A DNA stretch of 64,000 nucleotides from a virus: positions 32,001 to 96,000 of IMG/VR virus record IMGVR_UViG_3300020048_000023; one strand, given 5' to 3'. The notes under the pieces were generated by a model that saw only the letters and a list, made by a program, of their open reading frames with translations, did no database searches and was not told where the DNA came from. How positions within the stretch are numbered: position 1 is the first letter of the stretch; each line of letters starts with the position of its first letter. Positions 1-64,000 of this stretch are shown here, in pieces. The position numbers and the translations under genes are program-made.

Positions 1-2163
1 AATACGTCAGTCTTTCAACATTTGAAAGATACTGCGTATATTATGAACATACTATCACGCCACTTTAAGTTTAATAAGTGGGTGAGTAAAAATGGCGCAT
101 TATTGCACGACATAGGCAAATGCCACCCAGTATTTCAATCAAGGCTCAGTACACCGTATGACGGCTCCGACCTCTGGATAATACCGTTTAGACACGAAAT
201 ATCATCCATACTTTTTATCTCGTTATTTAAGCCAAAATACTGGGATATACTTATTGAACTTATTATTGGGCACCATAAATCTGTTTATCTACGGGGCGGA
301 AATGAAATAGGTAGTAACCATAAGGGGCTACTAACTTTAATAGCCAATAACCCAGACGTATTTGAACGCCACGCTGGAACGGAAGAGGAATGGAATGAGT
401 GGTCAAAAACAGCTTTATCTATACTTGGCTATCTTAAAATTAAAACTAAGCCTATTAGCTACAGCGAAGCCAGAGCCAACTATGATTACGTTGTATCGTA
501 TTGTAGAGAAATAAGGAAAACAGGTAAGGGTATATCTAAATGGCGCGGAATACTCAATGCCGCCGACCATATATCATCGCACCTTGATCTATTTAGGGAT
601 TCATTTGAATCAACTAAAAAAAGTATGTTTGTAAAGCCAGACGTTAGTGTTTATGACAAAATGGCTAATTCCTTATATCCTCTTTCGGTTATAGATATGA
701 AAAAGGAGAAAAAGCATAAGCATACACTTATTATAGCACCTACTGGGGCTGGTAAAACCCAAGCTCTTCTAAGGTGCGCAACTGGTAGAATATTTTATAT
801 TCTTCCGTTCCAAGCGGCAATTGACGCTATGTTTAGGCGTTTTAAACACGATCTAACAACAACAAACCCAAACTTGGCTATTTCTATACTTCACTCAAAA
901 TCGGTACCTATTATAGAAAGAGAGGGTACCGTAGCGGAAGCAGTACTGCGGGATAAAATTGGATGCGGACTGAAAGTAGCAACACCATACCAAATATCAA
1001 AAATACTTGTTGGGTCGTCTGGATTTGAGCAGACCATACTTGATATAAGCGGGCAGGATATAATAATGGATGAAATACACTCCTATAATAGAGAGGCTAA
1101 ATCTTTTATATTAACGCTTATTCGTGTTTTACTGCTATTTAATTGTCGTATACACTTCGGAACCGCCACACTTCCAACGGATTTAAAAAATAAGATCATT
1201 AAAATACTTGGCGGAAAAGATAACGTTGATATAATTGAATTAACGAGCGAGCAGCAAGACACATTTGATAGACATATAATTTATAAAAGAGATAGTTTTA
1301 CTGACTGTCTTCCAACTATAGACGAAGCAGTGGCTAATAAGAAAAAAATCTTGATAGTAGCTAATACTGTAGGCGTTGCCCAAAGAATATATAATGATAT
1401 ACTACAAAGGTATCCACATTATAAGTCGTCGCTACTTCACAGCCGATTCAGACGTAAAGATAGGTCTGTTAAAGAAAACGAATTGTTTGATAATAATGCT
1501 TGGAAGGACGGTGGTATTCTCGTAGCAACACAAGTGGTTGAGGTTAGCCTTGACATTAATTACGATGTATTATTTACCTATTGTGCTCCATTTGACGCAC
1601 TCATACAAAGAGGTGGTCGTATTAATAGAGATAGAAATAGACCCCCAGACCGTATTTGCCCCATATACGTAATAAAGACACGAATGAATCATACTAATCG
1701 GGGTGAAGTTATTAGAACCGAGCTTGGCGGTTATAACGAAGGTATAGTAAATGCCACGTGGAATATTTTAAAAGATGGCGAAATACTAAAAGAATCAAGC
1801 ATACAGGGGATGATTGATGCAATATACCCTAATACAGTGGATGATCAAAACCTTATCACAAACTGTATATTTGACGCAGATGGTAACTGTATTATGCAGA
1901 AGCTAACTAATCAAAAAAACGACATACTCGAACAGATATTCACCCAGTCCAATGATATCTTGATTTTGGAAAGCGACGTGGAAGAATATAGGAGAAATTA
2001 TAAATCCAGAGCCGAACTTGAAATACCAGTGTTCTATCTGTCAAGGCATATAGAGAATGTGCTTATACATAATGAGTTAGGTGAGCTAAAGAAAATGGAC
2101 TGCGGGCTCGAACCGTACATTTTACCCAATGCAAACTACAGCTTTGAACGCGGAATTATTTAA
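1..2163 (+). CDS. cas3: CRISPR-associated helicase/nuclease Cas3 (HD + SF2), 5'-truncated by the window edge
   Basis: HD motifs LLHDIGK, GHHK, AADH; helicase motifs APTGAGKT, DEIH, TAT, HSRF, ATQVVEVSLDI, QRGGRINR. The frame is open to position 1 (..FQHLKD), so the true start lies upstream. Confidence 0.95.
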   Translation, partial: NTSVFQHLKDTAYIMNILSRHFKFNKWVSKNGALLHDIGKCHPVFQSRLSTPYDGSDLWIIPFRHEISSILFISLFKPKYWDILIELIIGHHKSVYLRGGNEIGSNHKGLLTLIANNPDVFERHAGTEEEWNEWSKTALSILGYLKIKTKPISYSEARANYDYVVSYCREIRKTGKGISKWRGILNAADHISSHLDLFRDSFESTKKSMFVKPDVSVYDKMANSLYPLSVIDMKKEKKHKHTLIIAPTGAGKTQALLRCATGRIFYILPFQAAIDAMFRRFKHDLTTTNPNLAISILHSKSVPIIEREGTVAEAVLRDKIGCGLKVATPYQISKILVGSSGFEQTILDISGQDIIMDEIHSYNREAKSFILTLIRVLLLFNCRIHFGTATLPTDLKNKIIKILGGKDNVDIIELTSEQQDTFDRHIIYKRDSFTDCLPTIDEAVANKKKILIVANTVGVAQRIYNDILQRYPHYKSSLLHSRFRRKDRSVKENELFDNNAWKDGGILVATQVVEVSLDINYDVLFTYCAPFDALIQRGGRINRDRNRPPDRICPIYVIKTRMNHTNRGEVIRTELGGYNEGIVNATWNILKDGEILKESSIQGMIDAIYPNTVDDQNLITNCIFDADGNCIMQKLTNQKNDILEQIFTQSNDILILESDVEEYRRNYKSRAELEIPVFYLSRHIENVLIHNELGELKKMDCGLEPYILPNANYSFERGII

Positions 2164-2177
2164 CATCTAAAAATAAA

Positions 2178-2209
2178 TTTGGTAGATTCAAAAATTAGTT
2201 ATATATTTG
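2178..2209 (+). promoter_or_regulatory. Bacteroidota sigma70-type promoter (TTTG -33 / TAnnTTTG -7) upstream of cas8
   Basis: TTTGGTAGATTCAAAAATTAGTTATATATTTG. The same architecture recurs at about 9235, 10236, 21388, 22161, 27174, 29144, 32532, 33995, 36047, 40428, 49056, 53554, 55479, 60768 and 62458. Confidence 0.85.
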
Positions 2210-2228
2210 CCACGTTAATCCAAAACAT

Positions 2229-3566
2229 ATGGAAGCCATAAATTTAGGTAGAATACTTTTACGTCAATACAATAAGGTTAATTCAACGAATTACTCAGCA
2301 AAGGAGTTTTTTGAGAATCATTTTGAAGTGTTCCATAGCCCAAAGTCTGAAAAGAATTTTATAAGCATAACAAATAGCCCATTTCATAATAATGGTGGCA
2401 AAAAACCAAAACCATACGAAAAACGTATGGCTGAATATCTGGAAAAAATAGCGTCTGGTAATAGAACTACTTCAATAGGTCGTGATTTTCCAGCGGAAGG
2501 GGAATCACAAGCGACCAGATCACAGGTTGATATGAGAAACATAGACGCATTAACTACGGAAGATATCTATTTGGCTCAGATTGGTGATAATCTATTTGTT
2601 AACATAGAATCATATTCGGTCGGAATAGGGCACCCAGAAGTGTTGTATGAAATCTACCAAGGGTGGTTGGTATACCGAGATAAAATATTGGATAATACGT
2701 TTTACAATTACAAAGGCAACCAGTGTGATACGTGGAACGGTATATGGTTATTGGCTAATACCGAAGACCAATCAGTTGATATGACCGTAAATGATATAGT
2801 AAACAGCTATACGGCAAAGAAAAAAGATAAAAGCGGCAACGAAAAACCTATTGTTGATGAACATAAGTGTTTAAGGTTTGAATCAGTTCGCTGGCACCAA
2901 TTTTTTATTAACCTCGCGGTAAAGTATGCAGATGAATCATTTAACATTAATGTCAAATTATTTAGTGATACAAATAAAGCGTATGGTGATATTACCGTCG
3001 ACCTTAAAGACCTGCGTTACGTGTACGACTTCCTGAAATTGCATACCGAAATAACTGGTAGTAAAAGAGCGTATATTCAAAAGATATTTGAGTCTTGGGA
3101 TATAAAAAGCTTTCGGTATATACTTGAAGGAGATACCTTGGAAAAACATTGCTTTGAACCAAATAATTTTTATGATATCATTCATAATCTCAAACAAGAT
3201 AAAAAAGTTAAACAGAAAGATATAATTAATCTTAAAAACTACTACTTTATGATACTGAGTACCCCAGAAATAATAGCTACAACCGATAGACTATCAACGC
3301 AGTTAATTAATTTCGCCAAAAGTAAGGCTGGTATGAGAAATAGAATAACTGACGTTGAAAAGTTGGTTAATTCTTGGTCAGTGGCTCACTTTAGTAAGAA
3401 CTTAGCTGAAATGGCTAAAACTTATGAAGATGATTTTACAATCGATATATTGGATAATAACACTATTATACAGCTCAATAAGGACTGCTTCAATGTGTTT
3501 ATATCCCAGCTTAAACTTAAATTCTATTTATCCACCTCTAAATCAAACAAAAATGTTAAATTCTAA
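2229..3566 (+). CDS. Putative Cas8 large subunit (Bacteroidota type I-B-like)
   Basis: Lies between cas3 and cas7; the N-terminal GRILLRQYN..YSAKEFF..ITNSPF resembles Bacteroidota type I Cas8 from memory; helical C-terminus. Confidence 0.7.
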   Translation: MEAINLGRILLRQYNKVNSTNYSAKEFFENHFEVFHSPKSEKNFISITNSPFHNNGGKKPKPYEKRMAEYLEKIASGNRTTSIGRDFPAEGESQATRSQVDMRNIDALTTEDIYLAQIGDNLFVNIESYSVGIGHPEVLYEIYQGWLVYRDKILDNTFYNYKGNQCDTWNGIWLLANTEDQSVDMTVNDIVNSYTAKKKDKSGNEKPIVDEHKCLRFESVRWHQFFINLAVKYADESFNINVKLFSDTNKAYGDITVDLKDLRYVYDFLKLHTEITGSKRAYIQKIFESWDIKSFRYILEGDTLEKHCFEPNNFYDIIHNLKQDKKVKQKDIINLKNYYFMILSTPEIIATTDRLSTQLINFAKSKAGMRNRITDVEKLVNSWSVAHFSKNLAEMAKTYEDDFTIDILDNNTIIQLNKDCFNVFISQLKLKFYLSTSKSNKNVKF

Positions 3567-4692
3567 AAGATTAAGAATCAAACAGGTTATTTATTACAAT
3601 AACCCAACCCTATTTTGCGTGGGTAAAGAAGGGCAAAAACGAGTATATGATAAAACATATGGAAAATACCTTGCGTATTCGTCTGGGCAGCAACAAAAAA
3701 CTACCCGCGTAAACGAGGTGTGTGAATTGCTTGGTATACCACTTGCGGATTTTGTGTTTTACTACAATGAAAAGCACAAGCAAGCGTCAAAAGGTATTTC
3801 ACAAGACCCGAGGCACGTAGAGGCTATGACACGTGGGTATATGAATGTAACCACTAATAATATTAAACGGGAAAGTCCACTTAATATTAGTACTATGTTT
3901 CCAATACACCCATTATTGGTTGAATCCATCGATGATTTAATTGCCGTAGGTCACGGGGTAAGGGAAAAAAGTTTTACCCTTATACAGGAAAAGAAAAAGA
4001 CCAAAAAAGCTGGCGAGGATGATGATGAATCAGAAAAATCAGACGGCTCAAAGACAGAAGGTAAGTACGAAGAGGTTCCAAAAACAACCGATGAATACAA
4101 AAAATTTCTCGACGAAATGGCTGATACTCGAAAAAAAGGTATAGAACATAGTTTAGCTGGTGGTAAATTATTAACCCGTGGGGTGTTCGAAAGATATATT
4201 GAAATTGACCTAACCAGATTGTTCGCATTTAACAATGATATCTTACTTCCGAGCAAAGAGATTGCCGCTGAATATATGGACGCGATCATTAAGGACGGGT
4301 GGAAAGAAGTAGACACCAAATTGTATGGTAAAATGTTTATCGTACCAAAGTCAATACGCGATAAATATATCCCTGCAATTGCCGAAGCTCTGGTTATGGC
4401 TCTTCCAAACACTAATCAGTCCAGTTCATACTCAGTAGGCGAAATAGTTGCTACGGCGGTTAGTTATGACGCCTCGGAAAATTCATATGCAATTGTGTGC
4501 GAAGAAAATAATGAAACCGCTAATGTTATATTAGACAAGGATGCTGGTTCCAAATTATTCATCACGCCTATTGCCAAAAGTAGCAGGATATTCGCAGGGT
4601 ACGACCGTGAATCAGCTACCTCAAAGGCTAATAAAGAAGCCATTGCGTATATAACTCAGGAATTGCTAAACTTCGACTACGAGGGTATATAA
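3553..4692 (+). CDS. cas7: Cas7 backbone subunit (start re-called to ATG 3553)
   Basis: TLFCV..GQKRVYD..YSSGQQ.K, GYM..IKRESPL and GVFERYIEIDL resemble Bacteroidota type I Cas7; overlaps the cas8 stop; directly precedes the array. Confidence 0.8.
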   Translation: MLNSKRLRIKQVIYYNNPTLFCVGKEGQKRVYDKTYGKYLAYSSGQQQKTTRVNEVCELLGIPLADFVFYYNEKHKQASKGISQDPRHVEAMTRGYMNVTTNNIKRESPLNISTMFPIHPLLVESIDDLIAVGHGVREKSFTLIQEKKKTKKAGEDDDESEKSDGSKTEGKYEEVPKTTDEYKKFLDEMADTRKKGIEHSLAGGKLLTRGVFERYIEIDLTRLFAFNNDILLPSKEIAAEYMDAIIKDGWKEVDTKLYGKMFIVPKSIRDKYIPAIAEALVMALPNTNQSSSYSVGEIVATAVSYDASENSYAIVCEENNETANVILDKDAGSKLFITPIAKSSRIFAGYDRESATSKANKEAIAYITQELLNFDYEGI

Positions 4693-4710
4693 ACGTGAAA
4701 TAAGCCATTT

Positions 4711-4722
4711 TGTTCTTTGACA
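4711..4722 (+). promoter_or_regulatory. boxA-like antitermination element upstream of the CRISPR array
   Basis: TGTTCTTTGACA; the same motif occurs at 6312 (before the tRNAs) and 7685 (inside the tRNA cluster). Confidence 0.6.
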
Positions 4723-4767
4723 AATCTGGTGTAGTAAATTAATGTTTAAGGGGTTACACATAGGTAC

Positions 4768-6025
4768 ACTGTGCGTAACCCCATTCTGTAAGGAAATAAC
4801 AACATAATCGGTACATTTCTCTTAAACAATTGTACTGTGCGTAACCCCATTCTGTAAGGAAATAACAACTAACCATCGGGTTCTCCTTACCGTTCCCAAC
4901 TGTGCGTAACCCCATTCTGTAAGGAAATAGTAATACATATGCGGTTGAGTTTGCATTAGTTTTTATTGCGCATAAACCCATTCTGTAAGGAAATAATAAT
5001 CACTGACCAATTACCAGATCAGTCCAGTTAGAGTAACCCCATTCTGTAAGGAAATAACAACGAGTGATTTAAGGTGCCCGCCTCGAATACGACTGTGTGT
5101 AACCTCATTCTGTAAGGAAATAATAATTATGATAATTGAGCAGAGCCAGAGTCTTATACTGTGTGTAATCCCGTTCTGTAAGGAAATAATAAGTAGTAAA
5201 ATAAATGGCGCAATACCTTAAAAACTGCGCGTAACCCCATTCTGTAAGGAAATAATAATACACAAACGAAGGAGTAACCCATAACGTCAACTGTGTGTAA
5301 CCCTATTCTGTAAGGAAATAACAACATCGAAAAGATCAGGCAAATAGAAGCTTCAATTGTGCATAACCCAATTCTGTAAGGAAATAAAAACTTTTCGAAA
5401 GGGTTAAAGGTGTTGAACTATATGTAACCCTATTCTGTAAGGAAATAACAACTACCGACACCCTCGAACAAAGCTATTACCTACTGTGTGTAACCCTATT
5501 CTGTAAGGAAATAACAACTAATCGAAGTTGAACACATAAGCTCTAAAAACTGTGCATAACCCTATTCTGTAAGGAAATAACAACGACGGAATAATAAACC
5601 TCTGGTTGGAAAAACTGTGTGTAGCCCCATTCTGTAAGGAAATAATAATACATCGCAGGTAATCGCATTGCCAACTGTACGTAACCCTATTCTGTAAGGA
5701 AATAAAAATAGTTGTATTTGCACAGCGCCACAACCAGCAATGTGTGTAGCCCCATTCTGTAAGGAAATAACAATCAGAAACTCATTATGCTATGCTTAGC
5801 TAATATAACCTCATTCTGTAAGGAAATAAAAATAAGGAGCAATTCAAGAAGGTTGACTTAGATACGGTGCGTAACCACATTCTGTAAGGAAATAATAATA
5901 TGTACACCAGTGCAGTATCATCAGTGCACTGCGCATAACCCCATTCTGTAAGGAAATAATAATAATCAACACTTTAACCGAAAGATAAAACCATACATAA
6001 CCCTATTCTGTAAGGAAATTAAAAA
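4768..6025 (+). CRISPR. CRISPR array: 20 repeats of 36 nt (consensus ACTGTGYGTAACCCYATTCTGTAAGGAAATAAYAAY) and 19 spacers of 23-30 nt
   Basis: Repeats start at 4768, 4834, 4899, 4965, 5026, 5092, 5158, 5224, 5290, 5356, 5417, 5483, 5549, 5614, 5674, 5739, 5798, 5864, 5928 and 5990. Invariant core TTCTGTAAGGAAAT; unique spacers. Orientation is inferred from the cas genes and boxA. Confidence 0.97.
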
Positions 6026-6051
6026 TAATTTAAAGTTTTTTTCACAAAAGC

Positions 6052-6082
6052 TTGTTTTATTCAAATATTATGTCTACATTTG
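6052..6082 (+). promoter_or_regulatory. Promoter for the leader peptide / tRNA operon
   Basis: TTG..N..TACATTTG (-7 element at 6075-6082). Confidence 0.75.
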
Positions 6083-6123
6083 CAGCACTTTTTGAAACTA
6101 ACAACTATATATAAGAAAATACA

Positions 6124-6249
6124 ATGAAAAAGATCACCTACATAACCAGTTCCAATAACCTTATTCTGAAAGGAAATAACAATAGTTGTTTGGAAGCATC
6201 GTCAGAGGCGTTAGCCACTACGAATGGAATCGGTATGTACGTGAGGTAA
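6124..6249 (+). CDS. 41-aa putative attenuator leader peptide MKKITYITSSNNLILKGNNNSCLEASSEALATTNGIGMYVR
   Basis: ATG 6124 to TAA 6249, between the promoter and a terminator; contains the antiterminator strand and a run of codons matching the downstream tRNAs. Confidence 0.75.
   Translation: MKKITYITSSNNLILKGNNNSCLEASSEALATTNGIGMYVR
6148..6183 (+). repeat. Isolated degenerate CRISPR repeat inside the leader ORF
   Basis: TAACCTTATTCTGAAAGGAAATAACAAT matches about 25 of the last 28 nt of the array repeat. Confidence 0.85.
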
Positions 6250-6278
6250 AGAATTTTTGATTACCAGAGCTCGATCAG

Positions 6279-6312
6279 CCCGATTCCAAAAGAGTCGGGT
6301 TTTTTGTTTTTT
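6279..6312 (+). terminator. Intrinsic terminator (attenuator) before the tRNA cluster
   Basis: CCCGATTC-CAAAA-GAGTCGGG hairpin followed by TTTTTTGTTTTTT. Confidence 0.85.
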
Positions 6313-6340
6313 GTTCTTTGAATGTCTGGAAAAATATTGT

Positions 6341-6481
6341 GTGCGTCGTGGCGGAATTGGTATACGCGCTTGTCAGTGTACCCTACAAGGCAGGAATTGG
6401 GGAAAACAGGTGGACAACGGAAACTGCATTCCGTGGGCTTTATAGATTAAATCCGCGCTGGTTCGAGTCCAGCCGCGCACA
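6341..6481 (+). ncRNA. tRNA-like RNA with an expanded anticodon arm and a long variable region
   Basis: Leu-type D arm TGGCGGAATTGGTATACGC; T arm GCTGG-TTCGAGT-CCAGC; acceptor GTGCG(T)CG/CGCGCAC; TTGTC/GACAA stem enclosing about 38 nt. Confidence 0.65.
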
Positions 6482-6488
6482 CAAACAT

Positions 6489-6564
6489 GGGTCGTTAGCT
6501 TAGTCTGGCTTAAAGCGTCTGCCTTGCAAGCAGAAGAGCAAGGGTTCGAATCCCTTACGATCCA
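6489..6564 (+). tRNA. tRNA-Ala(TGC)
   Basis: Cloverleaf; TCTGC-CTTGCAA-GCAGA; G3:U70; no encoded CCA. Confidence 0.92.
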
Positions 6565-6593
6565 CAATACCGTCTGGAAATTCCAGACAAAAT

Positions 6594-6663
6594 GGGTCTG
6601 ATCCCGAAGGTAGGGAGCTTCACTTGCAATGAAGACATTTGGGTTCGATTCCCACAGTATCCA
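6594..6663 (+). tRNA. tRNA-Ala(TGC), atypical or possibly pseudo
   Basis: CTTCA-CTTGCAA-TGAAG anticodon arm and TGGG-TTCGATT-CCCA T arm; imperfect acceptor stem. Confidence 0.6.
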
Positions 6664-6668
6664 CAAAC

Positions 6669-6752
6669 GGTGCGTTATACAAGCGGTTCAAAGTAGGCAG
6701 CCCTTCAAGCTGTCCCTGTAAAGGTTCGTGGGTTCGAATCCCACACGCACTA
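6669..6752 (+). tRNA. tRNA-Glu(TTC)-like with C33 and a long variable arm
   Basis: Acceptor GGTGCGT/ACGCACT; GCAGC-CCTTCAA-GCTGT; variable arm CCCTGTAAAGGTTC; canonical T arm. Confidence 0.7.
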
Positions 6753-6963
6753 CACTAATAAAAATCGTCTGGAATTTCCAGACAAATTAAAAAAAGAAAG
6801 GAAATATTATGCTAAAAGCACTAAACACGAAAGGATAGAAAACCGAAAAAAAGAGATCGGAAGCCGAGAAGAAAGAAGGCGGCAAAAACACTCTAATAAG
6901 TTCATTGAAATTTTTAACTTTTTCTTACATTCATACCGCAAAGGAATACTGGATTTCTGCGGT

Positions 6964-7272
6964 ATGGAAGTAAAAGTCACGTACAACGTGAACGGTAAAG
7001 ATGGTATGGTGTCTTTCAAAGAATACGAAAACGGTGTTATGAAGCTGTATAATTTAAGCACGCGGCACCCAAATATATTGAAAGGGGTTATTATCGGTAA
7101 AAAAAGCTGGGGTCTTTGGTTACAGGAATGGACTGACGGAATATCTGAGGGGTCATTCACAACCAGAGAAATCATATCTCAGTTCGATGGTATAAAAATA
7201 CCTGAATCGCTAATGACGGACTTTTATAACGTGTTACATAAAAAAATAATGGCGCGTTCGTCTAGGGGTTAG
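6964..7272 (+). CDS. Hypothetical protein (frame open upstream; 3' end runs into tRNA-Glu)
   Basis: 102-aa ORF in a tRNA spacer. Confidence 0.5.
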   Translation: MEVKVTYNVNGKDGMVSFKEYENGVMKLYNLSTRHPNILKGVIIGKKSWGLWLQEWTDGISEGSFTTREIISQFDGIKIPESLMTDFYNVLHKKIMARSSRG

Positions 7273-7322
7273 GACGTTTGGTTTTCAGCCAAAAGACAGG
7301 GGTTCGATTCCCCTATGCGCTA
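7251..7322 (+). tRNA. tRNA-Glu(TTC)
   Basis: Cloverleaf; TTTGG-TTTTCAG-CCAAA; T arm AGGGG-TTCGATT-CCCCT. Confidence 0.92.
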
Positions 7323-7359
7323 CCTTGAATAAAATCGTCTGGATATTCCAGACAAAACT

Positions 7360-7447
7360 GGAAGATGAAACTGGCGTGGGCTGGTCGCGGTCTTGAAAAC
7401 CGAGGGGACGGGTAAAACTGTCTGGTAATCGTGCTATCCTTCTTCCG
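7360..7447 (+). tRNA. tRNA-Ser(TGA), non-canonical 8/4 fold
   Basis: GCGGT-CTTGAAA-ACCGA; 8-nt acceptor GGAAGATG/CTTCTTCC; 4-bp T stem GGTA-ATCGTGC-TATC; long variable arm; G73. Confidence 0.75.
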
Positions 7448-7499
7448 CTTAGCCGAAACAACTGCGAATATATAAATAAGCGGTTGTTTTGGACAAAAT

Positions 7500-7585
7500 G
7501 GGGCTGTGCTGTAACTGGTAGCCAAGACGGACTTAAAATCCGTTGTGCCGTAAGGCACGTGTGGGTTCGAATCCCACCAGCCCTA
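7500..7585 (+). tRNA. tRNA-Leu(TAA)
   Basis: ACGGA-CTTAAAA-TCCGT; long variable arm; canonical T arm. Confidence 0.93.
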
Positions 7586-7593
7586 CAATAATT

Positions 7594-7679
7594 GGAAGCG
7601 TGGGAGAGTGGTTTAATCCACCAACTTGGAAAGTTGGCAGCCTCGCAAGGGCTCGTAGATTCGAATTCTACCGTTTCCG
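7594..7679 (+). tRNA. tRNA-Ser(GGA)
   Basis: CCAAC-TTGGAAA-GTTGG; long variable arm; G73. Confidence 0.92.
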
Positions 7680-8363
7680 CTAATAGTTCTTTGACATTTT
7701 TATGTTAATAATATTAATAATAATTTGTAGGTATTTGTTGGCTCTATCTGGTTTAAAGTATTTCAAACCAGAAGCATCAACAATACACATTTCAATACCG
7801 CGTTCGATACACGCTTGAAATTTACGTGTATCGTTATTTTGAATTTGAGATAGTTTATCGGTTCCGTAAATGGGCTCATAATGAAATATACCATTCAATT
7901 CAAAAGCCAGTTTAAGTGACGGTATGTAAATATCCAATTCGGAGTTGATTGCGTCTTTTTTGTTGTAGTGTATTTCTAATAACGGAAATTGAATGGGTAA
8001 TTCCTGTTCCAGATAAATTTCGAGTTTTGAACGCCTGTTACCAGTTGTTTTATGCGTATTGTTATACGTAGCCGCGCAGGATTTAGTGCAGAAATCGTTT
8101 CCTTTAGTTGATTTTTGCTGCGAAAGTAGTTTACTAAAATTTTTACCGCAATTAGCACACGTGGTTTGTTTTCTGGTTCTTTCGTATACACCCCAGCATT
8201 TCATTGAGCAAAAATCACCAATATCTAATTTATTAGGATTAAAAACGTCTTGTATTCTCTTTTTAGTTAAATAAAAAGTTTTTTCACATTGTTTACATTG
8301 GCACGGAAGCTTATCATATGATTTTGCCGTACTAAATTCTAATTCGTTAAATAGCGCTTTCAT
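7680..8363 (-). CDS. Putative free-standing homing endonuclease (Zn-finger repeats + PD-(D/E)xK/Vsr-like domain) inserted antisense in the tRNA cluster
   Basis: CxxC..FCSxxC repeats; ELDIYIPSLKLAFELNGIFHY..D..K..C motif; start re-called to ATG 8363. Confidence 0.75.
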   Translation of the reverse strand: MKALFNELEFSTAKSYDKLPCQCKQCEKTFYLTKKRIQDVFNPNKLDIGDFCSMKCWGVYERTRKQTTCANCGKNFSKLLSQQKSTKGNDFCTKSCAATYNNTHKTTGNRRSKLEIYLEQELPIQFPLLEIHYNKKDAINSELDIYIPSLKLAFELNGIFHYEPIYGTDKLSQIQNNDTRKFQACIERGIEMCIVDASGLKYFKPDRANKYLQIIINIINIKMSKNY

Positions 8364-8440
8364 TAATTGTTTTATTATAAATAGTCTTTGGCGGAGCAAA
8401 ATTCGTATTTTCGAAAAATAAACTTACCGCTAAATAAATT

Positions 8441-8524
8441 GCCTTAGTGGGGGAATTGGTTATACCCAGCAGTTTCAAAAACTGCCGCGCTTAGCGCATA
8501 CAGATTCGACTTCTGTCTGAGGCA
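8441..8524 (+). tRNA. tRNA-Leu(CAA)
   Basis: GCAGT-TTCAAAA-ACTGC; long variable arm; acceptor GCCTTAG/CTGAGGC. Confidence 0.9.
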
Positions 8525-8531
8525 CATATAG

Positions 8532-8617
8532 GGAAGGTGAAACCGCCGAGGGGTGGTCGATGCCTGCTAAGCATACGGTACCCGTAAGGGTATGGGAATC
8601 GTGCTCTCCGCCTTCCG
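8532..8617 (+). tRNA. tRNA-Ser(GCT), non-canonical 8/4 fold
   Basis: GATGC-CTGCTAA-GCATA; 8-bp acceptor GGAAGGTG/CGCCTTCC; 4-bp T stem GGGA-ATCGTGC-TCTC. Confidence 0.8.
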
Positions 8618-8625
8618 CAAAAAAT

Positions 8626-8696
8626 GCCGTCTAAGTCAATTGGGTTGGCGCTGGTCTGCAAAACCAGTTTGGTGAGTCCGATTCTCACAGACGGCT
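8626..8696 (+). tRNA. tRNA-Cys(GCA)
   Basis: CTGGT-CTGCAAA-ACCAG; acceptor GCCGTCT/AGACGGC; U73. Confidence 0.88.
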
Positions 8697-8795
8697 CAAA
8701 ATTACCGTTGTAACGGTAACATTTAACAATAAAATTACCTATGGGTAGTTTTAGCTCTAATTCAGAGCTTAATGTTCGCTGTAGCTGGAAATTAC

Positions 8796-9053
8796 TTACT
8801 TTACCTGAGATAGGTAAATAGTGTTATTTGAAAGGTTGACAGTCGTATCATTGTAGGATATGAGCGATACGCGGGCTTGTTTGTTTGGTCGGTATTCAAA
8901 TTTACCGTCCATGTCTGTATATACTGTATTTCCATCCACCTTAACGGCAACGCCGCATAGTGTTTCGTGAGTTATTGCGTCTTTTACCTGATAGGTTTTA
9001 GGTGTGGAGAATAGTTGCAAGATGAATGCGAAAATAACGAATGTCTTTACCAT
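8796..9053 (-). CDS. Small secreted protein with a carboxypeptidase-regulatory-like (TonB receptor N-terminal) domain
   Basis: Hydrophobic signal peptide followed by VKDAITHETLCGVAV..TDMDGKF..VSLISY. Confidence 0.6.
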   Translation of the reverse strand: MVKTFVIFAFILQLFSTPKTYQVKDAITHETLCGVAVKVDGNTVYTDMDGKFEYRPNKQARVSLISYNDTTVNLSNNTIYLSQVK

Positions 9054-9139
9054 ACTTAATGTTTTAAAATAAGTATGAGTTGAATTAAAGAAAGTCTAAC
9101 TTACAGATTAAGTTACTGTTACCTACAGGTTAAATAATT

Positions 9140-9224
9140 GGAAGATTGACCGAGTGGAAAGGTACCCGCCTCGAAAGCGGTGGTCGGGGTAATTCCCGCG
9201 CAGTTTCGATCACTGCATCTTCCG
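9140..9224 (+). tRNA. tRNA-Ser(CGA)
   Basis: CCCGC-CTCGAAA-GCGGT; acceptor GGAAGAT/ATCTTCC; G73; long variable arm. Confidence 0.88.
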
Positions 9225-9281
9225 CAAAATTTTATTTGGTTATTACTATTTTTAGTTTTATATTTGCAAAAAAATATTTAT

Positions 9282-9872
9282 ATGATGGCTCGGGAACCTA
9301 TGAAAACCACTAAAAAGCAAATTGTTGCTTATTGGGTAAATAAAGGTATTGACGAATGTGAGTTAAATTTTGACTGGTCTGAAGCTGATGGTGTGTGCTG
9401 GAATTGCGGGCATTTAACAAAACACGCTCAAAGATGCCATATCATACCTGATATGTTAGGTGGTGAAGATACACCAAGTAATTACGTTTTATTATGTGAA
9501 GAATGTCACGAAGAAGCCCCGAATATAAATAATTCGGAAGCTATGTGGGATTGGATTAAACACAATAAAAACGATTTTGGTATGTATAATACTTATAAAG
9601 CGTTTAAAGCGTTTAAAGCATTTAAAAAACGAAATGGATTTGACTTTTTTGAAAAAGCGATATACATCACAAATTTTGCTGAATTATTTGTTAATGGGTT
9701 TAAAAATATTGGACTGCACGGAGCGAAGCTAACCATTAGTACTTATATATATATGTTTGAAGATATAATAAAAAAAGGTATTTATAGTGATATCCCACAG
9801 AATATTGGTTTTTTTGAAATATCTGATTTAGTAGAAAAGTCAAATTTAGTGAAAAAGGAAGTACCGCAATAA
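9282..9872 (+). CDS. HNH endonuclease (start re-called)
   Basis: CWNCG..RCHIIP..LGG.D..NYVLLCEECH; lies downstream of the promoter at 9235-9266. Confidence 0.85.
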   Translation: MMAREPMKTTKKQIVAYWVNKGIDECELNFDWSEADGVCWNCGHLTKHAQRCHIIPDMLGGEDTPSNYVLLCEECHEEAPNINNSEAMWDWIKHNKNDFGMYNTYKAFKAFKAFKKRNGFDFFEKAIYITNFAELFVNGFKNIGLHGAKLTISTYIYMFEDIIKKGIYSDIPQNIGFFEISDLVEKSNLVKKEVPQ

Positions 9873-9876
9873 CCGA

Positions 9877-10203
9877 TTATTTACCTAATAGTTTATTTGC
9901 TTCTTTTTCCCCAGCTTTAAGCTCGGTTTTTTGTTCGCCGTCCAGTTTAAGAAGCATGGCTTCAAATTCACCAACGTGTGTTTTTTCTTCTTTGGCTACG
10001 TCCAGCATAAGTTTTTTAACTTGTGGGTCTGTGGCTTTGCTTGCCATTTGTTCATATAGGCTAACGGCGTCCAGTTCGGAAATAATAGCCATACGCAGCA
10101 CCTGTTTATTAACATCTTTTCCTGATATGTCGGTGGGAACGGCTGAGGTTATCTCATTGAGCTGCCTAAACCTGTTCAGTTCTTCGAATAAAAGCTTATC
10201 CAT
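9877..10203 (-). CDS. Ferritin-like (encapsulin-cargo Flp / rubrerythrin-like) protein
   Basis: LRMAIISELDAVSLYEQ..DVAKEEKTHVGEF diiron motifs. Confidence 0.85.
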   Translation of the reverse strand: MDKLLFEELNRFRQLNEITSAVPTDISGKDVNKQVLRMAIISELDAVSLYEQMASKATDPQVKKLMLDVAKEEKTHVGEFEAMLLKLDGEQKTELKAGEKEANKLLGK

Positions 10204-10284
10204 AATGCGTTATTTTCTATAAATATTACGTAACATTTGGTAGTGTCGAATATTAGTTATATATTTGCAGCTAAATAAAAAAAT

Positions 10285-10752
10285 ATGAAGACCGCAGTAG
10301 TAAACAGAATTATCAACGAGAAGGGCGAAATGCTCTTTCTGCTCAGGACTACCAGACCATTCGGATGGGGTTTAGTGGGTGGTAAAACAGAACCCGATGA
10401 CAAAGATGCTCTTGCGGCTTGCATTCGTGAAACTGAGGAAGAAACAGGTATTATGCTGCAACGAAGTCAGGTGGTATTAATTGGCGAAGAAAAGTCGATT
10501 AATGGCACCCCTATTACCGTGTTTGAAACCGTACTGGATTATACCCCAAGTGTCAAGCGTGACCCAAGGGAGCACCTTAATTACGTTTGGATTAAAACAC
10601 ATACATATAAATATAAACGGAATTATACCACCGATATTTACAGCCGTTCTTTTGCAGGCAAAACGCTTGATTTCGTTGATCTGGGTCGCGAAGATTTTAT
10701 CCCAGAATTTCTAACCCGTCCGTTCGGTCAAAGACCAACCGAAGACGAATAA
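10285..10752 (+). CDS. NUDIX hydrolase
   Basis: Nudix box GGKTEPDD..ACIRETEEETGI. Confidence 0.9.
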   Translation: MKTAVVNRIINEKGEMLFLLRTTRPFGWGLVGGKTEPDDKDALAACIRETEEETGIMLQRSQVVLIGEEKSINGTPITVFETVLDYTPSVKRDPREHLNYVWIKTHTYKYKRNYTTDIYSRSFAGKTLDFVDLGREDFIPEFLTRPFGQRPTEDE

Positions 10753-10762
10753 TACTAAAAAT

Positions 10763-11137
10763 ATGTCAGAATTACACAAAAAATGGGTTGACGCGCTGGA
10801 CGTAGCGACGTCAAGGCGGTGTTCCAATCATATGGAGTTATCACCGAGAATAGCTAACGCTATGATTGGGGCTTCGGAGTTTCAAAACCGACTACTGAAA
10901 AAGTTGCAAGAAAAAATCGACTTATATCCGCAGTCAGTTTTCGAAGAAAATTCTCCTATTATATCTGCCGACGGCTACAGGGAGATAATAAAAATGGTAC
11001 AAAACTTGGAGCCGCACGTACCAGTTATGGCGCATTCGACTACAATACGTAATGGGTGCCCAAATTGTGGCGGTGATGTTTTTGACGGAACTGGTACTGG
11101 CTGGCGCATATGCCATAAATGCGGATTAATGTTTTAA
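10763..11137 (+). CDS. Hypothetical protein with a C-terminal Zn ribbon
   Basis: CPNCGG..CHKCG. Confidence 0.65.
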   Translation: MSELHKKWVDALDVATSRRCSNHMELSPRIANAMIGASEFQNRLLKKLQEKIDLYPQSVFEENSPIISADGYREIIKMVQNLEPHVPVMAHSTTIRNGCPNCGGDVFDGTGTGWRICHKCGLMF

Positions 11138-11205
11138 GTATTTATTTTTTGTGGGGTGATGTTTATATTTATAGGAAACCAATAAATATTTAAAACCTTA
11201 CAACA

Positions 11206-11283
11206 ATGAATACTTGGGTAACCGTCCGTTTTATGTTGCGCCGTATCGCGCATTGCTCTTCTTGCACACAAGGGGGCTGTTAA
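11206..11283 (+). CDS. 25-aa Cys-containing small peptide MNTWVTVRFMLRRIAHCSSCTQGGC
   Basis: ATG after an A/C-rich initiation region and a TATTTAT motif (11166); followed by three hairpins. Confidence 0.5.
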   Translation: MNTWVTVRFMLRRIAHCSSCTQGGC

Positions 11284-11311
11284 CTCAGGCGGGTAACGCC
11301 CGCTTTCAATG

Positions 11312-11379
11312 TTCTGTAACTTCGGGATAAAGAATCAATTATTAGGGCTGCGTAACTTCGGGATAAGTAAGCCCTTTTT
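11312..11379 (+). ncRNA. Two tandem hairpins carrying GTAACTTCGGGATAA (23S rRNA helix-62-like); the second ends in a U run
   Basis: 15-nt direct repeat at 11316-11330 and 11352-11366, closed by different stems (TTCT/AGAA and AGGGCT/AGCCCT). Confidence 0.6.
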
Positions 11380-11401
11380 ATTTATACTAATATTTATTAA
11401 T

Positions 11402-12820
11402 ATGGCAAATAGATATGTAATGTATAATAGTACACAGAAGGTCGTACTTAAAAAAGATGTTGAATCGGGGAATATACGTTTAGTACATTTGAATGATGTA
11501 GCCAGTCCGTTTGTACTTCCATTCGAAAATTATTTAAGAATGGCTGTGGTTCGTAACACTCAGTTAGATAATTATAACGTTGCTGGGGAGAATCGTTTCA
11601 CCATTGCATCAATAGACACCACTAATAGAAGGATTGTTCTTAATCAAGCCATTCCAGAAGTGGTAAAAACTGGCGTTGCGGTATATGGAAGCGGTTATAA
11701 ATGGGGATTATGCAAAGATTATGCAAATGCAAAACTTGTTGAGTATTTATCTGGTACAACTTTAACATATTCGGCTACTAAAACTGTTGGTACCTTGGCA
11801 GCTGGAAACACAGTAACATTTTTTAACCCGTTTATTAATTATGCATTTACACAACTTACAGGCATTGCGGCTTTAGGGTCAGCTGGTACTTGGAATTCAC
11901 TTGGTATGCAAACAAATGGTATGTGGCGCGGGGTCGACGGTGTTTATAGAATGATTGTTGGCGGAACCAATACAAATGGAAACCCTATTAGATTAGGCTT
12001 GATGACAAGCAACGACTTAAATACGTGGTCATATGCTAATGGGGGTAATTATATGTATACAGGTGGTGAGGGGGTATTTAATATACCTGGGGTTTCTATA
12101 GCTAATTCCGTTGTTTACCCTATGTCTAATCCTATTAAACTTGCAGATAATTCTTACCTTTCATTTTTTACGACGGTTCCATCAACTGGTCTGGCGGCTA
12201 TAGCGCCAGTATATTTTGATGATAACTTCATAGTTACTTCCGTTGGGGCTAATTTAATTATTCCTGATTATCCCATAGACTACGTTACGATATCTGGCGG
12301 TGCCGTTATGCTTAACGGTGTTTGTCATCTTTATTTTTGCGATAGGTTAAACTCTACTCCATCAACGTGGAAGCTTATTGAGGCAATTATTCCAGATTTA
12401 AGTACAATGGAAGTTACCGATTCTAATATAGTTTTATCAAATAATACCGCGGATGTTTGGCATAATCTTCATACAGACGCTATTGTACCGTTTTTATGGA
12501 ATAACACAATATATTTATGGGCATTTGGAACAGGTATAAACACTACTAATAGTATTTACCAAGGGAATAGGGAGTTAGGTCTTATAAAACGTAATCAAGA
12601 CGGTAGTTTTACCATTGACCCAAGATCGCCATTATACTTAAATCCTATTTTAGGAAACTATTTATGGGACTCTGCAATGTCTATTGCAGCTGACCATACA
12701 GGCGGTGGTTGTTCCATGTGGGCTGACGGTCAAGATATGCATATGTTTTCTACTATGAATGCTTCGTCAAACACATATAAGATTTTTCACACAAAAATAT
12801 TATTAAAAGACCAAACATAA
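11402..12820 (+). CDS. Putative virion-associated protein with a beta-propeller / glycosidase-like C-terminus (start re-called)
   Basis: G/T/S/N-rich beta composition; Asp-box-like TSNDLNTW; TATTTAT upstream. Confidence 0.55.
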   Translation: MANRYVMYNSTQKVVLKKDVESGNIRLVHLNDVASPFVLPFENYLRMAVVRNTQLDNYNVAGENRFTIASIDTTNRRIVLNQAIPEVVKTGVAVYGSGYKWGLCKDYANAKLVEYLSGTTLTYSATKTVGTLAAGNTVTFFNPFINYAFTQLTGIAALGSAGTWNSLGMQTNGMWRGVDGVYRMIVGGTNTNGNPIRLGLMTSNDLNTWSYANGGNYMYTGGEGVFNIPGVSIANSVVYPMSNPIKLADNSYLSFFTTVPSTGLAAIAPVYFDDNFIVTSVGANLIIPDYPIDYVTISGGAVMLNGVCHLYFCDRLNSTPSTWKLIEAIIPDLSTMEVTDSNIVLSNNTADVWHNLHTDAIVPFLWNNTIYLWAFGTGINTTNSIYQGNRELGLIKRNQDGSFTIDPRSPLYLNPILGNYLWDSAMSIAADHTGGGCSMWADGQDMHMFSTMNASSNTYKIFHTKILLKDQT

Positions 12821-12879
12821 TAAACTATTACAATAACCAAACTATTTATTGATATAAGAATTCTTAAACTTACAAAAAA

Positions 12880-13152
12880 ATGACAACAGCAAATTTTGCA
12901 CAGGTAGGTATAGCTAACCAACCAGCTCTTGACCCAATCCCAACAGGTACAACAGTGTCGTTCAATAACGACAAATCAAACGTGTACGGTAGCTTAACTA
13001 TTACCAAGCCATCAATGAAAAAGCAAGTTCAGGCTTCAACTTCGGCTGATATATCAAGCGTTGGTGGAGCATTGACCTACACAGAGGTAACACCAGCAAT
13101 GGTTAGAACCGTGTCGGATCGTGTTGACAACCCAGCACAGGTTCAGGTGTAA
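12880..13152 (+). CDS. Small putative structural protein
   Basis: T/S/V/A-rich 90 aa; TATTTAT upstream; terminator downstream. Confidence 0.55.
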   Translation: MTTANFAQVGIANQPALDPIPTGTTVSFNNDKSNVYGSLTITKPSMKKQVQASTSADISSVGGALTYTEVTPAMVRTVSDRVDNPAQVQV

Positions 13153-13241
13153 CAACCGCAAGTATCAAACCAAAATACCCCTATTTTAGGGGTTTTTTGG
13201 TTTTTGGATGATTGTTTCGTATATTTAAGTAAAATTATAAT

Positions 13242-13799
13242 ATGGATACAACAACAAAATACCTGATATATGGGTTACATTGCCCAGTAACAAACAATTT
13301 GCATTATGTAGGTAAGAGTACAAGTTATCTAACCAGACCTATGCAACATATGTCAGCGTCACATTCTGATAAAATACGTGAATGGGTTGGTCAATTAAAA
13401 GAATTTGGGCAAGCGCCCATTATTAGAGTTATTGAGTACGTGGAATACCCAGAGGACTTAGACGAGAGAGAAAAATATTGGATATATAAATCGCTTGAAG
13501 ATGGCTGCTATTTACTGAATAAACAACATAATACAGTTAAAGATTTAATAACAGCTAAGTTAGATGCAAAAACTGCGTATGAAGATAATTCATATAAAAT
13601 AATATCAAATTTCGTAAAAGGTAAACGAAAACAGTTTGGGCTTTCCCAGCCAGAATTAGCCCAAAAATCTGGTGTTGGTCTTAGGTTGCTACGGGAAATA
13701 GAGCAAGGTAAGAAATGTACATTAAGAATGGATAAAGTTAACCAAGTTTTACAAATGTTTGGCGTGGAACTATCAATAAAGGTTAAAGATAGAATATAA
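13242..13799 (+). CDS. GIY-YIG nuclease domain fused to an XRE (HipB/y4mF-like) HTH
   Basis: YLIYGL..HYVGKS..R..QH..E.YWI..LLN; C-terminal KRKQFGLSQPELAQKSGVGLRLLREIEQGK. Confidence 0.85.
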   Translation: MDTTTKYLIYGLHCPVTNNLHYVGKSTSYLTRPMQHMSASHSDKIREWVGQLKEFGQAPIIRVIEYVEYPEDLDEREKYWIYKSLEDGCYLLNKQHNTVKDLITAKLDAKTAYEDNSYKIISNFVKGKRKQFGLSQPELAQKSGVGLRLLREIEQGKKCTLRMDKVNQVLQMFGVELSIKVKDRI

Positions 13800-13800
13800 G

Positions 13801-16800
13801 TTACGTCCTACGAATCTTCCCGTCTTGGCAATTGTATAAATCGTAGGTAATACCCTTCTTACGCAGGGCGTTTCGGACGTCCGTAATATTCTTTTCCTGA
13901 TCATCGTAGAAAGCCACGTAGCGTATGCTCGGGTTTTCTTTTAGTATCTGTAGTATGCGTTCGCCTTTGTTCTGCATCGCATAGGACGCCATATTCAGGG
14001 CGTCAGGGTTTATCCTGTTTAATCTGAGTACCCGTTTAACTTGTCGTTCCAGCGTATCCAGCCTGTTAGTCATAACCACAACCATTGTATCGGATCGGCG
14101 CTGTTCGTCGCGCATTTGGTTGAATACTGGGGCTATAGCTGTAATTTCAAAGACGTTGGTATCTAAGCTTTCAGGCACGCTCCACCAAGCTTTTTCGCTC
14201 GGGAAATCGCCACCTGTTTTTTGTTTGTATTCTTCCCTGCCGAACTCGGGCATAGGGCTATTGATAAGCGTGCTATCCATATCAAACAATACCAATCTCT
14301 TTAGCTGGCTTCTCTGTGCTTCCATAATTGCTTCTTGTAGTTGTTGTTTTGTAAACTTTGTTTTTTTCTCTTCCGCCTGTAGTTTAAACATTTGCTTTAT
14401 CTGGGCAATTTGCTTGGGATAGAAATATTGCTGCAAGGCGTATTCATCATTATTTTTTACAATATATTCGATGAATTGATCAACGCTCCATTGGCGTTTT
14501 TCGAGCTCTGATTTAAGACGATCCATATTCAGATCGTCATTTGGTTGGAATAACTTGTTGATCTTATCGTAATATTTATCACCCTTACGCACCAAATCTT
14601 TGGTATATTTTTGTAAGAAATCCTTACGGCTCATTCTAACCCATTGACCGCCCCATCTATCGTTTAGAAGTAGTGCTTCATTAACCCAAACGGCGCGTAT
14701 CATATTGGGGTTTAAGTTGCCTATGAATAACGCCTGCTTTTCAGCATTTTGGAATAATGTTTGACCAAGTTCTGGTCTTTGGCTTTGTGATATGGCTGGG
14801 TATGGACTTGCCTGATACCTACCCCTGTTTTGTATGCGTTGTGCTTCGCGTTCTTCATCATTTGAAAAACCACTGGTGTAGTCACCCTGTACAAAATAAG
14901 AGCCACCGCCAGCCCATACTGGTGCTTCAAGGTTTGAAACCTTTGTGGCGAATTCTATGATAATACCTGAGCCAGCAAATTCCTTTTTAACTATGTTAAA
15001 ATCAATACTAACGAATAATCCTTTTGGGTTATTAACATTTTCATAACTATAAATTCTACTAACATTTTCCTGACCAGACAGCCCAAACGTTATCGCTAAC
15101 TTGGCGTCAGTTGTGCTATGCCTGCTAAATCCGTGATATACTATCAGAGTTTCATCGTCGTTTATTGGCTCCATTGATTTAACATCGTAGTTTTTGTAGT
15201 TTTCGTGGCGAACTTCTAATATGGTCTTGGTTATATTTTCTACAATATTTTTGGTATAATTCTTTTTAGATTCATTCCAGTATTCGCTATCGTCATATTG
15301 TTCTGGTTTTTCACCGTACAAGAAAAATCGCTTAATAGCTTCGATTATCATATCTGTTGGTGTATCTTCCTCAAATCTAAGGTAAGTTTGTTCATCACCA
15401 TAAACGTCAATTAGGCTTTCACCTCGTTTTTGCTGAAAAAATCTACGTAGTTGGGTAAATTGGTCTTGCGTCGGCATTGAACGCATTTCTATATTACCAG
15501 ATTCTGGTATAACACGAATGAAGCCCATATCGAGAGCGATATATAACCATTTTGAGAACGAGTTCTCATAAGCCTTTCCGTTATATAACCCCCAATCTAT
15601 TGGTAAATTCTCAATAGTACCCATAATATTCCTATGGTCATTTCCACCAGCGCCGCGTATATTAATGCAATACCCACTTGGTGAAATATACCCACATTGG
15701 GTAACATTTGTTTCGCCGTATTCGGCTAATATAGCTTTCTCTACCTTGAGTATGTCGTAGTCCTTGAACTGCTGCTGTGGCGCTTCGTGGAGTTTTTGCT
15801 CGAATATCTCAGTGCGGGTAAAGTTATTAACGTGATCTTCAAACTCAAATGTTTTACGGTTTATTTCGTTTATGATCGCATCAATGTCTGCTTGCTGGTA
15901 GGTAGACGTTTCGGGAACCATTAGTTCCTTATGGTACGAATACTTATCGTTCAGCATATTGAACGCCGTCTGCATAACAAACCGTTCCATATCAGAGCCA
16001 AACGTGTCGGGTATATCAAAGAAAATCTGGTTTTTCAGTGTGAAGTTATACCATTTCTTTTCGTTGAAGTTTCGGTAGCTCATTTTGAACTCAGACATAA
16101 TAGCCACGTTAGTTAGGGTCACCTGCTGGTTATGCCAATATACATCGGCTTTACCAATTCTCTTACTTAGCTGGAAGTGGTCGTAGTTCTCTTCAGGGAA
16201 TTCGTTATACTTAGCCAGCGACGGTACACGCTGTTTAACCTGTTGTACCAGAGCTTCGAAATTACCATCCAGATTACCCTCGGCTTCATTTAACGACTCA
16301 CGGTTTTTGTAAACTGGGTCAGGAATCCTTTGGTGTATAAATTCGATACTTGGATTCTTTTGTCTGGCTAATGTTAAACCGTTTTTTATTTTAGCAAGCA
16401 TTTCACGCCTACCGTTAATATCAGTATCAAAATTATTGGGGTATAATTCACCTAACTTAAATGCGTCAGTATTGCCAGCCCTTTGAACTGGAATCAACAC
16501 ATCGGGGCTTTTATATATTAGACCGTAATCTGTTGGAAAACGCATATTCAATTTATTGTTCACCCATTGAATTATTTCATTATGAAAATATCCAGTGCCA
16601 TTTATAACATATAAATCACCAGTCTTAGCATCAATAAAACCCCTAATATTTTGTATTAAATTTCTGATTGACTTTGGGTTTTTAAATGCTTCTATAGTTT
16701 CAATATCGTCGCCGTTATTGATATAATTAACTACACCCAAAAAATCTTCACGCAATATTTTAGCCGTAAGCTCTTGTATTTTCTGTGGAGTATTAGTTAT

Positions 16801-19800
16801 TTGGTTAGGGTACCTGTTAGCCATTTTTAATTTAACCTCGCCGTCGTCATCGCGGAATTGATCAAAATATTCGATCTGTTGCTTGGCTTCCGACAGCTTC
16901 CCGTCGATCAAGTTAAAAATTAGTTGCAACGCCACCTTTTGCGCTTCTGTTACCACTGGCTGTATTTCATAGGCGTGGCGCAGGGCTTTTAAATTATCAG
17001 CATTCAATATTTTGAGCGTGCTGTACTTGTCGTCGTAATGCAGTCTATTTTCGTTTCCGAAGGCATTAATAAATGATTCGATTTTATTAATCTTTTCGAA
17101 TATATAATTTCCATCCAAAAATTGGTTATGGTATTTACCCAATTCCCGCAATATGTCGCCAGCGTTTTCAAACCTATATCTCCACTGATTACCACCAGCT
17201 CCATTCCAAGATGTATGTATTATTTTTTCGGCGTGTCTGTCTTGAAATTCGTATACGTCTGGTATATTATTGCTATTTTCTTTGAGTATTTTAACCGCAA
17301 TCTCGCGTATTTTCTGCGGGGTTGACTTGTACTTATCGAAGTTTTGCTGTATGTAGCCCATAACGGCATCACGGGTGTTTTCAAGTTTATCACCGTAGAT
17401 AAGATTCAATAAATCGGTGTTTAGCTGACCGTGCTGACCACCAGTAATACCCATAGCGTCAATTTCGCCCCCTGTAACGGCTAAATCAGCCGCTTTGCGG
17501 GGGTATTTTTCTTCTGGATGCATTGATGCGTCTTTTAGCTTATCTTGCACCACAAAGCTTCCTACGGCTTTTGGATCGATTTTATTGACTGCGTTCATTA
17601 GCCATCTTTCCTCAGCTGGCGTATTGATCTCTTTTCGGGTCAATTCAAAGGCTGTAATAATCTTTGACAGGTTGCCCCAGTTGCCGAAACGTTGAACATA
17701 AAAACTTGACGGCGATTCCTTGGAATCCTTTGTAAGTAGGAAGATAAACTCAGCAAGCGTTTTAACCTTAGGGAACTGTTCGTATGTACCCCTAAAATCG
17801 TCGCCGAAAATAGCTCTATATAGCCCAGATGAAACCAACAATTCGGCTGATTGCTTAATGTCGGTTTTGTGAACTATTTTATCAAATTCAATAACGAAAC
17901 GCTCGTCTTTGATATGTTTAATGTCTTCAGCATTTTGCCTGATCATATTCCACGTATTCGGCTCAATGGTAAACCCGAACCGTGCGGCGAACTGTACGGC
18001 ACGCAGCATCCTGAGCGGGTCTTCCGCAAAGGCTTTTGGGCTGACCATTCGTATGATCTTGTTTTTAAGGTCTTCCCGACCGTTAAACGGGTCGTATATC
18101 TGACCGTGTATATCCTTGGCAATAGCGTTGATCGTGAAGTCGCGGCGTTCCAAGTCTTGATTAAGTGTTATACTCGGGTTGGCTGTAACTTCAAATCCGC
18201 CGTACCCCTGACCTACCTTCTTTTCGGTGCGGGCTAATGCTACGTCAATATCTTCTTTATCGCCGAACGGTTTGAACTTGATTACGGCAAAGCTACCGCC
18301 GACAAATCCAGTATCATTCTTTTCGTTCTTGGCTATATTACCAAATTTCGATAATATGTTAATGACAACCTGCGCATCCAAGCCAGCTACCATAATATCC
18401 AAGTCCTTGGAAACTGTGTTTAGGAAGGTATCGCGCACGGCTCCGCCAACCTGATATACCCTACCGCCAGCTTTTTCTATTTCGGTTACGAAAGGTAATT
18501 TTGCTATGTCGGTATGTTCTATCTCTCTAAGGTTTTCATCGCCAGCCCTGTCAGTCCAGCTGTCGTATGTTGCCTGAGCGCTCCCCACGTTGTATGGGAA
18601 GGTACTTACAATTTCTTTAAGTGCTAATTTTTTCACGATATCTTCTGTTACTGAATTTCCGTTGGCAAAGATAAACCATTTTGGTTTATCATACGGAAAT
18701 CTAAAATGATAACTTCCACGGTTTGGTATATCAATGAAAAATTGCGGTGCTGGGTATTTCGCCATAAATGGGTAGTATATTCTAAGTAGAATATTTTTGA
18801 TTCGTTCCTTGTCATTACCTTCAAGACTTAGGTGAGGCCCGCCGCTCAAAAATGCATAACTAAGCCTTATATATCCGTCATTAAATGCGCGTTTATATAG
18901 TTCAGCCAGATACCCATTTGTATCTTTTTCCATTCTTTTTACGTCTATTTTGTAAAGTGGGTCAAACAGGTCAAAGTGCGACCCCACTTTTATAAACTTA
19001 TTATCTGGGGTAATCCAGCAGAAATGCCGTGTTGTTAAATCAGGACTATATTTGTACTCTAATTCTTCTTTAAGTATATTTTCATTTACTTGTTGAACCT
19101 TATTTAAAAAATTATCGAGTGCTTCGACGTATTTGCTCGATAATTGATCACGAAATTTATTTAACAGTGCGCTCACATATATTTTTTGGTGTTCTGGCGT
19201 TAAGTTATGTAAACCGTCAACGGATAAAAATAACCTTAATTTAGGGAACTTTAACATATTCATATAATATGTAAATTTTTCTGGCTCTGTTAATGTGCTG
19301 AATAAAATGCGTGGCACGTTTGTAGAATTATTTAAAAAATATGGCTTTAATGACTGCTGTAATGATGGTGATAAACTATCGTATAGTAAATCTATTAATC
19401 TTTGACTATCAATCCTAAATTTGTTATCCAGTTCTATGATAATAGATGGTTTTTCTTTATCCGAAAACATACTAAATATTTGTAGATAGAAATTATTTTG
19501 TTCAGATAAAGCGCCTCTATCAAAAAATTGTTCATTCTGTTTATCAAAAAAGTCCATAATCTTATATAAGACATTTTTTCTATTTTCAAACGGCACAGCA
19601 TTCCACCTACGCGCTAATAACCTTTGTTCTTGGTCATAAGTATTAGAACGGGTGTCCTGATTTATTATTAATTTTTCTAATATTTTTTCTTTATCTTGGT
19701 CGTTCAGCAAACTAAATAATTTATCATTTTCTAAATGTTTGCGCTCAAACCCCATAAAAAATATTATTTCGTTAGAACTCAGAAATTCCAGTTCATTTGG

Positions 19801-21366
19801 GTTTATTCTAACACCCCAAGCTTCGTGGTTCATTATCTGGTCGGCTTTGATACGAGCCATATGTGCAAAGTATTTTATAAGCTTATCATTGCCGCGTATA
19901 GTATTAAATTTAGCATCAGATAACCCGAGCCCGAGTCCTATATACTTATTTTTTAGATCGTCTGGCAAAACACTAAACTTATAATCAGATATACCGTTAT
20001 TTTGGGTATTTGGGTATATTTCTAAAAATGCTTTTTTTTCTTCGTATGATAATGCGGCGAATTCTGAATCAGGTATATCTTTTTTAAACCGTTCATAATT
20101 ATTCTTTTCGGTGTCAGTTAATGGAACGGCTTTGAATAATTCCTGTAACCCATTAAGTTTAGGTTCAAGCTTAACTATATCATCCCATTTCATTTCTTTA
20201 TCACCGTCGTTATTGGCTGAGGTAACAACGTATCCATTGTATTGAGCCTGTACAACGAATATATGGTATTTATCTTGAAAGGTTCCACCTTTCCATTTTG
20301 CCAACTCAGCATTTGTTCTCTCAATGTTTTTAACAAAGTAGAACGCAGGCTCGTTTCCAGCGTACCTGTAGCTATTGTACATATTAGACGCGTCATTTCT
20401 GGCTATACACCAACCATACGGTATTTTACCCTTATATTGGATGCAAGCTTTCGCACTATCCGCGTAGAAAACTTCGATGCCATTTTGGTTATATATTAAT
20501 TTACCTGAAATTTCGGCGTTTTCTTCTGGATCGGTATCTATGTTAGTAGCAGTAGACCTTTGACCCCTAACATAATCTACTACCTGTTCTAACTCCCTAA
20601 AATCCTTATAAGCGTCTATGTTATTACGTTGGTTAACTGGTACAGATATATGAACATTCTGTGAGTATAATTCTCTCAGGTTTTTATTTTTTATTTCTTT
20701 AAAATAAGTCACATACTGATTTACAATATTTTGATCGAAACCCTGTTTTATGTAGTTAGCTTGTTGACTTTTAAAATCTTCTTCCAGCAACTTCTTTGTT
20801 AATGATTTAACAATAGACTCACTCATAGACCCACTATATTTTACGTGACCTGTTGACGGGTATAGGGCTGATGTTGTGTAGTCGCCACCGTCCAGCTGGT
20901 CATTCCATCGGTCGCCCATAGGAATAACGGTATCCGAGGTTAAATCAATCTCGCCAAGCACTTCACCAGCATCGCCGTTGCCCATAATGGTTCCGTGCAT
21001 AGTGAAACTCTTTATTTTCTTCCAGTTAGTGATTAAATTTGAGTTCTTTGGCGAGCCGCCTTGTGGGGTTGCCAATGTGACGTGAGCCAGTTTACCTTCA
21101 AGCGGGTATCCTTCTACCTTAACGGCAATAGCTTGGTTTGATAAACCGATATGTGTTGCTACTAAAGCTACTTGCTTGCGTGATCGTGCCAGTTCCCCAT
21201 ATGGTTCAGGAAAATCTTCGGAGTACATCGGGTCGTAGGAAAATTTGATGGTCATATGATCACCATACCAAACCCAATCCTTTGGTACAAAGCTCCTTAG
21301 CTTACCGAGAGCACCTTTGGAATTTTGGTCTAAAAATATGGCAATGTAGTTGGATAGGAAGCTCAT
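13801..21366 (-). CDS. 2521-aa multidomain protein: 2H phosphoesterase, CCA-adding/poly(A) polymerase, ART-like and HAD RNA-repair phosphatase domains plus unknown domains
   Basis: HMTI..HVTL (N-terminus); VGGAVRD..DLDI..DLERRDFTINA..EDPLRMLRAVQFAARF; VYHGF..GLFVS..IIEF; LVLFDMDSTL..MTNR..K..FYDD (C-terminus). Confidence 0.9.
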   Translation of the reverse strand: MSFLSNYIAIFLDQNSKGALGKLRSFVPKDWVWYGDHMTIKFSYDPMYSEDFPEPYGELARSRKQVALVATHIGLSNQAIAVKVEGYPLEGKLAHVTLATPQGGSPKNSNLITNWKKIKSFTMHGTIMGNGDAGEVLGEIDLTSDTVIPMGDRWNDQLDGGDYTTSALYPSTGHVKYSGSMSESIVKSLTKKLLEEDFKSQQANYIKQGFDQNIVNQYVTYFKEIKNKNLRELYSQNVHISVPVNQRNNIDAYKDFRELEQVVDYVRGQRSTATNIDTDPEENAEISGKLIYNQNGIEVFYADSAKACIQYKGKIPYGWCIARNDASNMYNSYRYAGNEPAFYFVKNIERTNAELAKWKGGTFQDKYHIFVVQAQYNGYVVTSANNDGDKEMKWDDIVKLEPKLNGLQELFKAVPLTDTEKNNYERFKKDIPDSEFAALSYEEKKAFLEIYPNTQNNGISDYKFSVLPDDLKNKYIGLGLGLSDAKFNTIRGNDKLIKYFAHMARIKADQIMNHEAWGVRINPNELEFLSSNEIIFFMGFERKHLENDKLFSLLNDQDKEKILEKLIINQDTRSNTYDQEQRLLARRWNAVPFENRKNVLYKIMDFFDKQNEQFFDRGALSEQNNFYLQIFSMFSDKEKPSIIIELDNKFRIDSQRLIDLLYDSLSPSLQQSLKPYFLNNSTNVPRILFSTLTEPEKFTYYMNMLKFPKLRLFLSVDGLHNLTPEHQKIYVSALLNKFRDQLSSKYVEALDNFLNKVQQVNENILKEELEYKYSPDLTTRHFCWITPDNKFIKVGSHFDLFDPLYKIDVKRMEKDTNGYLAELYKRAFNDGYIRLSYAFLSGGPHLSLEGNDKERIKNILLRIYYPFMAKYPAPQFFIDIPNRGSYHFRFPYDKPKWFIFANGNSVTEDIVKKLALKEIVSTFPYNVGSAQATYDSWTDRAGDENLREIEHTDIAKLPFVTEIEKAGGRVYQVGGAVRDTFLNTVSKDLDIMVAGLDAQVVINILSKFGNIAKNEKNDTGFVGGSFAVIKFKPFGDKEDIDVALARTEKKVGQGYGGFEVTANPSITLNQDLERRDFTINAIAKDIHGQIYDPFNGREDLKNKIIRMVSPKAFAEDPLRMLRAVQFAARFGFTIEPNTWNMIRQNAEDIKHIKDERFVIEFDKIVHKTDIKQSAELLVSSGLYRAIFGDDFRGTYEQFPKVKTLAEFIFLLTKDSKESPSSFYVQRFGNWGNLSKIITAFELTRKEINTPAEERWLMNAVNKIDPKAVGSFVVQDKLKDASMHPEEKYPRKAADLAVTGGEIDAMGITGGQHGQLNTDLLNLIYGDKLENTRDAVMGYIQQNFDKYKSTPQKIREIAVKILKENSNNIPDVYEFQDRHAEKIIHTSWNGAGGNQWRYRFENAGDILRELGKYHNQFLDGNYIFEKINKIESFINAFGNENRLHYDDKYSTLKILNADNLKALRHAYEIQPVVTEAQKVALQLIFNLIDGKLSEAKQQIEYFDQFRDDDGEVKLKMANRYPNQITNTPQKIQELTAKILREDFLGVVNYINNGDDIETIEAFKNPKSIRNLIQNIRGFIDAKTGDLYVINGTGYFHNEIIQWVNNKLNMRFPTDYGLIYKSPDVLIPVQRAGNTDAFKLGELYPNNFDTDINGRREMLAKIKNGLTLARQKNPSIEFIHQRIPDPVYKNRESLNEAEGNLDGNFEALVQQVKQRVPSLAKYNEFPEENYDHFQLSKRIGKADVYWHNQQVTLTNVAIMSEFKMSYRNFNEKKWYNFTLKNQIFFDIPDTFGSDMERFVMQTAFNMLNDKYSYHKELMVPETSTYQQADIDAIINEINRKTFEFEDHVNNFTRTEIFEQKLHEAPQQQFKDYDILKVEKAILAEYGETNVTQCGYISPSGYCINIRGAGGNDHRNIMGTIENLPIDWGLYNGKAYENSFSKWLYIALDMGFIRVIPESGNIEMRSMPTQDQFTQLRRFFQQKRGESLIDVYGDEQTYLRFEEDTPTDMIIEAIKRFFLYGEKPEQYDDSEYWNESKKNYTKNIVENITKTILEVRHENYKNYDVKSMEPINDDETLIVYHGFSRHSTTDAKLAITFGLSGQENVSRIYSYENVNNPKGLFVSIDFNIVKKEFAGSGIIIEFATKVSNLEAPVWAGGGSYFVQGDYTSGFSNDEEREAQRIQNRGRYQASPYPAISQSQRPELGQTLFQNAEKQALFIGNLNPNMIRAVWVNEALLLNDRWGGQWVRMSRKDFLQKYTKDLVRKGDKYYDKINKLFQPNDDLNMDRLKSELEKRQWSVDQFIEYIVKNNDEYALQQYFYPKQIAQIKQMFKLQAEEKKTKFTKQQLQEAIMEAQRSQLKRLVLFDMDSTLINSPMPEFGREEYKQKTGGDFPSEKAWWSVPESLDTNVFEITAIAPVFNQMRDEQRRSDTMVVVMTNRLDTLERQVKRVLRLNRINPDALNMASYAMQNKGERILQILKENPSIRYVAFYDDQEKNITDVRNALRKKGITYDLYNCQDGKIRRT

Positions 21367-21447
21367 AAACGATTTTTTTATAAATAGTTTGCAAAGGTCG
21401 AAAAAGAGTTGTACATTTGCAAACGGATTTCTTAATATTTATTGTAA

Positions 21448-21753
21448 ATGGTTCAAGATAAATACATACAGGACTTTACAAACTGGTGCCTTCGGGAACA
21501 CATCAGGGTTACGCCGAATAATGAGATATTCTTTATTAACGAGCGTAAGACGTTGAAACCGATGTTTAAGCTCGGTAATAATGTGTTTGTGCATATAGTA
21601 GACAACGATATTCCGCCCGAAGACGAGTCAATGTATCAGGCATTTGCTCACTCATTCCAGAGTATTATTGTAATACCCAAGGATGATATAGACGATATGA
21701 TCAAGCACATAAGCCGCAAAGATATTACTACTCACTTTAAGATCAGCTTATGA
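21448..21753 (+). CDS. Hypothetical protein
   Basis: ORF after the promoter at 21388-21419. Confidence 0.6.
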   Translation: MVQDKYIQDFTNWCLREHIRVTPNNEIFFINERKTLKPMFKLGNNVFVHIVDNDIPPEDESMYQAFAHSFQSIIVIPKDDIDDMIKHISRKDITTHFKISL

Positions 21754-22154
21754 TAATGACCGATTTTATTCATAGGTACATCAAAGACCATAATGTAAAG
21801 GATTTTGAAAAGGACGTAACGGCTCAAAAGGGTGTAACAACCACATTTGCGCTTTCTTATTATGATACCTATGTTTTATTAGCTGCAACACAAAAAAATA
21901 TTAAGTACCTAAATGAAGATATTATTAAAGAAGTGAAGGTACACAAAAATAAGCTTTATTTCGTGATTTCATATAACAAACATTCAGACGTATTTGAATT
22001 GGAAAAAATCATATATGACGCCCCGATAGGTAAATGCATCAGGGTAATTACAGCTATAAGGCGGGCGTTAGTTGGTCAGGGTATCGGTACCATTATTGAA
22101 GACGCGAGAAAAGGAAAGACGCAGTACACCAAAATCTTTTTAACGAAATTTTAA
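21750..22154 (+). CDS. Hypothetical protein
   Basis: ATGA overlap with the upstream gene. Confidence 0.6.
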   Translation: MIMTDFIHRYIKDHNVKDFEKDVTAQKGVTTTFALSYYDTYVLLAATQKNIKYLNEDIIKEVKVHKNKLYFVISYNKHSDVFELEKIIYDAPIGKCIRVITAIRRALVGQGIGTIIEDARKGKTQYTKIFLTKF

Positions 22155-22207
22155 TAATTGTTTGGTTTTTTCGAAAACATTGCATATATTTGCAGAAAAA
22201 TTATACG

Positions 22208-23281
22208 ATGAAATACCAAGACCTCGACCCTAAAAACATTCTCTTCCTGTCAAAATCAGGGAGCCACGCCTATGGGCTGAATACGCCGACTTCAGATGTC
22301 GATCTACGCGGTATTTTCATTGCACCTAAAAACGTGTTCTATGGGCTCAATTTGCCAGATCAGGCTTCCGACGACACCAACGACACCACTCTGTATGAAC
22401 TAAGGCGTTTTATCGACCTATTGTCCAAGCAGAACCCTAATATCGTGGAGTTGCTGGGTGTGCCAGAAGATTGTATCCAGTTTAAGCACCCGTTGTTCGA
22501 CAAAATCTTGGCTCATAAAGACAAGTTTATTACGCGTAACATTCGTAATACATTTGGTGGATATGCTATTGCCCAGATCGGGAAGTCCCGCGGATTGAAC
22601 AAAAAGATTGTTAAGCCGATGGATTTAGCTAAAAAGACCCCTATGGACTTCTGCTACGTTCCAAACCAGAAAGGTGAAACCTACAGCCTTACCGAATGGC
22701 TTGACCGCCGCAACCTGAAAGCCAAATATTGTGGCTTGGCGGCACTCTCACATATTAAGGATGGTTACGGCTTGTTCTATGACTGGTGTTCGCTCGATAG
22801 CGGTACTTCGGTTCTACGCGGTGTCTGCTTCGACGATTCAAACGAAGTTCATTTGAGCTCAATCCCGAAGGATTTTGTGATGATGACTACGATGTTCTAC
22901 AATAAGGACGCGTATTCAACGTATTGCCGAGAGTACAAGGAGTACTGGGAATGGGTTGAAAAGCGTAACCCGCACCGATATGACAAGAATATGGAAGTCG
23001 GCAAAGGGTACGACACCAAAAATATGATGCACTGTATCCGACTTCTCAGAATGGCGGAAGAAATGCTTCGTACTGGTGAGCTTAATGTAAGGCGCCCAGA
23101 CAGGGAATACCTGCTCGATATCCGTAATGGAAAATTCGAACACGCCGAACTATTGGAATACGCCGAAAACAAGATCAAATTGCTGGACGAACTCGTACCA
23201 GTATCACCACTTCCTACAGACGTGGATATCGATTTGCTTAATAATCTATTAATTGAAATACGCGATGAATTCTACGCCTGA
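22208..23281 (+). CDS. Pol-beta-superfamily nucleotidyltransferase (YcgL-like)
   Basis: SGSHAYGLNTPTSDVDLRGIF; NPNIVELL; YDTKNMMHCIRLL. Confidence 0.9.
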   Translation: MKYQDLDPKNILFLSKSGSHAYGLNTPTSDVDLRGIFIAPKNVFYGLNLPDQASDDTNDTTLYELRRFIDLLSKQNPNIVELLGVPEDCIQFKHPLFDKILAHKDKFITRNIRNTFGGYAIAQIGKSRGLNKKIVKPMDLAKKTPMDFCYVPNQKGETYSLTEWLDRRNLKAKYCGLAALSHIKDGYGLFYDWCSLDSGTSVLRGVCFDDSNEVHLSSIPKDFVMMTTMFYNKDAYSTYCREYKEYWEWVEKRNPHRYDKNMEVGKGYDTKNMMHCIRLLRMAEEMLRTGELNVRRPDREYLLDIRNGKFEHAELLEYAENKIKLLDELVPVSPLPTDVDIDLLNNLLIEIRDEFYA

Positions 23282-23753
23282 TTTACCCGAAGATGCTATT
23301 GATCACTACCTGTATGACGCCACTAAATTACTTCTGGACGACGATAAAAAACGGACTCCCGAAGTAATTTATGGTTATACAAAAAATACCATATATACCT
23401 ACCCTAACTGGGACATAGTGAGAAACTACGACCAGTTTGTTGAGTATATAAAAAATAACCCTATGCCTAAGCTGATAAGTTTCGATCATGACCTTGCAGA
23501 TATTCACTACAAAACATTCTTAACGCCACCGACAGAGGCTGAAAAGCAAGCCGCTTGGACTGCATACCACGAACGTACTGACGAACGTGAAATGACAGGC
23601 TACGACTGCCTGAAGTGGTTGACTGAATATTGCCACGATAATACGATCATATTCCCGCAAATTCTGATTCACACGATGAACGTCGTAGGGTACAATAATA
23701 TGGTGTTCTATTACCGTGCCGCGTTGCGCAATAAGTTTATAAGAATTAACTAA
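23265..23753 (+). CDS. Cyclic-phosphate-processing receiver-like domain protein
   Basis: LLLDD.KRTP..WDIVRNY..ISFDHDL..TGYDC..IHTMN.VG. Confidence 0.75.
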   Translation: MNSTPDLPEDAIDHYLYDATKLLLDDDKKRTPEVIYGYTKNTIYTYPNWDIVRNYDQFVEYIKNNPMPKLISFDHDLADIHYKTFLTPPTEAEKQAAWTAYHERTDEREMTGYDCLKWLTEYCHDNTIIFPQILIHTMNVVGYNNMVFYYRAALRNKFIRIN

Positions 23754-23916
23754 GTATGAACCCAGTTAAAGTTGAAGAAATTGAAACACTTATAAAACAA
23801 AAGCTTAATATAACTGATCCAATAGAAGAACCAATACAGCTACATATAGCTGAATTACTCGAAGAGCCTATGGACGACCCGCAAATGCCGCTCAAACGCT
23901 ATTCACTCACTGATTA

Positions 23917-24645
23917 ATGGCTGATATATTCCTAGCATCTACTCCGCCTTTTGACGCTGAGATCAATGCCGATCCTCAGCGCCAAAAGGATTATATCAAC
24001 CTTAAATCAATGTTGAGAAATTGGGACGTGGAGTTAACCGAAATGGACGCCTATTTCAGACATGCCGATACTGAGGAAGAAGCCGAAGAGTTTGAATACG
24101 CCAGCCATCGCATACCAGTAAAGAAGTCTATAGCAATAAACAACTATGCTAATATATATGCCAAATTTAAGCTATTTGACGACGTACAGGTTATTGAAAA
24201 CAATAGGGTTTTATATCTGGGTCAGATACGCAGGGTTGTGGTAGCTTTATCTTTCAAAGATATTGAGAAAGCCAGAAACATACAGCCTAGGGATATTCAA
24301 TTTGTTCACCAAACTGACACCATTTATCATATTGAGAATGAATTTATTTATATCATTTACAGCCACAGCAACACTATTAGCAAGAGCGGCTACAATAAAA
24401 GGTCACCACGCATAATAATGAAAGTTCCGCGTGTTATGCACCGTTTTTGCCCCGTATGTATAACATACGATAAACCTTTAATAGACACCGTTATAGGTAA
24501 AGCTGACAAGGTTATATGTCCTGACTGCAATCAACTGCTCAGGGATATGTTCGGCGACGACTACGTGACTAATACAATGAAATTCGATACCATTTCAGAC
24601 CTACCAGAATACGACCGTATCTGGAAAATTTCAAGCAACCTGTAA
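23917..24645 (+). CDS. Hypothetical protein (C-terminal CxxC pairs)
   Basis: 242-aa ORF; CPVC..CPDC. Confidence 0.6.
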   Translation: MADIFLASTPPFDAEINADPQRQKDYINLKSMLRNWDVELTEMDAYFRHADTEEEAEEFEYASHRIPVKKSIAINNYANIYAKFKLFDDVQVIENNRVLYLGQIRRVVVALSFKDIEKARNIQPRDIQFVHQTDTIYHIENEFIYIIYSHSNTISKSGYNKRSPRIIMKVPRVMHRFCPVCITYDKPLIDTVIGKADKVICPDCNQLLRDMFGDDYVTNTMKFDTISDLPEYDRIWKISSNL

Positions 24646-24648
24646 TGA

Positions 24649-25380
24649 TTATTCGTATTGATACCCAGCGAATTTTTTATTTAAACTCAGAACCCGCCAC
24701 CTAATAGTAACCATAGGTATGTTTAATATTGTGGAAGCATAACTGGCTGATCGGTATTTTACACCGTCAATTATTATTGGTTTATTTTGTTCACCAAAGT
24801 ACTTTCCGATGCGTTGAGCGGCTATTTTATCTTTAGCCTCTTTTGTATGTGTTTTTTCGTAGAAGGGGTTTTTTTCCTTATTACGATCTCTACATTCACG
24901 GCAGGTCTTATTTATTGGTGCTATTTCTTTACCACATTTACAATATTTAACTGAGCTTCCGTTTCTCCAATTTGGGTTTAATTCTTGAGGACGCGAAAAT
25001 TTAAACTTTTTTTCTTCAGCGGTCATAGAGTCAAATGTTAATTTAACCGTAGTTCGAATACGTTCAATTATATCAATTTTATCTGGATTTTTACTTAAAT
25101 TATCCCCGCCGCTGGCTTTCAACCCTATATTATATGCTGGGTTCTTATCTAAATAATGCTGTTCAGTTTGCAGTAATAAGTCGAACGTGCATTCTTCAAC
25201 CAATTCAAATGTGAAGTTTTCGTTACCATATTTATCCCAAGCCCGTTGTAGGTGGGAGTTATGGTGTTTATTATTTTGCAATTCATTGCGGTGTCGAATT
25301 AATCTTTTATCAACATCTTTAGACGAGCCGTAATATGCGTCGCCGTTAGCTGTATTAACTATTCTATATACGCCTATCAT
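24649..25380 (-). CDS. GIY-YIG homing endonuclease with a NUMOD3-type DNA-binding region
   Basis: GVYRIVN..YYGSS..R..H..HHNSHLQRAWDKYG; NPFYEKTHTKEAK; start re-called. Confidence 0.9.
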   Translation of the reverse strand: MIGVYRIVNTANGDAYYGSSKDVDKRLIRHRNELQNNKHHNSHLQRAWDKYGNENFTFELVEECTFDLLLQTEQHYLDKNPAYNIGLKASGGDNLSKNPDKIDIIERIRTTVKLTFDSMTAEEKKFKFSRPQELNPNWRNGSSVKYCKCGKEIAPINKTCRECRDRNKEKNPFYEKTHTKEAKDKIAAQRIGKYFGEQNKPIIIDGVKYRSASYASTILNIPMVTIRWRVLSLNKKFAGYQYE

Positions 25381-25492
25381 AGGTCTACCTTTTAATATAA
25401 ATATCAACACAAATAGAAAAAATTCAATATCGCATTTGTTTTTCTAATAATTATTGCATATATTTAAGCCATAAATTATTAAACACACAAAA

Positions 25493-26173
25493 ATGAAGCT
25501 TATTAAACCGTCTTATGAAATCATCAGTAAAATAGATACTGATTACCTACTTCAGCTGATTGAAGAAGCTGGGAGAACTTGTTACAAAAGTGAAGATAAA
25601 ATAACACCTACTTCAGCCAAGGATTTTATTAAAATGATACTTGGAAGACACCACGAATCTGTTATTGAACACGGCGGTATGACCGTAAGATTTATAGTAG
25701 ATCGTGGGGTGTCGCACGAATTAGTCCGCCATAGATTAGCATCATTTTCGCAAGAAAGTACACGTTATTGCAATTATTCAAAGGATAAATTTGACAATCA
25801 GATCACATTTATACTACCTAATTGGATAAATGAAGATGATTTGGGTAAAGCCATAAATTGGAAAGACGGCGACCCGTCATATACGCCAGCAATAGAAGCC
25901 GCTGACATATGGCATTCACATATGTCAATTCTGGAAGGTGCGTATAATGACCTTATAAAATTAGGGTGGCAGCCACAACAAGCACGATCGGTGCTTCCAA
26001 ACTCACTTAAAACTGAAATAGTAGTGACGGCTAATTTCAGGGAGTGGCGCACAATATTCAAACAAAGATGTTCGTCTGCGGCACACCCGCAAATGCGCGA
26101 AGTAATGATACCTTTATTATCAGAGGTAAAAGAACTGGTGCCAGTAATATTTGACGATATTACTACGGACTAA
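25493..26173 (+). CDS. thyX: FAD-dependent thymidylate synthase
   Basis: HESVIEH; RGVSHELVRHRLASFSQESTRY; ARSVLP. Confidence 0.96.
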   Translation: MKLIKPSYEIISKIDTDYLLQLIEEAGRTCYKSEDKITPTSAKDFIKMILGRHHESVIEHGGMTVRFIVDRGVSHELVRHRLASFSQESTRYCNYSKDKFDNQITFILPNWINEDDLGKAINWKDGDPSYTPAIEAADIWHSHMSILEGAYNDLIKLGWQPQQARSVLPNSLKTEIVVTANFREWRTIFKQRCSSAAHPQMREVMIPLLSEVKELVPVIFDDITTD

Positions 26174-26196
26174 TAAGTATCTAATACCTACTATTT

Positions 26197-26349
26197 ATGA
26201 AATGCCCACACTGCAACTCGGAGTTAACTTATAAGTTAACCCAGTACAAGAACGAGAAAAATAAACTTGTTAAAATTTACCGTTGCGTGAATTGCCAAGG
26301 AAACATTGTTGTTCCGCCAAAAGAACCAATAAAAACTAAAACAAACTAA
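26197..26349 (+). CDS. Small Zn-ribbon protein (50 aa)
   Basis: MKCPHCNS..YRCVNC read directly. Confidence 0.6.
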   Translation: MKCPHCNSELTYKLTQYKNEKNKLVKIYRCVNCQGNIVVPPKEPIKTKTN

Positions 26350-26350
26350 T

Positions 26351-27172
26351 ATGTCAACATTAAAACCAACATTTAAAGACTGGGTTATACGAACATGGTT
26401 AGAGTTAAAATCAAACGTTAGGTATATTCTGGGTATTAAAAGGAAAGGCGCTCTTGTAGTACCTACCGAGTATAATCAGGTTTTTTCAGACGACTTTACC
26501 ACGCCATATCAAGCTAATTGGGACACTGGGGCTGAATGGGGTATACCGCCTTATCACACGTCTTACCTCAAACAGTGGTACGATAATGCCCAGATAAATC
26601 AAAATACCGATGGTTTTGTTGGCGCGATATTTAATGCTGTAATGAAGCCACAATATTTCCCAGAGATAGATACTACGATTCCAGTTGCCATTGGGGTAAT
26701 GAGGACAAAGGGTTCTTGGAAATACGGTATATTTACATTTCGCGCAAAATTACCTAAAGGAACGTACTTATGGTGCGCATTATGGCTGAGCGGAAGATGG
26801 AACTGGCCGCCCGAAATTGACCTCAACGAGTCATATTCTGATGATACCGTAGACTACCATAAAAATAAGGAACTAAAATCCAATGTGCATATAAGTGATG
26901 GAACTGGCGGGAGTATTTCAGCTGGTGCAAGAACTCATAGGTTACCGAATAAGGTAACACAGGATTATGTTGATTATACTGTATGGTGGGAAGCCGATTT
27001 CATCAAAATATACTACAATGGATACTTAGTTAGACACATAACTGACAGACGTATTCTTGACGGTATGTTTGAAGAACAGCGTATTATTATTGGAACTGGG
27101 GTACAGGAAGGCTTTGACACCGACAACTTAGAACCTATGGCTGTACGTCACGTGAAAGTGTATCAAAAATAA
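26351..27172 (+). CDS. Glycoside hydrolase family 16 protein
   Basis: FSDDF; KYGIFTFRAKLP; LWCALWL; catalytic WPPEIDLNE. Confidence 0.88.
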   Translation: MSTLKPTFKDWVIRTWLELKSNVRYILGIKRKGALVVPTEYNQVFSDDFTTPYQANWDTGAEWGIPPYHTSYLKQWYDNAQINQNTDGFVGAIFNAVMKPQYFPEIDTTIPVAIGVMRTKGSWKYGIFTFRAKLPKGTYLWCALWLSGRWNWPPEIDLNESYSDDTVDYHKNKELKSNVHISDGTGGSISAGARTHRLPNKVTQDYVDYTVWWEADFIKIYYNGYLVRHITDRRILDGMFEEQRIIIGTGVQEGFDTDNLEPMAVRHVKVYQK

Positions 27173-27219
27173 ATTTGGTTAATCCAAAATTAGGTTGTAT
27201 CTTTGCAAAAAATAAGACA

Positions 27220-27474
27220 ATGACTAAAGCTGAATATTTCAAACAGTTTCGCATTGACGTGATCACCAACACTGTGTTCATTTCAAGCAAAAATTTTCAG
27301 TTCGCCTTCACGCCAGCCGACAGCTTGGTAAAGGAAGAATACATCGGCAAATACCGATATATTGGCGGGCTGCAATGCGATCACGACTCAGAATCAGAAG
27401 AGTATAAACGCTTGGAAAGATGGCTGTGTGAATTAGCAGAACAGACATTGTTAACGATCACAATGCTCAAATGA
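27220..27474 (+). CDS. Hypothetical protein
   Basis: ATG after the promoter at 27174-27205. Confidence 0.55.
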   Translation: MTKAEYFKQFRIDVITNTVFISSKNFQFAFTPADSLVKEEYIGKYRYIGGLQCDHDSESEEYKRLERWLCELAEQTLLTITMLK

Positions 27475-27695
27475 TCAAACTACCAGACCCGCATATTGCC
27501 GCGATAAAAGTTGTCGCTGTTATAGAGAGTTGCACTACAATGACTCAATTTGAGGCAGCCCGAGAAATGTATCGACGATACAACATATTATTCAGAGGCT
27601 CTTGGGATTGGATTTATAATGATGAATTTCACGAAGCATTAAACGAAAAATACTTATATCTTAAACAAAATGTTGACGTACAAGGGAAAATATAA
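27471..27695 (+). CDS. Hypothetical protein
   Basis: ATGA overlap. Confidence 0.55.
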   Translation: MIKLPDPHIAAIKVVAVIESCTTMTQFEAAREMYRRYNILFRGSWDWIYNDEFHEALNEKYLYLKQNVDVQGKI

Positions 27696-28890
27696 CGAAG
27701 CCGTAGTGTATACGGATAACATCGAAGAAACCGCTGCATCGCAGTTAATCGAATTGTGTAGCCAAGAATTTATGTCTGGCTCCAAAGTTCGTGTTATGCC
27801 TGACGTGCACGCTGGTAAAGGCTGTGTTGTCGGTACTACATTGACCATCGGTGAAAAGATTGTCCCGAACTTAGTCGGCGTGGATATAGGGTGTGGTATG
27901 CATACAGTTAAGCTGGATGTACGTGCTCACGAAATTGACTTGGCTAAACTGGATAAGAATATCAAGAAGTTCGTACCGTTGGGAACCAGCGTGCGTAACG
28001 TGCCGTTCTTAAAGTACTACAACCAGATCAAGGACGAAATGGAATCTATGGCTTCGGCTGCCAATGTGGACTTAGTGCGAGCTAAGTTGAGTATGGGTAG
28101 CTTGGGTGGTGGTAACCACTTCATTGAGCTGGACGTTGACGACGACGGGTACGTGTACCTTGTTATCCATACTGGTAGCCGTAAGGCTGGTACCCAAGTA
28201 TGTGAATTTCACCAAGATTTGGCTTACAAGCTGTTAAAGCAGCGAGGTAAGGAAAAGAGCCAGCTTGTTGATTCGTTGAACTCACAGGGTCGTCAGAAGG
28301 AAATTCAGGCTGAGTTGAAGAAACTTGCGCCAGTTACGAATATCCCAAAAGCTCTGGCTTACTTGGAAGGTGATCAACTGAAGGCTTACCTGAATGATAT
28401 GGGCGTAATGCAGAAGTATGCCGACTTGAACCGTAAGGCTATCGCTGAAACGATTATAGTTGGTATGCGTTGGAAGGCGGTGGCATCGTTCACTACAATC
28501 CATAACTACATTGACTTGGATACTATGATTCTGCGTAAGGGTGCTATCTCAGCTCAGAGCGGTGAACTGGTACTTATCCCAATGAACAATGAAGACGGAT
28601 CGTTGATTTGTACAGGTAAGGGTAACCCAGATTGGAACTTCTCGGCGCCTCACGGTGCTGGTCGTTTAATGAGCCGTTCAAAGGCTAAGGCTTCCTTATC
28701 CTTAGAATTGTACCAGCAGGGGTTGAAGGATGCTGGCGTATACAGTACGACTGCCAACCAATCAACCTTAGACGAATCGAAGCAGGCTTACAAGCCAATC
28801 GACGAAATCATGGCTAACATTGGCGATACCGTAAATATCGTCAAGCGTATCAAACCTATTTTTAACATCAAGGCTGGGGACGAAGATTAA
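27670..28890 (+). CDS. rtcB: RtcB family 3'-phosphate RNA ligase
   Basis: MPDVHAGKG, VGVDIGCG, GSLGGGNHFIE, IHTGSR, HNYI, RKGA, SAPHGAGR. Confidence 0.96.
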   Translation: MLTYKGKYNEAVVYTDNIEETAASQLIELCSQEFMSGSKVRVMPDVHAGKGCVVGTTLTIGEKIVPNLVGVDIGCGMHTVKLDVRAHEIDLAKLDKNIKKFVPLGTSVRNVPFLKYYNQIKDEMESMASAANVDLVRAKLSMGSLGGGNHFIELDVDDDGYVYLVIHTGSRKAGTQVCEFHQDLAYKLLKQRGKEKSQLVDSLNSQGRQKEIQAELKKLAPVTNIPKALAYLEGDQLKAYLNDMGVMQKYADLNRKAIAETIIVGMRWKAVASFTTIHNYIDLDTMILRKGAISAQSGELVLIPMNNEDGSLICTGKGNPDWNFSAPHGAGRLMSRSKAKASLSLELYQQGLKDAGVYSTTANQSTLDESKQAYKPIDEIMANIGDTVNIVKRIKPIFNIKAGDED

Positions 28891-28911
28891 TCCCCAGCTT
28901 TTTCTTTTCTT

Positions 28912-29142
28912 ATGAAGCTAAAACCGCTTAAAGAGCAGCCTATTGTTGGTGAAATTAAAAAGACCAGCGACGAATGGTATAAAGAATTGTACCCGACAGG
29001 TGAGTTTATTATATATGACCCAGATGGGTGGGATCGCCGAAATTACCATTATTCTTATTTCGAAGAGAAGATTACAGTAATGGAATTTACTGGCAGGGTG
29101 ATGCGCTCAACCTGTTTACATAGCCCTCGCACAATAGAATAA
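28912..29142 (+). CDS. Conserved small phage protein
   Basis: IYDPDGWDR motif typical of a small phage family. Confidence 0.6.
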   Translation: MKLKPLKEQPIVGEIKKTSDEWYKELYPTGEFIIYDPDGWDRRNYHYSYFEEKITVMEFTGRVMRSTCLHSPRTIE

Positions 29143-29196
29143 ATTTGGTTTTCTCATTTTTATTGTTTATCTTTGCTGAACTTTAATAAAACAAGT

Positions 29197-29694
29197 ATGA
29201 CAAACGTAAGACCTCATGGAGTTATGACTACACGAAGTGGCGATTCCATTGACTTAAATAACCCTAATGTCGATCCAGTTAGTATTGATGATGTAGCGCA
29301 CAATTTATCACATATTTGTCGTTGGGGCGGCAAACCAGAAGATTATTTTTCGGTTGCCGAACACTGCGTAATGGCGGCTGAAAGGGCGCCAAAGCATAAA
29401 AGGCTTGGTATATTGATGCACGATTGTGAAGAGTCAATACTTGGTGATAATATTCAACCGCTTAAAGAAGTTATTCCAGAACTGGTTGAATTAGGTGATA
29501 AAATCCGCCGCCTATTACTGATCAAATTTGAAGTGCCGTATGACCCAGAATTAGTTTTGGTTCTGGACAAACAACAGCTTGAGTGGGAGCGGTTTAATAT
29601 TATAAAACACCAAAACCATGTAGGGTTACCGCCTAAAATAGCTAAGGCGTTATTTTTAGGTAAATTTCAAGAGTATAAAGAGTATGTAAAATAA
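29197..29694 (+). CDS. HD-domain phosphohydrolase (YfbR/5'-deoxynucleotidase-like)
   Basis: DVAHNLSHICRWGG..FSVAEH..LMHDCEE..GD. Confidence 0.85.
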   Translation: MTNVRPHGVMTTRSGDSIDLNNPNVDPVSIDDVAHNLSHICRWGGKPEDYFSVAEHCVMAAERAPKHKRLGILMHDCEESILGDNIQPLKEVIPELVELGDKIRRLLLIKFEVPYDPELVLVLDKQQLEWERFNIIKHQNHVGLPPKIAKALFLGKFQEYKEYVK

Positions 29695-29698
29695 AAAT

Positions 29699-31144
29699 AT
29701 GCCAGCAAGTAAATTTAAGAGTAAACCTAAAAAGGGTGGGGTAAATCATTTAAAAGCGGCGTTTAAGACTACGGAAGTATACGAAGATATACTACTGGAA
29801 TTACAACTAAGTCAATACAAAGCTTTCGACGAGATTATCGAATTTTTCGACCCGAAGAATAAGAACAAATTTATGTTACTTAGTGGTAGTGCTGGAACAG
29901 GTAAAACATACCTATCTGGTAAAATTGCTGACTACCTTAAAAAAGCTTATTTTTGTAATATTCTACTATGTGCCCCGACCAACAAAGCAGTTAAGGTACT
30001 TAGAAAAACGCAGCATATCAAGTCTACTTTAGATTTTATGACTATTCATTCGGCTCTCGGGCGACAGGTCTTCATAGACGATGATGGTAAGGAAATTTTT
30101 ACTAATCAAAAGGTTGAATCTATTAAGATAAACAACTATGATTATGTTATAGTGGACGAGGCTTCTATGATTGACGACGAGCTATTTCATATGTTATTAA
30201 CCGAAATAAAAGATTATCAGATTAAGGTATTATTCGTTGGTGATAAAGTTCAAATACCGCCTGTTAACTATCCTGAAAGTATGGTTTTCAAAGAAGAAAC
30301 CAAGGCTGAGTATAATATCAAGGAAGTTGAGCTTACAGCTATCATACGTCAGCACCACGGCAACCCTATTATCAGCTTTGCTAACAAGATCAAGCATGGA
30401 CTGGAAAACCCAAAGATTATTTCTGAGTTAACCTGTATGCCCGAGTTCCAAAATGTGTCACAGATAACCTTTATGCATAAGCAGAAGGAAGCTCTGGTCA
30501 GCGTAATCCGTAAGTATTTCCTTACGGAAGAGTTTGATCAGGATGCTGACTACTGCAAGGTACTGGCGTGGACGAATACACGTGTCAATAAATTCAATAA
30601 GATTATCCGTAAAATGAAGTACGGCAAGGACGCCGAACAGTTGGTTATTGGCGAAAAGCTTATATTTGACCGCCCGTGGTTGGTACACCGTAAAATGATA
30701 TATGGGACAAACGACGAGATTACTGTACGTGGTTTTGTTGATGGTGAGTTGAATGTATTTGATAAAACCTTTGAGTACTATGATACAAAGGTTAGCAGAG
30801 AGGGCTCCGATACAATTGAAAGTTTAAGCGTACCGATACTCAAAGAAAAGTGCTACCCAGACTATTTTGCGGTTAAGAAATACCTTACTGATCAGGCTTA
30901 CCTGTACCCAAAAGGTTCGCAGGAGTTTAAGGGGTGGTTTGCCACTTGGTATACCTTTCGAGATAAATTTGCCGCAATCAAATACAACTATGCTATTACG
31001 GTACACAAGTCGCAGGGCTCTACGTACACCAACGCCATTGTCGCCAATTACGACATAAACAACAACCCGAATTTGATCGAGCGTAACCGAATAAAATACA
31101 CGGCGGTTACCAGACCCAAAGATAAATTATTCATAATCGTTTAA
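29699..31144 (+). CDS. dda: Dda/RecD-like SF1B DNA helicase
   Basis: GSAGTGKT, APTNKA, TIHS, VDEASM, GDKVQIPPV, YAITVHKSQGST, YTAVTR. Confidence 0.9.
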   Translation: MPASKFKSKPKKGGVNHLKAAFKTTEVYEDILLELQLSQYKAFDEIIEFFDPKNKNKFMLLSGSAGTGKTYLSGKIADYLKKAYFCNILLCAPTNKAVKVLRKTQHIKSTLDFMTIHSALGRQVFIDDDGKEIFTNQKVESIKINNYDYVIVDEASMIDDELFHMLLTEIKDYQIKVLFVGDKVQIPPVNYPESMVFKEETKAEYNIKEVELTAIIRQHHGNPIISFANKIKHGLENPKIISELTCMPEFQNVSQITFMHKQKEALVSVIRKYFLTEEFDQDADYCKVLAWTNTRVNKFNKIIRKMKYGKDAEQLVIGEKLIFDRPWLVHRKMIYGTNDEITVRGFVDGELNVFDKTFEYYDTKVSREGSDTIESLSVPILKEKCYPDYFAVKKYLTDQAYLYPKGSQEFKGWFATWYTFRDKFAAIKYNYAITVHKSQGSTYTNAIVANYDINNNPNLIERNRIKYTAVTRPKDKLFIIV

Positions 31145-31161
31145 TCCTAATCTTAACAACA

Positions 31162-31896
31162 ATGCCTAACAAATTCAGAACCCGACTAAAAGAATCCATT
31201 GTGCACCTATTTGGCGGCACTGTAATTCAGGACTACGGCGCAACGCTAAGTAGTAGCGAGTCGCTAAGTGACAACTTCCTGTTCGACTTCAAACAGGGCT
31301 ACAGAACCAGTTGGAATGGCGGCGGTACCATTGCCGTTAACGGTCAATACAGCAGTGGTGAACCATTTACACCGCCTGCAAAGATCATTATCAAACCTAT
31401 TGACGTGATCAATGAGTTGCAGACCGTACCCACCCCGTTCGATGTAAACTATCTGGACGAGAAAATTTCGGTGTTACAAGCTAAATCTGAGCTTATTCGC
31501 CAGACCTACGCAAAGCAGGAAGTTACAGCTCTTATTGAGCGTTTAACCAACCGCAAGCAGTATGCCGAAAACAAAGCGTTTTTCGACAAATTTGAAAACA
31601 CCACTCAGGAAAAGATCGACGAGTTACTGGCTAAATACGCCTTGGAAATGCACCCGTCCGATATTTTTGTACCAGAGTTCCCAGACGATGCTATCAAAAT
31701 AATGAAGGACTACACCAAGAAGGTAAAAGCCATTTCTGGTAAGAGCCCTGTTTATTACGTGATAGCTGAGCCCGCTGATTTCCGTAAGGCTTACGAGAAA
31801 CGCGATCCGATCTTACTTGCTCAAAGTCCGTTCGGTTTCTACTACCAAATTTTGGGTGCGTGGGATAAAGAAATGCTAATCTTATCAGAGCTATAG
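31162..31896 (+). CDS. Conserved phage protein
   Basis: 244 aa; C-terminal DPILL..YYQILGAWD.E motif. Confidence 0.65.
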   Translation: MPNKFRTRLKESIVHLFGGTVIQDYGATLSSSESLSDNFLFDFKQGYRTSWNGGGTIAVNGQYSSGEPFTPPAKIIIKPIDVINELQTVPTPFDVNYLDEKISVLQAKSELIRQTYAKQEVTALIERLTNRKQYAENKAFFDKFENTTQEKIDELLAKYALEMHPSDIFVPEFPDDAIKIMKDYTKKVKAISGKSPVYYVIAEPADFRKAYEKRDPILLAQSPFGFYYQILGAWDKEMLILSEL

Positions 31897-31985
31897 TAAA
31901 ATATTTTATAGTAAATTTGGTTTTCTAAAAACCGTTTACTATATTTAAGGCAAAATAAATAATATAAACTTAAAAATCAATTACA

Positions 31986-32531
31986 ATGAAAAAATTTGAT
32001 GTAGAAAAGTATGCCAGTGTGTTACAAGTGGTATTAAACAAGTTAAACACCAGAAAAGGTGAAAAAATTGCGTGGAAAGAGTTCACCAAAACCAATAAGG
32101 TTAGTAGTTCTTTTGGCACCGCATTACAGCGAATAGGGCTGGTTGAGAAAATGGGCGATGGTAAATGCCGCAGCAACACCAGCGTTAATTATATTAGCCG
32201 CAAAAATGCTGTTTCTATCGCAACCGTTATTAATGATAACGATATTCTGAGCAATCTTCAAAATGATGTTGTGCTTGGAACCGCGAAAGACGCCATCGCC
32301 AAATTGGGTATACTGAGGTTACAGGATAAAGCCCCTAAGGTTAAAGTAGTCAAACCTGCACAGGCAATGCAACCAATGCAACCAATGCAACCAATACAAG
32401 CAGCACAACCAGCACAGGCTCCGCCGCCAGTTGTAGTAGCTAAAGCCACGCCGCTTTACCTTCCTGACCTGAGTAATTACAGCACACAGGCATTATTAAC
32501 AGAAATAGGCACAAGAATAATTTCAAAATAA
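31986..32531 (+). CDS. Hypothetical (possible DNA-binding) protein with a Q/P repeat linker
   Basis: Basic N-terminus; 9-bp tandem repeats encoding MQP at about 32365-32400. Confidence 0.6.
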   Translation: MKKFDVEKYASVLQVVLNKLNTRKGEKIAWKEFTKTNKVSSSFGTALQRIGLVEKMGDGKCRSNTSVNYISRKNAVSIATVINDNDILSNLQNDVVLGTAKDAIAKLGILRLQDKAPKVKVVKPAQAMQPMQPMQPIQAAQPAQAPPPVVVAKATPLYLPDLSNYSTQALLTEIGTRIISK

Positions 32532-32611
32532 TTTGGTAGTTCCAAATATTAGTTGTATTTTTGCCGTTCTATTAAAAAAGAAAACTTTGTTTAACCTAAA
32601 ACTTTAACGTT

Positions 32612-33394
32612 ATGAAGCAAAAGCTCAACACCCTCTTAGCATTGCGGGAGAAGTTCGAAACGACTTTTAAGAATGCACTCAACGACCTTGTAAACAAATT
32701 CAAAAGTGAGCAAGGTTTATTCCAAGGCACACGTAAGACATACGAAGCCCTTGACAGTTTTGCTGATGAACCTAATAAACGTGTTTTTCGTAAGGTTGCT
32801 TCAACCGTACAGGAACAGCTGGATTGGTTCAGAAAGTATAATACTGAATACCTGAAACAACTCTTTACCATTGAGAAAACCAACGGTTCTGGTTTGGCTA
32901 AGGCTGAGCTTACCGTAGGCGGAACATCGTGGGGCGAGTTCACCTCAACCGAATTACTCCGTTTGAAAGGCTTTCTGGAAAACAACCAGTTGAAAGCTAT
33001 GTACAACACCATTCCTGTTCGTTCGGAAACCACCCTGTGGAAACCAACCGCCGACGACATTTACGCCGACCGTGGCGGAAAAATCTTCGAAGACACAATC
33101 GACGAAGGTTTCGCAAAAACCACGCTGAAAACGCAGTATATACTTACTGACCCACACCCTGACGCAAAACGCGCCCCGATTGTAGCCGACAAAACCGAAC
33201 AGGTAAACATCGGTCACTACACATCGCAGGACTTTTCAGGCGCCGCTTCCATCCGTGAACGCGCAGAAATGATCGCCCGTCTGGATTTGCTCCACAAGGC
33301 TGTTGTTGAAGCTCTTGAAAAAGCCAATGACGTTGAAGTTGTTGAATCAGTACTTGGCGACAAGCTGTTCAGCTACATTCACGACGGCAAATAA
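32612..33394 (+). CDS. Conserved coiled-coil protein directly upstream of a structured ncRNA
   Basis: 260 aa with its own promoter (32532-32563); motifs KLNTLLA, G.RKTY, FSGA, EKAN. Confidence 0.75.
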   Translation: MKQKLNTLLALREKFETTFKNALNDLVNKFKSEQGLFQGTRKTYEALDSFADEPNKRVFRKVASTVQEQLDWFRKYNTEYLKQLFTIEKTNGSGLAKAELTVGGTSWGEFTSTELLRLKGFLENNQLKAMYNTIPVRSETTLWKPTADDIYADRGGKIFEDTIDEGFAKTTLKTQYILTDPHPDAKRAPIVADKTEQVNIGHYTSQDFSGAASIRERAEMIARLDLLHKAVVEALEKANDVEVVESVLGDKLFSYIHDGK

Positions 33395-33514
33395 AAGTAT
33401 GTTGCTGGGGTAACGATCCAATCTGTGTCGGGTCATAGTCGATATAGCAGAAAATGAATTAGACTACCAGCAACATCTTTTTTACTTTTACAGTTCTTAA
33501 AAATATTGAAAATA

Positions 33515-33810
33515 ATGCTCAAGCATCAATGTTAGCTTAACTAAACCGTGATATTAACTTTACTTGTTAATGTCGTTGAGCACTAACATAAGCTTGAGAT
33601 TTATCCATTGATGCTACGAAATCACACTCAGGCAGTAAGGTCGTTTGTTCAAATCAAATCGAGCCCTCAAATAATAATGAAAATATATGGGCTCGGGGTG
33701 CGGGGGTTGCACGTACTGTAGTCTTGTTAGCATAAGTTTTCGTAAATGCATTGATAAACATTGATCGAAAGATCAGTTATGCCTTAGAAGCATAATACAT
33801 ATGTTAAACT
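33515..33810 (+). ncRNA. Y-RNA-like ncRNA with a circularly permuted tRNA core (33633-33718); outer ends approximate
   Basis: Order: CAGTA, T arm GTTTG-TTCAAAT-CAAAT, acceptor CGAGCCC-loop-GGGCTCG, D arm GTGC-GGGGGTT-GCAC, TACTG. Flanks pair (TACGAAA/TTTCGTA, TTTATC/GATAAA). Confidence 0.7.
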
Positions 33811-33849
33811 TCGGTAGGTGTCCACAGGATATAAGGGCACCTACCATAC

Positions 33850-33926
33850 GCGGGTCTGAAGGCAATTGGTTAGACCTATAGGAAGCACGGTTCCTATGCG
33901 TGGTGGTTCGAGTCCACTAACCCGCA
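33850..33926 (+). ncRNA. tRNA-like RNA without a canonical anticodon loop
   Basis: Acceptor GCGGGT/ACCCGC; D loop AATTGGTTAG; 7-bp ATAGGAA/TTCCTAT stem with a 6-nt loop; T arm GGTGG-TTCGAGT-CCACT. Confidence 0.65.
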
Positions 33927-34042
33927 CTTAATTTAGCGTCGATATAAGAACTGGTGGGGATTTAATCCCCCCAGTTTTTCCATTTTAGGATAAATTTGGT
34001 AGTGTCAAATATTAGTTGTATCTTTGCTGAAACTTTAAAACA

Positions 34043-34699
34043 ATGAGTAATTTAAGCGCAGTAGAAAAACAGGTAAAACGTGATGCAGAACGCAGACGTG
34101 CTAACGACAAAGCCGATGCCAGAGCGGAAGAGCGCGAATACCAAGCTTCGCTCAGAAGTATGCCTTGGAGCGACAGAATCGAAAATACTATTGAAAGTGG
34201 CAAGGGTGGTCGGTTCCTTAATTGGATATACGACACATTCTTTGGCGCTGAGTGCAATATGCCGAGCCACAAGCGATCTTCATATATAAAACGTCAGACT
34301 GATGCCCAAAAGCTGGCTCTTGCCGAACGTGTAAGGAACTTGGCTATTAAGTATGATACCACAGCGGAAAACGTTGTGCTGAGCTATTTTCGGATGCTTG
34401 GTGAGTACGTCGAATTAAAGCGTATGGGTTCCACCGCTGATCAGGGGTATATTTTGAACCTTAAAAGACAGCTTGACGAACTCTTTGCTGGTATGCTTAT
34501 TGCACCGTTACTTGAACTCGGTATACCTTATTGGATTGAAAGGGATTGGATAGCCTGTACCCGCGTTAAAAGCGAAGCCCAGTATCACTATGAAATTGAG
34601 CGGCGTAAGAACACACCAAACCATAATTTCGGTGAGGCGCCTAAAATAGGGTACAACTGCACATCTTTTTTGCGTGAGGCGGGATTTAAAGAAAATTAA
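34043..34699 (+). CDS. Hypothetical protein
   Basis: ORF after the promoter at 33995-34026. Confidence 0.65.
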   Translation: MSNLSAVEKQVKRDAERRRANDKADARAEEREYQASLRSMPWSDRIENTIESGKGGRFLNWIYDTFFGAECNMPSHKRSSYIKRQTDAQKLALAERVRNLAIKYDTTAENVVLSYFRMLGEYVELKRMGSTADQGYILNLKRQLDELFAGMLIAPLLELGIPYWIERDWIACTRVKSEAQYHYEIERRKNTPNHNFGEAPKIGYNCTSFLREAGFKEN

Positions 34700-34759
34700 T
34701 ATTTCCTTTTTCTTAATAGCCTGTATATTTGTGGTATAAAAACTTAAAATTTTACCACA

Positions 34760-34972
34760 ATGGGAAGATTAAAATTATTCCAAGCGGCAGTTGTCTGGCA
34801 TCCAGACCTTAATAAAGAGGAAGAAGAAAAAATGGACTCCATTATTCTGGTTGAGCCGTACACAGTGCTCGAAAAAGACGACAAAACTCTCGCCTATAAA
34901 CTCGTAAGAGCTCTGGACGAAAAGTACATTGACCAAATGAACCAAATCGAACTCATTATCCGCCCTTTTTAA
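34760..34972 (+). CDS. Small conserved phage protein ending in IRPF at a slippery site
   Basis: 70-aa ORF; ends CGC CCT TTT TAA. Confidence 0.75.
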   Translation: MGRLKLFQAAVVWHPDLNKEEEEKMDSIILVEPYTVLEKDDKTLAYKLVRALDEKYIDQMNQIELIIRPF

Positions 34973-35361
34973 CTTGGGACTTGATCTTAGATGGCAGCCC
35001 TTGGTTCAACCCAGCGGGGTTAACATTAGGAAGCGTGGGTAGAAATGGTTGTAGTGGTATGGCTGGAACATCAGGCACATATGGTGTAGGGGCAACTGGT
35101 TCTGTTGGAGCACAAGGCGTAGGCGGTACAAGTCGTATAGGCTATGCAAGTTCACCAACCTTAGACTTCCACAACAATAGTGAATATCTTATGGACGTAA
35201 GCGCCTTCCAAGGTCTGAATGAAGAATCCACACTAACGTATGCGAGCGGAAACGTACTATGTAGTGACGTTATAGGAAACGCGGTCTGGTCAAGTCCCCA
35301 ACAAAATGCAAGAGTCAGCAACTTTTACAATGCGGCTGATGTTTTTTCGAACAAAATTTAA
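34963..35361 (+). CDS. Gly-rich -1 frame extension of the preceding gene (putative programmed frameshift product)
   Basis: The -1 frame is open from CCCTTTT to TAA 35361; it has no convincing start of its own; a terminator follows. Confidence 0.55.
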   Translation, partial: PFLTWDLILDGSPWFNPAGLTLGSVGRNGCSGMAGTSGTYGVGATGSVGAQGVGGTSRIGYASSPTLDFHNNSEYLMDVSAFQGLNEESTLTYASGNVLCSDVIGNAVWSSPQQNARVSNFYNAADVFSNKI

Positions 35362-35429
35362 GCAAGAAGCCCCAGTAATATGGGGTTTTTTGTTATTGTA
35401 TTTAAGTATTTATATGAAAAAGCAACGCT

Positions 35430-35990
35430 ATGATTGACGATGTTAGAAAAATGATTGATAGGGTAAAGCTTATTAATGAGAATATTGACGCTAATGGTAA
35501 CTCGGCGGTCAATTTTGTGTACCAACAGCACCCTGAATTGGCTAAGATAGGTACACAAGAACAGTATTCTCGGTATCTTGGCACTATATTTCCAAGTAGT
35601 AAAATAAAGGATATTGTTTACCATAGTAGCCCTGAAAAAATTGAAAAATTCAGGGAAAATATGTTCGGTACGTATTTTGCATATTCACCTATACAAGGTA
35701 CTTATGGAAATGTTGTTAATTGCGTACTTTTGAATGTTACAAATCCGTTAATCATACCAAAATCAGAAGATAGCTCAGAAACAAAAGAACTCTATAATAA
35801 AGAATACAGGGCTTATAACAACCCGTCTTCTTTCTCCCCAGAAGGAATTAGATCATATAAGTACGATGCAAGTATTGAACGATCTACTGTAACCAAAGAA
35901 GGGATTCAAATTACAGTTAGAAGCCCAGAGCAGATTTACATACTGGGTTCGCAACAAGATATAGCTGGATTTACCAATTTTGTAAGGTAA
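35430..35990 (+). CDS. Putative ADP-ribosyltransferase-fold (ART-PolyVal-like) protein with a helical leader
   Basis: IVYHSS..F..GTYFA..YG..LNVTNPL..YDA.I..V.SPEQI; TATTTAT upstream. Confidence 0.55.
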   Translation: MIDDVRKMIDRVKLINENIDANGNSAVNFVYQQHPELAKIGTQEQYSRYLGTIFPSSKIKDIVYHSSPEKIEKFRENMFGTYFAYSPIQGTYGNVVNCVLLNVTNPLIIPKSEDSSETKELYNKEYRAYNNPSSFSPEGIRSYKYDASIERSTVTKEGIQITVRSPEQIYILGSQQDIAGFTNFVR

Positions 35991-36101
35991 TATTTTTGTT
36001 TTAAAAAGCGTGATAATTAAAAATATCATGTGAAAATGTGATTTTATTTGTATTTCTCATTTCTTTATTGTATATTTGCGGCAACTTTAAATACAATTAT
36101 A

Positions 36102-38924
36102 ATGATAACGTCAGATTCTACCGAACATTTAGGCAAAAGTATTGCAGACTATGAACTCAATATCGGTAAAAGGGTATGCAAAGCTACCCAGAGAAAATAC
36201 GGAAACGGTAAACCATTCAGAAGCGGTAACAAGGTAAACACCATTAAGGGTGTTATTATGCACCCTATAATGCACATTCCATCTTACACGTTCGTTGAAG
36301 ATGATAGCTACGTGGAATGCCGCCGATGTGTTATTGTTGTGGACAACGAAAAGACTAATATTACTATTGGTATGGATTTAACGCTGCTACAGAATGTTGC
36401 TGGCGCCGATGTTTATAATAAAGACTTGGTAATGCGTATGTATAGCGAAGGTGATGCAAAGATCATCACTCGGGAAGGTCGTAAATACCTTGCCAAAGCA
36501 ATAGACCAAACGCAGCTTATAGCTGAGATCAAGGACATAACCGAATTAAAACCTACAGAATGATAAGCAAAACTGACCTCTGGCAAATCTTCAAAGACCA
36601 CGAACAGGAAACTGGTCAGGTTATACCGCCGTTGATGCGCAACCATTTCTTGGAAATACTGCAACGGGTTGAGGATCGTCGTTCGCAACCCAAAAAGTGC
36701 TTAAAAAGCCCGACTGGTAAGCACGAATACATACCAGCGCCAGACAGTTTTGACGACCCATATTGCAGATTTTGCGGAAAAAAATAATACTATGAAAATA
36801 CCATTCGAATACAACGGAAGAAATCTAATACTAACCTACAATGAAAGGGGTATATTGGATAATGTACTGGACACCGCCACTGACTGCAATATGATGATGG
36901 AATATACCCAAGTGGGAACTGGCTACGAGTTTAGCACCCATAATGGTTATGTAAGAATGGATATGTGCAACGCCGTCTATATCAGAATAATGGAATTGGA
37001 CGTATTTGTACCAAAATTCATTTTCATACCAAACAGCGTAGATCGATATTGCCAGTGCGAGAAGCCTTGGGATGATCACGGAAAATGTGTAATTTGTGAA
37101 AAACCAATTAAAATAGTGTAAAATATGAGCAAAATAGAGGCAACAATGGAAGTGGTGCCAGTTACCAAAATCAAGATTGACGACACGGAAGTATTATTGG
37201 AAGACCTTGAACCTAATCAAGGAAAGTTAACCATTACCAGCTTTCGAAACAATTACTCCACGTATTGGGGTGCTATGGGCGGCGATTTAAAGTCGTTTCT
37301 CTGCGGTACAAATTCAGACTATTTTGCCAGTAGGTTAATGGGTCACAACAAAGACAACGTAATGGACGTAAGAGCCACGTTTACCGCGCTCAGGAAGCAT
37401 ATTGCCGACGAGATAATGCCTTGGTATCAGCATATGGAGTTTCAGAAGGAAATGCGTGCATACCTGAAAGACTTTCAGCGTGAGTGTGAAGGTTATGAAG
37501 ACTCACGTGCTGACGAGTTTTTCGTTAATATGTTTGAACACAGCTTTACCAACCGATTGGACTATTATCTGATAGAAGATAGGTTCGACAGAAAGGACGC
37601 CGAGGAAGCATTTAAAATAGGTGAGGTGTGGAACTTTATCTGTACCAAAAGAAGCCCAGAGTTCATTTGGTTGCAAAACCTGCATACCAAAATTGTTAAA
37701 ATACTAAATACGACGGTATATTAAAATAACGACAATGAAAGTAGAAAGAGTACACGACGGAATACGCTACACCCTATCAAATGAGTGTTTACATCACGGC
37801 GACGAGGTTTATCCTATAGCCCAAGGAAGGCAAACCGAAAACGATGGGTGGGTTATACATAATTTTGACTTTCGCGACTTTATATCTGGGTTCCCCGCTG
37901 ATCCGCATATAATCAAAAGTTTTGATAACAGCCACCCAAAAGAAAAGATTATCGACACGAATAAAGGGCATGCCTTTTCCGAGTGTTACTACAAAATAAT
38001 CAAGTGCGAGAAACAGGTAAAGGAAAACCAGAATCCGTATTCACGGTATGTCTGGGTAGAAACCGAAAAGCCTGTATTTCCACAGCCTTGGATATGCAAC
38101 CAATGTAATTCCGAGGAATACAGTGGGTATGTTTCGGAAGACGACATACAAAACTTAGCCTGCTCCACTTGTGGTGGCGTTGAGTTCCATAGAAATAATA
38201 AGTAATACAAAACAATACGAATGAACACACTTGAAAACAATGATTGGCGTTTTATCAATTATAGTGATGAAAACCTAAAAGCTATGCCGAAAGATAGGGA
38301 TTTTGAAGTATTATTCGACGACGGAACGATACTCAATTTCGATAATGAAAAATTTCCTTTCGCTGAAATTATCGCGTGGCGTGAATTAACCAAATAATAA
38401 ACTCAATACTTACAAATATGAAATTCAAAGTAGTTAAAGGCACGGAAACTTTTGAGAAGCTTGCCGCCTTCAGAGAACGTGTTAAAGATGTTAGTAAACA
38501 GGCTACAAATATGGCTACACTACTTGGCGGAGCCCGTTATTGTCATAGGTCAAATAAATTGGCTGGCGGTCTGAGTGCCATTGAATTTGAAACAAAGCCA
38601 GAAGGTTATAAAGTTGTTGGTAAAAAATGGCAACACCTTTACTACCCCAAAGCTTCTAACAAAAAAGACTGTGCTTTGATTGAAGGACTACCTACCATTG
38701 ATTACGACGAGCTGAACACAATAGTTAATTTCGAAGCTCCGCAAACCGTTTCGAGTGAACGAGGTATAGCTTGGATTAGTACAGTAGGTTTAACCTTTGG
38801 CGATGATGAAATGTTAATTTCCGTCCCTACTGGATGCAAATACACCCCACCAACCGACGTAGTAGAAATACTGGAATCTGAGTACGATAAACTCAAGAAG
38901 AAATTAAACCCAGACAAAGAATAA
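36102..38924 (+). other. Run of small hypothetical genes: 36102-36563, 36560-36787, 36792-37121, 37125-37724, 37735-38205, 38221-38397, 38418-38924
   Basis: Tightly packed co-oriented ORFs after the promoter at 36047; several have CxxC motifs. Confidence 0.65.
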
Positions 38925-38951
38925 TAAGTAATACAAAACAATACGAATGAA
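38194..38951 (+). repeat. 32-bp exact direct repeat (38194-38225 and 38920-38951) flanking two genes
   Basis: AATAATAAGTAATACAAAACAATACGAATGAA at both positions. Confidence 0.9.
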
Positions 38952-40374
38952 AGCAGTTGACCTTGTAACAATCGAGCGGTTTATCCCTATCTTCAAGGAA
39001 GGGGTACCTGCTAACGCCATTGAAGTAGCCCGAGTTAAGGGCTCCGATGGTGAGTCCATACAGTACGATATTGTCGTAGGTAAGGGACTACATCAAATTG
39101 GGGGTCAGGGTATTTATATCCAGCCCGACTACACTATTCCATTGAACGAACTGTTCTTGGAGTACCACGCACCGTTCGGCGAGCCTAAAAATAGCCGCTT
39201 GGGTAAGAAGGGTCGTGTCCGTGCCATAAAGTTTAACCTGAGCTTTGAGAACTCCACTGAGCCTATCTATAGCAATGGTATTCTGGTGCCGTGGAGCAAC
39301 TTTCTTGACTGGTTTTCCGCAGAATTGGATAAAGAAGGTAGTGCTATTAGAGATATAGAATTTCCTATGAATGATGCTATGTATACCCATCCAAGTACTG
39401 ACGTTGATGTAATGCGTACTAATTTTTTATACGACATTAATTTTAACCACCCTGAGTTTCCTTGGATGGAATTAATAGGTGTGGAGAAATACGTTGCCGA
39501 CGACAATCTGGAAGGTAGCCAGCCGAAGGGTATGACCGAACGTGAGTTTCCGTCGTTCCTGTACAAGACTGACGAGGAAACCATTCAGAACCACCGCAGG
39601 GCAGTTGACCGATGCTACGCCGACGAAGAGGTACTGGCTTTCACACAGAAGCGTGACGGTTCCAGTATTACAGAGTACTGTCGTATTAATCCTATTGCCG
39701 ACGAGTCACTATTGACAGAATACGAATTTGGCATCTGCTCCCGTAAATGGGAAAAGAAACTTGACCAGCAATACGTTGCTGGATACAAGGATGGGGAAGT
39801 TGTTCTGCACAAATATTTTCACCCAGAGCTTAAAATCAGGGGTTGGATGAACGACCAGAGCCGCGACTTCTATACCGAAGCCGAAGCAGCTGAAAAGTTC
39901 GAGCCAGTTATGGAAATTCAGAAGGACGCTTGGATTGATACCGATAAGAAATTCGGGTACCTTGCTAAACTTATAGAATTCTGTAAAAAGTATGAACGGC
40001 AACTGTGTATGCGCGGCGAGCTTATAGGCGCTGGCAACAAGGGTAGCGGTAATAAGCTTAATTCTGACGCACGAACCGAATCCCACGTGGTATGGTTCGG
40101 GGTTGACGATCTGAGCCAAGGCTTCTCTCGACGCATTCATTATGGTCAGGAACACAATCTTGAAACCATATGCGAAGAGCTTGGCTTCGAATATACCAAG
40201 GAGTTATTTAGCGGGGTATTCAGCTATGACGAGATAATCGCCAAGGCTCACGAATACTTTAAAAAGGTGAAGGACGAAACTGGTATTATAGTTGAAGGCG
40301 TGGTTATACGTACCAAGTACAGCAATAACCTATCCGTCAAATATATCAACCCAGAATATGATGCCAAATCCTAA
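38947..40374 (+). CDS. ATP-dependent RNA ligase (DRB0094/Rnl2-like)
   Basis: N-terminal I..ANAIEVA; KTDEE.IQN; motif I TQKRDGSSIT; RGELIG; EGVVIR; KYINPEY. Confidence 0.9.
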   Translation: MKAVDLVTIERFIPIFKEGVPANAIEVARVKGSDGESIQYDIVVGKGLHQIGGQGIYIQPDYTIPLNELFLEYHAPFGEPKNSRLGKKGRVRAIKFNLSFENSTEPIYSNGILVPWSNFLDWFSAELDKEGSAIRDIEFPMNDAMYTHPSTDVDVMRTNFLYDINFNHPEFPWMELIGVEKYVADDNLEGSQPKGMTEREFPSFLYKTDEETIQNHRRAVDRCYADEEVLAFTQKRDGSSITEYCRINPIADESLLTEYEFGICSRKWEKKLDQQYVAGYKDGEVVLHKYFHPELKIRGWMNDQSRDFYTEAEAAEKFEPVMEIQKDAWIDTDKKFGYLAKLIEFCKKYERQLCMRGELIGAGNKGSGNKLNSDARTESHVVWFGVDDLSQGFSRRIHYGQEHNLETICEELGFEYTKELFSGVFSYDEIIAKAHEYFKKVKDETGIIVEGVVIRTKYSNNLSVKYINPEYDAKS

Positions 40375-40483
40375 TTGGCGCATCTTAGCGGAAAATCCCC
40401 AGCGATGGGGATTTTTTTTTATTTATATTTGGTAATGTCAAAACTTAGTTGTATATTTGTGCTCTAAATAAAATAACCCAGAT

Positions 40484-40876
40484 ATGGAAACAAAGTTTAA
40501 AGTAGCTAAGTATCAGAACGCAGACGGTGGCTTTGTTAAAACGGGCTATGACGAATATAATGTTACGTTTTTAAAAGGGTTGAAAACGCATCAATTACGT
40601 ATAGTCGTAAATGGGTATATAACCAAACAGGCTATCAATATAATTGCCTTCCAGACTGGCTATCGTGATAAAATATTATCGGCGGTAAGTGAGTATGTTC
40701 ATAAAGAGAATATAAATCCAGAATCATTGGTTAAGAAAAAAATGACCCTTGACTACCTAAGACTTTTTTACTCAAAAAAAGTTATTAAAAACATAGAGAA
40801 TTATCTCGTTAACATAAATAAATCTGACTCGCGGGACGAACTAACCAAATACCAATTAATTGGTGATAACAAGTAG
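40484..40876 (+). CDS. Hypothetical protein
   Basis: ORF after the promoter at 40428. Confidence 0.6.
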   Translation: METKFKVAKYQNADGGFVKTGYDEYNVTFLKGLKTHQLRIVVNGYITKQAINIIAFQTGYRDKILSAVSEYVHKENINPESLVKKKMTLDYLRLFYSKKVIKNIENYLVNINKSDSRDELTKYQLIGDNK

Positions 40877-40891
40877 CTAAATAAAAAATAT

Positions 40892-41236
40892 ATGCCAAAG
40901 TATAGCAGATACGTATCAGACGGCGCCAGTTTATACGGCGTTATGGATATGCCTAAACTTTTATCAATACGCAAGGTAGACTTGATGGAAATTTACGTTA
41001 ATACCAAGTATAGTTACTCATTTGAGTGCGCTATAAAAGCCGCTCTTGAAATGGGTATACTTGAACAAGAAGACCCTAACGAGGAATACAGCTACCCGTT
41101 TGATGAAATCAGGGCTACGCTGGAAGACTTCGTTAAATCAGGTATATTCACCGACGATGATTTGGCTTTCCTTGAAGAAAGGGTACTTGACAAATTGGGC
41201 GCAGACCCAGATAAAATTAACGAAAACCCTATTTAG
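40892..41236 (+). CDS. Hypothetical acidic protein
   Basis: 114-aa ORF abutting thg1. Confidence 0.6.
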   Translation: MPKYSRYVSDGASLYGVMDMPKLLSIRKVDLMEIYVNTKYSYSFECAIKAALEMGILEQEDPNEEYSYPFDEIRATLEDFVKSGIFTDDDLAFLEERVLDKLGADPDKINENPI

Positions 41237-41237
41237 T

Positions 41238-42056
41238 ATGAATGATGCTTTAAGTGAACGAATGAAGCGATACGAGAACGTTAATCGCAATTATCTTACC
41301 CCGCGCACATATACCATTATCAGGGTGGACGGTAAGGCTTTCCACACCTTTACCAAGAGGTTCAAAAGACCTTTTGACGAAGACTTGGTGAATATGATGA
41401 ATATGACCGCGCTATACCTTGCCAAAAAGGTTCAGGGGTGCAAGCTGGCTTATGTTCAGTCCGACGAAATTTCCTTGGTATTAACCGACTTTGACGACCT
41501 TAATACGTCGGCTTGGTTTGATGGTAATATCCAGAAGATCGTAAGCGTTTCGGCGTCTATGGCTACGGCTGAGTTCAACAGGTATTTACTGATGAACTAT
41601 GTTCAGTCGGGTAAAGGGTTAATTGACCCAGAAAGGCTTACAGCCACGGAAATTAGTTCAATGAAGTTCGCTGAGTTCGATTCCCGCACGTACACCATAC
41701 CGACCAAAACCGAAGTTATAAACTACCTGATATGGCGACAGAAGGACGCTACGCGCAACAGCATAGCTATGGTTGCTCAGTCCTTATGCTCAGCTTCGGA
41801 ATTAAAAAACAAAAACGGCGACCAGCAACAGGAACTGATCTTTCAGAAGGGTCAGAACTGGAATGACTACGACGATGGGTTGAAGCGTGGACGCGTTATT
41901 ATGCGTGTGCCAGAGTTTAAGCCTCATAATTCCGAGAGCTTCGACATTAACGACCCAGATACTGGTGTTACACGTATGAAGTGGCGTGTTGTTAACCCGC
42001 CGATCTTCACACAGGATCGTGAATTTTTATCTGGATTAATCCTTGAAAATAAGTAA
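41238..42056 (+). CDS. thg1: tRNA(His) guanylyltransferase Thg1-like 3'-5' polymerase (start re-called)
   Basis: RMKRYE..IIRVDGKAFHTFT..KRPFD..YVQSDEIS..FDSR..WRQKDATRNS. Confidence 0.93.
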   Translation: MNDALSERMKRYENVNRNYLTPRTYTIIRVDGKAFHTFTKRFKRPFDEDLVNMMNMTALYLAKKVQGCKLAYVQSDEISLVLTDFDDLNTSAWFDGNIQKIVSVSASMATAEFNRYLLMNYVQSGKGLIDPERLTATEISSMKFAEFDSRTYTIPTKTEVINYLIWRQKDATRNSIAMVAQSLCSASELKNKNGDQQQELIFQKGQNWNDYDDGLKRGRVIMRVPEFKPHNSESFDINDPDTGVTRMKWRVVNPPIFTQDREFLSGLILENK

Positions 42057-42057
42057 C

Positions 42058-43448
42058 ATGTTACTATTCAAGACAAAATACGTAATTGCTATCACCGAAG
42101 CGTGGATACAGGAAGATTATTCTTGCCTGTGTCTACCGCTTTTTGGTACCACTCTGACCACATTCCCAATGGAGAATAATGGTAAGGCTTACAATCTTAT
42201 CGTACCGATATTCTTTTTTGATATTGTTTTGGTATGGGGGACTAAACCGATAATAAATACTCAATGACAAAGGTAATAATTGAAGGCGAGAGCAACGTTA
42301 AAAAATGTGCTGATGAATTTGTGAACCTACATTTTGGTAACCACAACAATCTGATCCAGAAAATAATTCAAGATGTAACTAAAGAAGTGGCTGTAGAAGG
42401 TAAATTAAGCCGCGCAGGATACGATCTCTTCTCCTACTATGTACTGACCCGAGTGCGGGAAGCACTCACCTTAGCGGGCTTAATAATGACTAAAGACGAA
42501 TAATATGTTACAGTGGTTAAATACAATAGTTAATTGGTGGAGCGGGAAGGTTCCAGAACCAGTTATAACGACCCCAGTTCCAGAGGTTGAATCACCAGAA
42601 CTTATAGCTCTGAAAAAAGAACAATATCGGGCTATAATAACAAAAGCCGAGAAAGAATCGGATGCTAACTACAAAAAGGCTAAAAAAGAATACGATAAAC
42701 GTAATTCAATATGCCCCAAATGTGGTCATAATGTCGTTGTCGAGCATATTCAGAGGCTACAGGGTGAAATTAACGGTAGTATGGGCGGTAGTATCTTTGG
42801 CTTTGGCGGAAGTATACACGGGAGTATGGATACTAACGAAGTAAATTTTTGCACCAAATGTTCGCATCAATGGAAAAAGGGTGAGCTTAAAGATTGGGGT
42901 GGCGGCAATATTATTAGCGCTCATTTATCGTGGCTTCGTATAGCTATTAGTCACTATAATAAAATACATAATGTTACGTTCGACCCAACAGATATTACCG
43001 AACAGTATAATTCTGTGGAAGAAAAGCTTGAACACGTAATTAAAAACTATACTGATCTTAGTAACAGGGCTCGTAAGTTCTGGGGCGACACGTCCATTGA
43101 AGTTATTTTGCAGTTTGCTAAGGAACACCATTCTTATTACAACGACATAAACTACTATATGGAACAATATTTTCCTGAAAAAGTATTACACGACGGGCTC
43201 GAATATAAGTACGCCAAAGAAATGCTACCAGTATGAGCGATTACGTCTATACCGAAGAAGACCGCAGGCAGGAAACCGAGGCATTTATGCAATGTTGCGG
43301 GACTTGCCTGAATTTCGCTTCTTATATGACTACGGCTGGGTTCTGCAAAATTGCCGAGTGCAATTGCATATGCAAAAACCCAAAGGCAATGATCGATATG
43401 TTCGACCCTAAATGTGACAAATGGATTTTAAACCCCAAAGAAATATAA
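42058..43448 (+). other. Small hypothetical genes: 42058-42267, 42264-42503, 42505-43236 (Zn ribbon), 43233-43448 (Cys-rich)
   Basis: Overlapping or abutting co-oriented ORFs. Confidence 0.6.
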
Positions 43449-43466
43449 ATTACTTAAATCAAATAT

Positions 43467-44375
43467 ATGGGACATTTATGTGTTTACCACTCGGTAGACC
43501 TCGACGGCTGGGTTAGTGCCGCAATTGTAAAGGGCATACACCCTGACGTTGTACTTGTAGGGTACAGCTACGGCGACCCAGTACCTACCATACCACCAGA
43601 CCAGCACGTGATCATCTGCGACTGCGCCTTTGATATGGACGTTATGGACGAAATAGCCAAAAAATCCGCAAGCTTTACGTGGATTGACCACCACGCCTCA
43701 GCCATAAAGAAATTCCACGCATACTGGGATGAACAACAAGTGGACTTCTTCTGGAATGTTAAACTTCCCGAAGGCGACCAGCTTATTGGAGCCTGCGAAT
43801 TAACGTGGGAATACTACCACCCAGATCAAAAAACACCGTGGGCTGTTGAACTACTTGGTATGTATGACTGTTTCAGGCATAAACAACCAGAAAACGAATA
43901 CTACGAGTACTTTGCGTTATGGTTTAATCTGGCTGCACAGACTATTTGCGACAGCCCAGATACAGCCGATCAATTTCTTTTTATGAACGGCTCAGAAGTT
44001 CGTGAACATATGAAGAAGGGTAACGTTATATACGACTATAAAGCAATGGAAGCTAAGCAGTTGTACAAAAAGGGTATTGCCGTTGTTATAAACAACAAGC
44101 GTTTCATACTGTTTAATGCAGACCACTTCAACCCGCCCAGCTACGGAATTGATTACCACAAGGATGGATTTGACGGCAGCGGGTATTTCAGGTTCGATGG
44201 TAAAATGTGGCATTTCAGCCTGACCAACGACGACGGCAGTATTGACTGCTCAGAGATTTGCAAAGCATTCGGCGGCGGTGGACATAAGGGAGCGGCTGGG
44301 TTCGAGCCAGATTTCCATACCTTACAGGGTATTCTTGAAGGTGAGTTTAGTGAGAGAGAAATGTTTATGTATTAA
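43467..44375 (+). CDS. DHH/DHHA1 phosphoesterase
   Basis: YHSVDLDG, ICDC, WIDHH, FGGGGHKGAAGF. Confidence 0.92.
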   Translation: MGHLCVYHSVDLDGWVSAAIVKGIHPDVVLVGYSYGDPVPTIPPDQHVIICDCAFDMDVMDEIAKKSASFTWIDHHASAIKKFHAYWDEQQVDFFWNVKLPEGDQLIGACELTWEYYHPDQKTPWAVELLGMYDCFRHKQPENEYYEYFALWFNLAAQTICDSPDTADQFLFMNGSEVREHMKKGNVIYDYKAMEAKQLYKKGIAVVINNKRFILFNADHFNPPSYGIDYHKDGFDGSGYFRFDGKMWHFSLTNDDGSIDCSEICKAFGGGGHKGAAGFEPDFHTLQGILEGEFSEREMFMY

Positions 44376-44393
44376 TGGAAATTTTTTGCCAAA

Positions 44394-44648
44394 ATGAAAA
44401 TGTTAGTCATAATTTTTCTTACTGTAGTTTTATTTTCCTGTAGCCCATATAAACCAGAGCTTCAATATCCCGTGGTTTATGTAGATACATCATACGCCAA
44501 GCACGCAAGGTGGTCTGAACCAGTCATAACTATAATATTGAAAGATAGAAATGGCGAATTGCAGGAGTTATACACTCAAAGGGGTTACTATGACAAGTGG
44601 ACAGATAGTATATATTGTAACTGTAAAATAGGCGACACCATTAAGTAA
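44394..44648 (+). CDS. Small lipoprotein
   Basis: Signal peptide with an LFSC lipobox. Confidence 0.65.
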   Translation: MKMLVIIFLTVVLFSCSPYKPELQYPVVYVDTSYAKHARWSEPVITIILKDRNGELQELYTQRGYYDKWTDSIYCNCKIGDTIK

Positions 44649-44745
44649 AATATTTTCCTGAAAGTGTTGTTTAATGGAAAAAAAATGTCTATATTTAAGG
44701 CACAATATAAATCAATAAATCAATAAAAAATCAAACAAAAATCGA

Positions 44746-46986
44746 ATGAAAAATCACGTTAAAATCGATGCGAAGTTCTATTTAACCACTCAGGTTGTAT
44801 CGAACGACAAGACCGTTCAGGTCGCAAAAAAAATCAACCACATTTTCATTGTGGATGTATCAGGCTCAATGTCTGGTGAATTATCCCAAATCAGGCGACA
44901 GTTGAAAAACAACCTTTCGAACATTATGAACGAAGGGGACACTATCACTATTATCTGGTTCTCGGGAAGAAACGATTGCGGTATTCTAAAGGAAGAAGTT
45001 GAGGTGAAATCGCTGAAAACTTTGGAAGACCTTAATAATGCAATCGACCGTTGGCTTAAACCAATTGGTCTTACAGCGTTCTGCAAACCGCTAACGTTGA
45101 CAAAAGAAGTAATTGACAGGATTAAGAAAAACAGACCTGACAGCGTTTTCTCAATGGTATTCCTTACCGATGGGTACAACAACGACTGTTCCTACGAATC
45201 TGTGCTAACAACACTGAAGAGTCTGGAAAATGACCTTGCATCTGCTTGTTTCGTTGAATACGGCTACTATGCTGACTCGCAAAGACTGACCCAGATGGCT
45301 TCCGTCGTTGGCGGCGAGAAGATATCTGCCAGTAGCTTCGAAGAATTTGAACCATTTTTCAACAAAAGGATTTCATCCCCGTTGATGGGTGGCAAAAAGG
45401 TTGTCGTTGAGATTACTGACCCATTCTTGTACGACTTTGCGTACTCAGTTACCCCAGATGGCGGTGTTATCTTGTATGACATTCAAAAGGGGGAACACGG
45501 GTGCTCAGTGATGGTGGGTGGCGACGTGAAAGAGATTTATTTCTTTTCACCTGACGCCATTGGAACTGAAAATAAGCCAGAAACGGCGCTATATGCTGCC
45601 GTGTATGTCCTTGCGGACAAACTGAAGAATGACGATGCAGAGAAGATTTTCTACGTACTCGGTGATCAACACTATTACCTTGAACTATTGAAAGCCTTCG
45701 GCAAACAGAAGCTTAATGCTTTTAAAGCCAACATCAAAGAATGCGTGGGCGATCTTGCCAAAAGGTATCCTGATGGACAAGCCGCAATTTCGAAGGTACC
45801 AGATGATGCATACTGCCTGATGAACCTGATCTATGATCTGGGCTCTATCGACGGTTGCTTATTCTTCCCGAGCCACCCAGACTTCGTGTATAACCGCATC
45901 GGTCGTAAACGCGTTCAAAAAGGCGACAATCTGTCAGACGACGACCAGAAACGGTTAGCCGAGGCAAAAGACGTTAAGGGAGCTCAGGCTATCTTAGCTG
46001 AACTTGCTGAGAAGAATGTCGAGCTTAAATTCACGTCAAGCGGGGATAAGGGTTCACCTTTAACCAGCCTTGTGTGGAACGAAGAACGTGCCAACCTGTC
46101 AGTACTTGTACGCACCGAAGGCACCGTTGAGGTACCAGACAACCAGTGGGGAGTAAAAATTGTACCTACATTTAAGTACAACAACTACACCCTGATCAAG
46201 GATGGTATTGTCAACGTTGAAAAGCTTCCGCTGTCCTATACAGAAGAGCTGAAAAAGATCGTTGTGGAAAAAGGTTTGAATGCCAAGATTATCGACGGAT
46301 TCATTGTCCTTGACCTCAGCAGCCTGCCTATCGTTAACAAAGCTATGGTGAAAGCCCTGTCTGCCGATGCATTAGCAAAGCAGGAGTGGGAATTACTGAA
46401 GCTCCAAGGCGATAAAAAGGTTTACGATTACTACCGTAAACAACTGTTCCCGAAAGAAAGCACCACTTTCATCGAAGATTATGGCGCTGATGCCGCTGCT
46501 TGGTTAAAAGAGATTGGCATCACCGACTATAACGGGTTCTCACCGAAGACCGAAGCTGTTGAGTCTACTGACTTTTATATGTCGGTTCGCTTGGCTACCA
46601 AGATCAAAGGTTTGTCCTCGTTGCCTAAGGTGGAAGACGTTGCCGTAAAATTGGCTGCTGGTACTACTTTAAAAACTGGCGAATGGCTCTTGAAGTCGGC
46701 GCTGGAAGAGTACAACAACCAACTGGTATCACCGTTGTTTGTATCGTTGACCCCTGAACAGCAATTAGCCACATTACAGGCTTATCTGATCAGCAAGAGC
46801 AACGACCTGAATTACAAAAAACGCAAAATTATGCAGGAACTTGCGCAGATTAAATTTGCGCTCATTCTCTCGAAAAAATGGTTCACAGAATTCAATACAT
46901 TCGACGAGAATAAGTTAACCCTGACGTTAGACGGATTCCCACTTGAGTTCACCTTCGACCTGTTCGAAAAGGAAGAAAAAATCTAA
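44746..46986 (+). CDS. vWA-domain protein
   Basis: MIDAS motif VDVSGSM..T..FLTDG. Confidence 0.88.
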   Translation: MKNHVKIDAKFYLTTQVVSNDKTVQVAKKINHIFIVDVSGSMSGELSQIRRQLKNNLSNIMNEGDTITIIWFSGRNDCGILKEEVEVKSLKTLEDLNNAIDRWLKPIGLTAFCKPLTLTKEVIDRIKKNRPDSVFSMVFLTDGYNNDCSYESVLTTLKSLENDLASACFVEYGYYADSQRLTQMASVVGGEKISASSFEEFEPFFNKRISSPLMGGKKVVVEITDPFLYDFAYSVTPDGGVILYDIQKGEHGCSVMVGGDVKEIYFFSPDAIGTENKPETALYAAVYVLADKLKNDDAEKIFYVLGDQHYYLELLKAFGKQKLNAFKANIKECVGDLAKRYPDGQAAISKVPDDAYCLMNLIYDLGSIDGCLFFPSHPDFVYNRIGRKRVQKGDNLSDDDQKRLAEAKDVKGAQAILAELAEKNVELKFTSSGDKGSPLTSLVWNEERANLSVLVRTEGTVEVPDNQWGVKIVPTFKYNNYTLIKDGIVNVEKLPLSYTEELKKIVVEKGLNAKIIDGFIVLDLSSLPIVNKAMVKALSADALAKQEWELLKLQGDKKVYDYYRKQLFPKESTTFIEDYGADAAAWLKEIGITDYNGFSPKTEAVESTDFYMSVRLATKIKGLSSLPKVEDVAVKLAAGTTLKTGEWLLKSALEEYNNQLVSPLFVSLTPEQQLATLQAYLISKSNDLNYKKRKIMQELAQIKFALILSKKWFTEFNTFDENKLTLTLDGFPLEFTFDLFEKEEKI

Positions 46987-47139
46987 CCTGTAGTTTGTAT
47001 TTTCGCTGGAAGCCGCCATATTTATAGGATATGGTGGCTTTCTTTTTTAATCATATCACACCTTTCCGCTTAAACCTACCGCACAAGTGATCCTTTCACC
47101 TGTGCGTTTTTTTTTATAATAATACCTAAATACAATGTT

Positions 47140-47883
47140 ATGAACAGCAACAAAAAACAACCAGTACGCCGCAAATCCAAGTATAACAGCGAAGATTTTG
47201 ACGTCAGGGACGTAGTAGACAACCCTAAAACCAATGAACCAGTTATGCACAAATTCGTATTAAAGTGCAAAAACGATCACCAGAAGGAGTTTGTAAAGTT
47301 GATCGAAGATAACCAAATTACGATCTGTACTGGCGACTCTGGGGTTGGTAAGAGTTATCTATCCTTGGCTAAAGCGCTTGAACTCTATAAAGATCGCAGC
47401 AACGGGTACAGTAAGATTTTTATCATTACGCCTATCGTTGAAGTGGAAGATAATTTGGGTTTTCTTAAAGGTTCTATGGAAGATAAATTAGCCCCGTATC
47501 TGTACTCAATTTATTACATTATTGACGGAATTATTGGTGAAACAAATCGTAAGAAAATGGTTGAAATGGAGATAATTAAGCCTTTATGTATATCGTACAT
47601 ACGCGGGCAGAACATAGACAATGCCATACTCATATCCGACGAAACCCAGAATATGTCCGTAAAGGGTGTAAAGACCCTGCTTACCCGTATAGGTCATAAC
47701 TCTAAATTCATACTCTCTGGTGACATAAACCAGATTGACAGGTTTACAGATATAGACAAATCTGGGTTAGTATATGCGTATAACCACCTTAATGGAATCG
47801 ACGGTATAGGGCTCTTTGAGTTCGAGAAAAAGGATATTGTCAGAAACCCAATTATCGGGGAAATACTTGATAGATTTGAATAA
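47140..47883 (+). CDS. phoH: PhoH-family ATPase
   Basis: GDSGVGKS, LGFLKG, YIRG, DETQN, LTRIG, GDINQID, DIVRNP. Confidence 0.93.
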   Translation: MNSNKKQPVRRKSKYNSEDFDVRDVVDNPKTNEPVMHKFVLKCKNDHQKEFVKLIEDNQITICTGDSGVGKSYLSLAKALELYKDRSNGYSKIFIITPIVEVEDNLGFLKGSMEDKLAPYLYSIYYIIDGIIGETNRKKMVEMEIIKPLCISYIRGQNIDNAILISDETQNMSVKGVKTLLTRIGHNSKFILSGDINQIDRFTDIDKSGLVYAYNHLNGIDGIGLFEFEKKDIVRNPIIGEILDRFE

Positions 47884-47984
47884 GAAAATGGCGCCTACGG
47901 GCGCCATTTTTTTTTATAAATATTTATCATTTTGCATATACATTGCAAATAAAATTACTATTTATGGGTGTAACAAATTAGATA

Positions 47985-49019
47985 ATGAAAGTTTTATTTT
48001 TGCTCAAGGATAGAGCGTATAACACCAACCAATCCAAGTCTTATGGCTTGAGTAATTCTGCTTGGCAGGTAGCAGAATATTTAATGACTCTCGGGTACGA
48101 ATGTGAATTAGTTTCAGTAATAGACGCTAATGCCATTGATAGAGAGCTGTTTAGGTATAAACCAGATGTTGCTATTATAGAAGCATTATGGGTTATGCCA
48201 GCTAAACTAAATGAGCTTATGGAAATTCCGCGCTATGCCAATATTCAGTGGATCGTTAGAATACATAGTGATATTGGTTTTTTAAGTGCGGAAACTATGG
48301 CGTCTAAAATAGTGAACGGCTACATCGAACTCGGTAAACAAAACCTGTATATCAGCACCAATCATGAAGACTTTAATAAGTACTACGGCGAAGCGCTGAG
48401 GTATGACTTTGTTTGTCTTCCAAACATCATCACCATTAAGAACGAAACCCCGCCTCACAAGGTAAACAGGGAGCGCATCGACATTGCCTGCTTTGGGGCA
48501 TTACGAACAATGAAGAATCAGGCATTCCAAGCTCTTTGCGCTATTCACGCTGCAAATAAAATGGAGAAGCATTTATACTTCCACGTTACAAACAACGCAG
48601 ATATGAGCGCACCTAACGCTAAACCAAACCCAGTATTGAGTAATTTGGAACAGATATTCAAGTATAGTGGTCACGACTTGGTTGTACACGATTGGATGAC
48701 TCATGATAAATTTGAAGAGCTTATTACCGAAATGGACTTAGGGCTGCAACTCAGTTTCAGCGAGAGCTTCAATATTGTTACAGCGGACTTTGTTAATATG
48801 GGTATACCGATTATTGTAAGTCCAGCTATTTCATGGATGTCTAGCATATACATGTCATCTACAACCAATTATGATAGGGTTACACGCGACATTATATTAT
48901 TTTATAAATTAAGAAATTGGGACTTCTTACGCAACCCAGCACGCGGGTCGTTACGAAAATACAATCGTAATTCCGAGAAACTCTGGAAACATTTTATGAA
49001 ATACATTGAAAAGGAATAA
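47985..49019 (+). CDS. GT-B glycosyltransferase-like protein
   Basis: FGALRTMKN..MDLGLQLSFSESFNIVTAD..GIP. Confidence 0.8.
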   Translation: MKVLFLLKDRAYNTNQSKSYGLSNSAWQVAEYLMTLGYECELVSVIDANAIDRELFRYKPDVAIIEALWVMPAKLNELMEIPRYANIQWIVRIHSDIGFLSAETMASKIVNGYIELGKQNLYISTNHEDFNKYYGEALRYDFVCLPNIITIKNETPPHKVNRERIDIACFGALRTMKNQAFQALCAIHAANKMEKHLYFHVTNNADMSAPNAKPNPVLSNLEQIFKYSGHDLVVHDWMTHDKFEELITEMDLGLQLSFSESFNIVTADFVNMGIPIIVSPAISWMSSIYMSSTTNYDRVTRDIILFYKLRNWDFLRNPARGSLRKYNRNSEKLWKHFMKYIEKE

Positions 49020-49105
49020 AGAAAAGCGCCGCGTGGCGCTTTTTTTTTTGACTTATTTGGAAGTGTCATTTTTTATGTGTACATTTGCGGTCTAAAATTA
49101 AAACT

Positions 49106-49639
49106 ATGAGAATTGATATTAACACTATTCCTAAATGGGGTATTGCGAAAAAAGTCAAAGGCATAAAAGCGAAGCCGCTTATTAATCTACTTGTAGATAA
49201 AACCGTTACCAGCAAATTTCTTGTTGACACACTGGAAGGTAAGGAGCCCCTTGCCGATGGTGTGGTTATTTGCATTGGTGAAGCCAACGACGCTTGGCAA
49301 CAGATGCCCAGTAAGCTTATTGCTAAATATGATATCGTTGATATCGACAAAGACGGCTGGATGATATGTACCCCTAAACAGGACGCTAACAGCTCGGTTA
49401 ATTGCTTTGAAATAACTGATGAATTTACCGACTCATTATTAAACCCAAACATTCATCCCAATCGTCAACAGGACGGAAATTACTATATCATTGGTCAGTA
49501 TGGTGAACCGCACGACGACGGGTTAAGACAAAACTGCGTCGTTGGTGACTTTATTTGCCAGAACAGAATCGATACGTCCGATGTATGGATTGTTCGCAGA
49601 AAATTATTCATTAACACTTACGCTCTAATAGGAGAATAA
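49106..49639 (+). CDS. PGDYG-like protein (two similar halves)
   Basis: TLEGKE..D..ICIG and GDFI..DVWIV..F.NTY. Confidence 0.5.
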   Translation: MRIDINTIPKWGIAKKVKGIKAKPLINLLVDKTVTSKFLVDTLEGKEPLADGVVICIGEANDAWQQMPSKLIAKYDIVDIDKDGWMICTPKQDANSSVNCFEITDEFTDSLLNPNIHPNRQQDGNYYIIGQYGEPHDDGLRQNCVVGDFICQNRIDTSDVWIVRRKLFINTYALIGE

Positions 49640-49640
49640 T

Positions 49641-50516
49641 ATGGTAACCATAAACTTAGACCCAACATTCGACCCTTTCTGCTACGTATCTTCGGGCAAC
49701 TGCGGCACAAAAATTTTCAACTTTTCCAGTGGCTTTGAGCCGCACATCAAACTTCTTAATAAACTTGATAAAGCCGACGTATTGATCGTTAGCCGATTTA
49801 AAGACGGCAACGACCTTATGCTTATTCTTCTGGCTGCTGATGCCGCACGTCGCGCTGGGGCTTTCTCTGTGAGCTTATTTATACCGTTCCTACCGTTTGC
49901 ACGTCAGGACAGGGTAATGGTTGATGGCGAGCCAATGTCTATCGGTGTATTTGCTCAAATCATAAATCTACAGGGATTTAAAAAAGTTATACTGTTTGAC
50001 CCGCATTCCGACGTAGCACCAGCCCTTATTAATAATTCGCACGTTATCACAAATTACTCATTTGTTGGTGATCTTCTGGCAGGAAAAAGGGATTACCGCC
50101 TTGTGTCACCCGACGCTGGCGCATACAAAAAGATATTCCGCCTTGCTGCACACTTAGGAAAACGTATGGGCGGTCAGAACGAAATCGTAATCTGTGATAA
50201 AGTTCGTGATTTGGCAACAGGTAAAATCCTGAATACTACCGTGAACGTTGACGACCTTAAAGGTCAGGACGTATACATAGTTGATGATATTCTGGACGGC
50301 GGCAGAACCTTCATAGCTATGGCTGAGGAACTTGACACCCGCAACGCTGGCGATAAGTACTTGATCGTATCACACTACATTGGCTCAAACGGCGAAGATG
50401 AATTGAAGAAATACTTCAAGCATATTTACACCACCAACTCTGTAAAAGACGTTAAGTCTGACTTCGTTATACAGACCCAAATGGTCGACATATTAACCGA
50501 CTGCTCAATCTTTTAA
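49641..50516 (+). CDS. PRPP-synthetase-like protein (putative ADPR-PP synthetase, NARP1 Adps-like)
   Basis: PFLPFARQDR, DPHS, SPDAGA, IVDDILDGGRTF. Confidence 0.88.
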   Translation: MVTINLDPTFDPFCYVSSGNCGTKIFNFSSGFEPHIKLLNKLDKADVLIVSRFKDGNDLMLILLAADAARRAGAFSVSLFIPFLPFARQDRVMVDGEPMSIGVFAQIINLQGFKKVILFDPHSDVAPALINNSHVITNYSFVGDLLAGKRDYRLVSPDAGAYKKIFRLAAHLGKRMGGQNEIVICDKVRDLATGKILNTTVNVDDLKGQDVYIVDDILDGGRTFIAMAEELDTRNAGDKYLIVSHYIGSNGEDELKKYFKHIYTTNSVKDVKSDFVIQTQMVDILTDCSIF

Positions 50517-50536
50517 TAAACTCAAAAACTTATATT

Positions 50537-52057
50537 ATGCACGCAATTGGTTTAATTTACAACGTAACCCACCCCAATTTCGACCCTTCGGTGTTTATGA
50601 GTACAACGGAAGAAAACCCGCTGTTAGCTCTGGACGTTTATAAAATGGGTCATATGGTGCAATACGCACCTGGAACCACCAAAGTCTATTCCTACCTTAC
50701 AACCCGTAGTGACAAGACGTTCGATAAAACCGTATTCTTCGGAACTGGTTATTATCTAAAACGCTACTTTTCCAAAAAGTTGGAGCCTTGGATGGCAGAG
50801 GAATTTATCTACCACGTACAGAACATTCTTGGTTCCTGTTCGACTGAGGTAGCGCTTAAAGCTCGCGCGTTATGCCAGCTTGGTTACATTCCGTTGGAAA
50901 TGAAAGCCGTTGAAGAAGGTACCGTAATGGGTATCCACAACGTATTAATGACAATCACCAACACACATCCCGATTTTGCTTGGGCTGTTGGTTTCTGGGA
51001 AAGCCTTTTTATCAAACTGTGGTATCCGATCACCGTTGCTTCCTGCTCGTACAAGTACAGGAAACTGGTTGACCGTTATTTCGACTTGACCGTTGACCCT
51101 GAAATGTACTTCCTGAAAGATTGGACTGTACACGATTTCGGCTACCGTGGCGACCAGTCGGAAGAAGGCGCTGCACTTAGCGGTGTATGCCACCTTATTT
51201 CATTCCTTGGTAGTGATACTGTGCCAGCGTTCAACTGCGCCCGTAAGTACTACAACGCCAATCCAAAACGCGACGCTATTATGGGTTCAGTACCAGCTTC
51301 GGAGCACAGTGTTATGTGTTCGTTCGGCAGGGACAACGAATTAGCCGCCTTTGAGAATATGCTTGAACTGTATCCTACTGGCATCGTCAGTATTGTATCA
51401 GATACGTTCAACGTATACACCGTTCTCACGGACTTCGCAGTACGTCTGAAATCACAGATACTTGCCCGATCGGGTAAAGTGGTATTCCGCCCTGACAGTG
51501 GTGATCCTGAGTATATTATATGCGGCGACCCTAACGCGCCAGAAGGAACACCAGAATGGAAGGGTGCTATACGCTTAGATCGGAAGCTGGATGAAGTTTT
51601 CGGTTCAACCGTAAACAGCAAAGGGTACAAAGTACTCAATCCGAAAGTAGGGTTGATCTACGGTGATGGTATGTACTACGAAAGGTACGAGCGCACCTTG
51701 AAACGCCTTATGGAAATGGGTTATGCCACAACCAACTTGGTAATCGGTGTAGGTGGTATTCTTCGCAACTGGACACGTGATACGCTCGGGTTTGCCGTAA
51801 AAGCTACCTACGTTGAAGTTGGCGGCTCTCCACGTGCTATCGAAAAAGACCCTATTACCGACCACAAAAAGAAATCGCACAAAGGTCTGCTATCCCTAAC
51901 TTGGGACGACGAGCATAAATACGTCACACACGACGAATGCACGCCCGAGGAAGAAGATAACACGATGTTGAAGGTTATCTACAGGGACGGCGTGGTTCTT
52001 AAAACATACGCTCTGGACGAAATTCGCAAACGTGCACGTTACGAAAAGGTATTTTAA
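50537..52057 (+). CDS. NAMPT-like protein (putative nicotinamide ADPR-transferase, NARP1 Namat-like)
   Basis: DVYKMGH, HDFGYRG, SVPASEHS, SIVSDT, VFRPDSGDP, IYGDG, KDPITD. Confidence 0.92.
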   Translation: MHAIGLIYNVTHPNFDPSVFMSTTEENPLLALDVYKMGHMVQYAPGTTKVYSYLTTRSDKTFDKTVFFGTGYYLKRYFSKKLEPWMAEEFIYHVQNILGSCSTEVALKARALCQLGYIPLEMKAVEEGTVMGIHNVLMTITNTHPDFAWAVGFWESLFIKLWYPITVASCSYKYRKLVDRYFDLTVDPEMYFLKDWTVHDFGYRGDQSEEGAALSGVCHLISFLGSDTVPAFNCARKYYNANPKRDAIMGSVPASEHSVMCSFGRDNELAAFENMLELYPTGIVSIVSDTFNVYTVLTDFAVRLKSQILARSGKVVFRPDSGDPEYIICGDPNAPEGTPEWKGAIRLDRKLDEVFGSTVNSKGYKVLNPKVGLIYGDGMYYERYERTLKRLMEMGYATTNLVIGVGGILRNWTRDTLGFAVKATYVEVGGSPRAIEKDPITDHKKKSHKGLLSLTWDDEHKYVTHDECTPEEEDNTMLKVIYRDGVVLKTYALDEIRKRARYEKVF

Positions 52058-52058
52058 T

Positions 52059-53423
52059 ATGAATTTACGTGTATTAATATATATGAACCCCTTGGTGGTC
52101 GATAAGATCGCCAAGAGGTTTATTTATGATAAGGATAGCGGGTTTATCTTTACCCGAAACACCATAGCCAGCCTACCAGCTGATTGGTCGTACACCATAT
52201 TGGTGCCACCAGACGTACCGCGTGATTTCTTTCCCGCTGACAGGGAAGTTAGGCTGTTGCCGTATAACTATTCCACGTCAATACACCAGAACCGCTACCA
52301 CTTTAACCGCGAAATGCTGGCTAAGTATAGCCCTTATGGGATTGACTACGATGTAATCATTTGCAACCAGCCCGAAATAGCCGCAAATTTGCGGGTATTC
52401 TATTTCAATCAGCGCAGGGAAAAACCAATCATTCTTAATTTTTTCCATTGGATTGACTGTGAAGAGTCCAGAAAGTACGGCGCTGATTTAGGTGGGTACA
52501 TCTGGCGACAGATCGATGGAGCTATAAACTCTGATATGAATTACTTTCATACGCCGTATGCTAAGTCATTATTTGATAAAGAACTGGCTCGTTTAGGCGT
52601 AAGCGTCAAATACGACGCTGATTACTTCTACTCAAAGCCTACCATATTCGGCGATGAACCTATGGAGCTTCCGAACAAAAAGATAATTCTGTTCAACCAT
52701 AGAAACAACGAAACAACGGGCTGGAAGGAAGTACTGCAAGCTGGCGCCGAGCTTAGAAATCTTCGTGACGATTTCGTTATATGGTTTACCGATGATCAGA
52801 AAATTGAGTTAAACAATACACTCAATTCCCTTGACTATGTAAAGGTCGAAAAGATTCCATTTAAAAACTATGGATATGTAATGCGTAATGCGTACTTTTC
52901 TGTTTGTAATTTGAGCGGATATGCCACTTGGAACCTATCGGTACTTGATAGCGCTGTTAATGGTTGTCCCGTTCTCATAAGGAATACCGAGCTATTGCAA
53001 AGCCTATTTGAGAATGGTACGTATTCGTTCGAAAACTCTAAGGACTTGGCTGACAAAATGGATTGGATGCTTAGAAATGCTGTTATTACACTTACACGAA
53101 CGCCAAAAGTGACGTCAACTGTGTCTATCGAAGATACCATTATGAGGCTTGTCAGCGAACGTCTGGATGGTAAGATACCAAGCAAATACTATGATGTAAA
53201 AAAGTTCATACAAAACCGTGATTCATTTCCAGATAAGACAACTAAATTTGGTACTGAGTTAACTATGAAGGATAGTAATGTCGTGTATAAAAAGGACTGG
53301 GTTAACTATTTCTGGTCGTTCCATGCCAATGCAAATTTCTCGAAAATACGGCTACGTCTATTAACCGATGGTATAAAAGATGATATTACAAGTGTTGATA
53401 CAAAGTACATTTATGAAAGATAA
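52059..53423 (+). CDS. Glycosyltransferase-like protein (possibly DNA-modifying)
   Basis: GT-B-like ILFNHR..W..SVLDS..GCPV. Confidence 0.6.
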   Translation: MNLRVLIYMNPLVVDKIAKRFIYDKDSGFIFTRNTIASLPADWSYTILVPPDVPRDFFPADREVRLLPYNYSTSIHQNRYHFNREMLAKYSPYGIDYDVIICNQPEIAANLRVFYFNQRREKPIILNFFHWIDCEESRKYGADLGGYIWRQIDGAINSDMNYFHTPYAKSLFDKELARLGVSVKYDADYFYSKPTIFGDEPMELPNKKIILFNHRNNETTGWKEVLQAGAELRNLRDDFVIWFTDDQKIELNNTLNSLDYVKVEKIPFKNYGYVMRNAYFSVCNLSGYATWNLSVLDSAVNGCPVLIRNTELLQSLFENGTYSFENSKDLADKMDWMLRNAVITLTRTPKVTSTVSIEDTIMRLVSERLDGKIPSKYYDVKKFIQNRDSFPDKTTKFGTELTMKDSNVVYKKDWVNYFWSFHANANFSKIRLRLLTDGIKDDITSVDTKYIYER

Positions 53424-53614
53424 AAAAACGATTATATACGGGCTCATGCTTTTAATTGTACTCTGTTTCTTTATGTGGCTTTCTAACAGGGACTATAAAC
53501 TTGTATATAAAGGCAATGGGGTTTACGAAAGAATTAAATAATTTTAACAAAAATTTGGTAGTATCAAAAATTAGTTGTACATTTGCTGAGAAAATTAATA
53601 ACACATAAAATATT

Positions 53615-54361
53615 ATGGCAACATCAAACGAAAAATCGGTGAGGGGTTTCTTTAAAAATAACCCATTTTTCTCTGTCGAGGAAAAGCCCGAAACTACAAC
53701 GGCACCATCGGAGCCTGTTCAACCGTTACAGCCTTTCCAAACAAGCACTATGACAGTGCCTAATAATACAACCTTTCCTATGCCACCGCCAGTACAAGTT
53801 CCTGATCTGGGCACCGATTTTGAGAAAGAGTATCTTGACCATTTTATGAAATTTTTAGAAAGTAAAAATTTTGTTGGTCTTGACTACTTCGAGTTTGCCA
53901 ATACATTACATAAAATGTACGAAAAATCTGGTTCACAATTAACAGAATCAGGTCTTTATGAACTTGCATTTGTTTCATTTGAAGCACAGGGTGTAACGTC
54001 AAGCGCACTTATTAAAACAGCGCAACAGTACGTTGATTTAATTACCGTTCATAAACAGGAATTTGATAAATTCTTATCAAATGAGGGTTCCAAGTTACTA
54101 CAGGAAAAACAAGAAGAAAATACACGCCTTGAAAAGGGTAATTCAGAGGCAACGCTTAAAATAGCACAGCTTCAACAACAAATAGTTGATATACAAGCAA
54201 GTGTTGGTACCAATACTGTGACTATTAACACGAATTTGCAAATAATTCAAGGTGAGTCGCAAAAAAACCTGAATAAAAAATCAAAATTTGATAACGCTTT
54301 TCAGGTTGTGATTGGTAAAATCAATGGCGATATCCAAAAAATTCAATCTTACATAAAATAA
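53615..54361 (+). CDS. Coiled-coil protein, first gene of the ABC operon
   Basis: GLDYFEF motif; coiled-coil C-terminus; promoter at 53554. Confidence 0.7.
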   Translation: MATSNEKSVRGFFKNNPFFSVEEKPETTTAPSEPVQPLQPFQTSTMTVPNNTTFPMPPPVQVPDLGTDFEKEYLDHFMKFLESKNFVGLDYFEFANTLHKMYEKSGSQLTESGLYELAFVSFEAQGVTSSALIKTAQQYVDLITVHKQEFDKFLSNEGSKLLQEKQEENTRLEKGNSEATLKIAQLQQQIVDIQASVGTNTVTINTNLQIIQGESQKNLNKKSKFDNAFQVVIGKINGDIQKIQSYIK

Positions 54362-54392
54362 TTACTAATCATTAACTTAACAATAAACAAAA

Positions 54393-55472
54393 ATGGACAA
54401 CTTAATTCCTACAACACAATCAAAAGGCAAGCTGCAAGGCGGTGAGAAATACTTCGGTTATTTCGTGGGCGCTGCGGCAATCGGTGCATTACTTTATGCA
54501 ATGTATTTTTTATTCCCAGTTATAACCGCGGCTATCACTAATACCACCGATATGATTTGGGCTGCGGTTAAGCTCGCGGCAACAGTGGTTATCACTATTG
54601 GCACGGTTGTACTTATTTGGAAAAATAGAAATATGGTATCATACTGGTATAATATTTTTATTAAATTGGCGTGGAAAGCTATGATAGACGCTAATCCGAT
54701 CGCAGGTATGAGATATGCCTACGATAAGTGGTTGGAACAAAAAGAAGAACTTAACGTAACCATTACAACGTTGGAGTCTAAAAAAGCTCTACTTAAACAA
54801 AAAATGGAGAAACGCCGCAACGAAGCGAATAGTTATTTTGAAGCTGGTCTAAAAGCCAAGGAATTAGCCGAAAGTTCAGAAGGTGTAGATGCCGAAGACC
54901 TGAATGAAAAAGCAAATTCGAATGCTATTATGGCTCAACGCCGCAAAGAATCCCTTGACATATTCCTGCCACGTATACAAATGATCGAATCAGCCTTGGA
55001 TTTTTCCAAAAAACTTCATAAATCGTGGACAAATGGATTGGCTTTACTGAAGGACGATATCGATATCAAAGAAGACGATCTCAGTGTATTGAAAAGTATC
55101 GCTGGGGCGTTTGAAACAGCCAGATCAATTGTTAGTGGTAACACGAACGAGAGGGCTATATACGAAGAAGCTATTGTCGCATACGGAAAACAGGTTAGCG
55201 ATTACGTTGGTAAATGCAAAAGGTTTACCGAAATGGCAAAGGATTACGCAGTAAATATTGACGTTCAAAATGCTATGGACGCAGATAAGGGTCAGAAATA
55301 CTTGGAAGTATACGACGCTAAATCATTCTCCGAGCTAACAAACTTTAACAAGGTTCTGGACGCTTCACCAAGTCGTAAAAAACTAACAATGGCGCAGTCT
55401 ACAAATAAGCTGTCAAACGCGTTGGACACCCCTGCAACTCAGTCTTATACTGATTTTACCGCATTACCGTAA
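54393..55472 (+). CDS. Membrane-anchored coiled-coil protein
   Basis: Two N-terminal TM segments followed by a long coiled coil. Confidence 0.7.
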   Translation: MDNLIPTTQSKGKLQGGEKYFGYFVGAAAIGALLYAMYFLFPVITAAITNTTDMIWAAVKLAATVVITIGTVVLIWKNRNMVSYWYNIFIKLAWKAMIDANPIAGMRYAYDKWLEQKEELNVTITTLESKKALLKQKMEKRRNEANSYFEAGLKAKELAESSEGVDAEDLNEKANSNAIMAQRRKESLDIFLPRIQMIESALDFSKKLHKSWTNGLALLKDDIDIKEDDLSVLKSIAGAFETARSIVSGNTNERAIYEEAIVAYGKQVSDYVGKCKRFTEMAKDYAVNIDVQNAMDADKGQKYLEVYDAKSFSELTNFNKVLDASPSRKKLTMAQSTNKLSNALDTPATQSYTDFTALP

Positions 55473-55561
55473 AATAATTTTGGTAGATTCAAAAACTTGT
55501 TGTATATTTGCATCACTTTAAAAAAACACATTACTAACATTAACCTTAACACACAAACATT

Positions 55562-57124
55562 ATGACAATCAAAGGAATTACAATCAAATGGCCAGTCTGG
55601 ATACTTTTACTTATCCTTGTAGGCATCGGAACTTACTTAGTAGCACCTAAGGTGCTCGGTAAAATGGGGTTCAGCAATGAAGTCCGCAAAGTAGCGATCA
55701 ACCCTTGGAGCCCCTATGGAGCTGAATTACGTCTTAACAACGGTATGGCTTACGACCCTGAAAGCAGAAACGCTAAAGAATTCGGGTTAAAAGTGGAATT
55801 TAAACGATTTGACGATCGTGCTCCTGCAATTTCTGCACTTATATCGAAAGATATTGACGCCGCTTGGGTTACAGTGGATATTATGTCAACAGAAGTATTC
55901 GAAGGTAGCGATCTTGCCAGTTTAGGGATTAGTTTAATCGGGTTTACCGATATATCAAGAGGCGCCGACGTTGTTGTAGTAGACAGGACTATTAAAAATG
56001 TACAGGATTTTAGGGGTAAAAAGGTAGCATATACCGACGCTTCCGCTTCGCTAACATTATTACTTAATCTTTTGGAATCAGCTAAAATGACTCTTGACGA
56101 TATTGTACCAGTTCGAGTCGCCAGTGGTATCAAAGCCGCCGAAATGTTTCAGAACCGCGAAGTACCTATAGCCGTTGTTTGGTCACCTGACGACGGTGAT
56201 TGTATAGCAAAAATAGAGGGCTCTTATAAATTTTTCGGTACAGATAAAGCACGAAATATTATTATGGACGGTCTAATTGTTCGTAAAGCTGATTTGGAAG
56301 ATAAAGCTTTCAGAACGTGGGCAACTAAACTTATGACTTCTTGGCTTGTTGGTAATGCCGAATGTAATCAGAGCGAAACAGCTAAAAAAGAAGCCGCCGT
56401 CATTTTCGATAAGTGCTTCACTGGTTATGGCGTTGAGATCGCAATGGCTGGTTTAAATGGAGTTAGGCTTACCACATATGAAGATAATAAAAACCTATTT
56501 GGGTTAAATGTATCGTTCACTGGTGTTACTGGCGAAAAGCTATACAGCCGAATGGCTAACATTTATTCTAAAGTACCAGACGGTAAAGGCTCCGTTCTTG
56601 CTAAGAATCCGCTTTCTTGGAAGGAGATTTCAAACGAAAGTATCATAAAGGAAATTACCACATTAACAGGTGTAGAGCATTCAGCAGAACCTGATGTTGT
56701 TAAGTTTGACCCAATATCTCAATCGCAGGAAAAGGTGGTTTCAGAAGCCACACCCGTTACAGCCATTAAAGTTATAATTAATTTTGCCGTTGGCTCAGCT
56801 GAGTTGGATGATTATGCTAAGACCATTCTTGACCGTGATGTTATGCCGTATGCCGAAGGGTTTAGCGGGTATCGTATTAGGGTAGAAGGTAATAGTGACG
56901 CCAGTGGAAACCAAACTGAAAAGGGCGCCGCATACAATAAAAGGTTATCTTTACAAAGGGCTCAGTCTGTTGTTAATTATATGATAAAGACAGGCAATTT
57001 TGACCCTAATCGTTTTACGAAGCCTATTGGTTGGGGGTTTGATAAACCGATATACCCAATAGAAAACGGTGAAAGCGAAAGTTCCGCTAACCGTAGAACG
57101 GAGATAAGTTTTATCAACGAGTAA
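55562..57124 (+). CDS. ABC substrate-binding protein (SsuA/NMT1-like) fused to an OmpA-like peptidoglycan-binding domain
   Basis: SRGADVVV..I..VQDFRGKKVA; C-terminal INFAVGSAEL..RVEGNSD..N..LS..RA..V..NRRTEI. Confidence 0.88.
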   Translation: MTIKGITIKWPVWILLLILVGIGTYLVAPKVLGKMGFSNEVRKVAINPWSPYGAELRLNNGMAYDPESRNAKEFGLKVEFKRFDDRAPAISALISKDIDAAWVTVDIMSTEVFEGSDLASLGISLIGFTDISRGADVVVVDRTIKNVQDFRGKKVAYTDASASLTLLLNLLESAKMTLDDIVPVRVASGIKAAEMFQNREVPIAVVWSPDDGDCIAKIEGSYKFFGTDKARNIIMDGLIVRKADLEDKAFRTWATKLMTSWLVGNAECNQSETAKKEAAVIFDKCFTGYGVEIAMAGLNGVRLTTYEDNKNLFGLNVSFTGVTGEKLYSRMANIYSKVPDGKGSVLAKNPLSWKEISNESIIKEITTLTGVEHSAEPDVVKFDPISQSQEKVVSEATPVTAIKVIINFAVGSAELDDYAKTILDRDVMPYAEGFSGYRIRVEGNSDASGNQTEKGAAYNKRLSLQRAQSVVNYMIKTGNFDPNRFTKPIGWGFDKPIYPIENGESESSANRRTEISFINE

Positions 57125-57196
57125 TTAATATTGTAGGAAAATAAGAAAACGCTCGAAAGAGCGTTTTTTTTACTAACCATAAAACAAACAAATAAA

Positions 57197-58042
57197 ATGA
57201 TACAAACCAAAGGATTGTTTAAGTTCGAAGGTGACGTAAACGATAAAACAAAATGGCTTCTTGGTATTCTGGGGTGGGTAGGGTTGTTTCTATCGTGGTT
57301 ATTCATATCTTCGTCTGGCTTAATAAGTGACCGTATATTACCTTCACCATTAAAAGTAATAGCTTCCTACTGGGAGTTACTATTAGGTTCTGGGTACGAG
57401 TATAATGGCGTAAAAGACCTATTAATTCAGCTAACGGACAAAACCCATTTATTATTCCATATAGGTTTCTCAACTATGGTAAACGTGCTTGGATATTTAG
57501 AAGCCGCTGTAATAGCTATACCTTTAGGATTTTTAATTGCGTTATACCCCGCTCCGCGATACCTTTTCGAAAAAATACTTAACGCTATACGTTATTTACC
57601 TATCCCAGCGGCTATAGGCGTATTTATAGCAGCCTTTGGTATAGGTATAAGTGTAAAGGTTAACTTTTTAGCTGTTGGTATTTTGGTTTATCTTTTACCT
57701 GTCGTTGTTCAACGAGTGGTAGAAACTGAGAAAGTTCATAAGCAAACAATGAGTACACTTGGAGCGACGGCGTGGCAAAAAATGATTCACCTGTATATAC
57801 CCTCAGTTATGTCAAGAGTTTTTGTTGACATTATAGTTCTTGTGGCTATAGGGTGGACGTATATTTCAGTAATTGAAGTTGTCAATAACCAAGGTGGATT
57901 AGGCGGTATAGTTGCGGCAGCGGGGAGAGGAAGAAGTGATATCATATATGCCATACTTATGCTTATTATAGCTCTTGGCACATTACAAGATCGTTTACTT
58001 AAAAGGTGGGATAGAAGATTATTCAAATACAAATACGAATAA
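57197..58042 (+). CDS. ABC transporter permease (SsuC/TauC-like)
   Basis: ILPSP.KV, RYLP, TLGA, multiple TM segments. Confidence 0.9.
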   Translation: MIQTKGLFKFEGDVNDKTKWLLGILGWVGLFLSWLFISSSGLISDRILPSPLKVIASYWELLLGSGYEYNGVKDLLIQLTDKTHLLFHIGFSTMVNVLGYLEAAVIAIPLGFLIALYPAPRYLFEKILNAIRYLPIPAAIGVFIAAFGIGISVKVNFLAVGILVYLLPVVVQRVVETEKVHKQTMSTLGATAWQKMIHLYIPSVMSRVFVDIIVLVAIGWTYISVIEVVNNQGGLGGIVAAAGRGRSDIIYAILMLIIALGTLQDRLLKRWDRRLFKYKYE

Positions 58043-58045
58043 AAT

Positions 58046-58933
58046 ATGGAAAATTTCTTTTCAAGAACAAAGCCAGAGGTTAAATCGGTTACGCCTGTAA
58101 TAACAGAGGTTAAACCTACTCCAAAGAATAATTCAAATAGAATTGAGAATACCAACGTATTCGATCTGATTGATATTGTTCAGAAATACGACGATGGAAA
58201 AATAACCATATTCGATAAGCTTAATTTTAGTGTACCCGACATAATAGGGAAGGGCCAGTTTATAGCATTACTTGGACAGTCTGGTTGTGGTAAATCAACT
58301 ATATTGAGCTACATATCAAATATTATGTCGCCGACTTCTGGTCAATTACTATTACGCGGTAAACCGCACGACCCAAACAGTCATATACCTATGGTTTTCC
58401 AGCAATATTCATCACTGCCTTGGAAAACTGTACTACAAAATGTCGCTTTGCCGCTTATACTTGCTGGTATGTTAGAAAAAGACGCTAACGTAAAAGCTAT
58501 GGAAATGATTGAGTTAGTCGGTTTAAGCGGTCACGAAGGTAAATGGGCTAAATACCCAACATTATCTGGCGGTCAGTTACAGCGCGTAGCCATAGCACGT
58601 AATCTTGTTGCAAATCCAACTATTCTTTTAATGGACGAGCCGTTCGGGGCACTTGATGGACGTACACGGAATGAAATGCAGTTATTGCTAAGGCGTATTT
58701 TTGAAGAAAATAACGGATTAGACCCAACTGTAATACTTGTCACGCACGATACACGCGAGGCTGTGTTCCTTGCTACCGATATATTCATACTTGGCGGTAA
58801 GCCGTCTGCTGTTACGCATCATCTGGAAATTGATTTACCAGACATTCGTAATAATGATACTAAAAAAGACCCGAGATATGTATCATACATAGAGCAGGTT
58901 GACGAAATAACTACTAATTTAAAAACAAAATAA
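58046..58933 (+). CDS. ABC transporter ATP-binding protein (SsuB/TauB-like)
   Basis: GQSGCGKS, LSGGQLQR, LLMDEPFGALD, VTHD. Confidence 0.95.
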   Translation: MENFFSRTKPEVKSVTPVITEVKPTPKNNSNRIENTNVFDLIDIVQKYDDGKITIFDKLNFSVPDIIGKGQFIALLGQSGCGKSTILSYISNIMSPTSGQLLLRGKPHDPNSHIPMVFQQYSSLPWKTVLQNVALPLILAGMLEKDANVKAMEMIELVGLSGHEGKWAKYPTLSGGQLQRVAIARNLVANPTILLMDEPFGALDGRTRNEMQLLLRRIFEENNGLDPTVILVTHDTREAVFLATDIFILGGKPSAVTHHLEIDLPDIRNNDTKKDPRYVSYIEQVDEITTNLKTK

Positions 58934-58941
58934 TACATAAT

Positions 58942-59121
58942 ATGAAAAAGACATTAATCGTAGTTATACTTGTAGCGTTCGTAATTGGCGTTTTATTTAT
59001 TACCAGCCACGCATATGTGGTGGTACCATTGTTCGTCGCTTTGAAGGTTCTTGCATTTCTTATTATAGCTGGTTTAACGGCATATTTTATTGGTCGTTTC
59101 AGAGCCCGCCGTAATCTGTAA
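58942..59121 (+). CDS. Small two-TM membrane protein (59 aa)
   Basis: MKKTLIVVILVAF..; hydrophobic; not in the ORF track. Confidence 0.55.
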   Translation: MKKTLIVVILVAFVIGVLFITSHAYVVVPLFVALKVLAFLIIAGLTAYFIGRFRARRNL

Positions 59122-59143
59122 GGTCTGTGTTGTTTGTTGCCAG

Positions 59144-59270
59144 AGTGTTCAGTGGGTTTATTCTAAGAAGCTCTTCAACCCCTGCGGGAAACCTGTTCAG
59201 TATCATTGCGTGGTATTACTTTAGATAAGCTCTTCATACCAGTATCTGCGTAGGTTTCCTGTTGAACACT
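59144..59270 (+). ncRNA. Candidate structured RNA with two repeated modules
   Basis: Closing stem AGTGTTCAG/TTGAACACT; inner stem GGGAAACCTG/TAGGTTTCCT; two hairpins both looping ..AAGCTCTTC. Confidence 0.55.
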
Positions 59271-59284
59271 TAAATTCTAACTAT

Positions 59285-62200
59285 ATGAAAAACAAATTAA
59301 CAACAATAATAGTACCTGCGAAAGGTAAACAGGAGTGGTGGGGTGGCGCGTTCACACTAACATTTGTTTATGCACCACACGGCAATTTTTTGTTAAAGGG
59401 GTATAAACGTGAGGTTGATGAATACCTTAGCACCCACTTTAAACGGTATTTCTCGCGATCGGTGTTATACAGGCATGGGGCGTTCCGTACCATATTTCGA
59501 TTCAGTGACGAATGCCAACTATTCGTTGATGAACCGTCCCTTAGAAAGAGGGATTACTGCCCCAGATACAAGGTTGTACCAAGATCATACCACGCCAATA
59601 AGGATGCGATAATGCTTAAATTCAAGCGGTTCCCGACCAGATGGATTCCAGAGTTCGATTACATAATTGATAAGTACAGAATAGTAAAACCCTAACCAAT
59701 GGAATACAATAAAAATAAATTTCTAAATGTAAATATAGTCGGTATTTCTGGCGTAGAGTTTACAATATCTGACGACAGCACGGGCGAAACAATTATAGAA
59801 GCTGAGAAAAAGCTTAATTTGTTTGCGACACTTGATCTATTTGACATGCTGAGAGATAACCTGCAAACGATTGGTCATCACCTTAACCAGATGAATCTGT
59901 ACCGCCACTATGCCGACGACATTGACGCCGATCTGGACAAGCAGGAAACGCATTTCGATAAAGAAAACCAAGTATATTCCCTTGGCGGAAACTTCGCATT
60001 CTTCCTTCAAACCAAAAGGGATGTTGGGGATACGGGTATCAGTATGGCTGACAATAACGCGGCTGGCGATATACTCAAAAAAGCCTACAAAAAAGCCTAT
60101 CCGAGAAACAAAATCAGGTTTGATACCGAAATGAGCTTCTGTTATGTTGAAACAGACTCACGGAAAGAAGCTAAACGCTTTATGCTGTGGATGAACGAGA
60201 ACTACATTAAGCCTTGGGTAGACCAGTATGTAGAGGCTTGGGATGAATTTGTAGCAATTTACGATGAATCAACCGATAAACGTAAATCACGCATAGTGCA
60301 ACTTCTAAACCAATGGTAAAGATATTTAACAAAGCAATGAGTAACTGTATATTCGGCGACGAGTTCGGCTTCTGCCATTGTCCGAATATAATGTACGACG
60401 ACTGCGATGGTCTGCCGTGCGATCACTACAAAAAAAACACAAGGAAAAGAAAGAGAGAGAGTAAAAATGAAAAAACCGATAGTGTTCTACCTCACAGAAC
60501 AGAAAATTAGTGAGGATGCAGGCAGTATTAAGCTCCTGTACGTTGAAAACTTGGATTACTGGAAAGCATACGGTTGTTTATCACCACTCCCTGTCAGCAT
60601 ACCGCTGGATATGCAGTATCATCTTCATATAGGTACACAGCTCACCAATAACGTGTTCCAGATTGATGATCAGAGTATAACAGAACAGGATTTTATAGAC
60701 GTTGGGTTCATAAAGGACGGAGCGTTTGAGAATATGTTCAAAAATTATCAGGCGGCGGAAAAATAAATTTGGTTTTTAAAAGATATTTGTCTATCTTTGC
60801 TCAAAATTAACACCTATGGAAGATAAATTTGACGGTCAGGAAGAAGAAGTATTTGATTACTTGAGCGATTCCTGTAACCCAGCTTATACAGCTCTGGTCA
60901 GATTTGCATTAGATTGTAAGGTTGAAGACGTCGAGGCTCTGATGGCTCGCCGCCATTACGAACAGTGTCCACACTGTGCTTGGTGGGTAGAATCATTTGA
61001 GCTTATACCAGAAGACGAGGACGAGCCTGACGGTCACTGCGAAAACTGCCGCGTAGAAATTAACGAATAGTATGAACACACAAGACCCACTGTTTCAACA
61101 TATCACCTATGGTCGTGACGATGTACTCAATAACTTAGAGTATATAAAAAGCGCAATGCATAATATTGAACAACAAATTGTGTATATGGAAGAGCAGGGC
61201 TTAGGTCGGCGTTCCGATCTGGATTGGGAAGACACTGCGGCAAGAGTAAGAGCTTACTTTGAAGATATCCGCACAGGTTTACAACGTTTTGGTAATGACG
61301 TGGATTTCAGCGAAAATAATATAAGACACTTACCCAGAACAAAACTAGTAACCCAGCCTATTCCTGATAATGATGATTTACCATTTTAAAACATACAATC
61401 ATGGCACACGAAATGAATAAACAATTTAGCTACAGAGGTTATAATTTTAATCTATGTGTACAACTGGACACCACTGTTGAACGGTGCCTTAATGGTAAAC
61501 ACTTCCACACCATTATCTGCAACGATATGGGTGTTACCAACTACTACCATAAAAAAGAAGTAGAGGATCAATCCTTGGTGCTTCAGGTTAGTTTTGAGGA
61601 AGAGTTGGCAAAGAAGTTTGTTGATGAACGCGAAGATGGTAAGGCGCCGTTAGATCAACGCTTAGCAGACCTTGGCTTTGTATAGTATGAGAACGAAAGA
61701 CGATTTACTGGTTACTATGTTCAACAGAATATACGAAGTTGGCGATTTCGTACAGATGCTGGACGATCACGGAACTCCGTTTACGGCTCCTATAAGCCAT
61801 AAAGCCACCATACTTGGCGGTCATACACCTGTTGTTTACCTTGAAGGTAAAGGGGCTTACGCTCTCGAAAGACTAATAATTATTTAACACACAATACAAT
61901 GTACAAAAACTTAAAAGAAGACATTGAAAACGGACTAACCGTTTCTCAGGTGCTTATCGGATTTGCCCCAACACTTTGCGGTAAATTAGATCGCAAATTC
62001 AATTTGGTTCCCGATAACGAAACCCGTAAAAAGCTTAAAAGTTTGAAGGCTGAGTTGAAGCATATTAAGGGTCTAAGCGACGCCGAGGCTGAGCAGGAAC
62101 ATTCAGACCAATATGACGCGGCTATAGCAGAACACGAAGCCCTTGTAATAAAAAACACAGAGCTACGTAAAAAATATACCGATCTTATTGAAAAGATTAG

Positions 62201-63136
62201 GAACTTTAACGTGGCGCCGTATGAGGACACAATAGGTCAGATTCAATTTGTTGCCGTCCGTGACATTACCTTCTTAATGGAACAGGTTTGTTACATACCT
62301 AAGGCTTCACCTACTCGATATACTGGAGCTGAATGGAAAAAAGGTAAAATTCATGCTCTGGAAATGATGATTGCCGAGCATGAAGAAAATCTTAAAAACG
62401 AAAAAACCAACATTAATCACCTGTACGAGTTACTTTCACGCGAAAAGTAATTAAAAGTTTGGAAAAATGATTAATTAGTTGTACTTTTGGTGAAAATTAC
62501 TTATGGCACGATTAGTTGAGGATAAAACAGTTAAGATCAGGAAGCCGCACAAGTGCCTGATGTGTAGCGAGGACTTTCCCGCTGGCACAGAAATGCACCA
62601 CCAAGTTCACAACTACGATGGATTCCACTCTGTTTATACCTGCGATTCGTGCTGGCAAATCCAAAGTAAAATGAAAAGCGATACTGAGCTAACGTTCGAG
62701 TCAACACCCGAAACAATACAAGCCAGTTTCGACTATTGTTTAAAACCCGAAGAATATTTAGCGCTTAAACGCGCAGAAAGGAAATCAAATGGGAATATAT
62801 AGTAAATCACCGTGGCGTGCCTGTCATGACGGCGACTGCTTATGCGGTCAGATTTGGTCGGTAACTGACGATATCTGTATCGCTCACGTACTAAGTGCCT
62901 CTGATGAAGATTACACGGGCGGAGAAGGTGTAATAGCTGGGGGTGCAACCTTTAAGGCTAATGCCAAGCTAATGGCAGCCGCCCCTGAGTTGTACGAATC
63001 AGTACAAAACCTGCTCGGTATATTCAACAGCCCAATGTACAGGCGTAAACACAGCGGTATGGCTACCGAAGCTATTGAGTTAGCAAAGATAGCTCTCTAT
63101 AAAGCAGAAACAGGCGGCTATCCGCCAAAAAAATGA
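59285..63136 (+). other. Run of small hypothetical genes: 59285-59695, 59699-60319, 60313-60510, 60467-60766, 60816-61070, 61072-61389, 61401-61685, 61687-61887, 61899-62450, 62503-62802, 62789-63136
   Basis: Packed co-oriented ORFs with internal promoters at about 60768 and 62458; several Zn-finger-like. Confidence 0.65.
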
Positions 63137-63513
63137 ATAATATGAGCTACCTTATCCAAAAAATACGTGTCAGACTGCAAAATGCAGTTGTCACTGGGCG
63201 CGGTTTATATATCGACGGTAGTATTACCATAGGTGAAGAATTGTTGGAAGAATGTGGTATTGAAGAAGGCGAAGTTGTTGATATATCTAACTCTCAACAC
63301 ACTGAGTGGACGCAAGGTTTTGTTGCCAAAGGTAAAGGAAGAGAAATAGTAGTTAACGGTAGCCCAGCTAGAATGTTTTTTATTGGTGATAAAATTAGTA
63401 TTATTGCTTACGGATACAGATTTAGGTATGACGGCGATCTACTAAAAAACGACTTCGATACAATCACAATAAATCTGGACGGAACAATTGATAATGACAC
63501 CGTAACAAAATAA
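63133..63513 (+). CDS. panD: Aspartate 1-decarboxylase (PanD)-like protein, divergent
   Basis: A.VT...LYIDGSITI.EELLE..GI.EGE.V.I..; I.VNGSPAR....GDKI.IIAY. Confidence 0.75.
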   Translation: MNNMSYLIQKIRVRLQNAVVTGRGLYIDGSITIGEELLEECGIEEGEVVDISNSQHTEWTQGFVAKGKGREIVVNGSPARMFFIGDKISIIAYGYRFRYDGDLLKNDFDTITINLDGTIDNDTVTK

Positions 63514-63744
63514 GCTATGTTTTACTGTAACGAATGCGCCAAAGAATACAAATATCCTGAAACTATCAGCAAGTCTGGCGGCAAATGTGAGATATGTGGT
63601 AAAATAGCCATATGCAACGATAGACCATCCAGCATGCTTCCGAAGCATAAGGATAAATCGAGGGGTCATAGGTAAGGTTATTTACTTTTGCCGCGCTGTT
63701 GCTATATTTATGGTATTCCAATAAATAAGCTAAACAATACTTCG

Positions 63745-63867
63745 ATGGCAAAGAGTCACAAACCCAAACACACCAACCGCTTGAACAAGAGTAATACTCG
63801 TAAGCGTGTGAAACAAATTGAAAAAAATAGGGAAATTTTAAACCGCATCAAAGAAGCCAATGCTTAG
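63745..63867 (+). CDS. Small basic protein (40 aa)
   Basis: MAKSHKPKHTNRLNKSNTRKRVK.. Confidence 0.5.
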   Translation: MAKSHKPKHTNRLNKSNTRKRVKQIEKNREILNRIKEANA

Positions 63868-64000
63868 AATTTACTCAATAGAATTAACGAACATTTGTAA
63901 CCTCAGGTGTGATCATTGTCCCTCTCACGGCAGCGTGTATCCAAGGGGTATGATCACACCTGAAACATTTGAGAAATGCCTGCAATTCATAAATCCTAAC
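63860..64000 (+). CDS. Radical SAM protein, 3'-truncated by the window edge
   Basis: IELTNICNLRCDHCP (CxxxCxxC). Confidence 0.85.
   Translation, partial: MLRIYSIELTNICNLRCDHCPSHGSVYPRGMITPETFEKCLQFINPN

Follow-up and report, generated by a model that had tools for sequence, protein, structure and literature searches.

Within a single CRISPR type, the repeats, Cas6 and Cascade, and the Cas1-Cas2 integrase are generally believed to evolve together. The type I-B loci of Bacteroidota, as in Segatella copri, Parabacteroides gordonii and Hallella multisaccharivorax, consist of cas6b-cas5b-cas3-cas8b-cas7b-cas4b-cas1b-cas2b and an array. In-trans adaptation has been shown for II-C with type VI (PMC8092290, bioRxiv 10.1101/2024.10.25.620265) and for I-E with IV-A3 (PMC11656645). 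VI-B arrays, as in Flavobacterium columnare, acquire spacers via II-C Cas1 in trans and have 36-bp repeats with a common leader-distal GTTGT/ACAAC (Hoikkala et al. 2021, PMC8092290); the geometry of the VI-B crRNA unit is 30 + 36 = 66 nt (bioRxiv 10.1101/092577). VI-A acquires via II-C in Listeria seeligeri (bioRxiv 10.1101/2024.10.25.620265). Plasmid IV-A3 systems borrow the adaptation of host I-E (PMC11656645), and phage CRISPR systems are mostly without Cas1, Cas2 and Cas4 (Al-Shayeb et al. 2020, PMC7162821).

The locus studied here lies in a giant phage of Bacteroidota with a genome of roughly 240 kb. We analysed a window of 64,000 nt, positions 32,001 to 96,000 of a virus record of 160,910 bp that is ~67% complete (IMGVR_UViG_3300020048_000023); positions below refer to the window unless the record is named. 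As in the huge-phage systems and plasmid IV-A3, whose dependence on host adaptation is either proposed or demonstrated, a mobile effector is combined with an array and lacks Cas1, Cas2 and Cas4. A 237-kb jumbo-phage contig (L099) carries the same I-B operon, which leads directly into an array, and its record has no Cas1. The repeats of these systems are like those of host systems of identical or related type, whereas the present locus appears to place a class 1 effector on a repeat of a class 2 family.

The type I-B interference set was found to be complete, with Cas6, Cas5, Cas3, Cas8b and Cas7 all full length by PADLOC profiles. The cas6b gene lies directly upstream of the window (record positions 30734-31420; PADLOC Cas6b, E=1e-45), as does cas5b, which directly precedes cas3 (record positions 31427-31981; PADLOC Cas5b, E about 5e-43 to 6e-43). 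The cas3 gene starts 63 nt before the window, at record position 31938, and continues on the + strand over positions 1-2163. Its 741-aa product is Cas3b, with HD nuclease and helicase domains as in Bacteroidota type I-B (PADLOC Cas3b, E=3e-214; TIGR01587, E=3.5e-56; TIGR01596, E=2.4e-14). Motif inspection bore out the claim of the original prediction that the HD and helicase motifs are retained: HD (56-57), Walker A GAGKT (272), DEIH (378) and motif VI QRGGR (557) are intact. The large Cascade subunit is encoded by cas8b (2229-3566, + strand, 445 aa), with a full-length match to PADLOC PDLC01511 (E=2.7e-50), and the Cascade backbone by cas7b (3553-4692, + strand, 379 aa as called, with a longer ORF from 3424; PADLOC Cas7b, E=1.8e-50). 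The array begins 75 nt past cas7, so that cas3-cas8-cas7 leads into it as had been predicted. The supposed lack of cas5 arose only because the window begins inside cas3. Genes are normally arranged as cas6-cas5-cas3-cas8-cas7 in the Bacteroidota I-B lineage, an order common to 80 cellular I-B loci, and thus the Cascade is not minimal. The proposal of a minimal Cascade without Cas5 was rejected for this reason.

The phage proteins are only 23-41% identical to those of Bacteroidota type I-B. The closest relative of the phage Cas7b is 41% identical and the remaining ones about 30% or less; a search of IMG/VR with the phage Cas7 alone found no relatives. A Bacteroidota-type promoter (TTTG, about 19 nt, TAnnTTTG) lies before cas8 at 2170-2210 on the + strand. 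There are 35 copies of it in the phage genome, all on the + strand and each ~20-30 nt before an ATG, including those at record positions 30675 (before cas6) and 34170 (before cas8).

In the 80 cellular loci, cas4b-cas1b-cas2b come after cas7. This module, present beside the effector genes in the canonical I-B relatives, is missing from the phage record (~67% complete). Neither the window nor the whole 160,910-bp record yielded Cas1, Cas2 or Cas4 in Pfam searches, and tblastn with the lineage's own Cas4b, Cas1b and Cas2b gave no matches in the record. The predicted absence of cas1, cas2 and cas4 from the window therefore extends to the whole 160.9 kb. Adaptation genes could sit in the unseen third of the phage genome. 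The original prediction had named cas5, cas6 and cas1/cas2 just upstream, along with an ordinary I-B repeat, as the signs that would speak against it. We found cas5 and cas6 there; cas1/cas2 are not, and the repeat stands apart from the I-B repeats of its own lineage.

Between cas7 and the array, the leader (4693-4767, + strand) contains a block, TGTTCTTTGACA (4711-4722), which we take to resemble boxA and which may act in antitermination on the strength of that resemblance. The block occurs four times in the genome, always on the + strand, against none in the reversed control. The array itself (4768-6025, + strand) has 20 regular repeats of 36 nt with the consensus end ATAACAAC. A degenerate 21st repeat (6148-6183, + strand) lies 122 nt past the array in the next regulatory region and differs from repeat 1 by 10 mismatches. 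The predicted 36-nt repeats and modal spacer length of 30 nt were recovered over 21 repeats and 19 spacers; 11 spacers measure 30 nt, 4 measure 29 nt and the others 23-28 nt. Repeats 1 and 2 are identical, but in all there are 19 distinct sequences among the 21 repeats, while repeats in canonical arrays used for comparison are a median of 98% identical. This strong heterogeneity means that acquisition must be rare. The 3' CAAC occurs in 8 of the 21 copies, including the first two, and the leader-distal ACAAC is retained in the 36-nt repeat, matching the motif of II-C-fed arrays.

The array differs clearly from those of its own Cas lineage. Bacteroidota I-B arrays have repeats of 29-30 nt that end in GGAATTGAAAY and spacers of 34-36 nt, and the best 80 of 549 cellular relatives all show these repeat and spacer lengths. 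The phage array has none of these features; its repeats are 36 nt and its spacers 30 nt, the repeat sequence is unrelated, and the predicted 8-nt handle is ATAACAAC in place of ATTGAAAY. Compared with 42 I-B repeats, the phage repeat scored no better than shuffled sequence (z about 0). No Rfam CRISPR-DR family matched it at E up to 10, and the exact repeat pair had no match in IMG/VR. On sequence grounds the repeat is anomalous, and it is not the I-B repeat that goes with this Cas lineage.

The original prediction had proposed a likeness to Cas13b repeats, and comparison with real ones tends to support this. The phage repeat shares the VI-B geometry of 36-nt repeats and 30-nt spacers. Bona fide VI-B repeats are further marked by a U-rich loop with a purine-rich GG block behind it. 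It is identical at 22/36 positions to a VI-B1 repeat (G330) whose locus encodes Cas13b (E=4e-181) and Csx27, and at 24/36 to a probable VI-B repeat (G609). G330 was the one comparator firmly verified by Cas13b, the others being probable or orphan. At the 27 interior positions that were not fixed by the search pattern, the phage repeat matches G330 at 15 (p=0.0008) and G609 at 17 (p=0.0001), and VI-B-type repeats, whether verified, probable or orphan, agree with one another at 14-18 of these 27. Across the VI-B-type repeats the identity is 19-24/36, in the orientation of the Cas13b transcript only. By four orphan 36/30 arrays, tblastn with the G330 Cas13b found no effectors; one neighbour aligned only at the HEPN motif (E=5e-4) and is rated as probable only. 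The likeness extends to Cas9-linked arrays. Four of these with 36/30 geometry were found in Bacteroidota (L141, L146-L148), three of which match the phage repeat at 18-23/36, and some Cas9-linked repeats are 20-25/36 identical, again in a single orientation. When a covariance model was derived solely from VI-B-type repeats, the phage repeats scored 11-15.5 bits, on the + strand only, and a canonical I-B array at most 7 bits. For a search of the array the phage scores correspond to E values of 0.009-0.08; over 246 kb they correspond to 1.4 or more, which is not significant. The repeat is best read as a member of the Bacteroidota 36-nt II-C/VI-B repeat family.

Part of this evidence may be seen differently. 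The locus might be an ordinary but divergent I-B lineage with its own repeat, in which the likeness to VI-B/II-C repeats and the 36/30 geometry arose by convergence or chance, and a lineage-specific Cas1-Cas2-Cas4 is encoded elsewhere or was lost independently in each lineage. Repeats of 36-37 nt are known in other I-B branches, which counts for such a lineage. The 3' end of the phage repeat, GGAA(A)T...AAC, is loosely like the I-B GGAATTGAAAC, with marginal likeness when the comparison is anchored at the 3' end (p=0.05-0.07), and the covariance-model scores are modest. The incompleteness of the record and of the sister sequence (21 kb) also leaves room for such genes. Against this, the 549 cellular relatives all stand at about 32% identity or below, and all of the best 80 have a 29-30-nt repeat. 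The likeness to VI-B repeats equals that of VI-B repeats to one another, is confined to one orientation and is found at interior positions outside the search pattern. We regard a divergent I-B lineage as possible but rather doubtful. If true, the locus would be a phage-borne I-B system without adaptation genes, of a kind already described for huge phages.

Further constraints came from a deeply diverged sister lineage, which has the same operon architecture and a 36/30 array. Its Cas proteins are 38-51% identical to those of the phage (38% for Cas8b), the flanks are unrelated and no spacers are common to the two. Its repeat is identical to VI-B comparators at 22-23/36 and to one Cas9-linked repeat at 25/36. 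The cas4-cas1-cas2 genes were not seen downstream of cas7 in the 21 kb of sister sequence examined. Phage and sister alike have the array next to cas7, preceded by a conserved leader, and the architecture without adaptation genes thus looks ancestral, which also argues against the divergent I-B lineage. The two repeats do not differ at all over their 3' 22 nt. Within the two arrays these 22 nt are 93-98% conserved (93% in the phage), the 5' 14 nt 63-83% (83% in the phage) and the spacers about 40%. Over the 5' 14 nt, repeats of one array resemble each other more than they resemble those of the other lineage, which implies that the arrays arose after the lineages separated and with no adaptation genes at the locus.

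The same comparison bears on whether the array, and perhaps the whole module, is a non-functional relic that is drifting. Signs of decay could be seen in the 19 distinct repeats among 21, in spacers as short as 23 nt (23-30 nt overall) and in sister array units with deleted repeat parts. No targets were found among GenBank phages, or in IMG/VR with three spacers. However, five intact ORFs persist in two lineages at 38-51% identity with their catalytic motifs kept, the 3' 22 nt are far better conserved than the spacers, the sister leader retains the boxA-like block, and the phage's own promoters stand before both gene blocks. Decay is therefore an improbable explanation of the locus.

The repeat likeness also raised the question of which effector uses the transcripts. 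They might be used by a host class-2 effector (Cas13b or Cas9), or be decoys for it, besides or instead of serving the phage Cascade. The geometry is identical to the VI-B crRNA unit, the repeat identity is in the right orientation, and in the covariance-model alignment some repeat variants can form a VI-B-like bulged terminal stem. On the other hand, the defining 5'-GUUG of VI-B, which is complementary to the CAAC-3' end and forms a terminal stem with it, is missing (the 5' end is ACUG in the phage and AUUG in the sister), and the fold of the phage repeat is no better than that of shuffled sequence. Cas13b binds the whole repeat, whereas here the 5' 14 nt drift and are lost in some sister units. 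The phage record encodes neither Cas13b nor Cas9, and the Cas13b profile NF038190 had no match in it. Programming of a host class-2 effector by these crRNAs, as had been suggested, is thus disfavoured, and we consider it very improbable. Strong constraint is confined to the 3' 22 nt, which fits use by Cas6 and Cascade, and not by Cas13b.

We return to the reading in which an intact phage I-B interference module acts on an array of the II-C/VI-B family whose spacers a host 36/30 integrase probably supplies in trans. We hold this reading with belief and doubt about evenly balanced. The cas6-cas5-cas3 and cas8b-cas7 blocks would each be expressed from the phage's own Bacteroidota-type promoter, and the array would most likely be co-transcribed with cas8-cas7 through the boxA-like leader. 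Cas6 is predicted to cleave 8 nt before the 3' end of every 36-nt repeat, giving a crRNA with a ATAACAAC 5' handle, the 30-nt spacer and a 28-nt 3' part. These crRNAs would load Cascade and recruit Cas3, presumably to the DNA of competitors or of the host. Since the repeat seems to belong with the II-C/VI-B family and not with its own I-B lineage, the arrays were most probably built by a II-C-type host Cas1-Cas2 acting in trans, which may still extend them occasionally. The original idea that host class-2 machinery may supply the spacers gains support from the class-2 geometry, the Cas13b-like repeat, the ACAAC end and the different arrays that two lineages without adaptation genes built after their split; its minimal Cascade does not hold. 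More specifically, the phage lineage may have re-tuned a class 1 I-B Cascade-Cas3 to a class 2 (II-C/VI-B) repeat, with the integrase of a host Cas9 system supplying spacers, which we put forward tentatively as a plausible account.

This arrangement would resemble the VI-B arrays of F. columnare, which likewise combine an effector locus without adaptation genes and a 36/30 array, and share the leader-to-array transcription, the leader-distal ACAAC and the 19-24/36 identity to VI-B-type repeats. It differs in that the effector is a DNA-targeting class 1 Cascade with Cas3, the system is phage-borne and not cellular, 5'-GUUG is missing, and acquisition in trans is deduced here. It counts against acquisition in trans that the II-C acquisition PAM is set apart from the protospacer, while type I interference needs an adjacent PAM, so that the two may not be compatible. 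Adaptation modules of type V-A have repeats of about 36 nt. In 401 Bacteroidota genomes, the 22-mer of the phage repeat (at most 3 mismatches) had 17 single matches, about as many as the reversed control, and no arrays. Searches for protospacers gave only one chance match among GenBank phages (E=0.4, whole array), none in IMG/VR for three spacers, and none in the phage's own genome or the compared loci.

If acquisition in trans is true, the repeat would split into an integrase half (its length and leader-distal end) and an effector half (the 3' 22 nt), a split that phages can exploit. The locus would be the first hybrid CRISPR system of class 1 and class 2, in which a virus arms its own DNA-degrading effector through the host's adaptive immune memory machinery. 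As a compact I-B system with 30-nt spacers it is suited to reconstitution, and it offers a natural mutagenesis map of the repeat positions needed by I-B Cas6 and Cascade.

A candidate Cas9 in the phage was also considered and rejected. The only matches were short, covering model positions 513-595 in ORFs of 149-189 aa, and we read them as HNH-type domains.

The type I-B operon comprises Cas3b (window 1-2163, with its start 63 nt upstream of the window), Cas8b (2229-3566) and Cas7b (3553-4692), and is preceded by cas6b and cas5b at 30734-31420 and 31427-31981 of the whole virus record, just upstream of the window. The missing cas5 of the original prediction was a window-edge effect. Because cas6b and cas5b lie directly upstream, and cas6-cas5-cas3-cas8-cas7 is the standard order in 80 cellular loci with relatives of the phage Cas7 (tblastn maps), the Cascade is complete, and its description as minimal was wrong. 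The HD and helicase motifs of Cas3 were intact as described, with the HD, Walker A, DEIH and motif VI residues all retained. In the same cellular loci, cas7 is followed by cas4b-cas1b-cas2b and then by the array. In the phage, cas3-cas8-cas7 does run straight into the array, which starts 75 nt past cas7. The search for adaptation genes in the 160,910-bp record, which is ~67% complete (CheckV) and leaves one third of the genome unseen, gave no Pfam match for Cas1, Cas2 or Cas4 and no tblastn match to the lineage's own Cas4b, Cas1b and Cas2b. Thus, of the genes proposed to lie upstream, cas5 and cas6 were found and cas1 and cas2 were not, and the absence of cas1, cas2 and cas4 extends from the window to this whole record.

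The same cas7-to-array layout was seen in three MAG loci (L028, L030 and L033) and in a second jumbo-phage contig, L099 (IMGVR_UViG_3300045988_163480, 237 kb), where cas6-cas5-cas3-cas8-cas7 leads straight into an array of 11 repeats (locus 5222-11851). Like our phage, L099 has the operon abutting the array, and no Cas1 was found in its 237-kb record. However, its repeat is a canonical 30-nt I-B repeat, unlike that of the phage, and a host I-B integrase could be its borrowed source.

The phage array contains 20 regular repeats (window 4768-6025) and a degenerate 21st (6148-6183). The predicted geometry was confirmed: the repeat is 36 nt, and 11 of the 19 spacers have the modal length of 30 nt, with four of 29 nt and the remainder of 23-28 nt. 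The lengths fall into two clusters, 29-30 nt and 23-26 nt, and the step of ~6 nt corresponds to one Cas7 subunit. Repeats 1 and 2 are identical and degeneracy is greatest in the final two, a pattern consistent with the leader being on the cas7 side and the array being transcribed on the + strand. The repeats were strikingly heterogeneous. Nineteen distinct sequences occur among the 21, none equal to the majority consensus, compared with a median of 98% of repeats identical to the consensus in 39 canonical I-B arrays; spacer acquisition is therefore rare at best. Substitutions comprised 60 transitions versus 24 transversions, and conservation was 93% in the 3' 22 nt of the repeat, 83% in the 5' 14 nt and ~40% in the spacers. 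That the locus is a decaying relic seems improbable.

Arrays at the 80 cellular relatives all have 29-30-nt repeats ending GGAATTGAAAY and spacers of 34-36 nt. Aligned with 42 of these I-B repeats, the phage repeat scored at the level of its own shuffles (z ~0); a 3'-anchored comparison was marginal (p=0.07), and none of the Rfam CRISPR-DR families matched. By sequence comparison, the phage repeat is foreign to its Cas lineage.

The original prediction likened the repeat to those of Cas13b, whose defining features are a length of 36 nt, 5'-GUUG and CAAC-3' ends that pair, a loop rich in U and spacers of 30 nt (Smargon et al., bioRxiv 10.1101/092577). Pattern searches of 401 and 301 Bacteroidota genomes returned nine arrays with 36-nt repeats and 30-nt spacers (36/30). 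One, in G330, belongs to a verified VI-B1 locus, which encodes Cas13b (E=4e-181; NCBIfam 6e-224) as well as Csx27; that in G609 is a probable VI-B locus, whose 1080-aa neighbour aligns to Cas13b at the HEPN motif only (E=5e-4); three are orphans with VI-B-like repeats, and four adjoin Cas9. The likeness holds: the phage repeat shares 22/36 positions with the G330 repeat, 24/36 with that of G609 and 19-20/36 with the orphan repeats. It was confined to the Cas13b transcript orientation (reverse complement, 13-15/36). Over the 27 interior positions that the search pattern left free, the phage repeat matched VI-B-type repeats at 12-17 (p=0.0008 for G330 and 0.0001 for G609, 20,000 shuffles), and these repeats matched one another at 14-18. 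A covariance model trained on VI-B-type repeats alone gave 17-23 bits for Cas9-linked repeats and 11-15.5 bits for phage repeats, on the + strand, and none of ~270 canonical I-B repeats scored. As a directed test on the phage array alone, it gave E values of 0.009-0.08, versus at least 1.1 for an I-B array. The proposed pairing of a type I effector with a class-2-like array stands and is strengthened. The phage repeat resembles the VI-B-type family, yet does not qualify as a bona fide Cas13b repeat, because it carries ACUG in place of 5'-GUUG (AUUG in the sister lineage described below) and folds into no more structure than shuffled sequence. A rather unlikely alternative is that the I-B lineage is simply divergent, its repeat being convergent and its adaptation genes lying unseen.

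The 1080-aa protein of G609 (L143:6685-9927) is encoded immediately upstream of a 36/30 array that has 15 copies of a VI-B-like repeat. It matched none of the PADLOC or NCBIfam models of Cas13b, and its alignment to verified Cas13b was confined to the surroundings of the N-terminal HEPN motif; a divergent effector of the Cas13b kind is one possible identity. In G622, a TnpB/Cas12f-like 577-aa gene (L144:7925-9658, E=5e-55) adjoins a three-repeat orphan array with a VI-B-like repeat.

One relative of the phage Cas7, set apart at 41% identity, came from three metagenome contigs (L101-L103) that carry the same operon; their Cas proteins share 38-51% identity with those of the phage. This sister array starts ~70 nt after cas7 and has 36-nt repeats and 30-nt spacers. 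The 3' 22 nt of its repeat (CATTCTGTAAGGAAATAACAAC) are identical to those of the phage repeat, and 8 of the 5' 14 positions match. The sister repeat shares 22-23/36 positions with VI-B-type repeats, and 25/36 with one Cas9-linked repeat in the opposite orientation. A TTTTGTTCTTTGACA block lies ~50 nt before repeat 1 in both leaders, and the flanks of the two loci are unrelated. These comparisons imply that the layout, with no adaptation genes and the array abutting cas7, already existed when the two lineages diverged. The arrays themselves were built later, since they have no spacers in common and copies of the 5' repeat half resemble one another more closely inside each array than across the two lineages. 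They also imply that the 3' 22 nt are under selection. In type I-B systems this stretch carries the 8-nt 5' handle together with the site of Cas6, and by analogy the 3' 22 nt of the phage repeat would be a putative Cas6 site plus handle. In the sister array at L102:11250-12650, several units measure only 54-56 nt, having lost ~12 nt from the 5' end of the repeat with the 3' 22-24 nt intact; they are a natural deletion series for the needed part of the repeat. Use of the array by host Cas13b or Cas9, or a decoy role against them, is very improbable: the 5' half of the repeat drifts freely and is lost from some units, and the ~67% complete phage record encodes neither protein.

Repeat and spacer length are set by Cas1-Cas2 integrases. 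The 36/30 integrase loci verified here in Bacteroidota are all Cas9-linked, and I-B integrases of the phage's Cas lineage make 30/36 units. For these reasons we tentatively propose, as a possibility short of an even chance, that a host II-C-type integrase built the phage and sister arrays in trans. The VI-B array of F. columnare, which lacks cas1/cas2, gains spacers via II-C Cas1; both arrays of that species have 36-bp repeats with a common leader-distal GTTGT motif, or ACAAC-3' in the VI-B transcript orientation (Hoikkala et al., PMC8092290). [quoted passage not shown] VI-A in Listeria also acquires through II-C (Margolis and Meeske, bioRxiv 10.1101/2024.10.25.620265). The motif used in II-C acquisition is spaced away from the protospacer and may be unsuited to a type I Cascade. 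No host array with the phage repeat occurred in the 401 Bacteroidota genomes, and no protospacers were found in the phage's own genome, the comparison loci or GenBank phages, nor for three spacers in IMG/VR. Mobile-element CRISPR systems that lack adaptation genes and depend on host adaptation are already known, and the phage locus is a variant of these. In a non-exhaustive literature search, no class 1 effector was described together with a II-C/VI-B-family repeat.

The window also encodes eight tRNA genes, RtcB, a Dda-like helicase, RNA ligase and NAMPT. A promoter-like 41-nt element (consensus AAATTTGGTAGnnTCAAAAAnTAGTTGTATATTTGC) occurs in 35 copies in the record, all on the + strand and ~20-30 nt 5' of an ATG. 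Its layout (TTTG, ~19 nt, TAnnTTTG) agrees with the Bacteroidota promoter consensus (TTTG at -33, TAnnTTTG at -7), and it appears to define a single temporal class of promoters in the phage. Together with the window's gene content and the taxonomy of the Cas relatives, these elements indicate a large phage whose host belongs to the Bacteroidota. One copy lies 5' of cas6 and another 5' of cas8 (copies matching the consensus include window 2170-2210 and, among 34 others, record positions 30675, 87471 and 148899, all +); the CRISPR module therefore belongs to the phage's own transcription programme. The boxA-like 12-mer TGTTCTTTGACA occurs four times in the record, all on the + strand, versus none in a reversed control: in the CRISPR leader (window 4711-4722) and at record positions 15911, 17325 and 39685, near tRNA-cluster leaders. 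The leader copy is kept in the sister leader. This motif suggests Nus-type antitermination of those phage operons whose RNA is untranslated. The region upstream of the cas operon holds genes for a TROVE/Ro60-vWA protein (L009:11690-13129, record 23690-25129), a 502-aa protein with a weak Csx1/Csm6-like CARF match (E=7e-6; L009:13929-15437, record 25929-27437) and a DEDDh exonuclease (L009:15734-16258), L009 being a locus of the same phage.

Follow-up and report, generated by a model that had tools for sequence, protein, structure and literature searches.

A phage-borne type I-B CRISPR array carries a spacer matching tRNA-Ser genes of related phages

Spacer 5 of the CRISPR array described here is, as judged by sequence comparison, a true copy of a fragment of a tRNA-Ser gene of the kind carried by related phages, and we consider this origin to be settled. 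The array lies in a window of 64,000 nucleotides (bases 32001–96000 of one 160,910-bp virus record, 40% G+C) and adjoins a complete set of type I-B effector genes. The likeliest function of the spacer is the active exclusion of rival kin phages, a reading that we put at slightly better than even.

Phage-borne CRISPR systems are thought to serve conflicts between phages, but the source of an individual spacer is known in few cases. In the present array, a spacer can be traced to a specific gene, that of a serine tRNA, in sibling phages that have no CRISPR locus at the syntenic site. The resulting pair of alleles allows one to ask whether a phage type I-B system excludes kin, and whether phage tRNA clusters are contested by RNA-guided nucleases.

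The CRISPR-Cas locus

The genes of the operon follow the order cas6-cas5-cas3-cas8b-cas7b, and all five frames are open (Table 1). PADLOC assigns all five products to type I-B models, and on the combined PADLOC, Pfam and NCBIfam matches the type I-B effector set is complete, consisting of a Cas3 with HD nuclease and helicase, Cas8b, Cas7, Cas5 and Cas6. The cas3 product matches the Pfam families Cas3-like_C_2, DEAD and HD, the NCBIfam model cas3_core (3e-56) and the PADLOC model Cas3b (2.5e-207). Pfam matches to Cas1 or Cas2 are absent from the 160.9-kb record, which is estimated to be 67% complete; control genomes were positive in the same searches. The cas1 and cas2 genes could lie in the missing part of the phage genome.

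Table 1 Features of the CRISPR-Cas locus and of the tRNA-Ser region. Positions are those of the window, except for cas6 and cas5.
Feature	Position	Strand	Evidence or remark
cas6	L001:16734-17420		Just upstream of the window; PADLOC Cas6b, 1e-45
cas5	L001:17427-17981		Just upstream of the window; PADLOC Cas5b, 5e-43
cas3 (HD nuclease + helicase), 741 aa	1..2163	+	Gene start 63 nt before the window
cas8b (large subunit), 445 aa	2229..3566	+	PADLOC Cas8b, 2.7e-50
cas7b (backbone subunit), 379 aa	3553..4692	+	Length as called in the identical copy L124; PADLOC Cas7b, 1.8e-50
Leader, 75 nt, between cas7 and the first repeat	4693..4767	+	Same strand as the cas genes; read from the sequence
CRISPR array, 20 repeats of 36 nt and 19 spacers of 23–30 nt	4768..6025	+	
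Repeat 5, upstream of spacer 5	5026..5061	+	First 8 nt far from the consensus
Spacer 5, 30 nt	5062..5091	+	Between two repeats of the regular array
Repeat 6, downstream of spacer 5	5092..5127	+	
Own tRNA-Ser(CGA), allele A	9140..9225	+	ARAGORN; Rfam tRNA, 45 bits
Stretch of own tRNA resembling spacer 5	9152..9179	+	23/30 with a 2-nt gap; 20/30 ungapped
HNH endonuclease gene (195 aa), immediately downstream of allele A	9285..9872	+	Pfam HNH and HNH_5; gene call in L122

Almost every repeat in the array is different, and the differences are limited to the flanks of a 14-nt core. The core has no changes at 280 sites, while the flanks have 75 changes at 440 sites (17%). The changes are concentrated in the first 8 and the last 5 nt, with 56 transitions to 19 transversions (3:1), and the repeats nearest to the consensus are the three next to the leader. 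The core folds into a hairpin with a GUAA loop and a stem of 4 bp, and 8 nt separate it from the spacer. These 8 nt read ATAACAAC, with the last four or five positions varying between repeats. As far as sequence can tell, this is the layout expected of Cas6 cleavage that leaves an 8-nt handle. The invariance of the hairpin core is strong evidence that crRNA processing has been under selection, and the locus is thus not simply dead.

The array resembles the type I-B system of Haloferax volcanii (PMC3737343) in having cas6, cas5, cas3, cas8b and cas7, and in having repeats with a small hairpin followed by an 8-nt handle. It differs from it in the gene order (cas6-cas5-cas3-cas8-cas7) and in the lack of cas1 and cas2 from the incomplete record. 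Further differences are seen in the repeats, which do not have the usual I-B form of about 30 nt with an ATTGAAA-like 8-nt handle. Here, repeats of 36 nt alternate with spacers of 30 nt, whereas cellular relatives have about 30 and about 36 nt respectively; and the handle has an ACAAC-like ending that varies between repeats, whereas that of cellular relatives is TTGAAA-like. Of 401 sampled Bacteroidota genomes, 12 encode homologues of Cas7b with 30–40% identity. Six of the neighbourhoods were fetched, and in four of them there is an array close to the Cas7b homologue, with a period of 64–67 nt and repeats of 29–30 nt that have the usual I-B ending. The period of about 66 nt is therefore the same in the phage as in these loci, and only the split between repeat and spacer is different, so that the type I-B reading stands. 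A class-2-like array, considered for its geometry of 36 + 30 nt, was dropped on account of the shared period and of the hairpin and 8-nt handle, which fit processing by Cas6. A search of IMG/VR for two copies of the repeat core revealed no related arrays.

A lone 21st repeat, degenerate in sequence, is found at 6148–6183 of the window. It falls in the leader ORF of the tRNA operon, which has about 30 nt more than its counterpart at L100:3019-3200, is otherwise 95% identical to it, and remains in an open frame despite the extra nucleotides. By its sequence, the lone repeat looks like an insertion in this phage, whether by stray integration or as the remnant of an array.

An identical cas operon is present in a second sample (SRR7760390), in which the contig breaks at the array. 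In kin phages, the syntenic site, which runs from a gene for an ABC-like ATPase to the tRNA cluster, holds small ORFs or a TnpB gene, and cas genes are absent; for the sibling phage, none of the genes tabulated in this interval is of the size of a cas gene. The CRISPR locus is therefore a variable insert, which some members of the phage group have and which their siblings are without. The TnpB gene (OrfB_IS605 or Cas12f-like) is at 1130-2425 in both L100 and L101, in place of the CRISPR-Cas locus. RNA-guided nucleases seem to gather at this syntenic site.

Origin of spacer 5

Spacer 5 corresponds to positions 13 to about 41 of a tRNA-Ser, in the sense of the tRNA. It covers the D loop, the 3' strand of the D stem, and the anticodon stem-loop with its CGA. 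The preliminary description had placed it at 5062–5091, in an array of 19 spacers, and had aligned it with the tRNA-Ser(CGA) gene of the phage itself. Its position, its sequence and the number of spacers were confirmed, and the alignment was reproduced: 23 of 30 nt match, with a single 2-nt gap in the D loop and an exact 11-mer over the anticodon, and both ARAGORN and Rfam call the tRNA at 9140–9225. Without gaps, the alignment has a core of 16 matches in 17 nt at 9159–9175. The best ungapped match of spacer 5 anywhere in its own genome is 20/30, which is far from a near-perfect self-target.

Taken alone, this self-match is borderline with respect to chance. With strict scoring (+2/−3) it scores 29, a value matched by none of 150 shuffled spacers, and spacer 14 scores 30 elsewhere in the genome. 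With soft scoring, which admits the whole gapped alignment, the score is equalled by 27 of 300 shuffled spacers and by five other spacers of the array. The phage also has a tRNA-Ser(TGA) gene, at 7360–7446 of the window, which is missed by ARAGORN and is matched only by the Rfam tRNA-Sec model, at 29.5 bits and below threshold. It is non-canonical, and unrelated to spacer 5 over the relevant stretch.

Stronger matches come from related phages. Relatives of this phage are almost absent from public viral collections (the 503-aa neighbour gene has none in IMG/VR), and the kin contigs were reached by way of neighbouring genes in a large protein collection. In a sibling phage, whose 503-aa neighbour protein is 99% identical to that of the carrier, the syntenic tRNA-Ser(CGA) gene matches spacer 5 at 26 of 30 positions without a gap. 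This sibling was found in three samples (L098, L099, L120 and L121), and a fourth is known from its gene table only. More distant kin (L100, L101, L106 and L107) also have a tRNA-Ser(CGA) gene at the syntenic place, and the tRNA-Ser(TGA) of L100 and L101, which in L100 is of canonical form, likewise gives an ungapped 26/30. The kin tRNAs are called as Ser(CGA) and Ser(TGA) by ARAGORN, and they are collinear with spacer 5, with CGA at the anticodon position. In the same 98 kb of kin DNA, shuffled versions of spacer 5 reach at most 23/30 (n = 300), and every other spacer of the array reaches 16–22. By our estimate, the number of matches of the 26/30 type expected in 98 kb is about 5e-6. Ungapped matches of 26/30, against a maximum of 23/30 for the shuffled spacers, show that spacer 5 was copied from a tRNA-Ser gene of the phage family.

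It might still be asked whether an unrelated spacer merely happens to resemble tRNA genes. The self-match is within reach of shuffled spacers under soft scoring, and an unrelated SAR202 sequence also attains 23/30; but a chance resemblance would have to account for two kin tRNA-Ser genes that each match at 26/30 without gaps and in step with the tRNA structure, at the very low expected number given above. We have rejected chance on the strength of the kin matches and of the shuffle control, and regard it as almost certainly wrong. The view of the preliminary description, that spacer 5 is a fragment of a tRNA-Ser gene similar but not identical to the phage's own copy, is upheld. A best match in a non-tRNA context would have spoken against that view, and the best match proves to be a kin tRNA-Ser gene.

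The mismatches between spacer 5 and the sibling gene (allele B) are at positions 6, 14, 27 and 28, so that the seed positions 1–5 and 7–10 are intact. Position 14 is T in the own allele of the phage and in L100, and an allele matching at 27/30 would therefore need only states that are already seen in the family. The changes at positions 6, 27 and 28 are private changes of the spacer, and the tRNA positions that they affect (G19, and the 38/39 side of the anticodon arm) are conserved in all family alleles. To judge from this pattern, they look like mutations of the spacer after its capture. The triplets found 5' of the match are GCT, TCT, TCC and ACC; they vary, and come from the one spacer with a source. 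A continuation of the match beyond the spacer was considered and set aside, as only 3 of the 6 nt with which the next repeat begins agree. No match to spacer 5 was found in the 21 kb that were read of L097 (ENA ERZ27297473), a 213.6-kb contig. This larger relative is syntenic, and its RtcB is 75% identical.

Alleles of the tRNA-Ser gene

At the tRNA-Ser(CGA) site, the family has three alleles. Allele A is carried by the phage itself, by the same phage in another sample (L122) and by L107. Compared with kin, it lacks 2 nt of the D loop, its variable and T arms are different, and its 3' half is unalignable with the kin alleles. Allele B, of the sibling, and allele C, of L100, L101 and L106, which matches spacer 5 at 23/30, both have a long D loop and a canonical T arm. 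Alleles A and B pass the Rfam threshold for tRNA, with 45 and 57 bits respectively.

In each of its occurrences allele A is followed by the HNH endonuclease gene, which is found only where allele A is present: neither allele B nor allele C is accompanied by one, and L098, L100 and L106 have none. The stretch 9184–9883 of the window, made up of the 3' half of the tRNA and the HNH gene, replaces 38 nt in the sibling (L098:1690-1727), and the flanks on both sides align at 87–89%. Its counterpart in L107 is at L107:10329-11077. Between the phage and L107, allele A is identical at 84 of 86 positions, the HNH protein beside it is 88% identical, and the flanks are only about 84% identical. Judged by its sequence context, the 3' half of the tRNA together with the HNH gene resembles a homing-endonuclease cassette with a tRNA version of its own.

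Searches for a protospacer

An identified protospacer usually has no more than 2–3 mismatches. The best match to spacer 5 in foreign DNA is 26/30, with 4 mismatches, to the kin tRNA-Ser genes, and is thus not a near-perfect one. No protospacer matching at 30/30 or 29/30 was found in IMG/VR, in GenBank phages, in the GTDB species genomes (searched with a core pattern), in metagenome contigs or in the kin loci that were fetched. In IMG/VR, neither the exact 30-mer nor two tolerant patterns of spacer 5 gave a match. Searches of GenBank phages, with spacer 5 alone or with the whole array, gave matches at the level of chance or none.

An 18-nt core pattern was run against one genome from each of 185,579 GTDB species and gave 94 matches, all of them in GC-rich DNA other than tRNA genes. 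The metagenome contigs contain an exact 21-mer of the spacer in a single stretch of SAR202-like DNA, which is of the same sequence type as was found in the GTDB scan. This match was judged to be due to chance: it amounts to 23/30, the 5' third is mismatched and there is no tRNA.

Possible function of spacer 5

We propose that spacer 5 serves to exclude kin phages. Its source would be a canonical tRNA-Ser gene with the long D loop, either in a related phage or as an earlier allele in the carrier's own lineage. The array would be transcribed on the + strand along with the cas operon, and Cas6 would cut at the base of the invariant repeat hairpin to leave an 8-nt 5' handle, after which the crRNA would be loaded into a Cascade of Cas8b, Cas7 and Cas5. 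If the same cell is co-infected by a kin phage whose tRNA-Ser allele matches, Cascade would form an R-loop on the gene and recruit Cas3, and the rival genome would be degraded. The HNH-linked allele of the carrier would be exempt, as it lacks 2 nt in crRNA positions 7–9. We infer that the array is expressed, that there is a PAM, and that a target allele that matches sufficiently well is in circulation at present. The other 18 spacers are without matches in the collections searched, so that neither a PAM nor a theme of targeting can be derived from them. Candidate rivals are provided by the sibling phage, which has a neighbour gene product 99% identical to that of the carrier, allele B, no HNH gene, and no cas genes at the syntenic site.

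The type I-B system of Haloferax needs pairing at positions 1–5 and 7–10 of the guide; a mismatch at position 6 is tolerated and deletions are not (PMC3737343). The own allele of the phage lacks 2 nt within positions 7–9 of this seed, and has substitutions in addition. This deletion puts the pairing out of register after position 5, and so the own tRNA gene would escape, in agreement with the earlier suggestion that mismatches protect it. For allele B, the seed is intact and there are mismatches at positions 14, 27 and 28. In Haloferax, some double mismatches outside the seed abolish interference (PMC3737343), which makes it doubtful that crRNA 5 would cut this allele. The proposal of the preliminary description, that the spacer targets the tRNA-Ser gene of a competitor or of the host, thus stands in part: the closest relatives of the spacer are tRNA-Ser genes of related phages, but the best match is 26/30 and there is no near-perfect protospacer. 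Active targeting is something that we infer, and the host is the less likely target.

The main competing view is that spacer 5 is a decayed relic. It would then be an old capture from a kin or ancestral tRNA-Ser gene, in an array that no longer acquires and in which spacers and repeat flanks have drifted, and it would be passive, with no effective target. We consider this somewhat unlikely, though it deserves serious attention. It would explain why three private substitutions are seen at tRNA positions that are conserved in every family allele, and why the repeat flanks have diverged by 17%, with an excess of transitions (56:19). It also accords with the lack of cas1 and cas2 in the record, which is an estimated 67% complete, with the lack of a perfect match to any of the 19 spacers in the collections searched, and with the resemblance of spacer 14 to a similarly eroded copy of rtcB (18/24). 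Nevertheless, a dead locus would not keep both a 14-nt core that is untouched in all 20 repeats and five open cas genes. The private changes moreover lie at position 6 and at the PAM-distal end, the parts of a type I guide that are the most forgiving of mismatches, and missing targets mean little when the databases hold so few relatives. If the array is a relic, it would show how a phage array decays with its hairpin core retained.

Two further readings look for the target inside the infected cell. The protospacer could be the tRNA-Ser(CGA) gene of the host, which the phage would cut or block while supplying its own serine tRNAs. Huge phages have been reported to aim spacers at host translation genes (PMC7162821), this phage does have its own set of Ser tRNAs, and the tRNA-Ser genes of Bacteroidota share the D-arm motif. 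Among the 401 sampled genomes, however, these genes match spacer 5 at no more than 23–24 of 30 positions, and a pattern to which allele B conforms exactly has no match in any of the 401, even with 2 mismatches allowed. None of the 94 core matches among the 185,579 GTDB species is in a tRNA-Ser gene, and in its anticodon stem the spacer agrees with the phage family and not with cellular tRNAs. A host target therefore seems improbable to us. Alternatively, the crRNA might bind the phage's own tRNA-Ser(CGA) gene imperfectly and dampen its transcription without cutting, as had been suggested in the preliminary description. The core match of 16/17 to this gene is in keeping with such a role, and repression free of cleavage has been suggested for some phage systems (PMC7162821). 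The two registers in which the guide can be placed both tell against it: in that of the core match there is no pairing at guide positions 1–9, and in that of the 5' match only 5 nt pair, owing to the 2-nt deletion, while I-B recognition needs the seed at 1–5 and 7–10 and is intolerant of deletions (PMC3737343). Since Cas3 is intact, stable binding would also mean self-cleavage. Self-regulation is thus not supported, and we hold it to be very improbable. Exclusion of kin phages remains the reading that we prefer for spacer 5.

Relation to known systems

CRISPR-Cas loci without Cas1, Cas2 and Cas4, with spacers against other phages, have been described in huge phages (Al-Shayeb et al. 2020, PMC7162821). 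The present locus resembles them in that the virus record is rich in tRNA and RNA-repair genes, that only the interference module is present, and that one spacer matches a gene of related phages. It differs in having 20 repeats, compared with a median of six, and in that these are degenerate around a fixed core. The one source that was identified is a gene for a tRNA, not one with a structural or regulatory role, and the match to it is imperfect (26/30).

Mini-arrays of archaeal viruses, studied by Medvedeva and colleagues in 2019, reportedly carry spacers against close relatives, in what is said to be superinfection exclusion. They are similar to the present case in being borne by a virus and in having a spacer that matches kin viruses and not the carrier. 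[quoted passage not shown]

A comparison can also be made with phage T4, where the homing endonuclease SegB is encoded in the tRNA gene cluster and causes the tRNA region to be inherited preferentially in mixed infections (PMC2330249). As in T4, there is a nuclease gene among the phage tRNA genes, and the adjoining tRNA region is sharply different between related phages. The free-standing nuclease is of the HNH type here, while SegB is of the GIY-YIG type, and the carrier phage has in addition an RNA-guided nuclease system, with a guide against a rival version of the same tRNA gene. For T4-like phages, we know of no report of an RNA-guided nuclease with a guide against a rival tRNA allele.

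A further idea is that two unrelated nucleases act against the rival tRNA-Ser locus, the HNH endonuclease and Cascade-Cas3 with its guide. The break would be repaired from the copy of the carrier, and this would spread the resistant allele, the HNH gene, and perhaps the CRISPR locus 3–4 kb away. We give this idea only a small chance of being right. If it were true, a phage tRNA cluster would be the scene of RNA-guided marker exclusion or homing. Earlier work has described phage arrays that lack adaptation genes and have spacers against other phages (PMC7162821), as well as contests for phage tRNA clusters that are driven by a nuclease, SegB, in T4 (PMC2330249); what is distinctive here is that the guide and the HNH gene concern the same tRNA locus.

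Other spacers and neighbouring genes

The 18 other spacers had no matches in GenBank phages, the kin loci or the 401 Bacteroidota genomes. Spacers 1–3, with every sixth base freed, found nothing in IMG/VR. The whole array gave marginal matches only against the 401 Bacteroidota genomes, some of them across the borders between repeat and spacer.

Within the phage itself, spacer 14 (window 5650–5673) resembles a stretch of the phage's own rtcB gene, which encodes an RNA ligase, at 27737–27756; the agreement is 18 of 20 nt there and 18/24 overall. The site in rtcB is identical in a relative with 96% identity (L103), and relatives with 75% identity match worse or no better. Spacer 14 may be either an eroded rtcB spacer or a product of chance, for which about 0.1 such matches are expected.

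The window also encodes an RNA-repair polyprotein of 2521 aa, in a single frame at 13801–21366 on the − strand. In kin, the same region is called as three genes, of 1679, 291 and 453 aa in the sibling (L098:5805-13083) and of 1037, 282 and 445 aa in L100 (L100:11860-17188). The middle gene of the sibling has a faint match to the DUF559 endonuclease family.

Follow-up and report, generated by a model that had tools for sequence, protein, structure and literature searches.

A putative leader-peptide attenuator matched to the tRNA isoacceptors of a phage tRNA operon

Leader-peptide attenuation is known for amino-acid operons, in which ilvL (of ilvGMEDA), thrL, trpL, hisL, leuL and pheL act as attenuators, ilvL and thrL being multivalent. 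In the pheM leader of pheST, a gene of the translation apparatus is attenuated by the level of charged tRNA. The CreTA modules of type I CRISPR-Cas systems, in turn, combine a degenerate mini-CRISPR with a tRNA-sequestering mini-ORF. We have found no published account of leader-peptide attenuation for tRNA genes, and it is an open question why large phages carry so many of these genes and how their expression is timed.

Here we analyse a window of 64,000 nucleotides (positions 32,001 to 96,000 of IMG/VR record IMGVR_UViG_3300020048_000023); the source of the 160.9-kb record is a giant freshwater phage. The promoter, 41-codon ORF, intrinsic terminator, boxA and tRNA cluster of a preliminary description were all found in the sequence as described there (Table 1). 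We consider it very probable that this element is a ribosome-mediated (leader-peptide) transcription attenuator gating the phage tRNA operon, the translational control of read-through being an inference. It has what is expected of an attenuator, namely a short upstream ORF, codons matching the regulated product (here the tRNA itself), and a terminator before the structural genes. The best reading is an attenuator tuned to tRNA isoacceptors, with tRNA damage or plain supply and demand as its possible trigger.

Table 1. Coordinates of the leader, switch and tRNA features, in window positions
Feature	Position	Strand	Remarks
Promoter -7 box TAcaTTTG (TAnnTTTG type)	6075-6082	+	conserved in the orthologue L385
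Conserved 5'-UTR motif ACTATATATAA	6104-6114	+	
Leader ORF, 41 codons plus stop	6124-6249	+	ATG 6124, TAA 6247-6249
Region 1, predicted anti-antiterminator pairing with 6225-6246 without a ribosome	6134-6154	+	MFE of 6088-6320
AGT TCC (Ser-GCU and Ser-GGA codons), part of the sensor run left upstream of the insert	6148-6153	+	contiguous with the run in L385
30-nt fragment of the phage CRISPR repeat, in-frame insertion (hairpin and 8-nt handle part)	6154-6183	+	
Sensor run of ten codons, cognate to ten different tRNA genes of the block	6184-6213	+	
Putative antiterminator strand, core 6225-6233	6224-6242	+	3' end 5 nt short of the stop codon
Intrinsic terminator, 10-bp stem, 5-nt loop, T tract	6277-6312	+	-15.2 kcal/mol
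boxA-like GTTCTTTGA	6313-6321	+	directly after the terminator
Conserved tRNA-like RNA with large insert	6341-6475	+	first gene of the operon
tRNA-Ala(UGC)	6489-6565	+	ARAGORN and Rfam
tRNA-Ala(UGC), second copy	6594-6663	+	Rfam, 36.9 bits; ARAGORN at lower threshold
tRNA, anticodon UUC (Glu), long variable arm	6669-6753	+	ARAGORN and Rfam
tRNA-Glu(UUC)	7251-7324	+	ARAGORN and Rfam
tRNA-Ser(UGA), non-canonical T loop	7360-7446	+	29.5 bits with tRNA-Sec model, below cut-off
tRNA-Leu(UAA)	7500-7586	+	ARAGORN and Rfam
tRNA-Ser(GGA)	7594-7680	+	ARAGORN and Rfam
tRNA-Leu(CAA)	8441-8525	+	ARAGORN
tRNA-Ser(GCU), non-canonical T loop	8530-8618	+	cloverleaf fold only
tRNA-Cys(GCA)	8626-8697	+	ARAGORN and Rfam
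tRNA-Ser(CGA)	9140-9225	+	ARAGORN

The eleven-gene tRNA set, with the anticodons originally assigned to it, is upheld by ARAGORN, Rfam, cloverleaf folding and comparison with relatives. ARAGORN finds eight tRNA genes of the block, and Rfam adds the Ala-UGC gene at 6594-6663. Genes for Ser-UGA and Ser-GCU are called by ARAGORN at default settings in the corresponding cluster of the relative L386, and at corresponding places Ser-UGA is also called in L385 and Ser-GCU in L383. Gene order, without alignment, suggests that the two L386 genes are orthologous to 7360-7446 and 8530-8618, and because of these calls we take the set of eleven to hold. Two points count against the attenuator reading at this level: three of the 11 tRNAs are non-canonical, and two antisense ORFs break up the block. 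That one transcript covers all eleven genes is an inference.

Upstream, the TAnnTTTG motif at 6075-6082 matches what we take to be the Bacteroidota promoter consensus, and the presumed host of the phage is only inferred, solely from this motif. The 5'-UTR motif ACTATATATAA occurs four times in the record, on three occasions 8-12 nt upstream of a leader ATG, and the boxA-like GTTCTTTGA occupies the same position behind all three attenuators of the genome and behind many in relatives.

The ten codons at 6184-6213 read exactly as previously listed, and the TCC codon attributed to Ser-GGA is present at 6151-6153. Across six frames of the whole 160.9-kb record this is the longest run of codons cognate to the cluster (10 codons, the next having 8; 0.04 expected). 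It pairs one-to-one with 10 of the 11 tRNA genes of the block (P=0.0047 for a match to distinct genes, given ten covered codons), and synonymous resampling of the leader peptide gives P=0.0076. That Ala and Glu codons appear twice, like their tRNA genes, had also been pointed out. The one-to-one pairing with genes stands, but the correspondence in copy number may be incidental: the X3 relative keeps the codons of the run, yet its contig skips the stretch that contains the class II Glu gene and the second copy for Ala. A sceptic could hold that an unrelated small ORF and the terminator of the preceding CRISPR locus merely happen to precede tRNA genes, 64 kb offering many patterns to pick from. 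However, only about 2e-4 such one-to-one runs are expected in the whole record, and the pattern recurs in two paralogues and six other genomes, so that this explanation is refuted as far as statistics allow and retains practically no credibility. The match between the codons at 6184-6213 and the downstream tRNA genes is not due to chance.

The paralogues are two further cassettes of the same phage genome, each matched to its own tRNA cluster, and all three share the 5'-UTR motif, terminator and boxA. When each leader is set against each cluster, the three rows of the matrix are 14/6/5, 5/17/8 and 3/9/12 for covered codons and 12/3/2, 1/7/1 and 1/2/10 for longest runs, and the true assignment ranks first among the 6 permutations. 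The 12-codon run of leader 1 is likewise the record's longest of this kind (synonymous resampling of leader 1, P=0.016), while leader 2 fits less closely, with 15 of 19 codons matched in its core (whole leader, P=0.02). Leu is written with UUR codons in the leader at 6124-6249 versus CUN codons in leader 1, and the tRNAs behind each are split in the same way.

The preliminary description had made its reading depend on co-variation of leaders with downstream anticodon sets in related phages, and here the outcome was positive. Six non-redundant relatives (130-365 kb, 30-65 tRNA genes, 56-64% identical in a marker protein) carry four cassette types, Pro/His/Gln, Asp/Glu/Val/Leu/Ala/Trp, Lys/Tyr and Thr/Cys/Asn/Ile/Ser/Phe/Gly/Arg, in which the composition of each leader agrees with the tRNA block behind it, the blocks being differently sorted. 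The sorting differs from that in the present genome and the leaders track the difference, the correct leader-to-cluster assignment ranking first of 24 permutations in all six relatives, with per-leader binomial P values down to 3e-8. Orthologues of 6124-6249 in other metagenomes keep the ORF, and indels relative to L385 and X3 are all multiples of 3. The L385 leader (5775-5879, minus strand) has 34 codons, of which 17 in a row are for Leu, Ala, Ser, Cys or Glu, and stands before the same tRNA set; the visible 3' part of the L386 leader, a contig-end fragment, shares frame and stop codon. Among the changes listed for X3 and X7, TGT>TGC is the sole difference within the sensor run.

The switch itself rests on pairing between the end of the ORF and the terminator, and the exact reverse complementarity claimed for 6225-6233 and 6280-6288 was verified. 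Stem 6277-6286/6292-6301 and the T tract running to 6312 form the only convincing plus-strand terminator in 4400-9600; the one other match on this strand, at 7259, is located within tRNA-Glu. The duplex of 6224-6242 with the 5' arm is predicted at -16.4 kcal/mol (P=0.032, 1000 shuffles), compared with -9.2 for arms of other families. In silico, this pairing has what an antiterminator requires: it excludes the terminator, and a ribosome positioned on the stop codon would mask it. The leader RNA 6088-6320 is more structured than shuffles (z=-2.8), its predicted fold consisting of a 1:2 helix and the terminator. It counts against the model that the antiterminator (-18.5) gains no stability over the combination of terminator and small hairpin (-20.0), so that any switching would need to be kinetic.

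This design is not confined to one copy. In all 27 cassettes (three of this genome and 24 of relatives) a terminator lies 19-38 nt after the stop codon, and complementarity between the 5' arm of this terminator and the final (3') part of the leader ORF reaches P<=0.05 in 26 and P<=0.01 in 20. Pairing with the own arm averages -15.2 kcal/mol versus -10.0 kcal/mol with arms of other families, and is the better of the two in 26/27. Between families the two strands vary in concert, as in GAATGGGG/CCCCATTC versus GAACGGGG/CCCCGTTC, which supports the antiterminator/terminator arrangement first proposed from a single copy. The same observations weigh against the idea that the translated leader senses decoding speed but acts through Rho-type polarity or mRNA decay rather than hairpin switching, a stalled or absent ribosome altering the access of Rho or RNase to the untranslated tRNA precursor. 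By inference from rrn operons, the boxA-like element straight after the terminator suggests a need for Rho protection. Nevertheless, polarity or decay does not account for the complementarity between ORF tail and terminator 5' arm that 26 of the 27 cassettes show, with both strands changing, and we regard such an output as very unlikely. At the level of sequence, the elements, the replicated codon-anticodon match, the complementarity and the conservation of frame can be considered established.

An insertion complicates the leader studied here. The segment 6154-6183 is a 21st copy of the array repeat, lying 120 nt beyond a type I CRISPR array with Cas6 encoded upstream, and it splits an older 12-codon sensor run (AGT TCC and the ten codons). 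This location, together with the 30 nt that follow the repeat, which equal one spacer length, could point to a degenerate mini-CRISPR, a CreA/CreR-like guide or Cas6 decoy made of a lone pseudo-repeat, a 30-nt pseudo-spacer and the terminator, with the ORF and codon match incidental. However, no second pseudo-repeat was found downstream of the run (best repeat match 15/36, shuffles averaging 15.4), and a 32-nt pseudo-spacer has no target elsewhere in the genome beyond chance (20/32, versus 20-21 for shuffled queries). Furthermore, repeat-free orthologues retain the ORF, sensor codons and switch, neither the two paralogous cassettes nor the 24 cassettes of relatives contain a repeat, and the sensor run carries on upstream of the insert. 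A guide or decoy is accordingly highly improbable, and the CRISPR repeat within the leader is a clean in-frame insertion, not a guide RNA.

It could still be that the cassette type works in relatives and that the copy at 6124-6249 has been crippled by the 30-nt insert, which split the sensor run and put region 1 beyond reach of the stalled ribosome, leaving mainly a constitutive (leaky) terminator. The insert is missing in L385 and X3, both of which also lack the CRISPR array. The predicted 1:2 helix (6134-6154/6225-6246) falls upstream of the stretch that a ribosome stalled at 6184-6213 would occupy; because the insertion displaced region 1, a single ribosome stalled there would not cover it, and with the footprint masked the thermodynamic fold keeps the 1:2 helix and terminator. 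On the other hand, the insertion preserves the reading frame exactly, there is no damage to the stop codon, antiterminator, terminator or boxA, and X7, a near-identical phage from a 2025 lake sample, shows none of the deletions that account for the absence of the insert from X3. We also infer that region 1 would be covered by a second ribosome, queued about 30 nt behind the first one, and on balance judge a crippled copy to be unlikely.

Under the attenuation model that we prefer, transcription would start a few bases past the -7 box and the 41-codon leader would be translated as RNA polymerase advances, and the sensor codons (6148-6153 and 6184-6213) would be decoded by the tRNAs of the genes that follow, with one codon for each gene. 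If all are decoded fast, the ribosome at the stop codon would cover the 3' part of 6224-6242, allowing the hairpin 6277-6301 to form and transcription to end in the T tract. Slow decoding at any sensor codon, owing to scarcity of the charged cognate tRNA of host or phage, would stall the ribosome upstream and leave 6224-6242 free to pair with the emerging terminator 5' arm, resulting in read-through past boxA into the tRNA genes. Without translation, 6134-6154 would sequester 6225-6246, making termination the default. Since the leader is written in the codons of the downstream tRNAs, the block is probably transcribed only when those codons decode slowly, and the outcome would be an isoacceptor-resolved feedback of tRNA supply on tRNA synthesis. 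In the absence of expression data, leader translation, transcription-translation coupling and read-through upon stalling are inferred, and coupling in the presumed host is an assumption.

More tentatively, and as a combination that we hold to be possible rather than likely, the cassettes may form a regulon that gauges the decoding capacity of the cell per isoacceptor, serves as a counter-defence switch and is linked to Cas6 through the leader. Upon degradation of host tRNAs or their cleavage by anticodon nucleases, stalling in the leader would switch on exactly the replacement block, which would act alongside the RtcB and RNA-ligase repair genes of the phage, and the in-frame CRISPR repeat might let Cas6 bind or cut the leader, tying CRISPR expression to tRNA supply. 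With an attenuator matched to codons in this way, the phage would gauge the decoding capacity of the cell directly and produce each tRNA block only on demand. Such an attenuator also offers a prediction on host tRNA depletion and anticodon-nuclease defence that can be put to the test. Compact natural reporters of single-tRNA availability are a use to which the leaders could be put, and in annotation their codons can predict the tRNAs of the operon behind, including non-canonical ones that gene finders miss.

Among described systems, the phage cassette resembles the boxA antitermination of rRNA operons in that a boxA-like element heads a long untranslated RNA operon, but here it stands behind a regulated terminator and its function is putative. 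Like T-box riboswitches, it would sense tRNA status through a terminator/antiterminator switch; the T-box, however, binds one uncharged tRNA directly (specifier codon and T-box loop) without a ribosome, and its covariance model has no match at E<=1 in 4500-9500. With CreTA it shares a position beside a type I array, a degenerate repeat and a small ORF with tRNA-relevant codons, but it lacks the second pseudo-repeat, the target and the rare-codon pair, and the repeat is a secondary insertion absent from orthologues. The pheM leader, whose codons are for a single amino acid, controls a synthetase rather than tRNA genes. As far as sequence and predicted folds go, the cassette also resembles the multivalent amino-acid attenuators, which have a short translated leader, a regulatory codon run for several amino acids and a terminator before the structural genes, with 1:2, 2:3 and 3:4 pairings that exclude one another and a stop codon that lets the finishing ribosome mask the antiterminator. 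Unlike these, the cassette is phage-borne, present several times per genome and followed by boxA, and its codons are chosen per isoacceptor, about one per tRNA gene, instead of being repeated for one amino acid. It would thus extend leader-peptide attenuation to tRNA genes, to per-isoacceptor sensing with product feedback, and to viruses: as the regulated genes are tRNAs and not biosynthetic enzymes, the product would feed back directly on the sensor.

The ten sensor codons of leader 3 are the longest run of their kind in the record, and the tRNA genes that read them lie directly behind the leader. Every element that the preliminary description had placed in this cassette, namely the promoter box, the 41-codon leader ORF, the terminator, the boxA-like element, the 9-nt complementarity and the ten codons, was recovered at its position. 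Under strict wobble rules, the eleven tRNA genes read 14 codons, corresponding to 20% of all triplets in the record; in all six frames no cognate run exceeds ten codons (expected 0.04), the next longest being eight. Given ten covered codons, the probability of a one-to-one assignment to distinct tRNA genes is 0.0047. Resampling of synonymous codons with the peptide held constant was significant for leaders 1 (P=0.016) and 3 (P=0.0076) but not for leader 2; synonymous choice in leaders 1 and 3 thus follows the isoacceptors present. Leu is encoded by CUN codons in leader 1 and by UUR codons in leader 3, matching the tRNAs behind each. No match to an exact 25-mer of the sensor run was found in IMG/VR, the leader-peptide search returned only the leader itself, and the 'phages' collection gave DNA matches at the level of tRNAs only, with distant protein relatives (~33% identity).

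The same arrangement is found three times in this genome. In three of the four copies of ACTATATATWA in the record, a leader ATG follows after 8-12 nt (genome 9637, 15727 and 38124), and a terminator and GTTCTTTRA lie behind each of the three leaders. In leader 1, Arg/Leu(CUN)/Gln codons form an unbroken run of 12, also the longest of its kind in the record, which engages all nine anticodons of cluster 1; in leader 2, 15 of the 19 core codons are cognate to the Tyr/Trp/Gly/Pro/Thr/Asp tRNAs of cluster 2. Comparing the three leaders with the three clusters gives a 3x3 matrix that is diagonal for both coverage and run length.

The proposed test of whether leader codons co-vary with the downstream anticodon sets is positive in relatives. 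A marker protein (window 44746-46986) identified 20 IMG/VR contigs at 56-64% identity; of the eight examined, five are 327-365 kb long and rated 100% complete. They number 34-65 tRNA matches each. The tRNAs are sorted differently from those of this genome, yet a short ORF and a terminator, often with a boxA, still stand in front of every block. Among the 24 permutations of leaders and blocks, the true assignment ranked first in all six non-redundant relatives, and single leaders reached P values down to 3e-8 when compared with codon usage in long ORFs. Gln, for example, shares its cluster with Arg and Leu here; in the relatives its partners are Pro and His, and the codons of the leaders shift to match. 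As a separate observation, the tRNA region of five of the non-redundant relatives examined (G001-G005; e.g. contigs L372 and L369) ends with a tRNA to which ARAGORN assigns the anticodon CUA, of the amber suppressor type. The same call was made in G006, a near-duplicate of G001, and not in G008. This is a hint that phages of this group recode TAG.

Features of the phage record and of the tRNA blocks in its relatives
Feature	Coordinates	Details
Cas6	genome 30734-31420	CRISPR-Cas locus upstream of cassette
Cas3	window 1-2163	same locus; HD and helicase domains
Two ORFs without assignment		same locus
CRISPR array	window 4766-6035	20 repeats, period ~66 nt
tRNA cluster 1	genome 9830-10594	
tRNA cluster 2	genome 17243-25379	
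tRNA cluster 3	genome 38341-41225	cluster behind this cassette
tRNA-Ala(UGC), second copy	window 6594-6663	36.9 bits, Rfam tRNA model
tRNA-Ser(UGA)	window 7360-7446	class II cloverleaf fold, unusual T loop
tRNA-Ser(GCU)	window 8530-8618	class II cloverleaf fold, unusual T loop
His/Gln/Pro-rich leader		relatives; before Pro-His-Gln block
Val/Leu/Asp/Ala/Glu/Trp leader		relatives; before Asp-Glu-Val-Leu-Ala-Trp block
Tyr/Lys leader		relatives; before Lys-Tyr block
Ser/Thr/Ile/Asn/Gly/Phe/Cys/Arg leader		relatives; before block of those tRNAs

A potential terminator/antiterminator switch recurs in the cassettes. In all 27 cassettes the terminator starts 19-38 nt past the stop codon, and a late segment of the ORF is complementary to the terminator 5' arm at P<=0.05 in 26 cassettes and at P<=0.01 in 20 (1000 shuffles). 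The end of this segment ranges from 37 nt upstream of the stop codon to 8 nt downstream of that codon's first base. ORF tails pair better with their own arm (mean -15.2 kcal/mol) than with the arms of other families (-10.0 kcal/mol) in 26/27 cases, and the two strands differ together, both between and within families. For the cassette in question, the duplex of 6224-6242 with the arm has an energy of -16.4 kcal/mol (P=0.032) and the terminator -15.2 kcal/mol, and the naked leader folds into a long helix (6134-6154 with 6225-6246) plus the terminator (z=-2.8). Together, the predicted pairings correspond to 1:2, 2:3 and 3:4 in a classical attenuator. Equilibrium folding with the ribosome footprint masked did not return the antiterminator as the minimum free energy structure; since the antiterminator does not exceed the terminator in stability, the choice between them would be kinetic. 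In its tail and terminator this cassette is similar to the relatives' Lys/Tyr cassette, and its sensor part is entirely different, which suggests that the two share an origin and that the sensor codons were exchanged.

The leader ORF also holds a 21st, degenerate copy of the CRISPR repeat (6154-6183), and the ten sensor codons are the 30 nt that follow. An orthologous leader of 34 codons without a repeat is found in a relative (Logan contig, L385:5775-5879, minus strand), with the same N-terminus and tail as the window leader and 17 consecutive Leu/Ala/Ser/Cys/Glu codons between them. Codon-by-codon comparison with this orthologue identifies 6154-6183 as a clean insertion of 30 nt between TCC (6151-6153) and AGT (6184-6186), and the older sensor run therefore comprised 12 codons, TCC included. 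The TCC at 6151, previously set apart from the run, is indeed present, but belongs to this older run and is no outlier. That the 30 nt past the repeat are a spacer was rejected, as the run extends upstream of the insert and is uninterrupted in L385.

A second relative, from sequencing run X3, lacks the insert (27 nt are absent between 6145 and 6183), and its sequence differs upstream of 6036, from which we infer that it has no array beside the cassette. The near-identical phage in run X7 matches the end of the array (5900-5988) exactly and shows none of the X3 deletions. Wherever the window, L385 and X3 differ in length, they do so by a multiple of three, and the only change within the ten codons among those listed is TGT to TGC, which the same tRNA-Cys reads. 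The insertion co-occurs with the adjacent array: both are present in this phage and in X7 (there as judged from the absence of the X3 deletions), and neither in X3; L385 has neither insert nor repeat copy. The insertion is either a by-product of the array neighbourhood or else a Cas6 handle on the leader. The repeat fragment keeps a small hairpin (its loop changed from GTAA to GAAA, both GNRA) and an 8-nt handle part; there are no data on Cas6 binding or cutting. A CreA/CreR-like guide RNA with a lone pseudo-repeat was rejected, there being no second pseudo-repeat, no target and a repeat-free orthologue; the 32 nt tested as a guide had no target in the genome beyond chance. As the insertion shifted region 1 (6134-6154) some 30 nt upstream of the sensor run, this copy may function more weakly than the orthologues without the insert; alternatively, it may depend on a second ribosome queued behind the first. 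A soil metagenome contig (run X9) matches the promoter side (6022-6144) and the terminator/boxA side (6288-6475), with 123 other letters replacing the 143-nt sensor and antiterminator part (6145-6287); judging from its sequence, it is possibly a cassette with a different sensor.

The record itself is 160,910 bp long, 67% complete (CheckV) and has its best DNA match in an aquatic metagenome; its type I CRISPR-Cas locus, which is phage-borne, sits upstream of the cassette. No relatives of the Cas7-like protein were found in IMG/VR by the method used, scanning with a 14-base pattern of the repeat gave matches at chance level only, and a 17-mer of the repeat located no array in IMG/VR or in genomes. 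A related cas and array element is found in metagenomes (contig L163, identical to L188), where ordinary genes, and neither leader nor tRNAs, follow the array. Its gene order (L188:1069-8510) is that of the phage locus, cas6-cas5-cas3-cas8-cas7 plus array being suggested by ORF sizes only; its repeat has the 3' 21 nt in common with the phage repeat and a different 5' half, a half that varies from copy to copy in both arrays. One phage spacer (5062-5091) resembles the anticodon arm of tRNA-Ser(CGA) (9159-9175) at 16/17 core positions, and is not identical to the phage gene.

ARAGORN calls eight tRNA genes in cluster 3, the remaining three being non-canonical (see table). At the corresponding places of L386, another relative, it calls Ser-UGA and Ser-GCU genes at default settings. 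In the phage, both these tRNA-Ser genes are missed by default gene finders; their T loop is AUCGUGC, the usual T54/A58 apparently being swapped to A54/U58. The tRNA at 6669-6753 has a Glu anticodon (UUC), yet a class II shape with a long variable arm and A73, and the amino acid with which it is charged is not established; the Glu-UUC gene of L386 is likewise long (87 nt). A putative Ala-GGC tRNA in L385 proved to be a low-threshold artefact and is actually the Ser-GGA orthologue. Additionally, tRNA-like RNAs with an acceptor stem, a T arm and large structured inserts occur at window 6341-6475 and at genome 17126-17233 and 23030-23118. The first of these is the first gene past the attenuator and is kept in both L385 and L386; no Rfam family covers it, and ARAGORN in intron mode makes no call. 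Inside cluster 2, genome 18629-18702 (contig L344:3130-3203) matches Y RNA-like (YrlA) at 39.7 bits, below the cut-off; its T arm precedes an acceptor and D-arm-like part.

Among the runs listed for this DNA none is of RNA; in the absence of expression data, the expression, translation and regulated read-through that leader-peptide attenuation of the tRNA genes entails are inferred. A single transcript reaching the last tRNA gene (9225) across two antisense ORFs is likewise inferred, because the only other plus-strand terminator match (7259) lies within a tRNA gene and because the leader holds codons for distal tRNAs. Three copies of a 17-nt palindrome (GTCTGGAAATTCCAGAC type) lie in the intervals between tRNA genes (6572-6588, 6767-6783 and 7338-7354); the last two copies are predicted intrinsic terminators on the minus strand, and may shield the operon against antisense transcription. 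As to the trigger, cleavage of tRNAs by host nucleases is plausible, and the RtcB and RNA ligase of the phage can be cited beside it; supply-and-demand feedback fits equally well. These enzymes, an RtcB-type tRNA ligase (PHROG E=1e-130) and an RNA ligase, are encoded at window 27670-28890 and 38947-40374, and provide this phage, which also has the tRNA attenuators, with a kit for tRNA repair.

A full-text literature search, which did not cover most subscription journals, returned no description of leader-peptide control of tRNA genes, and one survey of attenuators does not mention tRNA genes. The proposed mechanism is that of known leader-peptide attenuators, the closest being the multivalent ilv and thr leaders. 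The phage cassettes differ from these in that their targets are tRNA genes, each isoacceptor is represented by one codon, the feedback is by the product, several cassettes occur per genome and the setting is viral. Two features set this copy apart: its exact one-to-one match and the CRISPR repeat inserted in frame.

Follow-up and report, generated by a model that had tools for sequence, protein, structure and literature searches.

How a single CRISPR repeat came to lie in frame within the leader peptide of a tRNA operon, and whether Cas6b of the same phage could act on it there, is the question raised by the locus described here. The stretch of DNA analyzed (the window, 64,000 nucleotides) corresponds to bases 32001 to 96000 of a 160,910-bp IMG/VR virus record that is about 67% complete as estimated by CheckV. 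When the sequence of the lone repeat is placed into the context of the CRISPR array, the predicted fold of the leader RNA, and related phage loci, several explanations can be weighed against each other, leading to predictions of graded strength.

The phage and its CRISPR-Cas system

The record derives from a large phage with promoters of the Bacteroidota type (TTTG/TAnnTTTG) and a gene content that includes RtcB, an RNA ligase, a nicotinamide phosphoribosyltransferase, and a Dda-like helicase. ARAGORN identifies 28 tRNA genes, all of which lie between 9.8 and 41.2 kb of the genome. The CRISPR-Cas system is of type I-B, with the operon order cas6b-cas5b-cas3b-cas8b-cas7b and an interference set that is complete according to PADLOC (matches to Cas6b, Cas5b, Cas3b, Cas8b, and Cas7b with E values of 1e-43 to 1e-211); Cas3 is supported by Pfam and NCBIfam matches as well. 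A type VI-B (Cas13b) reading of the 36 + 30 geometry of repeat and spacer was ruled out because the cas genes are those of type I-B. Cas6b, encoded 7 kb upstream of the lone repeat, is matched by PADLOC over its full length (E value of 1e-45) and is, from its sequence, apparently intact. Neither cas1 nor cas2 is present in the 67%-complete record.

Relatives of this system are few. A search of 5.8 billion proteins returned a single relative cluster for Cas7b, at 41% identity, with a cas gene order identical to that of the phage studied here, and no Cas7b relatives were found in IMG/VR or the phage collection. A third phage, G004, was found through its Cas6b (30% identity) and is rich in tRNA genes. 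Its locus (L166 12049-12900 and 12949-17858; the record behind L020) holds a cas3-to-cas6b operon and an array of 36-nt repeats and 30-nt spacers, on the minus strand.

Table 1. Features of the locus, in window positions unless marked as L001 or genome positions
Feature	Position	Strand	Description
cas6b	L001 14734-15420		Just upstream of the window; PADLOC
cas5b	L001 15427-15981		Just upstream of the window; PADLOC
cas operon, 3' part	1-4692	+	cas3b to 2163, cas8b 2229-3566, cas7b ~3553-4692; the window opens within cas3
boxA-like motif GTTCTTTGA	4712-4720	+	Precedes the array; also found after each tRNA-leader terminator
CRISPR array	4768-6025	+	20 repeats of 36 nt, spacers of 23-30 nt
Promoter of leader cassette	6050-6083	+	TTTG-N-TAnnTTTG, Bacteroidota type; repeated family D9 (2177, 6050, 9234, 10235)
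Leader ORF	6124-6249	+	41 codons
Region 1 (putative anti-antiterminator)	6134-6154	+	Predicted to pair with 6225-6244; overlaps the first 7 nt of the nominal 36-nt repeat
Lone repeat	6148-6183	+	36 nt, codons 9-20 of the leader ORF; clear homology over 6156-6183
Sensor codon run	6184-6216	+	11 codons, solely Ser/Cys/Leu/Glu/Ala, the identities of downstream tRNAs
Region 2	6225-6244	+	Core 6225-6233 pairs perfectly with region 3 (6280-6288) by sequence
Intrinsic terminator (regions 3 and 4)	6277-6312	+	Stem 6277-6301, then T run
boxA-like motif	6313-6321	+	Directly after the terminator
tRNA cluster	6340-9225	+	139-nt tRNA-like RNA, Ala, Ala-like, Glu x2, Leu x2, Ser x2, Cys; small ORFs between
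Second lone repeat	L001 9119-9154 (genome 25119-25154)		13 kb upstream of the first, 6.9 kb before the window; genome-wide scan

The CRISPR array and its conserved repeat module

Across the array the 5' third of the repeat drifts between copies, and the 3' 21 nt are nearly invariant. This 21-nt module comprises a 4-bp stem, a GUAA loop, which is found in 20 of 20 array repeats, and an 8-nt handle, which is degenerate in the last repeat of the array (ending at 6025). The hairpin of the repeat is weak, at -1 to -3.4 kcal/mol, and a weak standalone hairpin is usual among type I-B repeats. In the array of the Cas7b relative, the 3' 22 nt of the repeat are identical to those of this phage and the 5' part is different, and in the 36-nt repeat of G004 the 4-bp stem and GUAA loop are kept by covarying bases. 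As it has been kept identical in the one relative and by covariation in the other, the 3' module is the selected part of the repeat, presumably recognized by Cas6b or Cas5b.

The boxA-like motif that precedes the array, GTTCTTTGA, also stands ahead of the array of the Cas7b relative (L008 6186-6196). Because the motif precedes both arrays and degenerate repeats lie at their distal ends, the arrays are assigned as read on the plus strand; transcription from the minus strand was ruled out on the same two grounds. In both related arrays the terminal repeat lacks a handle and abuts the next promoter directly, and since the arrangement is alike in the two, the array proper can be taken to end at 6025. 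Among the spacers, spacer 5 (5062-5091) matches the tRNA-Ser(CGA) gene of the phage itself (9159-9175) over 17 nt with one mismatch, and from this match the array may target the tRNA genes of competitors.

Leader cassettes and the predicted attenuator

The lone repeat lies in one of three leader cassettes in the genome (at genome positions 9637 and 15727 and window position 6124). All three have the same layout, with a promoter, a ACTATATAT(A/T)A motif, a short ORF, a terminator, a boxA-like GTTCTTTRA motif, and tRNA genes. Leader 1 contains a run of Leu, Arg, and Gln codons with one Ser, and tRNAs for Arg, Leu, and Gln follow downstream; leader 2 has many Tyr, Trp, Gly, Pro, Thr, and Asp residues and is followed by tRNAs for the same amino acids; and leader 3, which contains the lone repeat and has a promoter near-identical to that of leader cassette 2, carries its Ser/Cys/Leu/Glu/Ala run upstream of the Ala, Glu, Leu, Ser, and Cys tRNA genes. 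In the related IMG/VR phage L022, a leader of 28 residues (3849-3935) holds all 15 downstream tRNA identities and one other residue. As residues match the downstream tRNA identities in three cassettes and in L022, the leader ORFs look real, and we take the leaders as genuine on this correspondence. Apparently, the tRNA operons of this phage group have leader peptides ahead of them, with residues that correspond to the tRNAs encoded downstream. Another short leader ORF ahead of a phage tRNA cluster, again with residues that correspond to the tRNAs that follow, is found at L026 1232-1333. In L022 and L026 too, a terminator and a GTTCTTTRA motif come after the leader.

The RNA of leader 3 is strongly structured, with a z-score of -3.5. 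The duplex between regions 1 and 2 is predicted at -20.5 kcal/mol, a value equaled by none of 2,000 shuffles, and the repeat module and the sensor codons both sit in the loop between these regions, which measures 69 nt in leader 3 and about 78 nt in leader 2. The predicted fold of the nascent RNA (6090-6291) keeps the 1:2 pairing, so that region 3 is free for the terminator; when the RNA is made to start at 6176, region 2 is predicted to pair with region 3 instead, forming an antiterminator. Folding thus predicts that the leader is an attenuator with alternative antiterminator and terminator structures. In the minimum free energy (MFE) fold of the leader, the repeat module is paired as CCUU/AAGG and its handle pairs with 6185-6191, and the repeat hairpin is not formed.

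Identity of the lone repeat

The original prediction described a lone degenerate repeat about 120 nt past the array and behind a promoter of its own, and both points are borne out, with a gap of 122 nt between the array end at 6025 and the lone repeat that contains the promoter at 6050-6083. A repeat-finding search of the window places 6147-6185 in a family of 21 members. The conserved module (6163-6183) matches the array consensus at 19 of 21 positions, and the TAACC block upstream of it matches too. A resemblance of this kind was not obtained by chance: the 28-nt consensus at up to 3 mismatches had no match in 100 shuffles of the window, and neither the 21-mer (up to 2 mismatches) nor the 36-mer (up to 10 mismatches) had any match per genome in 60 first-order Markov genomes. 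On this sequence evidence, the lone copy is derived from the repeat lineage of this phage. The first 7 nt of the proposed extent (6148-6154) match the array poorly and are part of an RNA stem instead; the copy is real, and only about 6156-6183 of it is clearly repeat-derived.

The repeat had also been described as lying in frame, and it does coincide exactly with codons 9 to 20 of the leader ORF, which begins at 6124 and not at 6125. In this frame the canonical repeat reads CTG TAA, which includes a stop codon, and the lone copy reads CTG AAA. The underlying change from a GUAA to a GAAA loop is the only unique one in the conserved 21 nt, the final T being found in half of the array repeats as well, and a GAAA loop occurs in 0 of 40 array repeats. 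It removes the in-frame stop yet keeps a GNRA loop. Because the one unique change is the change that opens the frame, the sequence argues for translation of the leader ORF and for a later arrival of the repeat within it.

All invariant positions of the module are kept in the lone copy except the variable loop base, giving a possible hairpin at 6164-6175 (stem 6164-6167/6172-6175, loop GAAA) and a handle at 6176-6183. Type I-B Cas6b leaves an 8-nt 5' handle, and by this rule the cut would be placed between 6175 and 6176. The 30 nt that follow the repeat had been read as the sensor codon run and as one spacer length. They do contain 10 of the 11 sensor codons, with the run continuing to 6216; the comparison with a spacer has no structural sense, as a second repeat marking the end of such a spacer is missing. 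No further repeat was found 3' of the lone copy, where 6214-6249 matches by eye at only 7 of 36 positions.

As a separate observation, the handle region of the lone repeat can pair with the first three sensor codons (6174-6191); in the MFE fold they form a 7-bp hairpin, which could hide the handle or pause a ribosome.

A second lone repeat upstream of tRNA-Thr genes

A genome-wide scan located a second lone repeat, which overlaps the stop codon of a Ro60/TROVE gene (L001 7690-9129) with an ORF four codons longer than those of its relatives. It is followed by two terminator hairpins and then, 72 nt on, by two tRNA-Thr genes (L001 9226 and 9305); the fraction of the strand that lies within 160 nt upstream of a tRNA gene is 2.5%. 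The same GAAA loop is present, and the stem is kept through a compensatory change from U-A to C-G. Beyond these two lone copies, no decayed extra repeat copies were found in the 161 kb of the record. The arguments for selection on the lone copies, each at about p 0.05, are suggestive and weak when taken together.

Two other readings of the second copy were considered and rejected. A small ORF that starts within it cannot be a Thr sensor, as it has zero Thr codons, and a conserved 3' element of TROVE genes was ruled out because relatives have either Y-RNA-like elements or nothing at this place. Such elements are seen in phages of about 100 kb (L030, L082, L090, L034, and L040) with TROVE proteins 57 to 61% identical, where repeated Y-RNA-like stems lie directly 3' of the gene (about 7405-7540). 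In L034 and L040 these stems enclose a tRNA-like T arm, at the place where the present phage has the lone repeat instead.

Search for the repeat in relatives and databases

No repeat was found in the two other leaders of this genome or in the leader cassettes of related phages, and no lone repeats were found in the DNA examined from either related CRISPR-bearing phage, the 124 kb of G004 included. The searches returned no close relatives in which conservation of the lone repeat could be followed. A repeat-like unit was likewise missing from 1.08 Mb of related TROVE and tRNA-cluster loci; these repeat-free loci fit an expectation of "no CRISPR, no insert," with the phages too distant for the comparison to be informative for this leader.

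In IMG/VR, a 17-mer of the repeat gave only six single matches, all attributable to chance, and the 21-nt module has no exact match in bacterial species genomes, where exact matches alone were sought. A degenerate 20-mer searched in metagenomes recovered only the arrays of the Cas7b relative and RBS-like chance matches. As the GAAA form is a common RBS-like string in metagenomes, matches to the motif elsewhere mean little.

Possible functions of the lone repeat

Our tentative preference is for a Cas6b-gated attenuator, in which a solitary repeat of the phage's own type I-B system has been domesticated into the leader peptide, is probably still a Cas6b site, and switches the attenuator to read-through when cut or bound. 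As the stem, the loop class, and the 8-nt handle are intact, Cas6b may still bind the lone repeat and cut between 6175 and 6176, which would separate region 1 from region 2. Pairing of the freed region 2 with region 3 would keep the terminator from forming and let transcription proceed into the tRNA genes; a cut would favor read-through because the anti-antiterminator is detached. Alternatively, bound Cas6b could block the ribosome upstream, with the same outcome. In either case, once Cas6b is made, expression of the tRNAs would become independent of the codon sensor. That a cut could free the antiterminator was part of the original prediction, where loss of the start codon was given as the means. 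The folds of an RNA starting at 6176 agree with the freeing itself, which would come about more through the detachment of region 1 than through loss of the start codon.

In favor of this gating are the origin of the copy in the phage's own repeat lineage, its opened frame, its retention of the module that is also kept in the other two phages, the full-length Cas6b, the predicted attenuator fold, leader ORFs that look real, and the second lone copy, with its compensatory stem change and GAAA loop ahead of tRNA-Thr genes. Other considerations speak against it. The hairpin is weak and the module is paired otherwise in the MFE fold of the leader; a GAAA loop is found in no array repeat, so Cas6b may not accept the lone copy; and because only about 100 nt are transcribed before attenuation is decided, the time for a cut is short. 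Moreover, the two other leaders of this phage and those of its relatives have no repeat, and the CRISPR-bearing relatives have no lone repeats. A wider version, in which Cas6b cuts or binds at both own-type lone repeats and so gates or processes the tRNA transcripts, tying tRNA supply to CRISPR-Cas expression, we regard as doubtful.

An inert passenger is almost as likely as the Cas6b-gated attenuator. It could be supposed that an array-distal rearrangement left one repeat in the leader, where it merely supplies extra codons and where Cas6b is blind to it or cuts without consequence, and that it survived because it is 12 codons long and had lost its stop codon; as a whole, this reading has a real chance, short of an even one. 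The distance of only 122 nt to the array would suit such an origin, as would the many repeated promoter cassettes (family D9) of which the genome is full and which would be able to drive rearrangement. That other leaders manage without a repeat points the same way, and as the 69-nt loop is in the range of that of leader 2, the insert need not disturb the attenuator. The excess of 5' changes relative to the closest array repeat is not significant (p ~0.09), and the GAAA loop is missing from every array repeat. However, the recognition module is otherwise intact, and the distant second copy, which also precedes tRNAs, keeps its hairpin by compensatory change. No graveyard of decayed copies exists in the 161 kb, and the array proper stops at 6025, without trailing off into the leader. 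A resemblance by pure chance, with a purine-rich string of the GAAAGGAAATAACAA type arising independently in an AT-rich leader, would be in keeping with how common the GAAA form is in metagenomes and with its RBS-like context before an ATG, but the absence of matches in simulated genomes at this stringency, the extension of the match upstream into the TAACC block, and the adjoining array make this explanation scarcely credible.

Two further alternatives assign the repeat to a small RNA. As a decoy of the Racr kind, an abundant small RNA would sequester Cas6b, Cas7b, or Cas5b from a host, or from a competing phage with the same module. The order of promoter, repeat, and terminator (6050-6312) is as described for viral solitary repeat units (SRUs) and Racrs (PMC10651486), and the module is shared exactly with the system of another phage, yet the phage's own system would be inhibited too, the unit is translated and not non-coding, and its terminator is a regulated attenuator. 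With no exact match to the 21-nt module in any bacterial species genome, moreover, there is no known host system of this repeat type, and we consider a decoy improbable. About equally improbable is a guide-like RNA, released by Cas6b, composed of the handle and the phage's own sequence from 6184, and loaded onto Cascade, which would repress a promoter in the manner of CreR or crlRNA or attack related phages that lack the insert. Regulatory roles are known for standalone repeats and mini-arrays close to cas loci (10.1101/2023.03.03.530964), and the array seems to be aimed at tRNA-island sequence already, through spacer 5. Against this, a position-by-position check found no downstream repeat, and neither pseudo-spacer has a seed-anchored match in the 161-kb record, cas promoters included, with zero matches in IMG/VR. 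A crRNA-like regulator, as had been proposed, is therefore disfavored by the absence of a target in the record and in IMG/VR; across the spacers and pseudo-spacers together, no targets were found in the phage's own genome, the fetched related loci, GenBank phages, or IMG/VR.

Relation to known systems

Solitary repeats on mobile elements have precedents. The SRUs of viruses and plasmids include RNA anti-CRISPRs, or Racrs (Camara-Wilpert et al. 2023, PMC10651486; Faure et al. 2019, cited therein). Like these, the present unit is a single repeat on a phage, with a promoter 5', a terminator 3', and the recognition features for Cas6 retained. It differs in that the repeat matches the phage's own cas operon and not a known host system, that it lies in a translated ORF from which the stop has been removed, whereas SRUs and Racrs are non-coding and intergenic, and that it forms part of an attenuator ahead of tRNA genes, with no acr context seen. 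Within CRISPR-cas loci, standalone repeats and mini-arrays are known as crlRNA, CreR, and CreA, and isolated single units are listed too (Shmakov et al. 2023, 10.1101/2023.03.03.530964). The resemblance here consists of a degenerate repeat that adjoins a type I cas locus without belonging to the array proper; in contrast to those RNAs, there is one repeat unit, not two flanking a spacer, and the adjacent sequence has no partial match to a cas or cargo promoter.

The leader itself invites comparison with the attenuators of the trp, his, and phe operons, in which a short ORF with regulatory codons governs alternative RNA pairings. A regulatory codon run and predicted 1:2, 2:3, and 3:4 pairings before an intrinsic terminator are common to both. 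Unlike the classical cases, tRNAs are controlled in place of biosynthetic enzymes, the sensor codons name the downstream tRNAs, and a putative nuclease recognition site stands between region 1 and the sensor codons. To our knowledge, no natural Cas6 hairpin in a leader peptide has been described. In engineered systems, Cas6/Csy4 hairpins have been built into mRNAs to regulate their stability and their translation (PMC4604432; PMC13478208). There, as may be the case here, a Cas6-family hairpin lies within an mRNA and expression depends on the nuclease; those constructs are synthetic, whereas the lone repeat is natural.

The lone repeat is, in these terms, a new variation on the known theme of solitary repeats. 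On phages, solitary repeats are known to act as decoys that counter host immunity; in cas loci, standalone repeats are known to guide self-regulation. An own-type repeat kept open in frame within a leader peptide would represent a third use, a nuclease site wired into an attenuator. If Cas6b acts there, gene expression under Cas6 control, to date available solely in engineered form, would have a natural instance, and the CRISPR-Cas systems that huge phages carry would be connected with their large tRNA sets, both being hallmarks of these phages.

Additional observations

Several features of the arrays and the tRNA cluster deserve mention in their own right. The first RNA of the cluster (6340-6483), of 139 nt, is tRNA-like, with good D and T arms and a long insert that replaces the anticodon arm; neither ARAGORN nor Rfam makes a call for it. 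The boxA-like motif occurs both ahead of the CRISPR arrays and after the tRNA-leader terminators, and arrays and tRNA operons may share an antitermination system. In the array of the Cas7b relative (L008 6223-7640), the distal repeats retain nothing but the conserved 3' module and recur every 54 to 56 nt, one unit has no hairpin (6364-6386), and a 26-nt tandem duplication is found at 6595-6646. In the array leader of the present phage (4750-4782), the stretch GGGGTTACAC is complementary to the 5' part of the first repeat, GTGCGTAACCCC, and could fold back on it.
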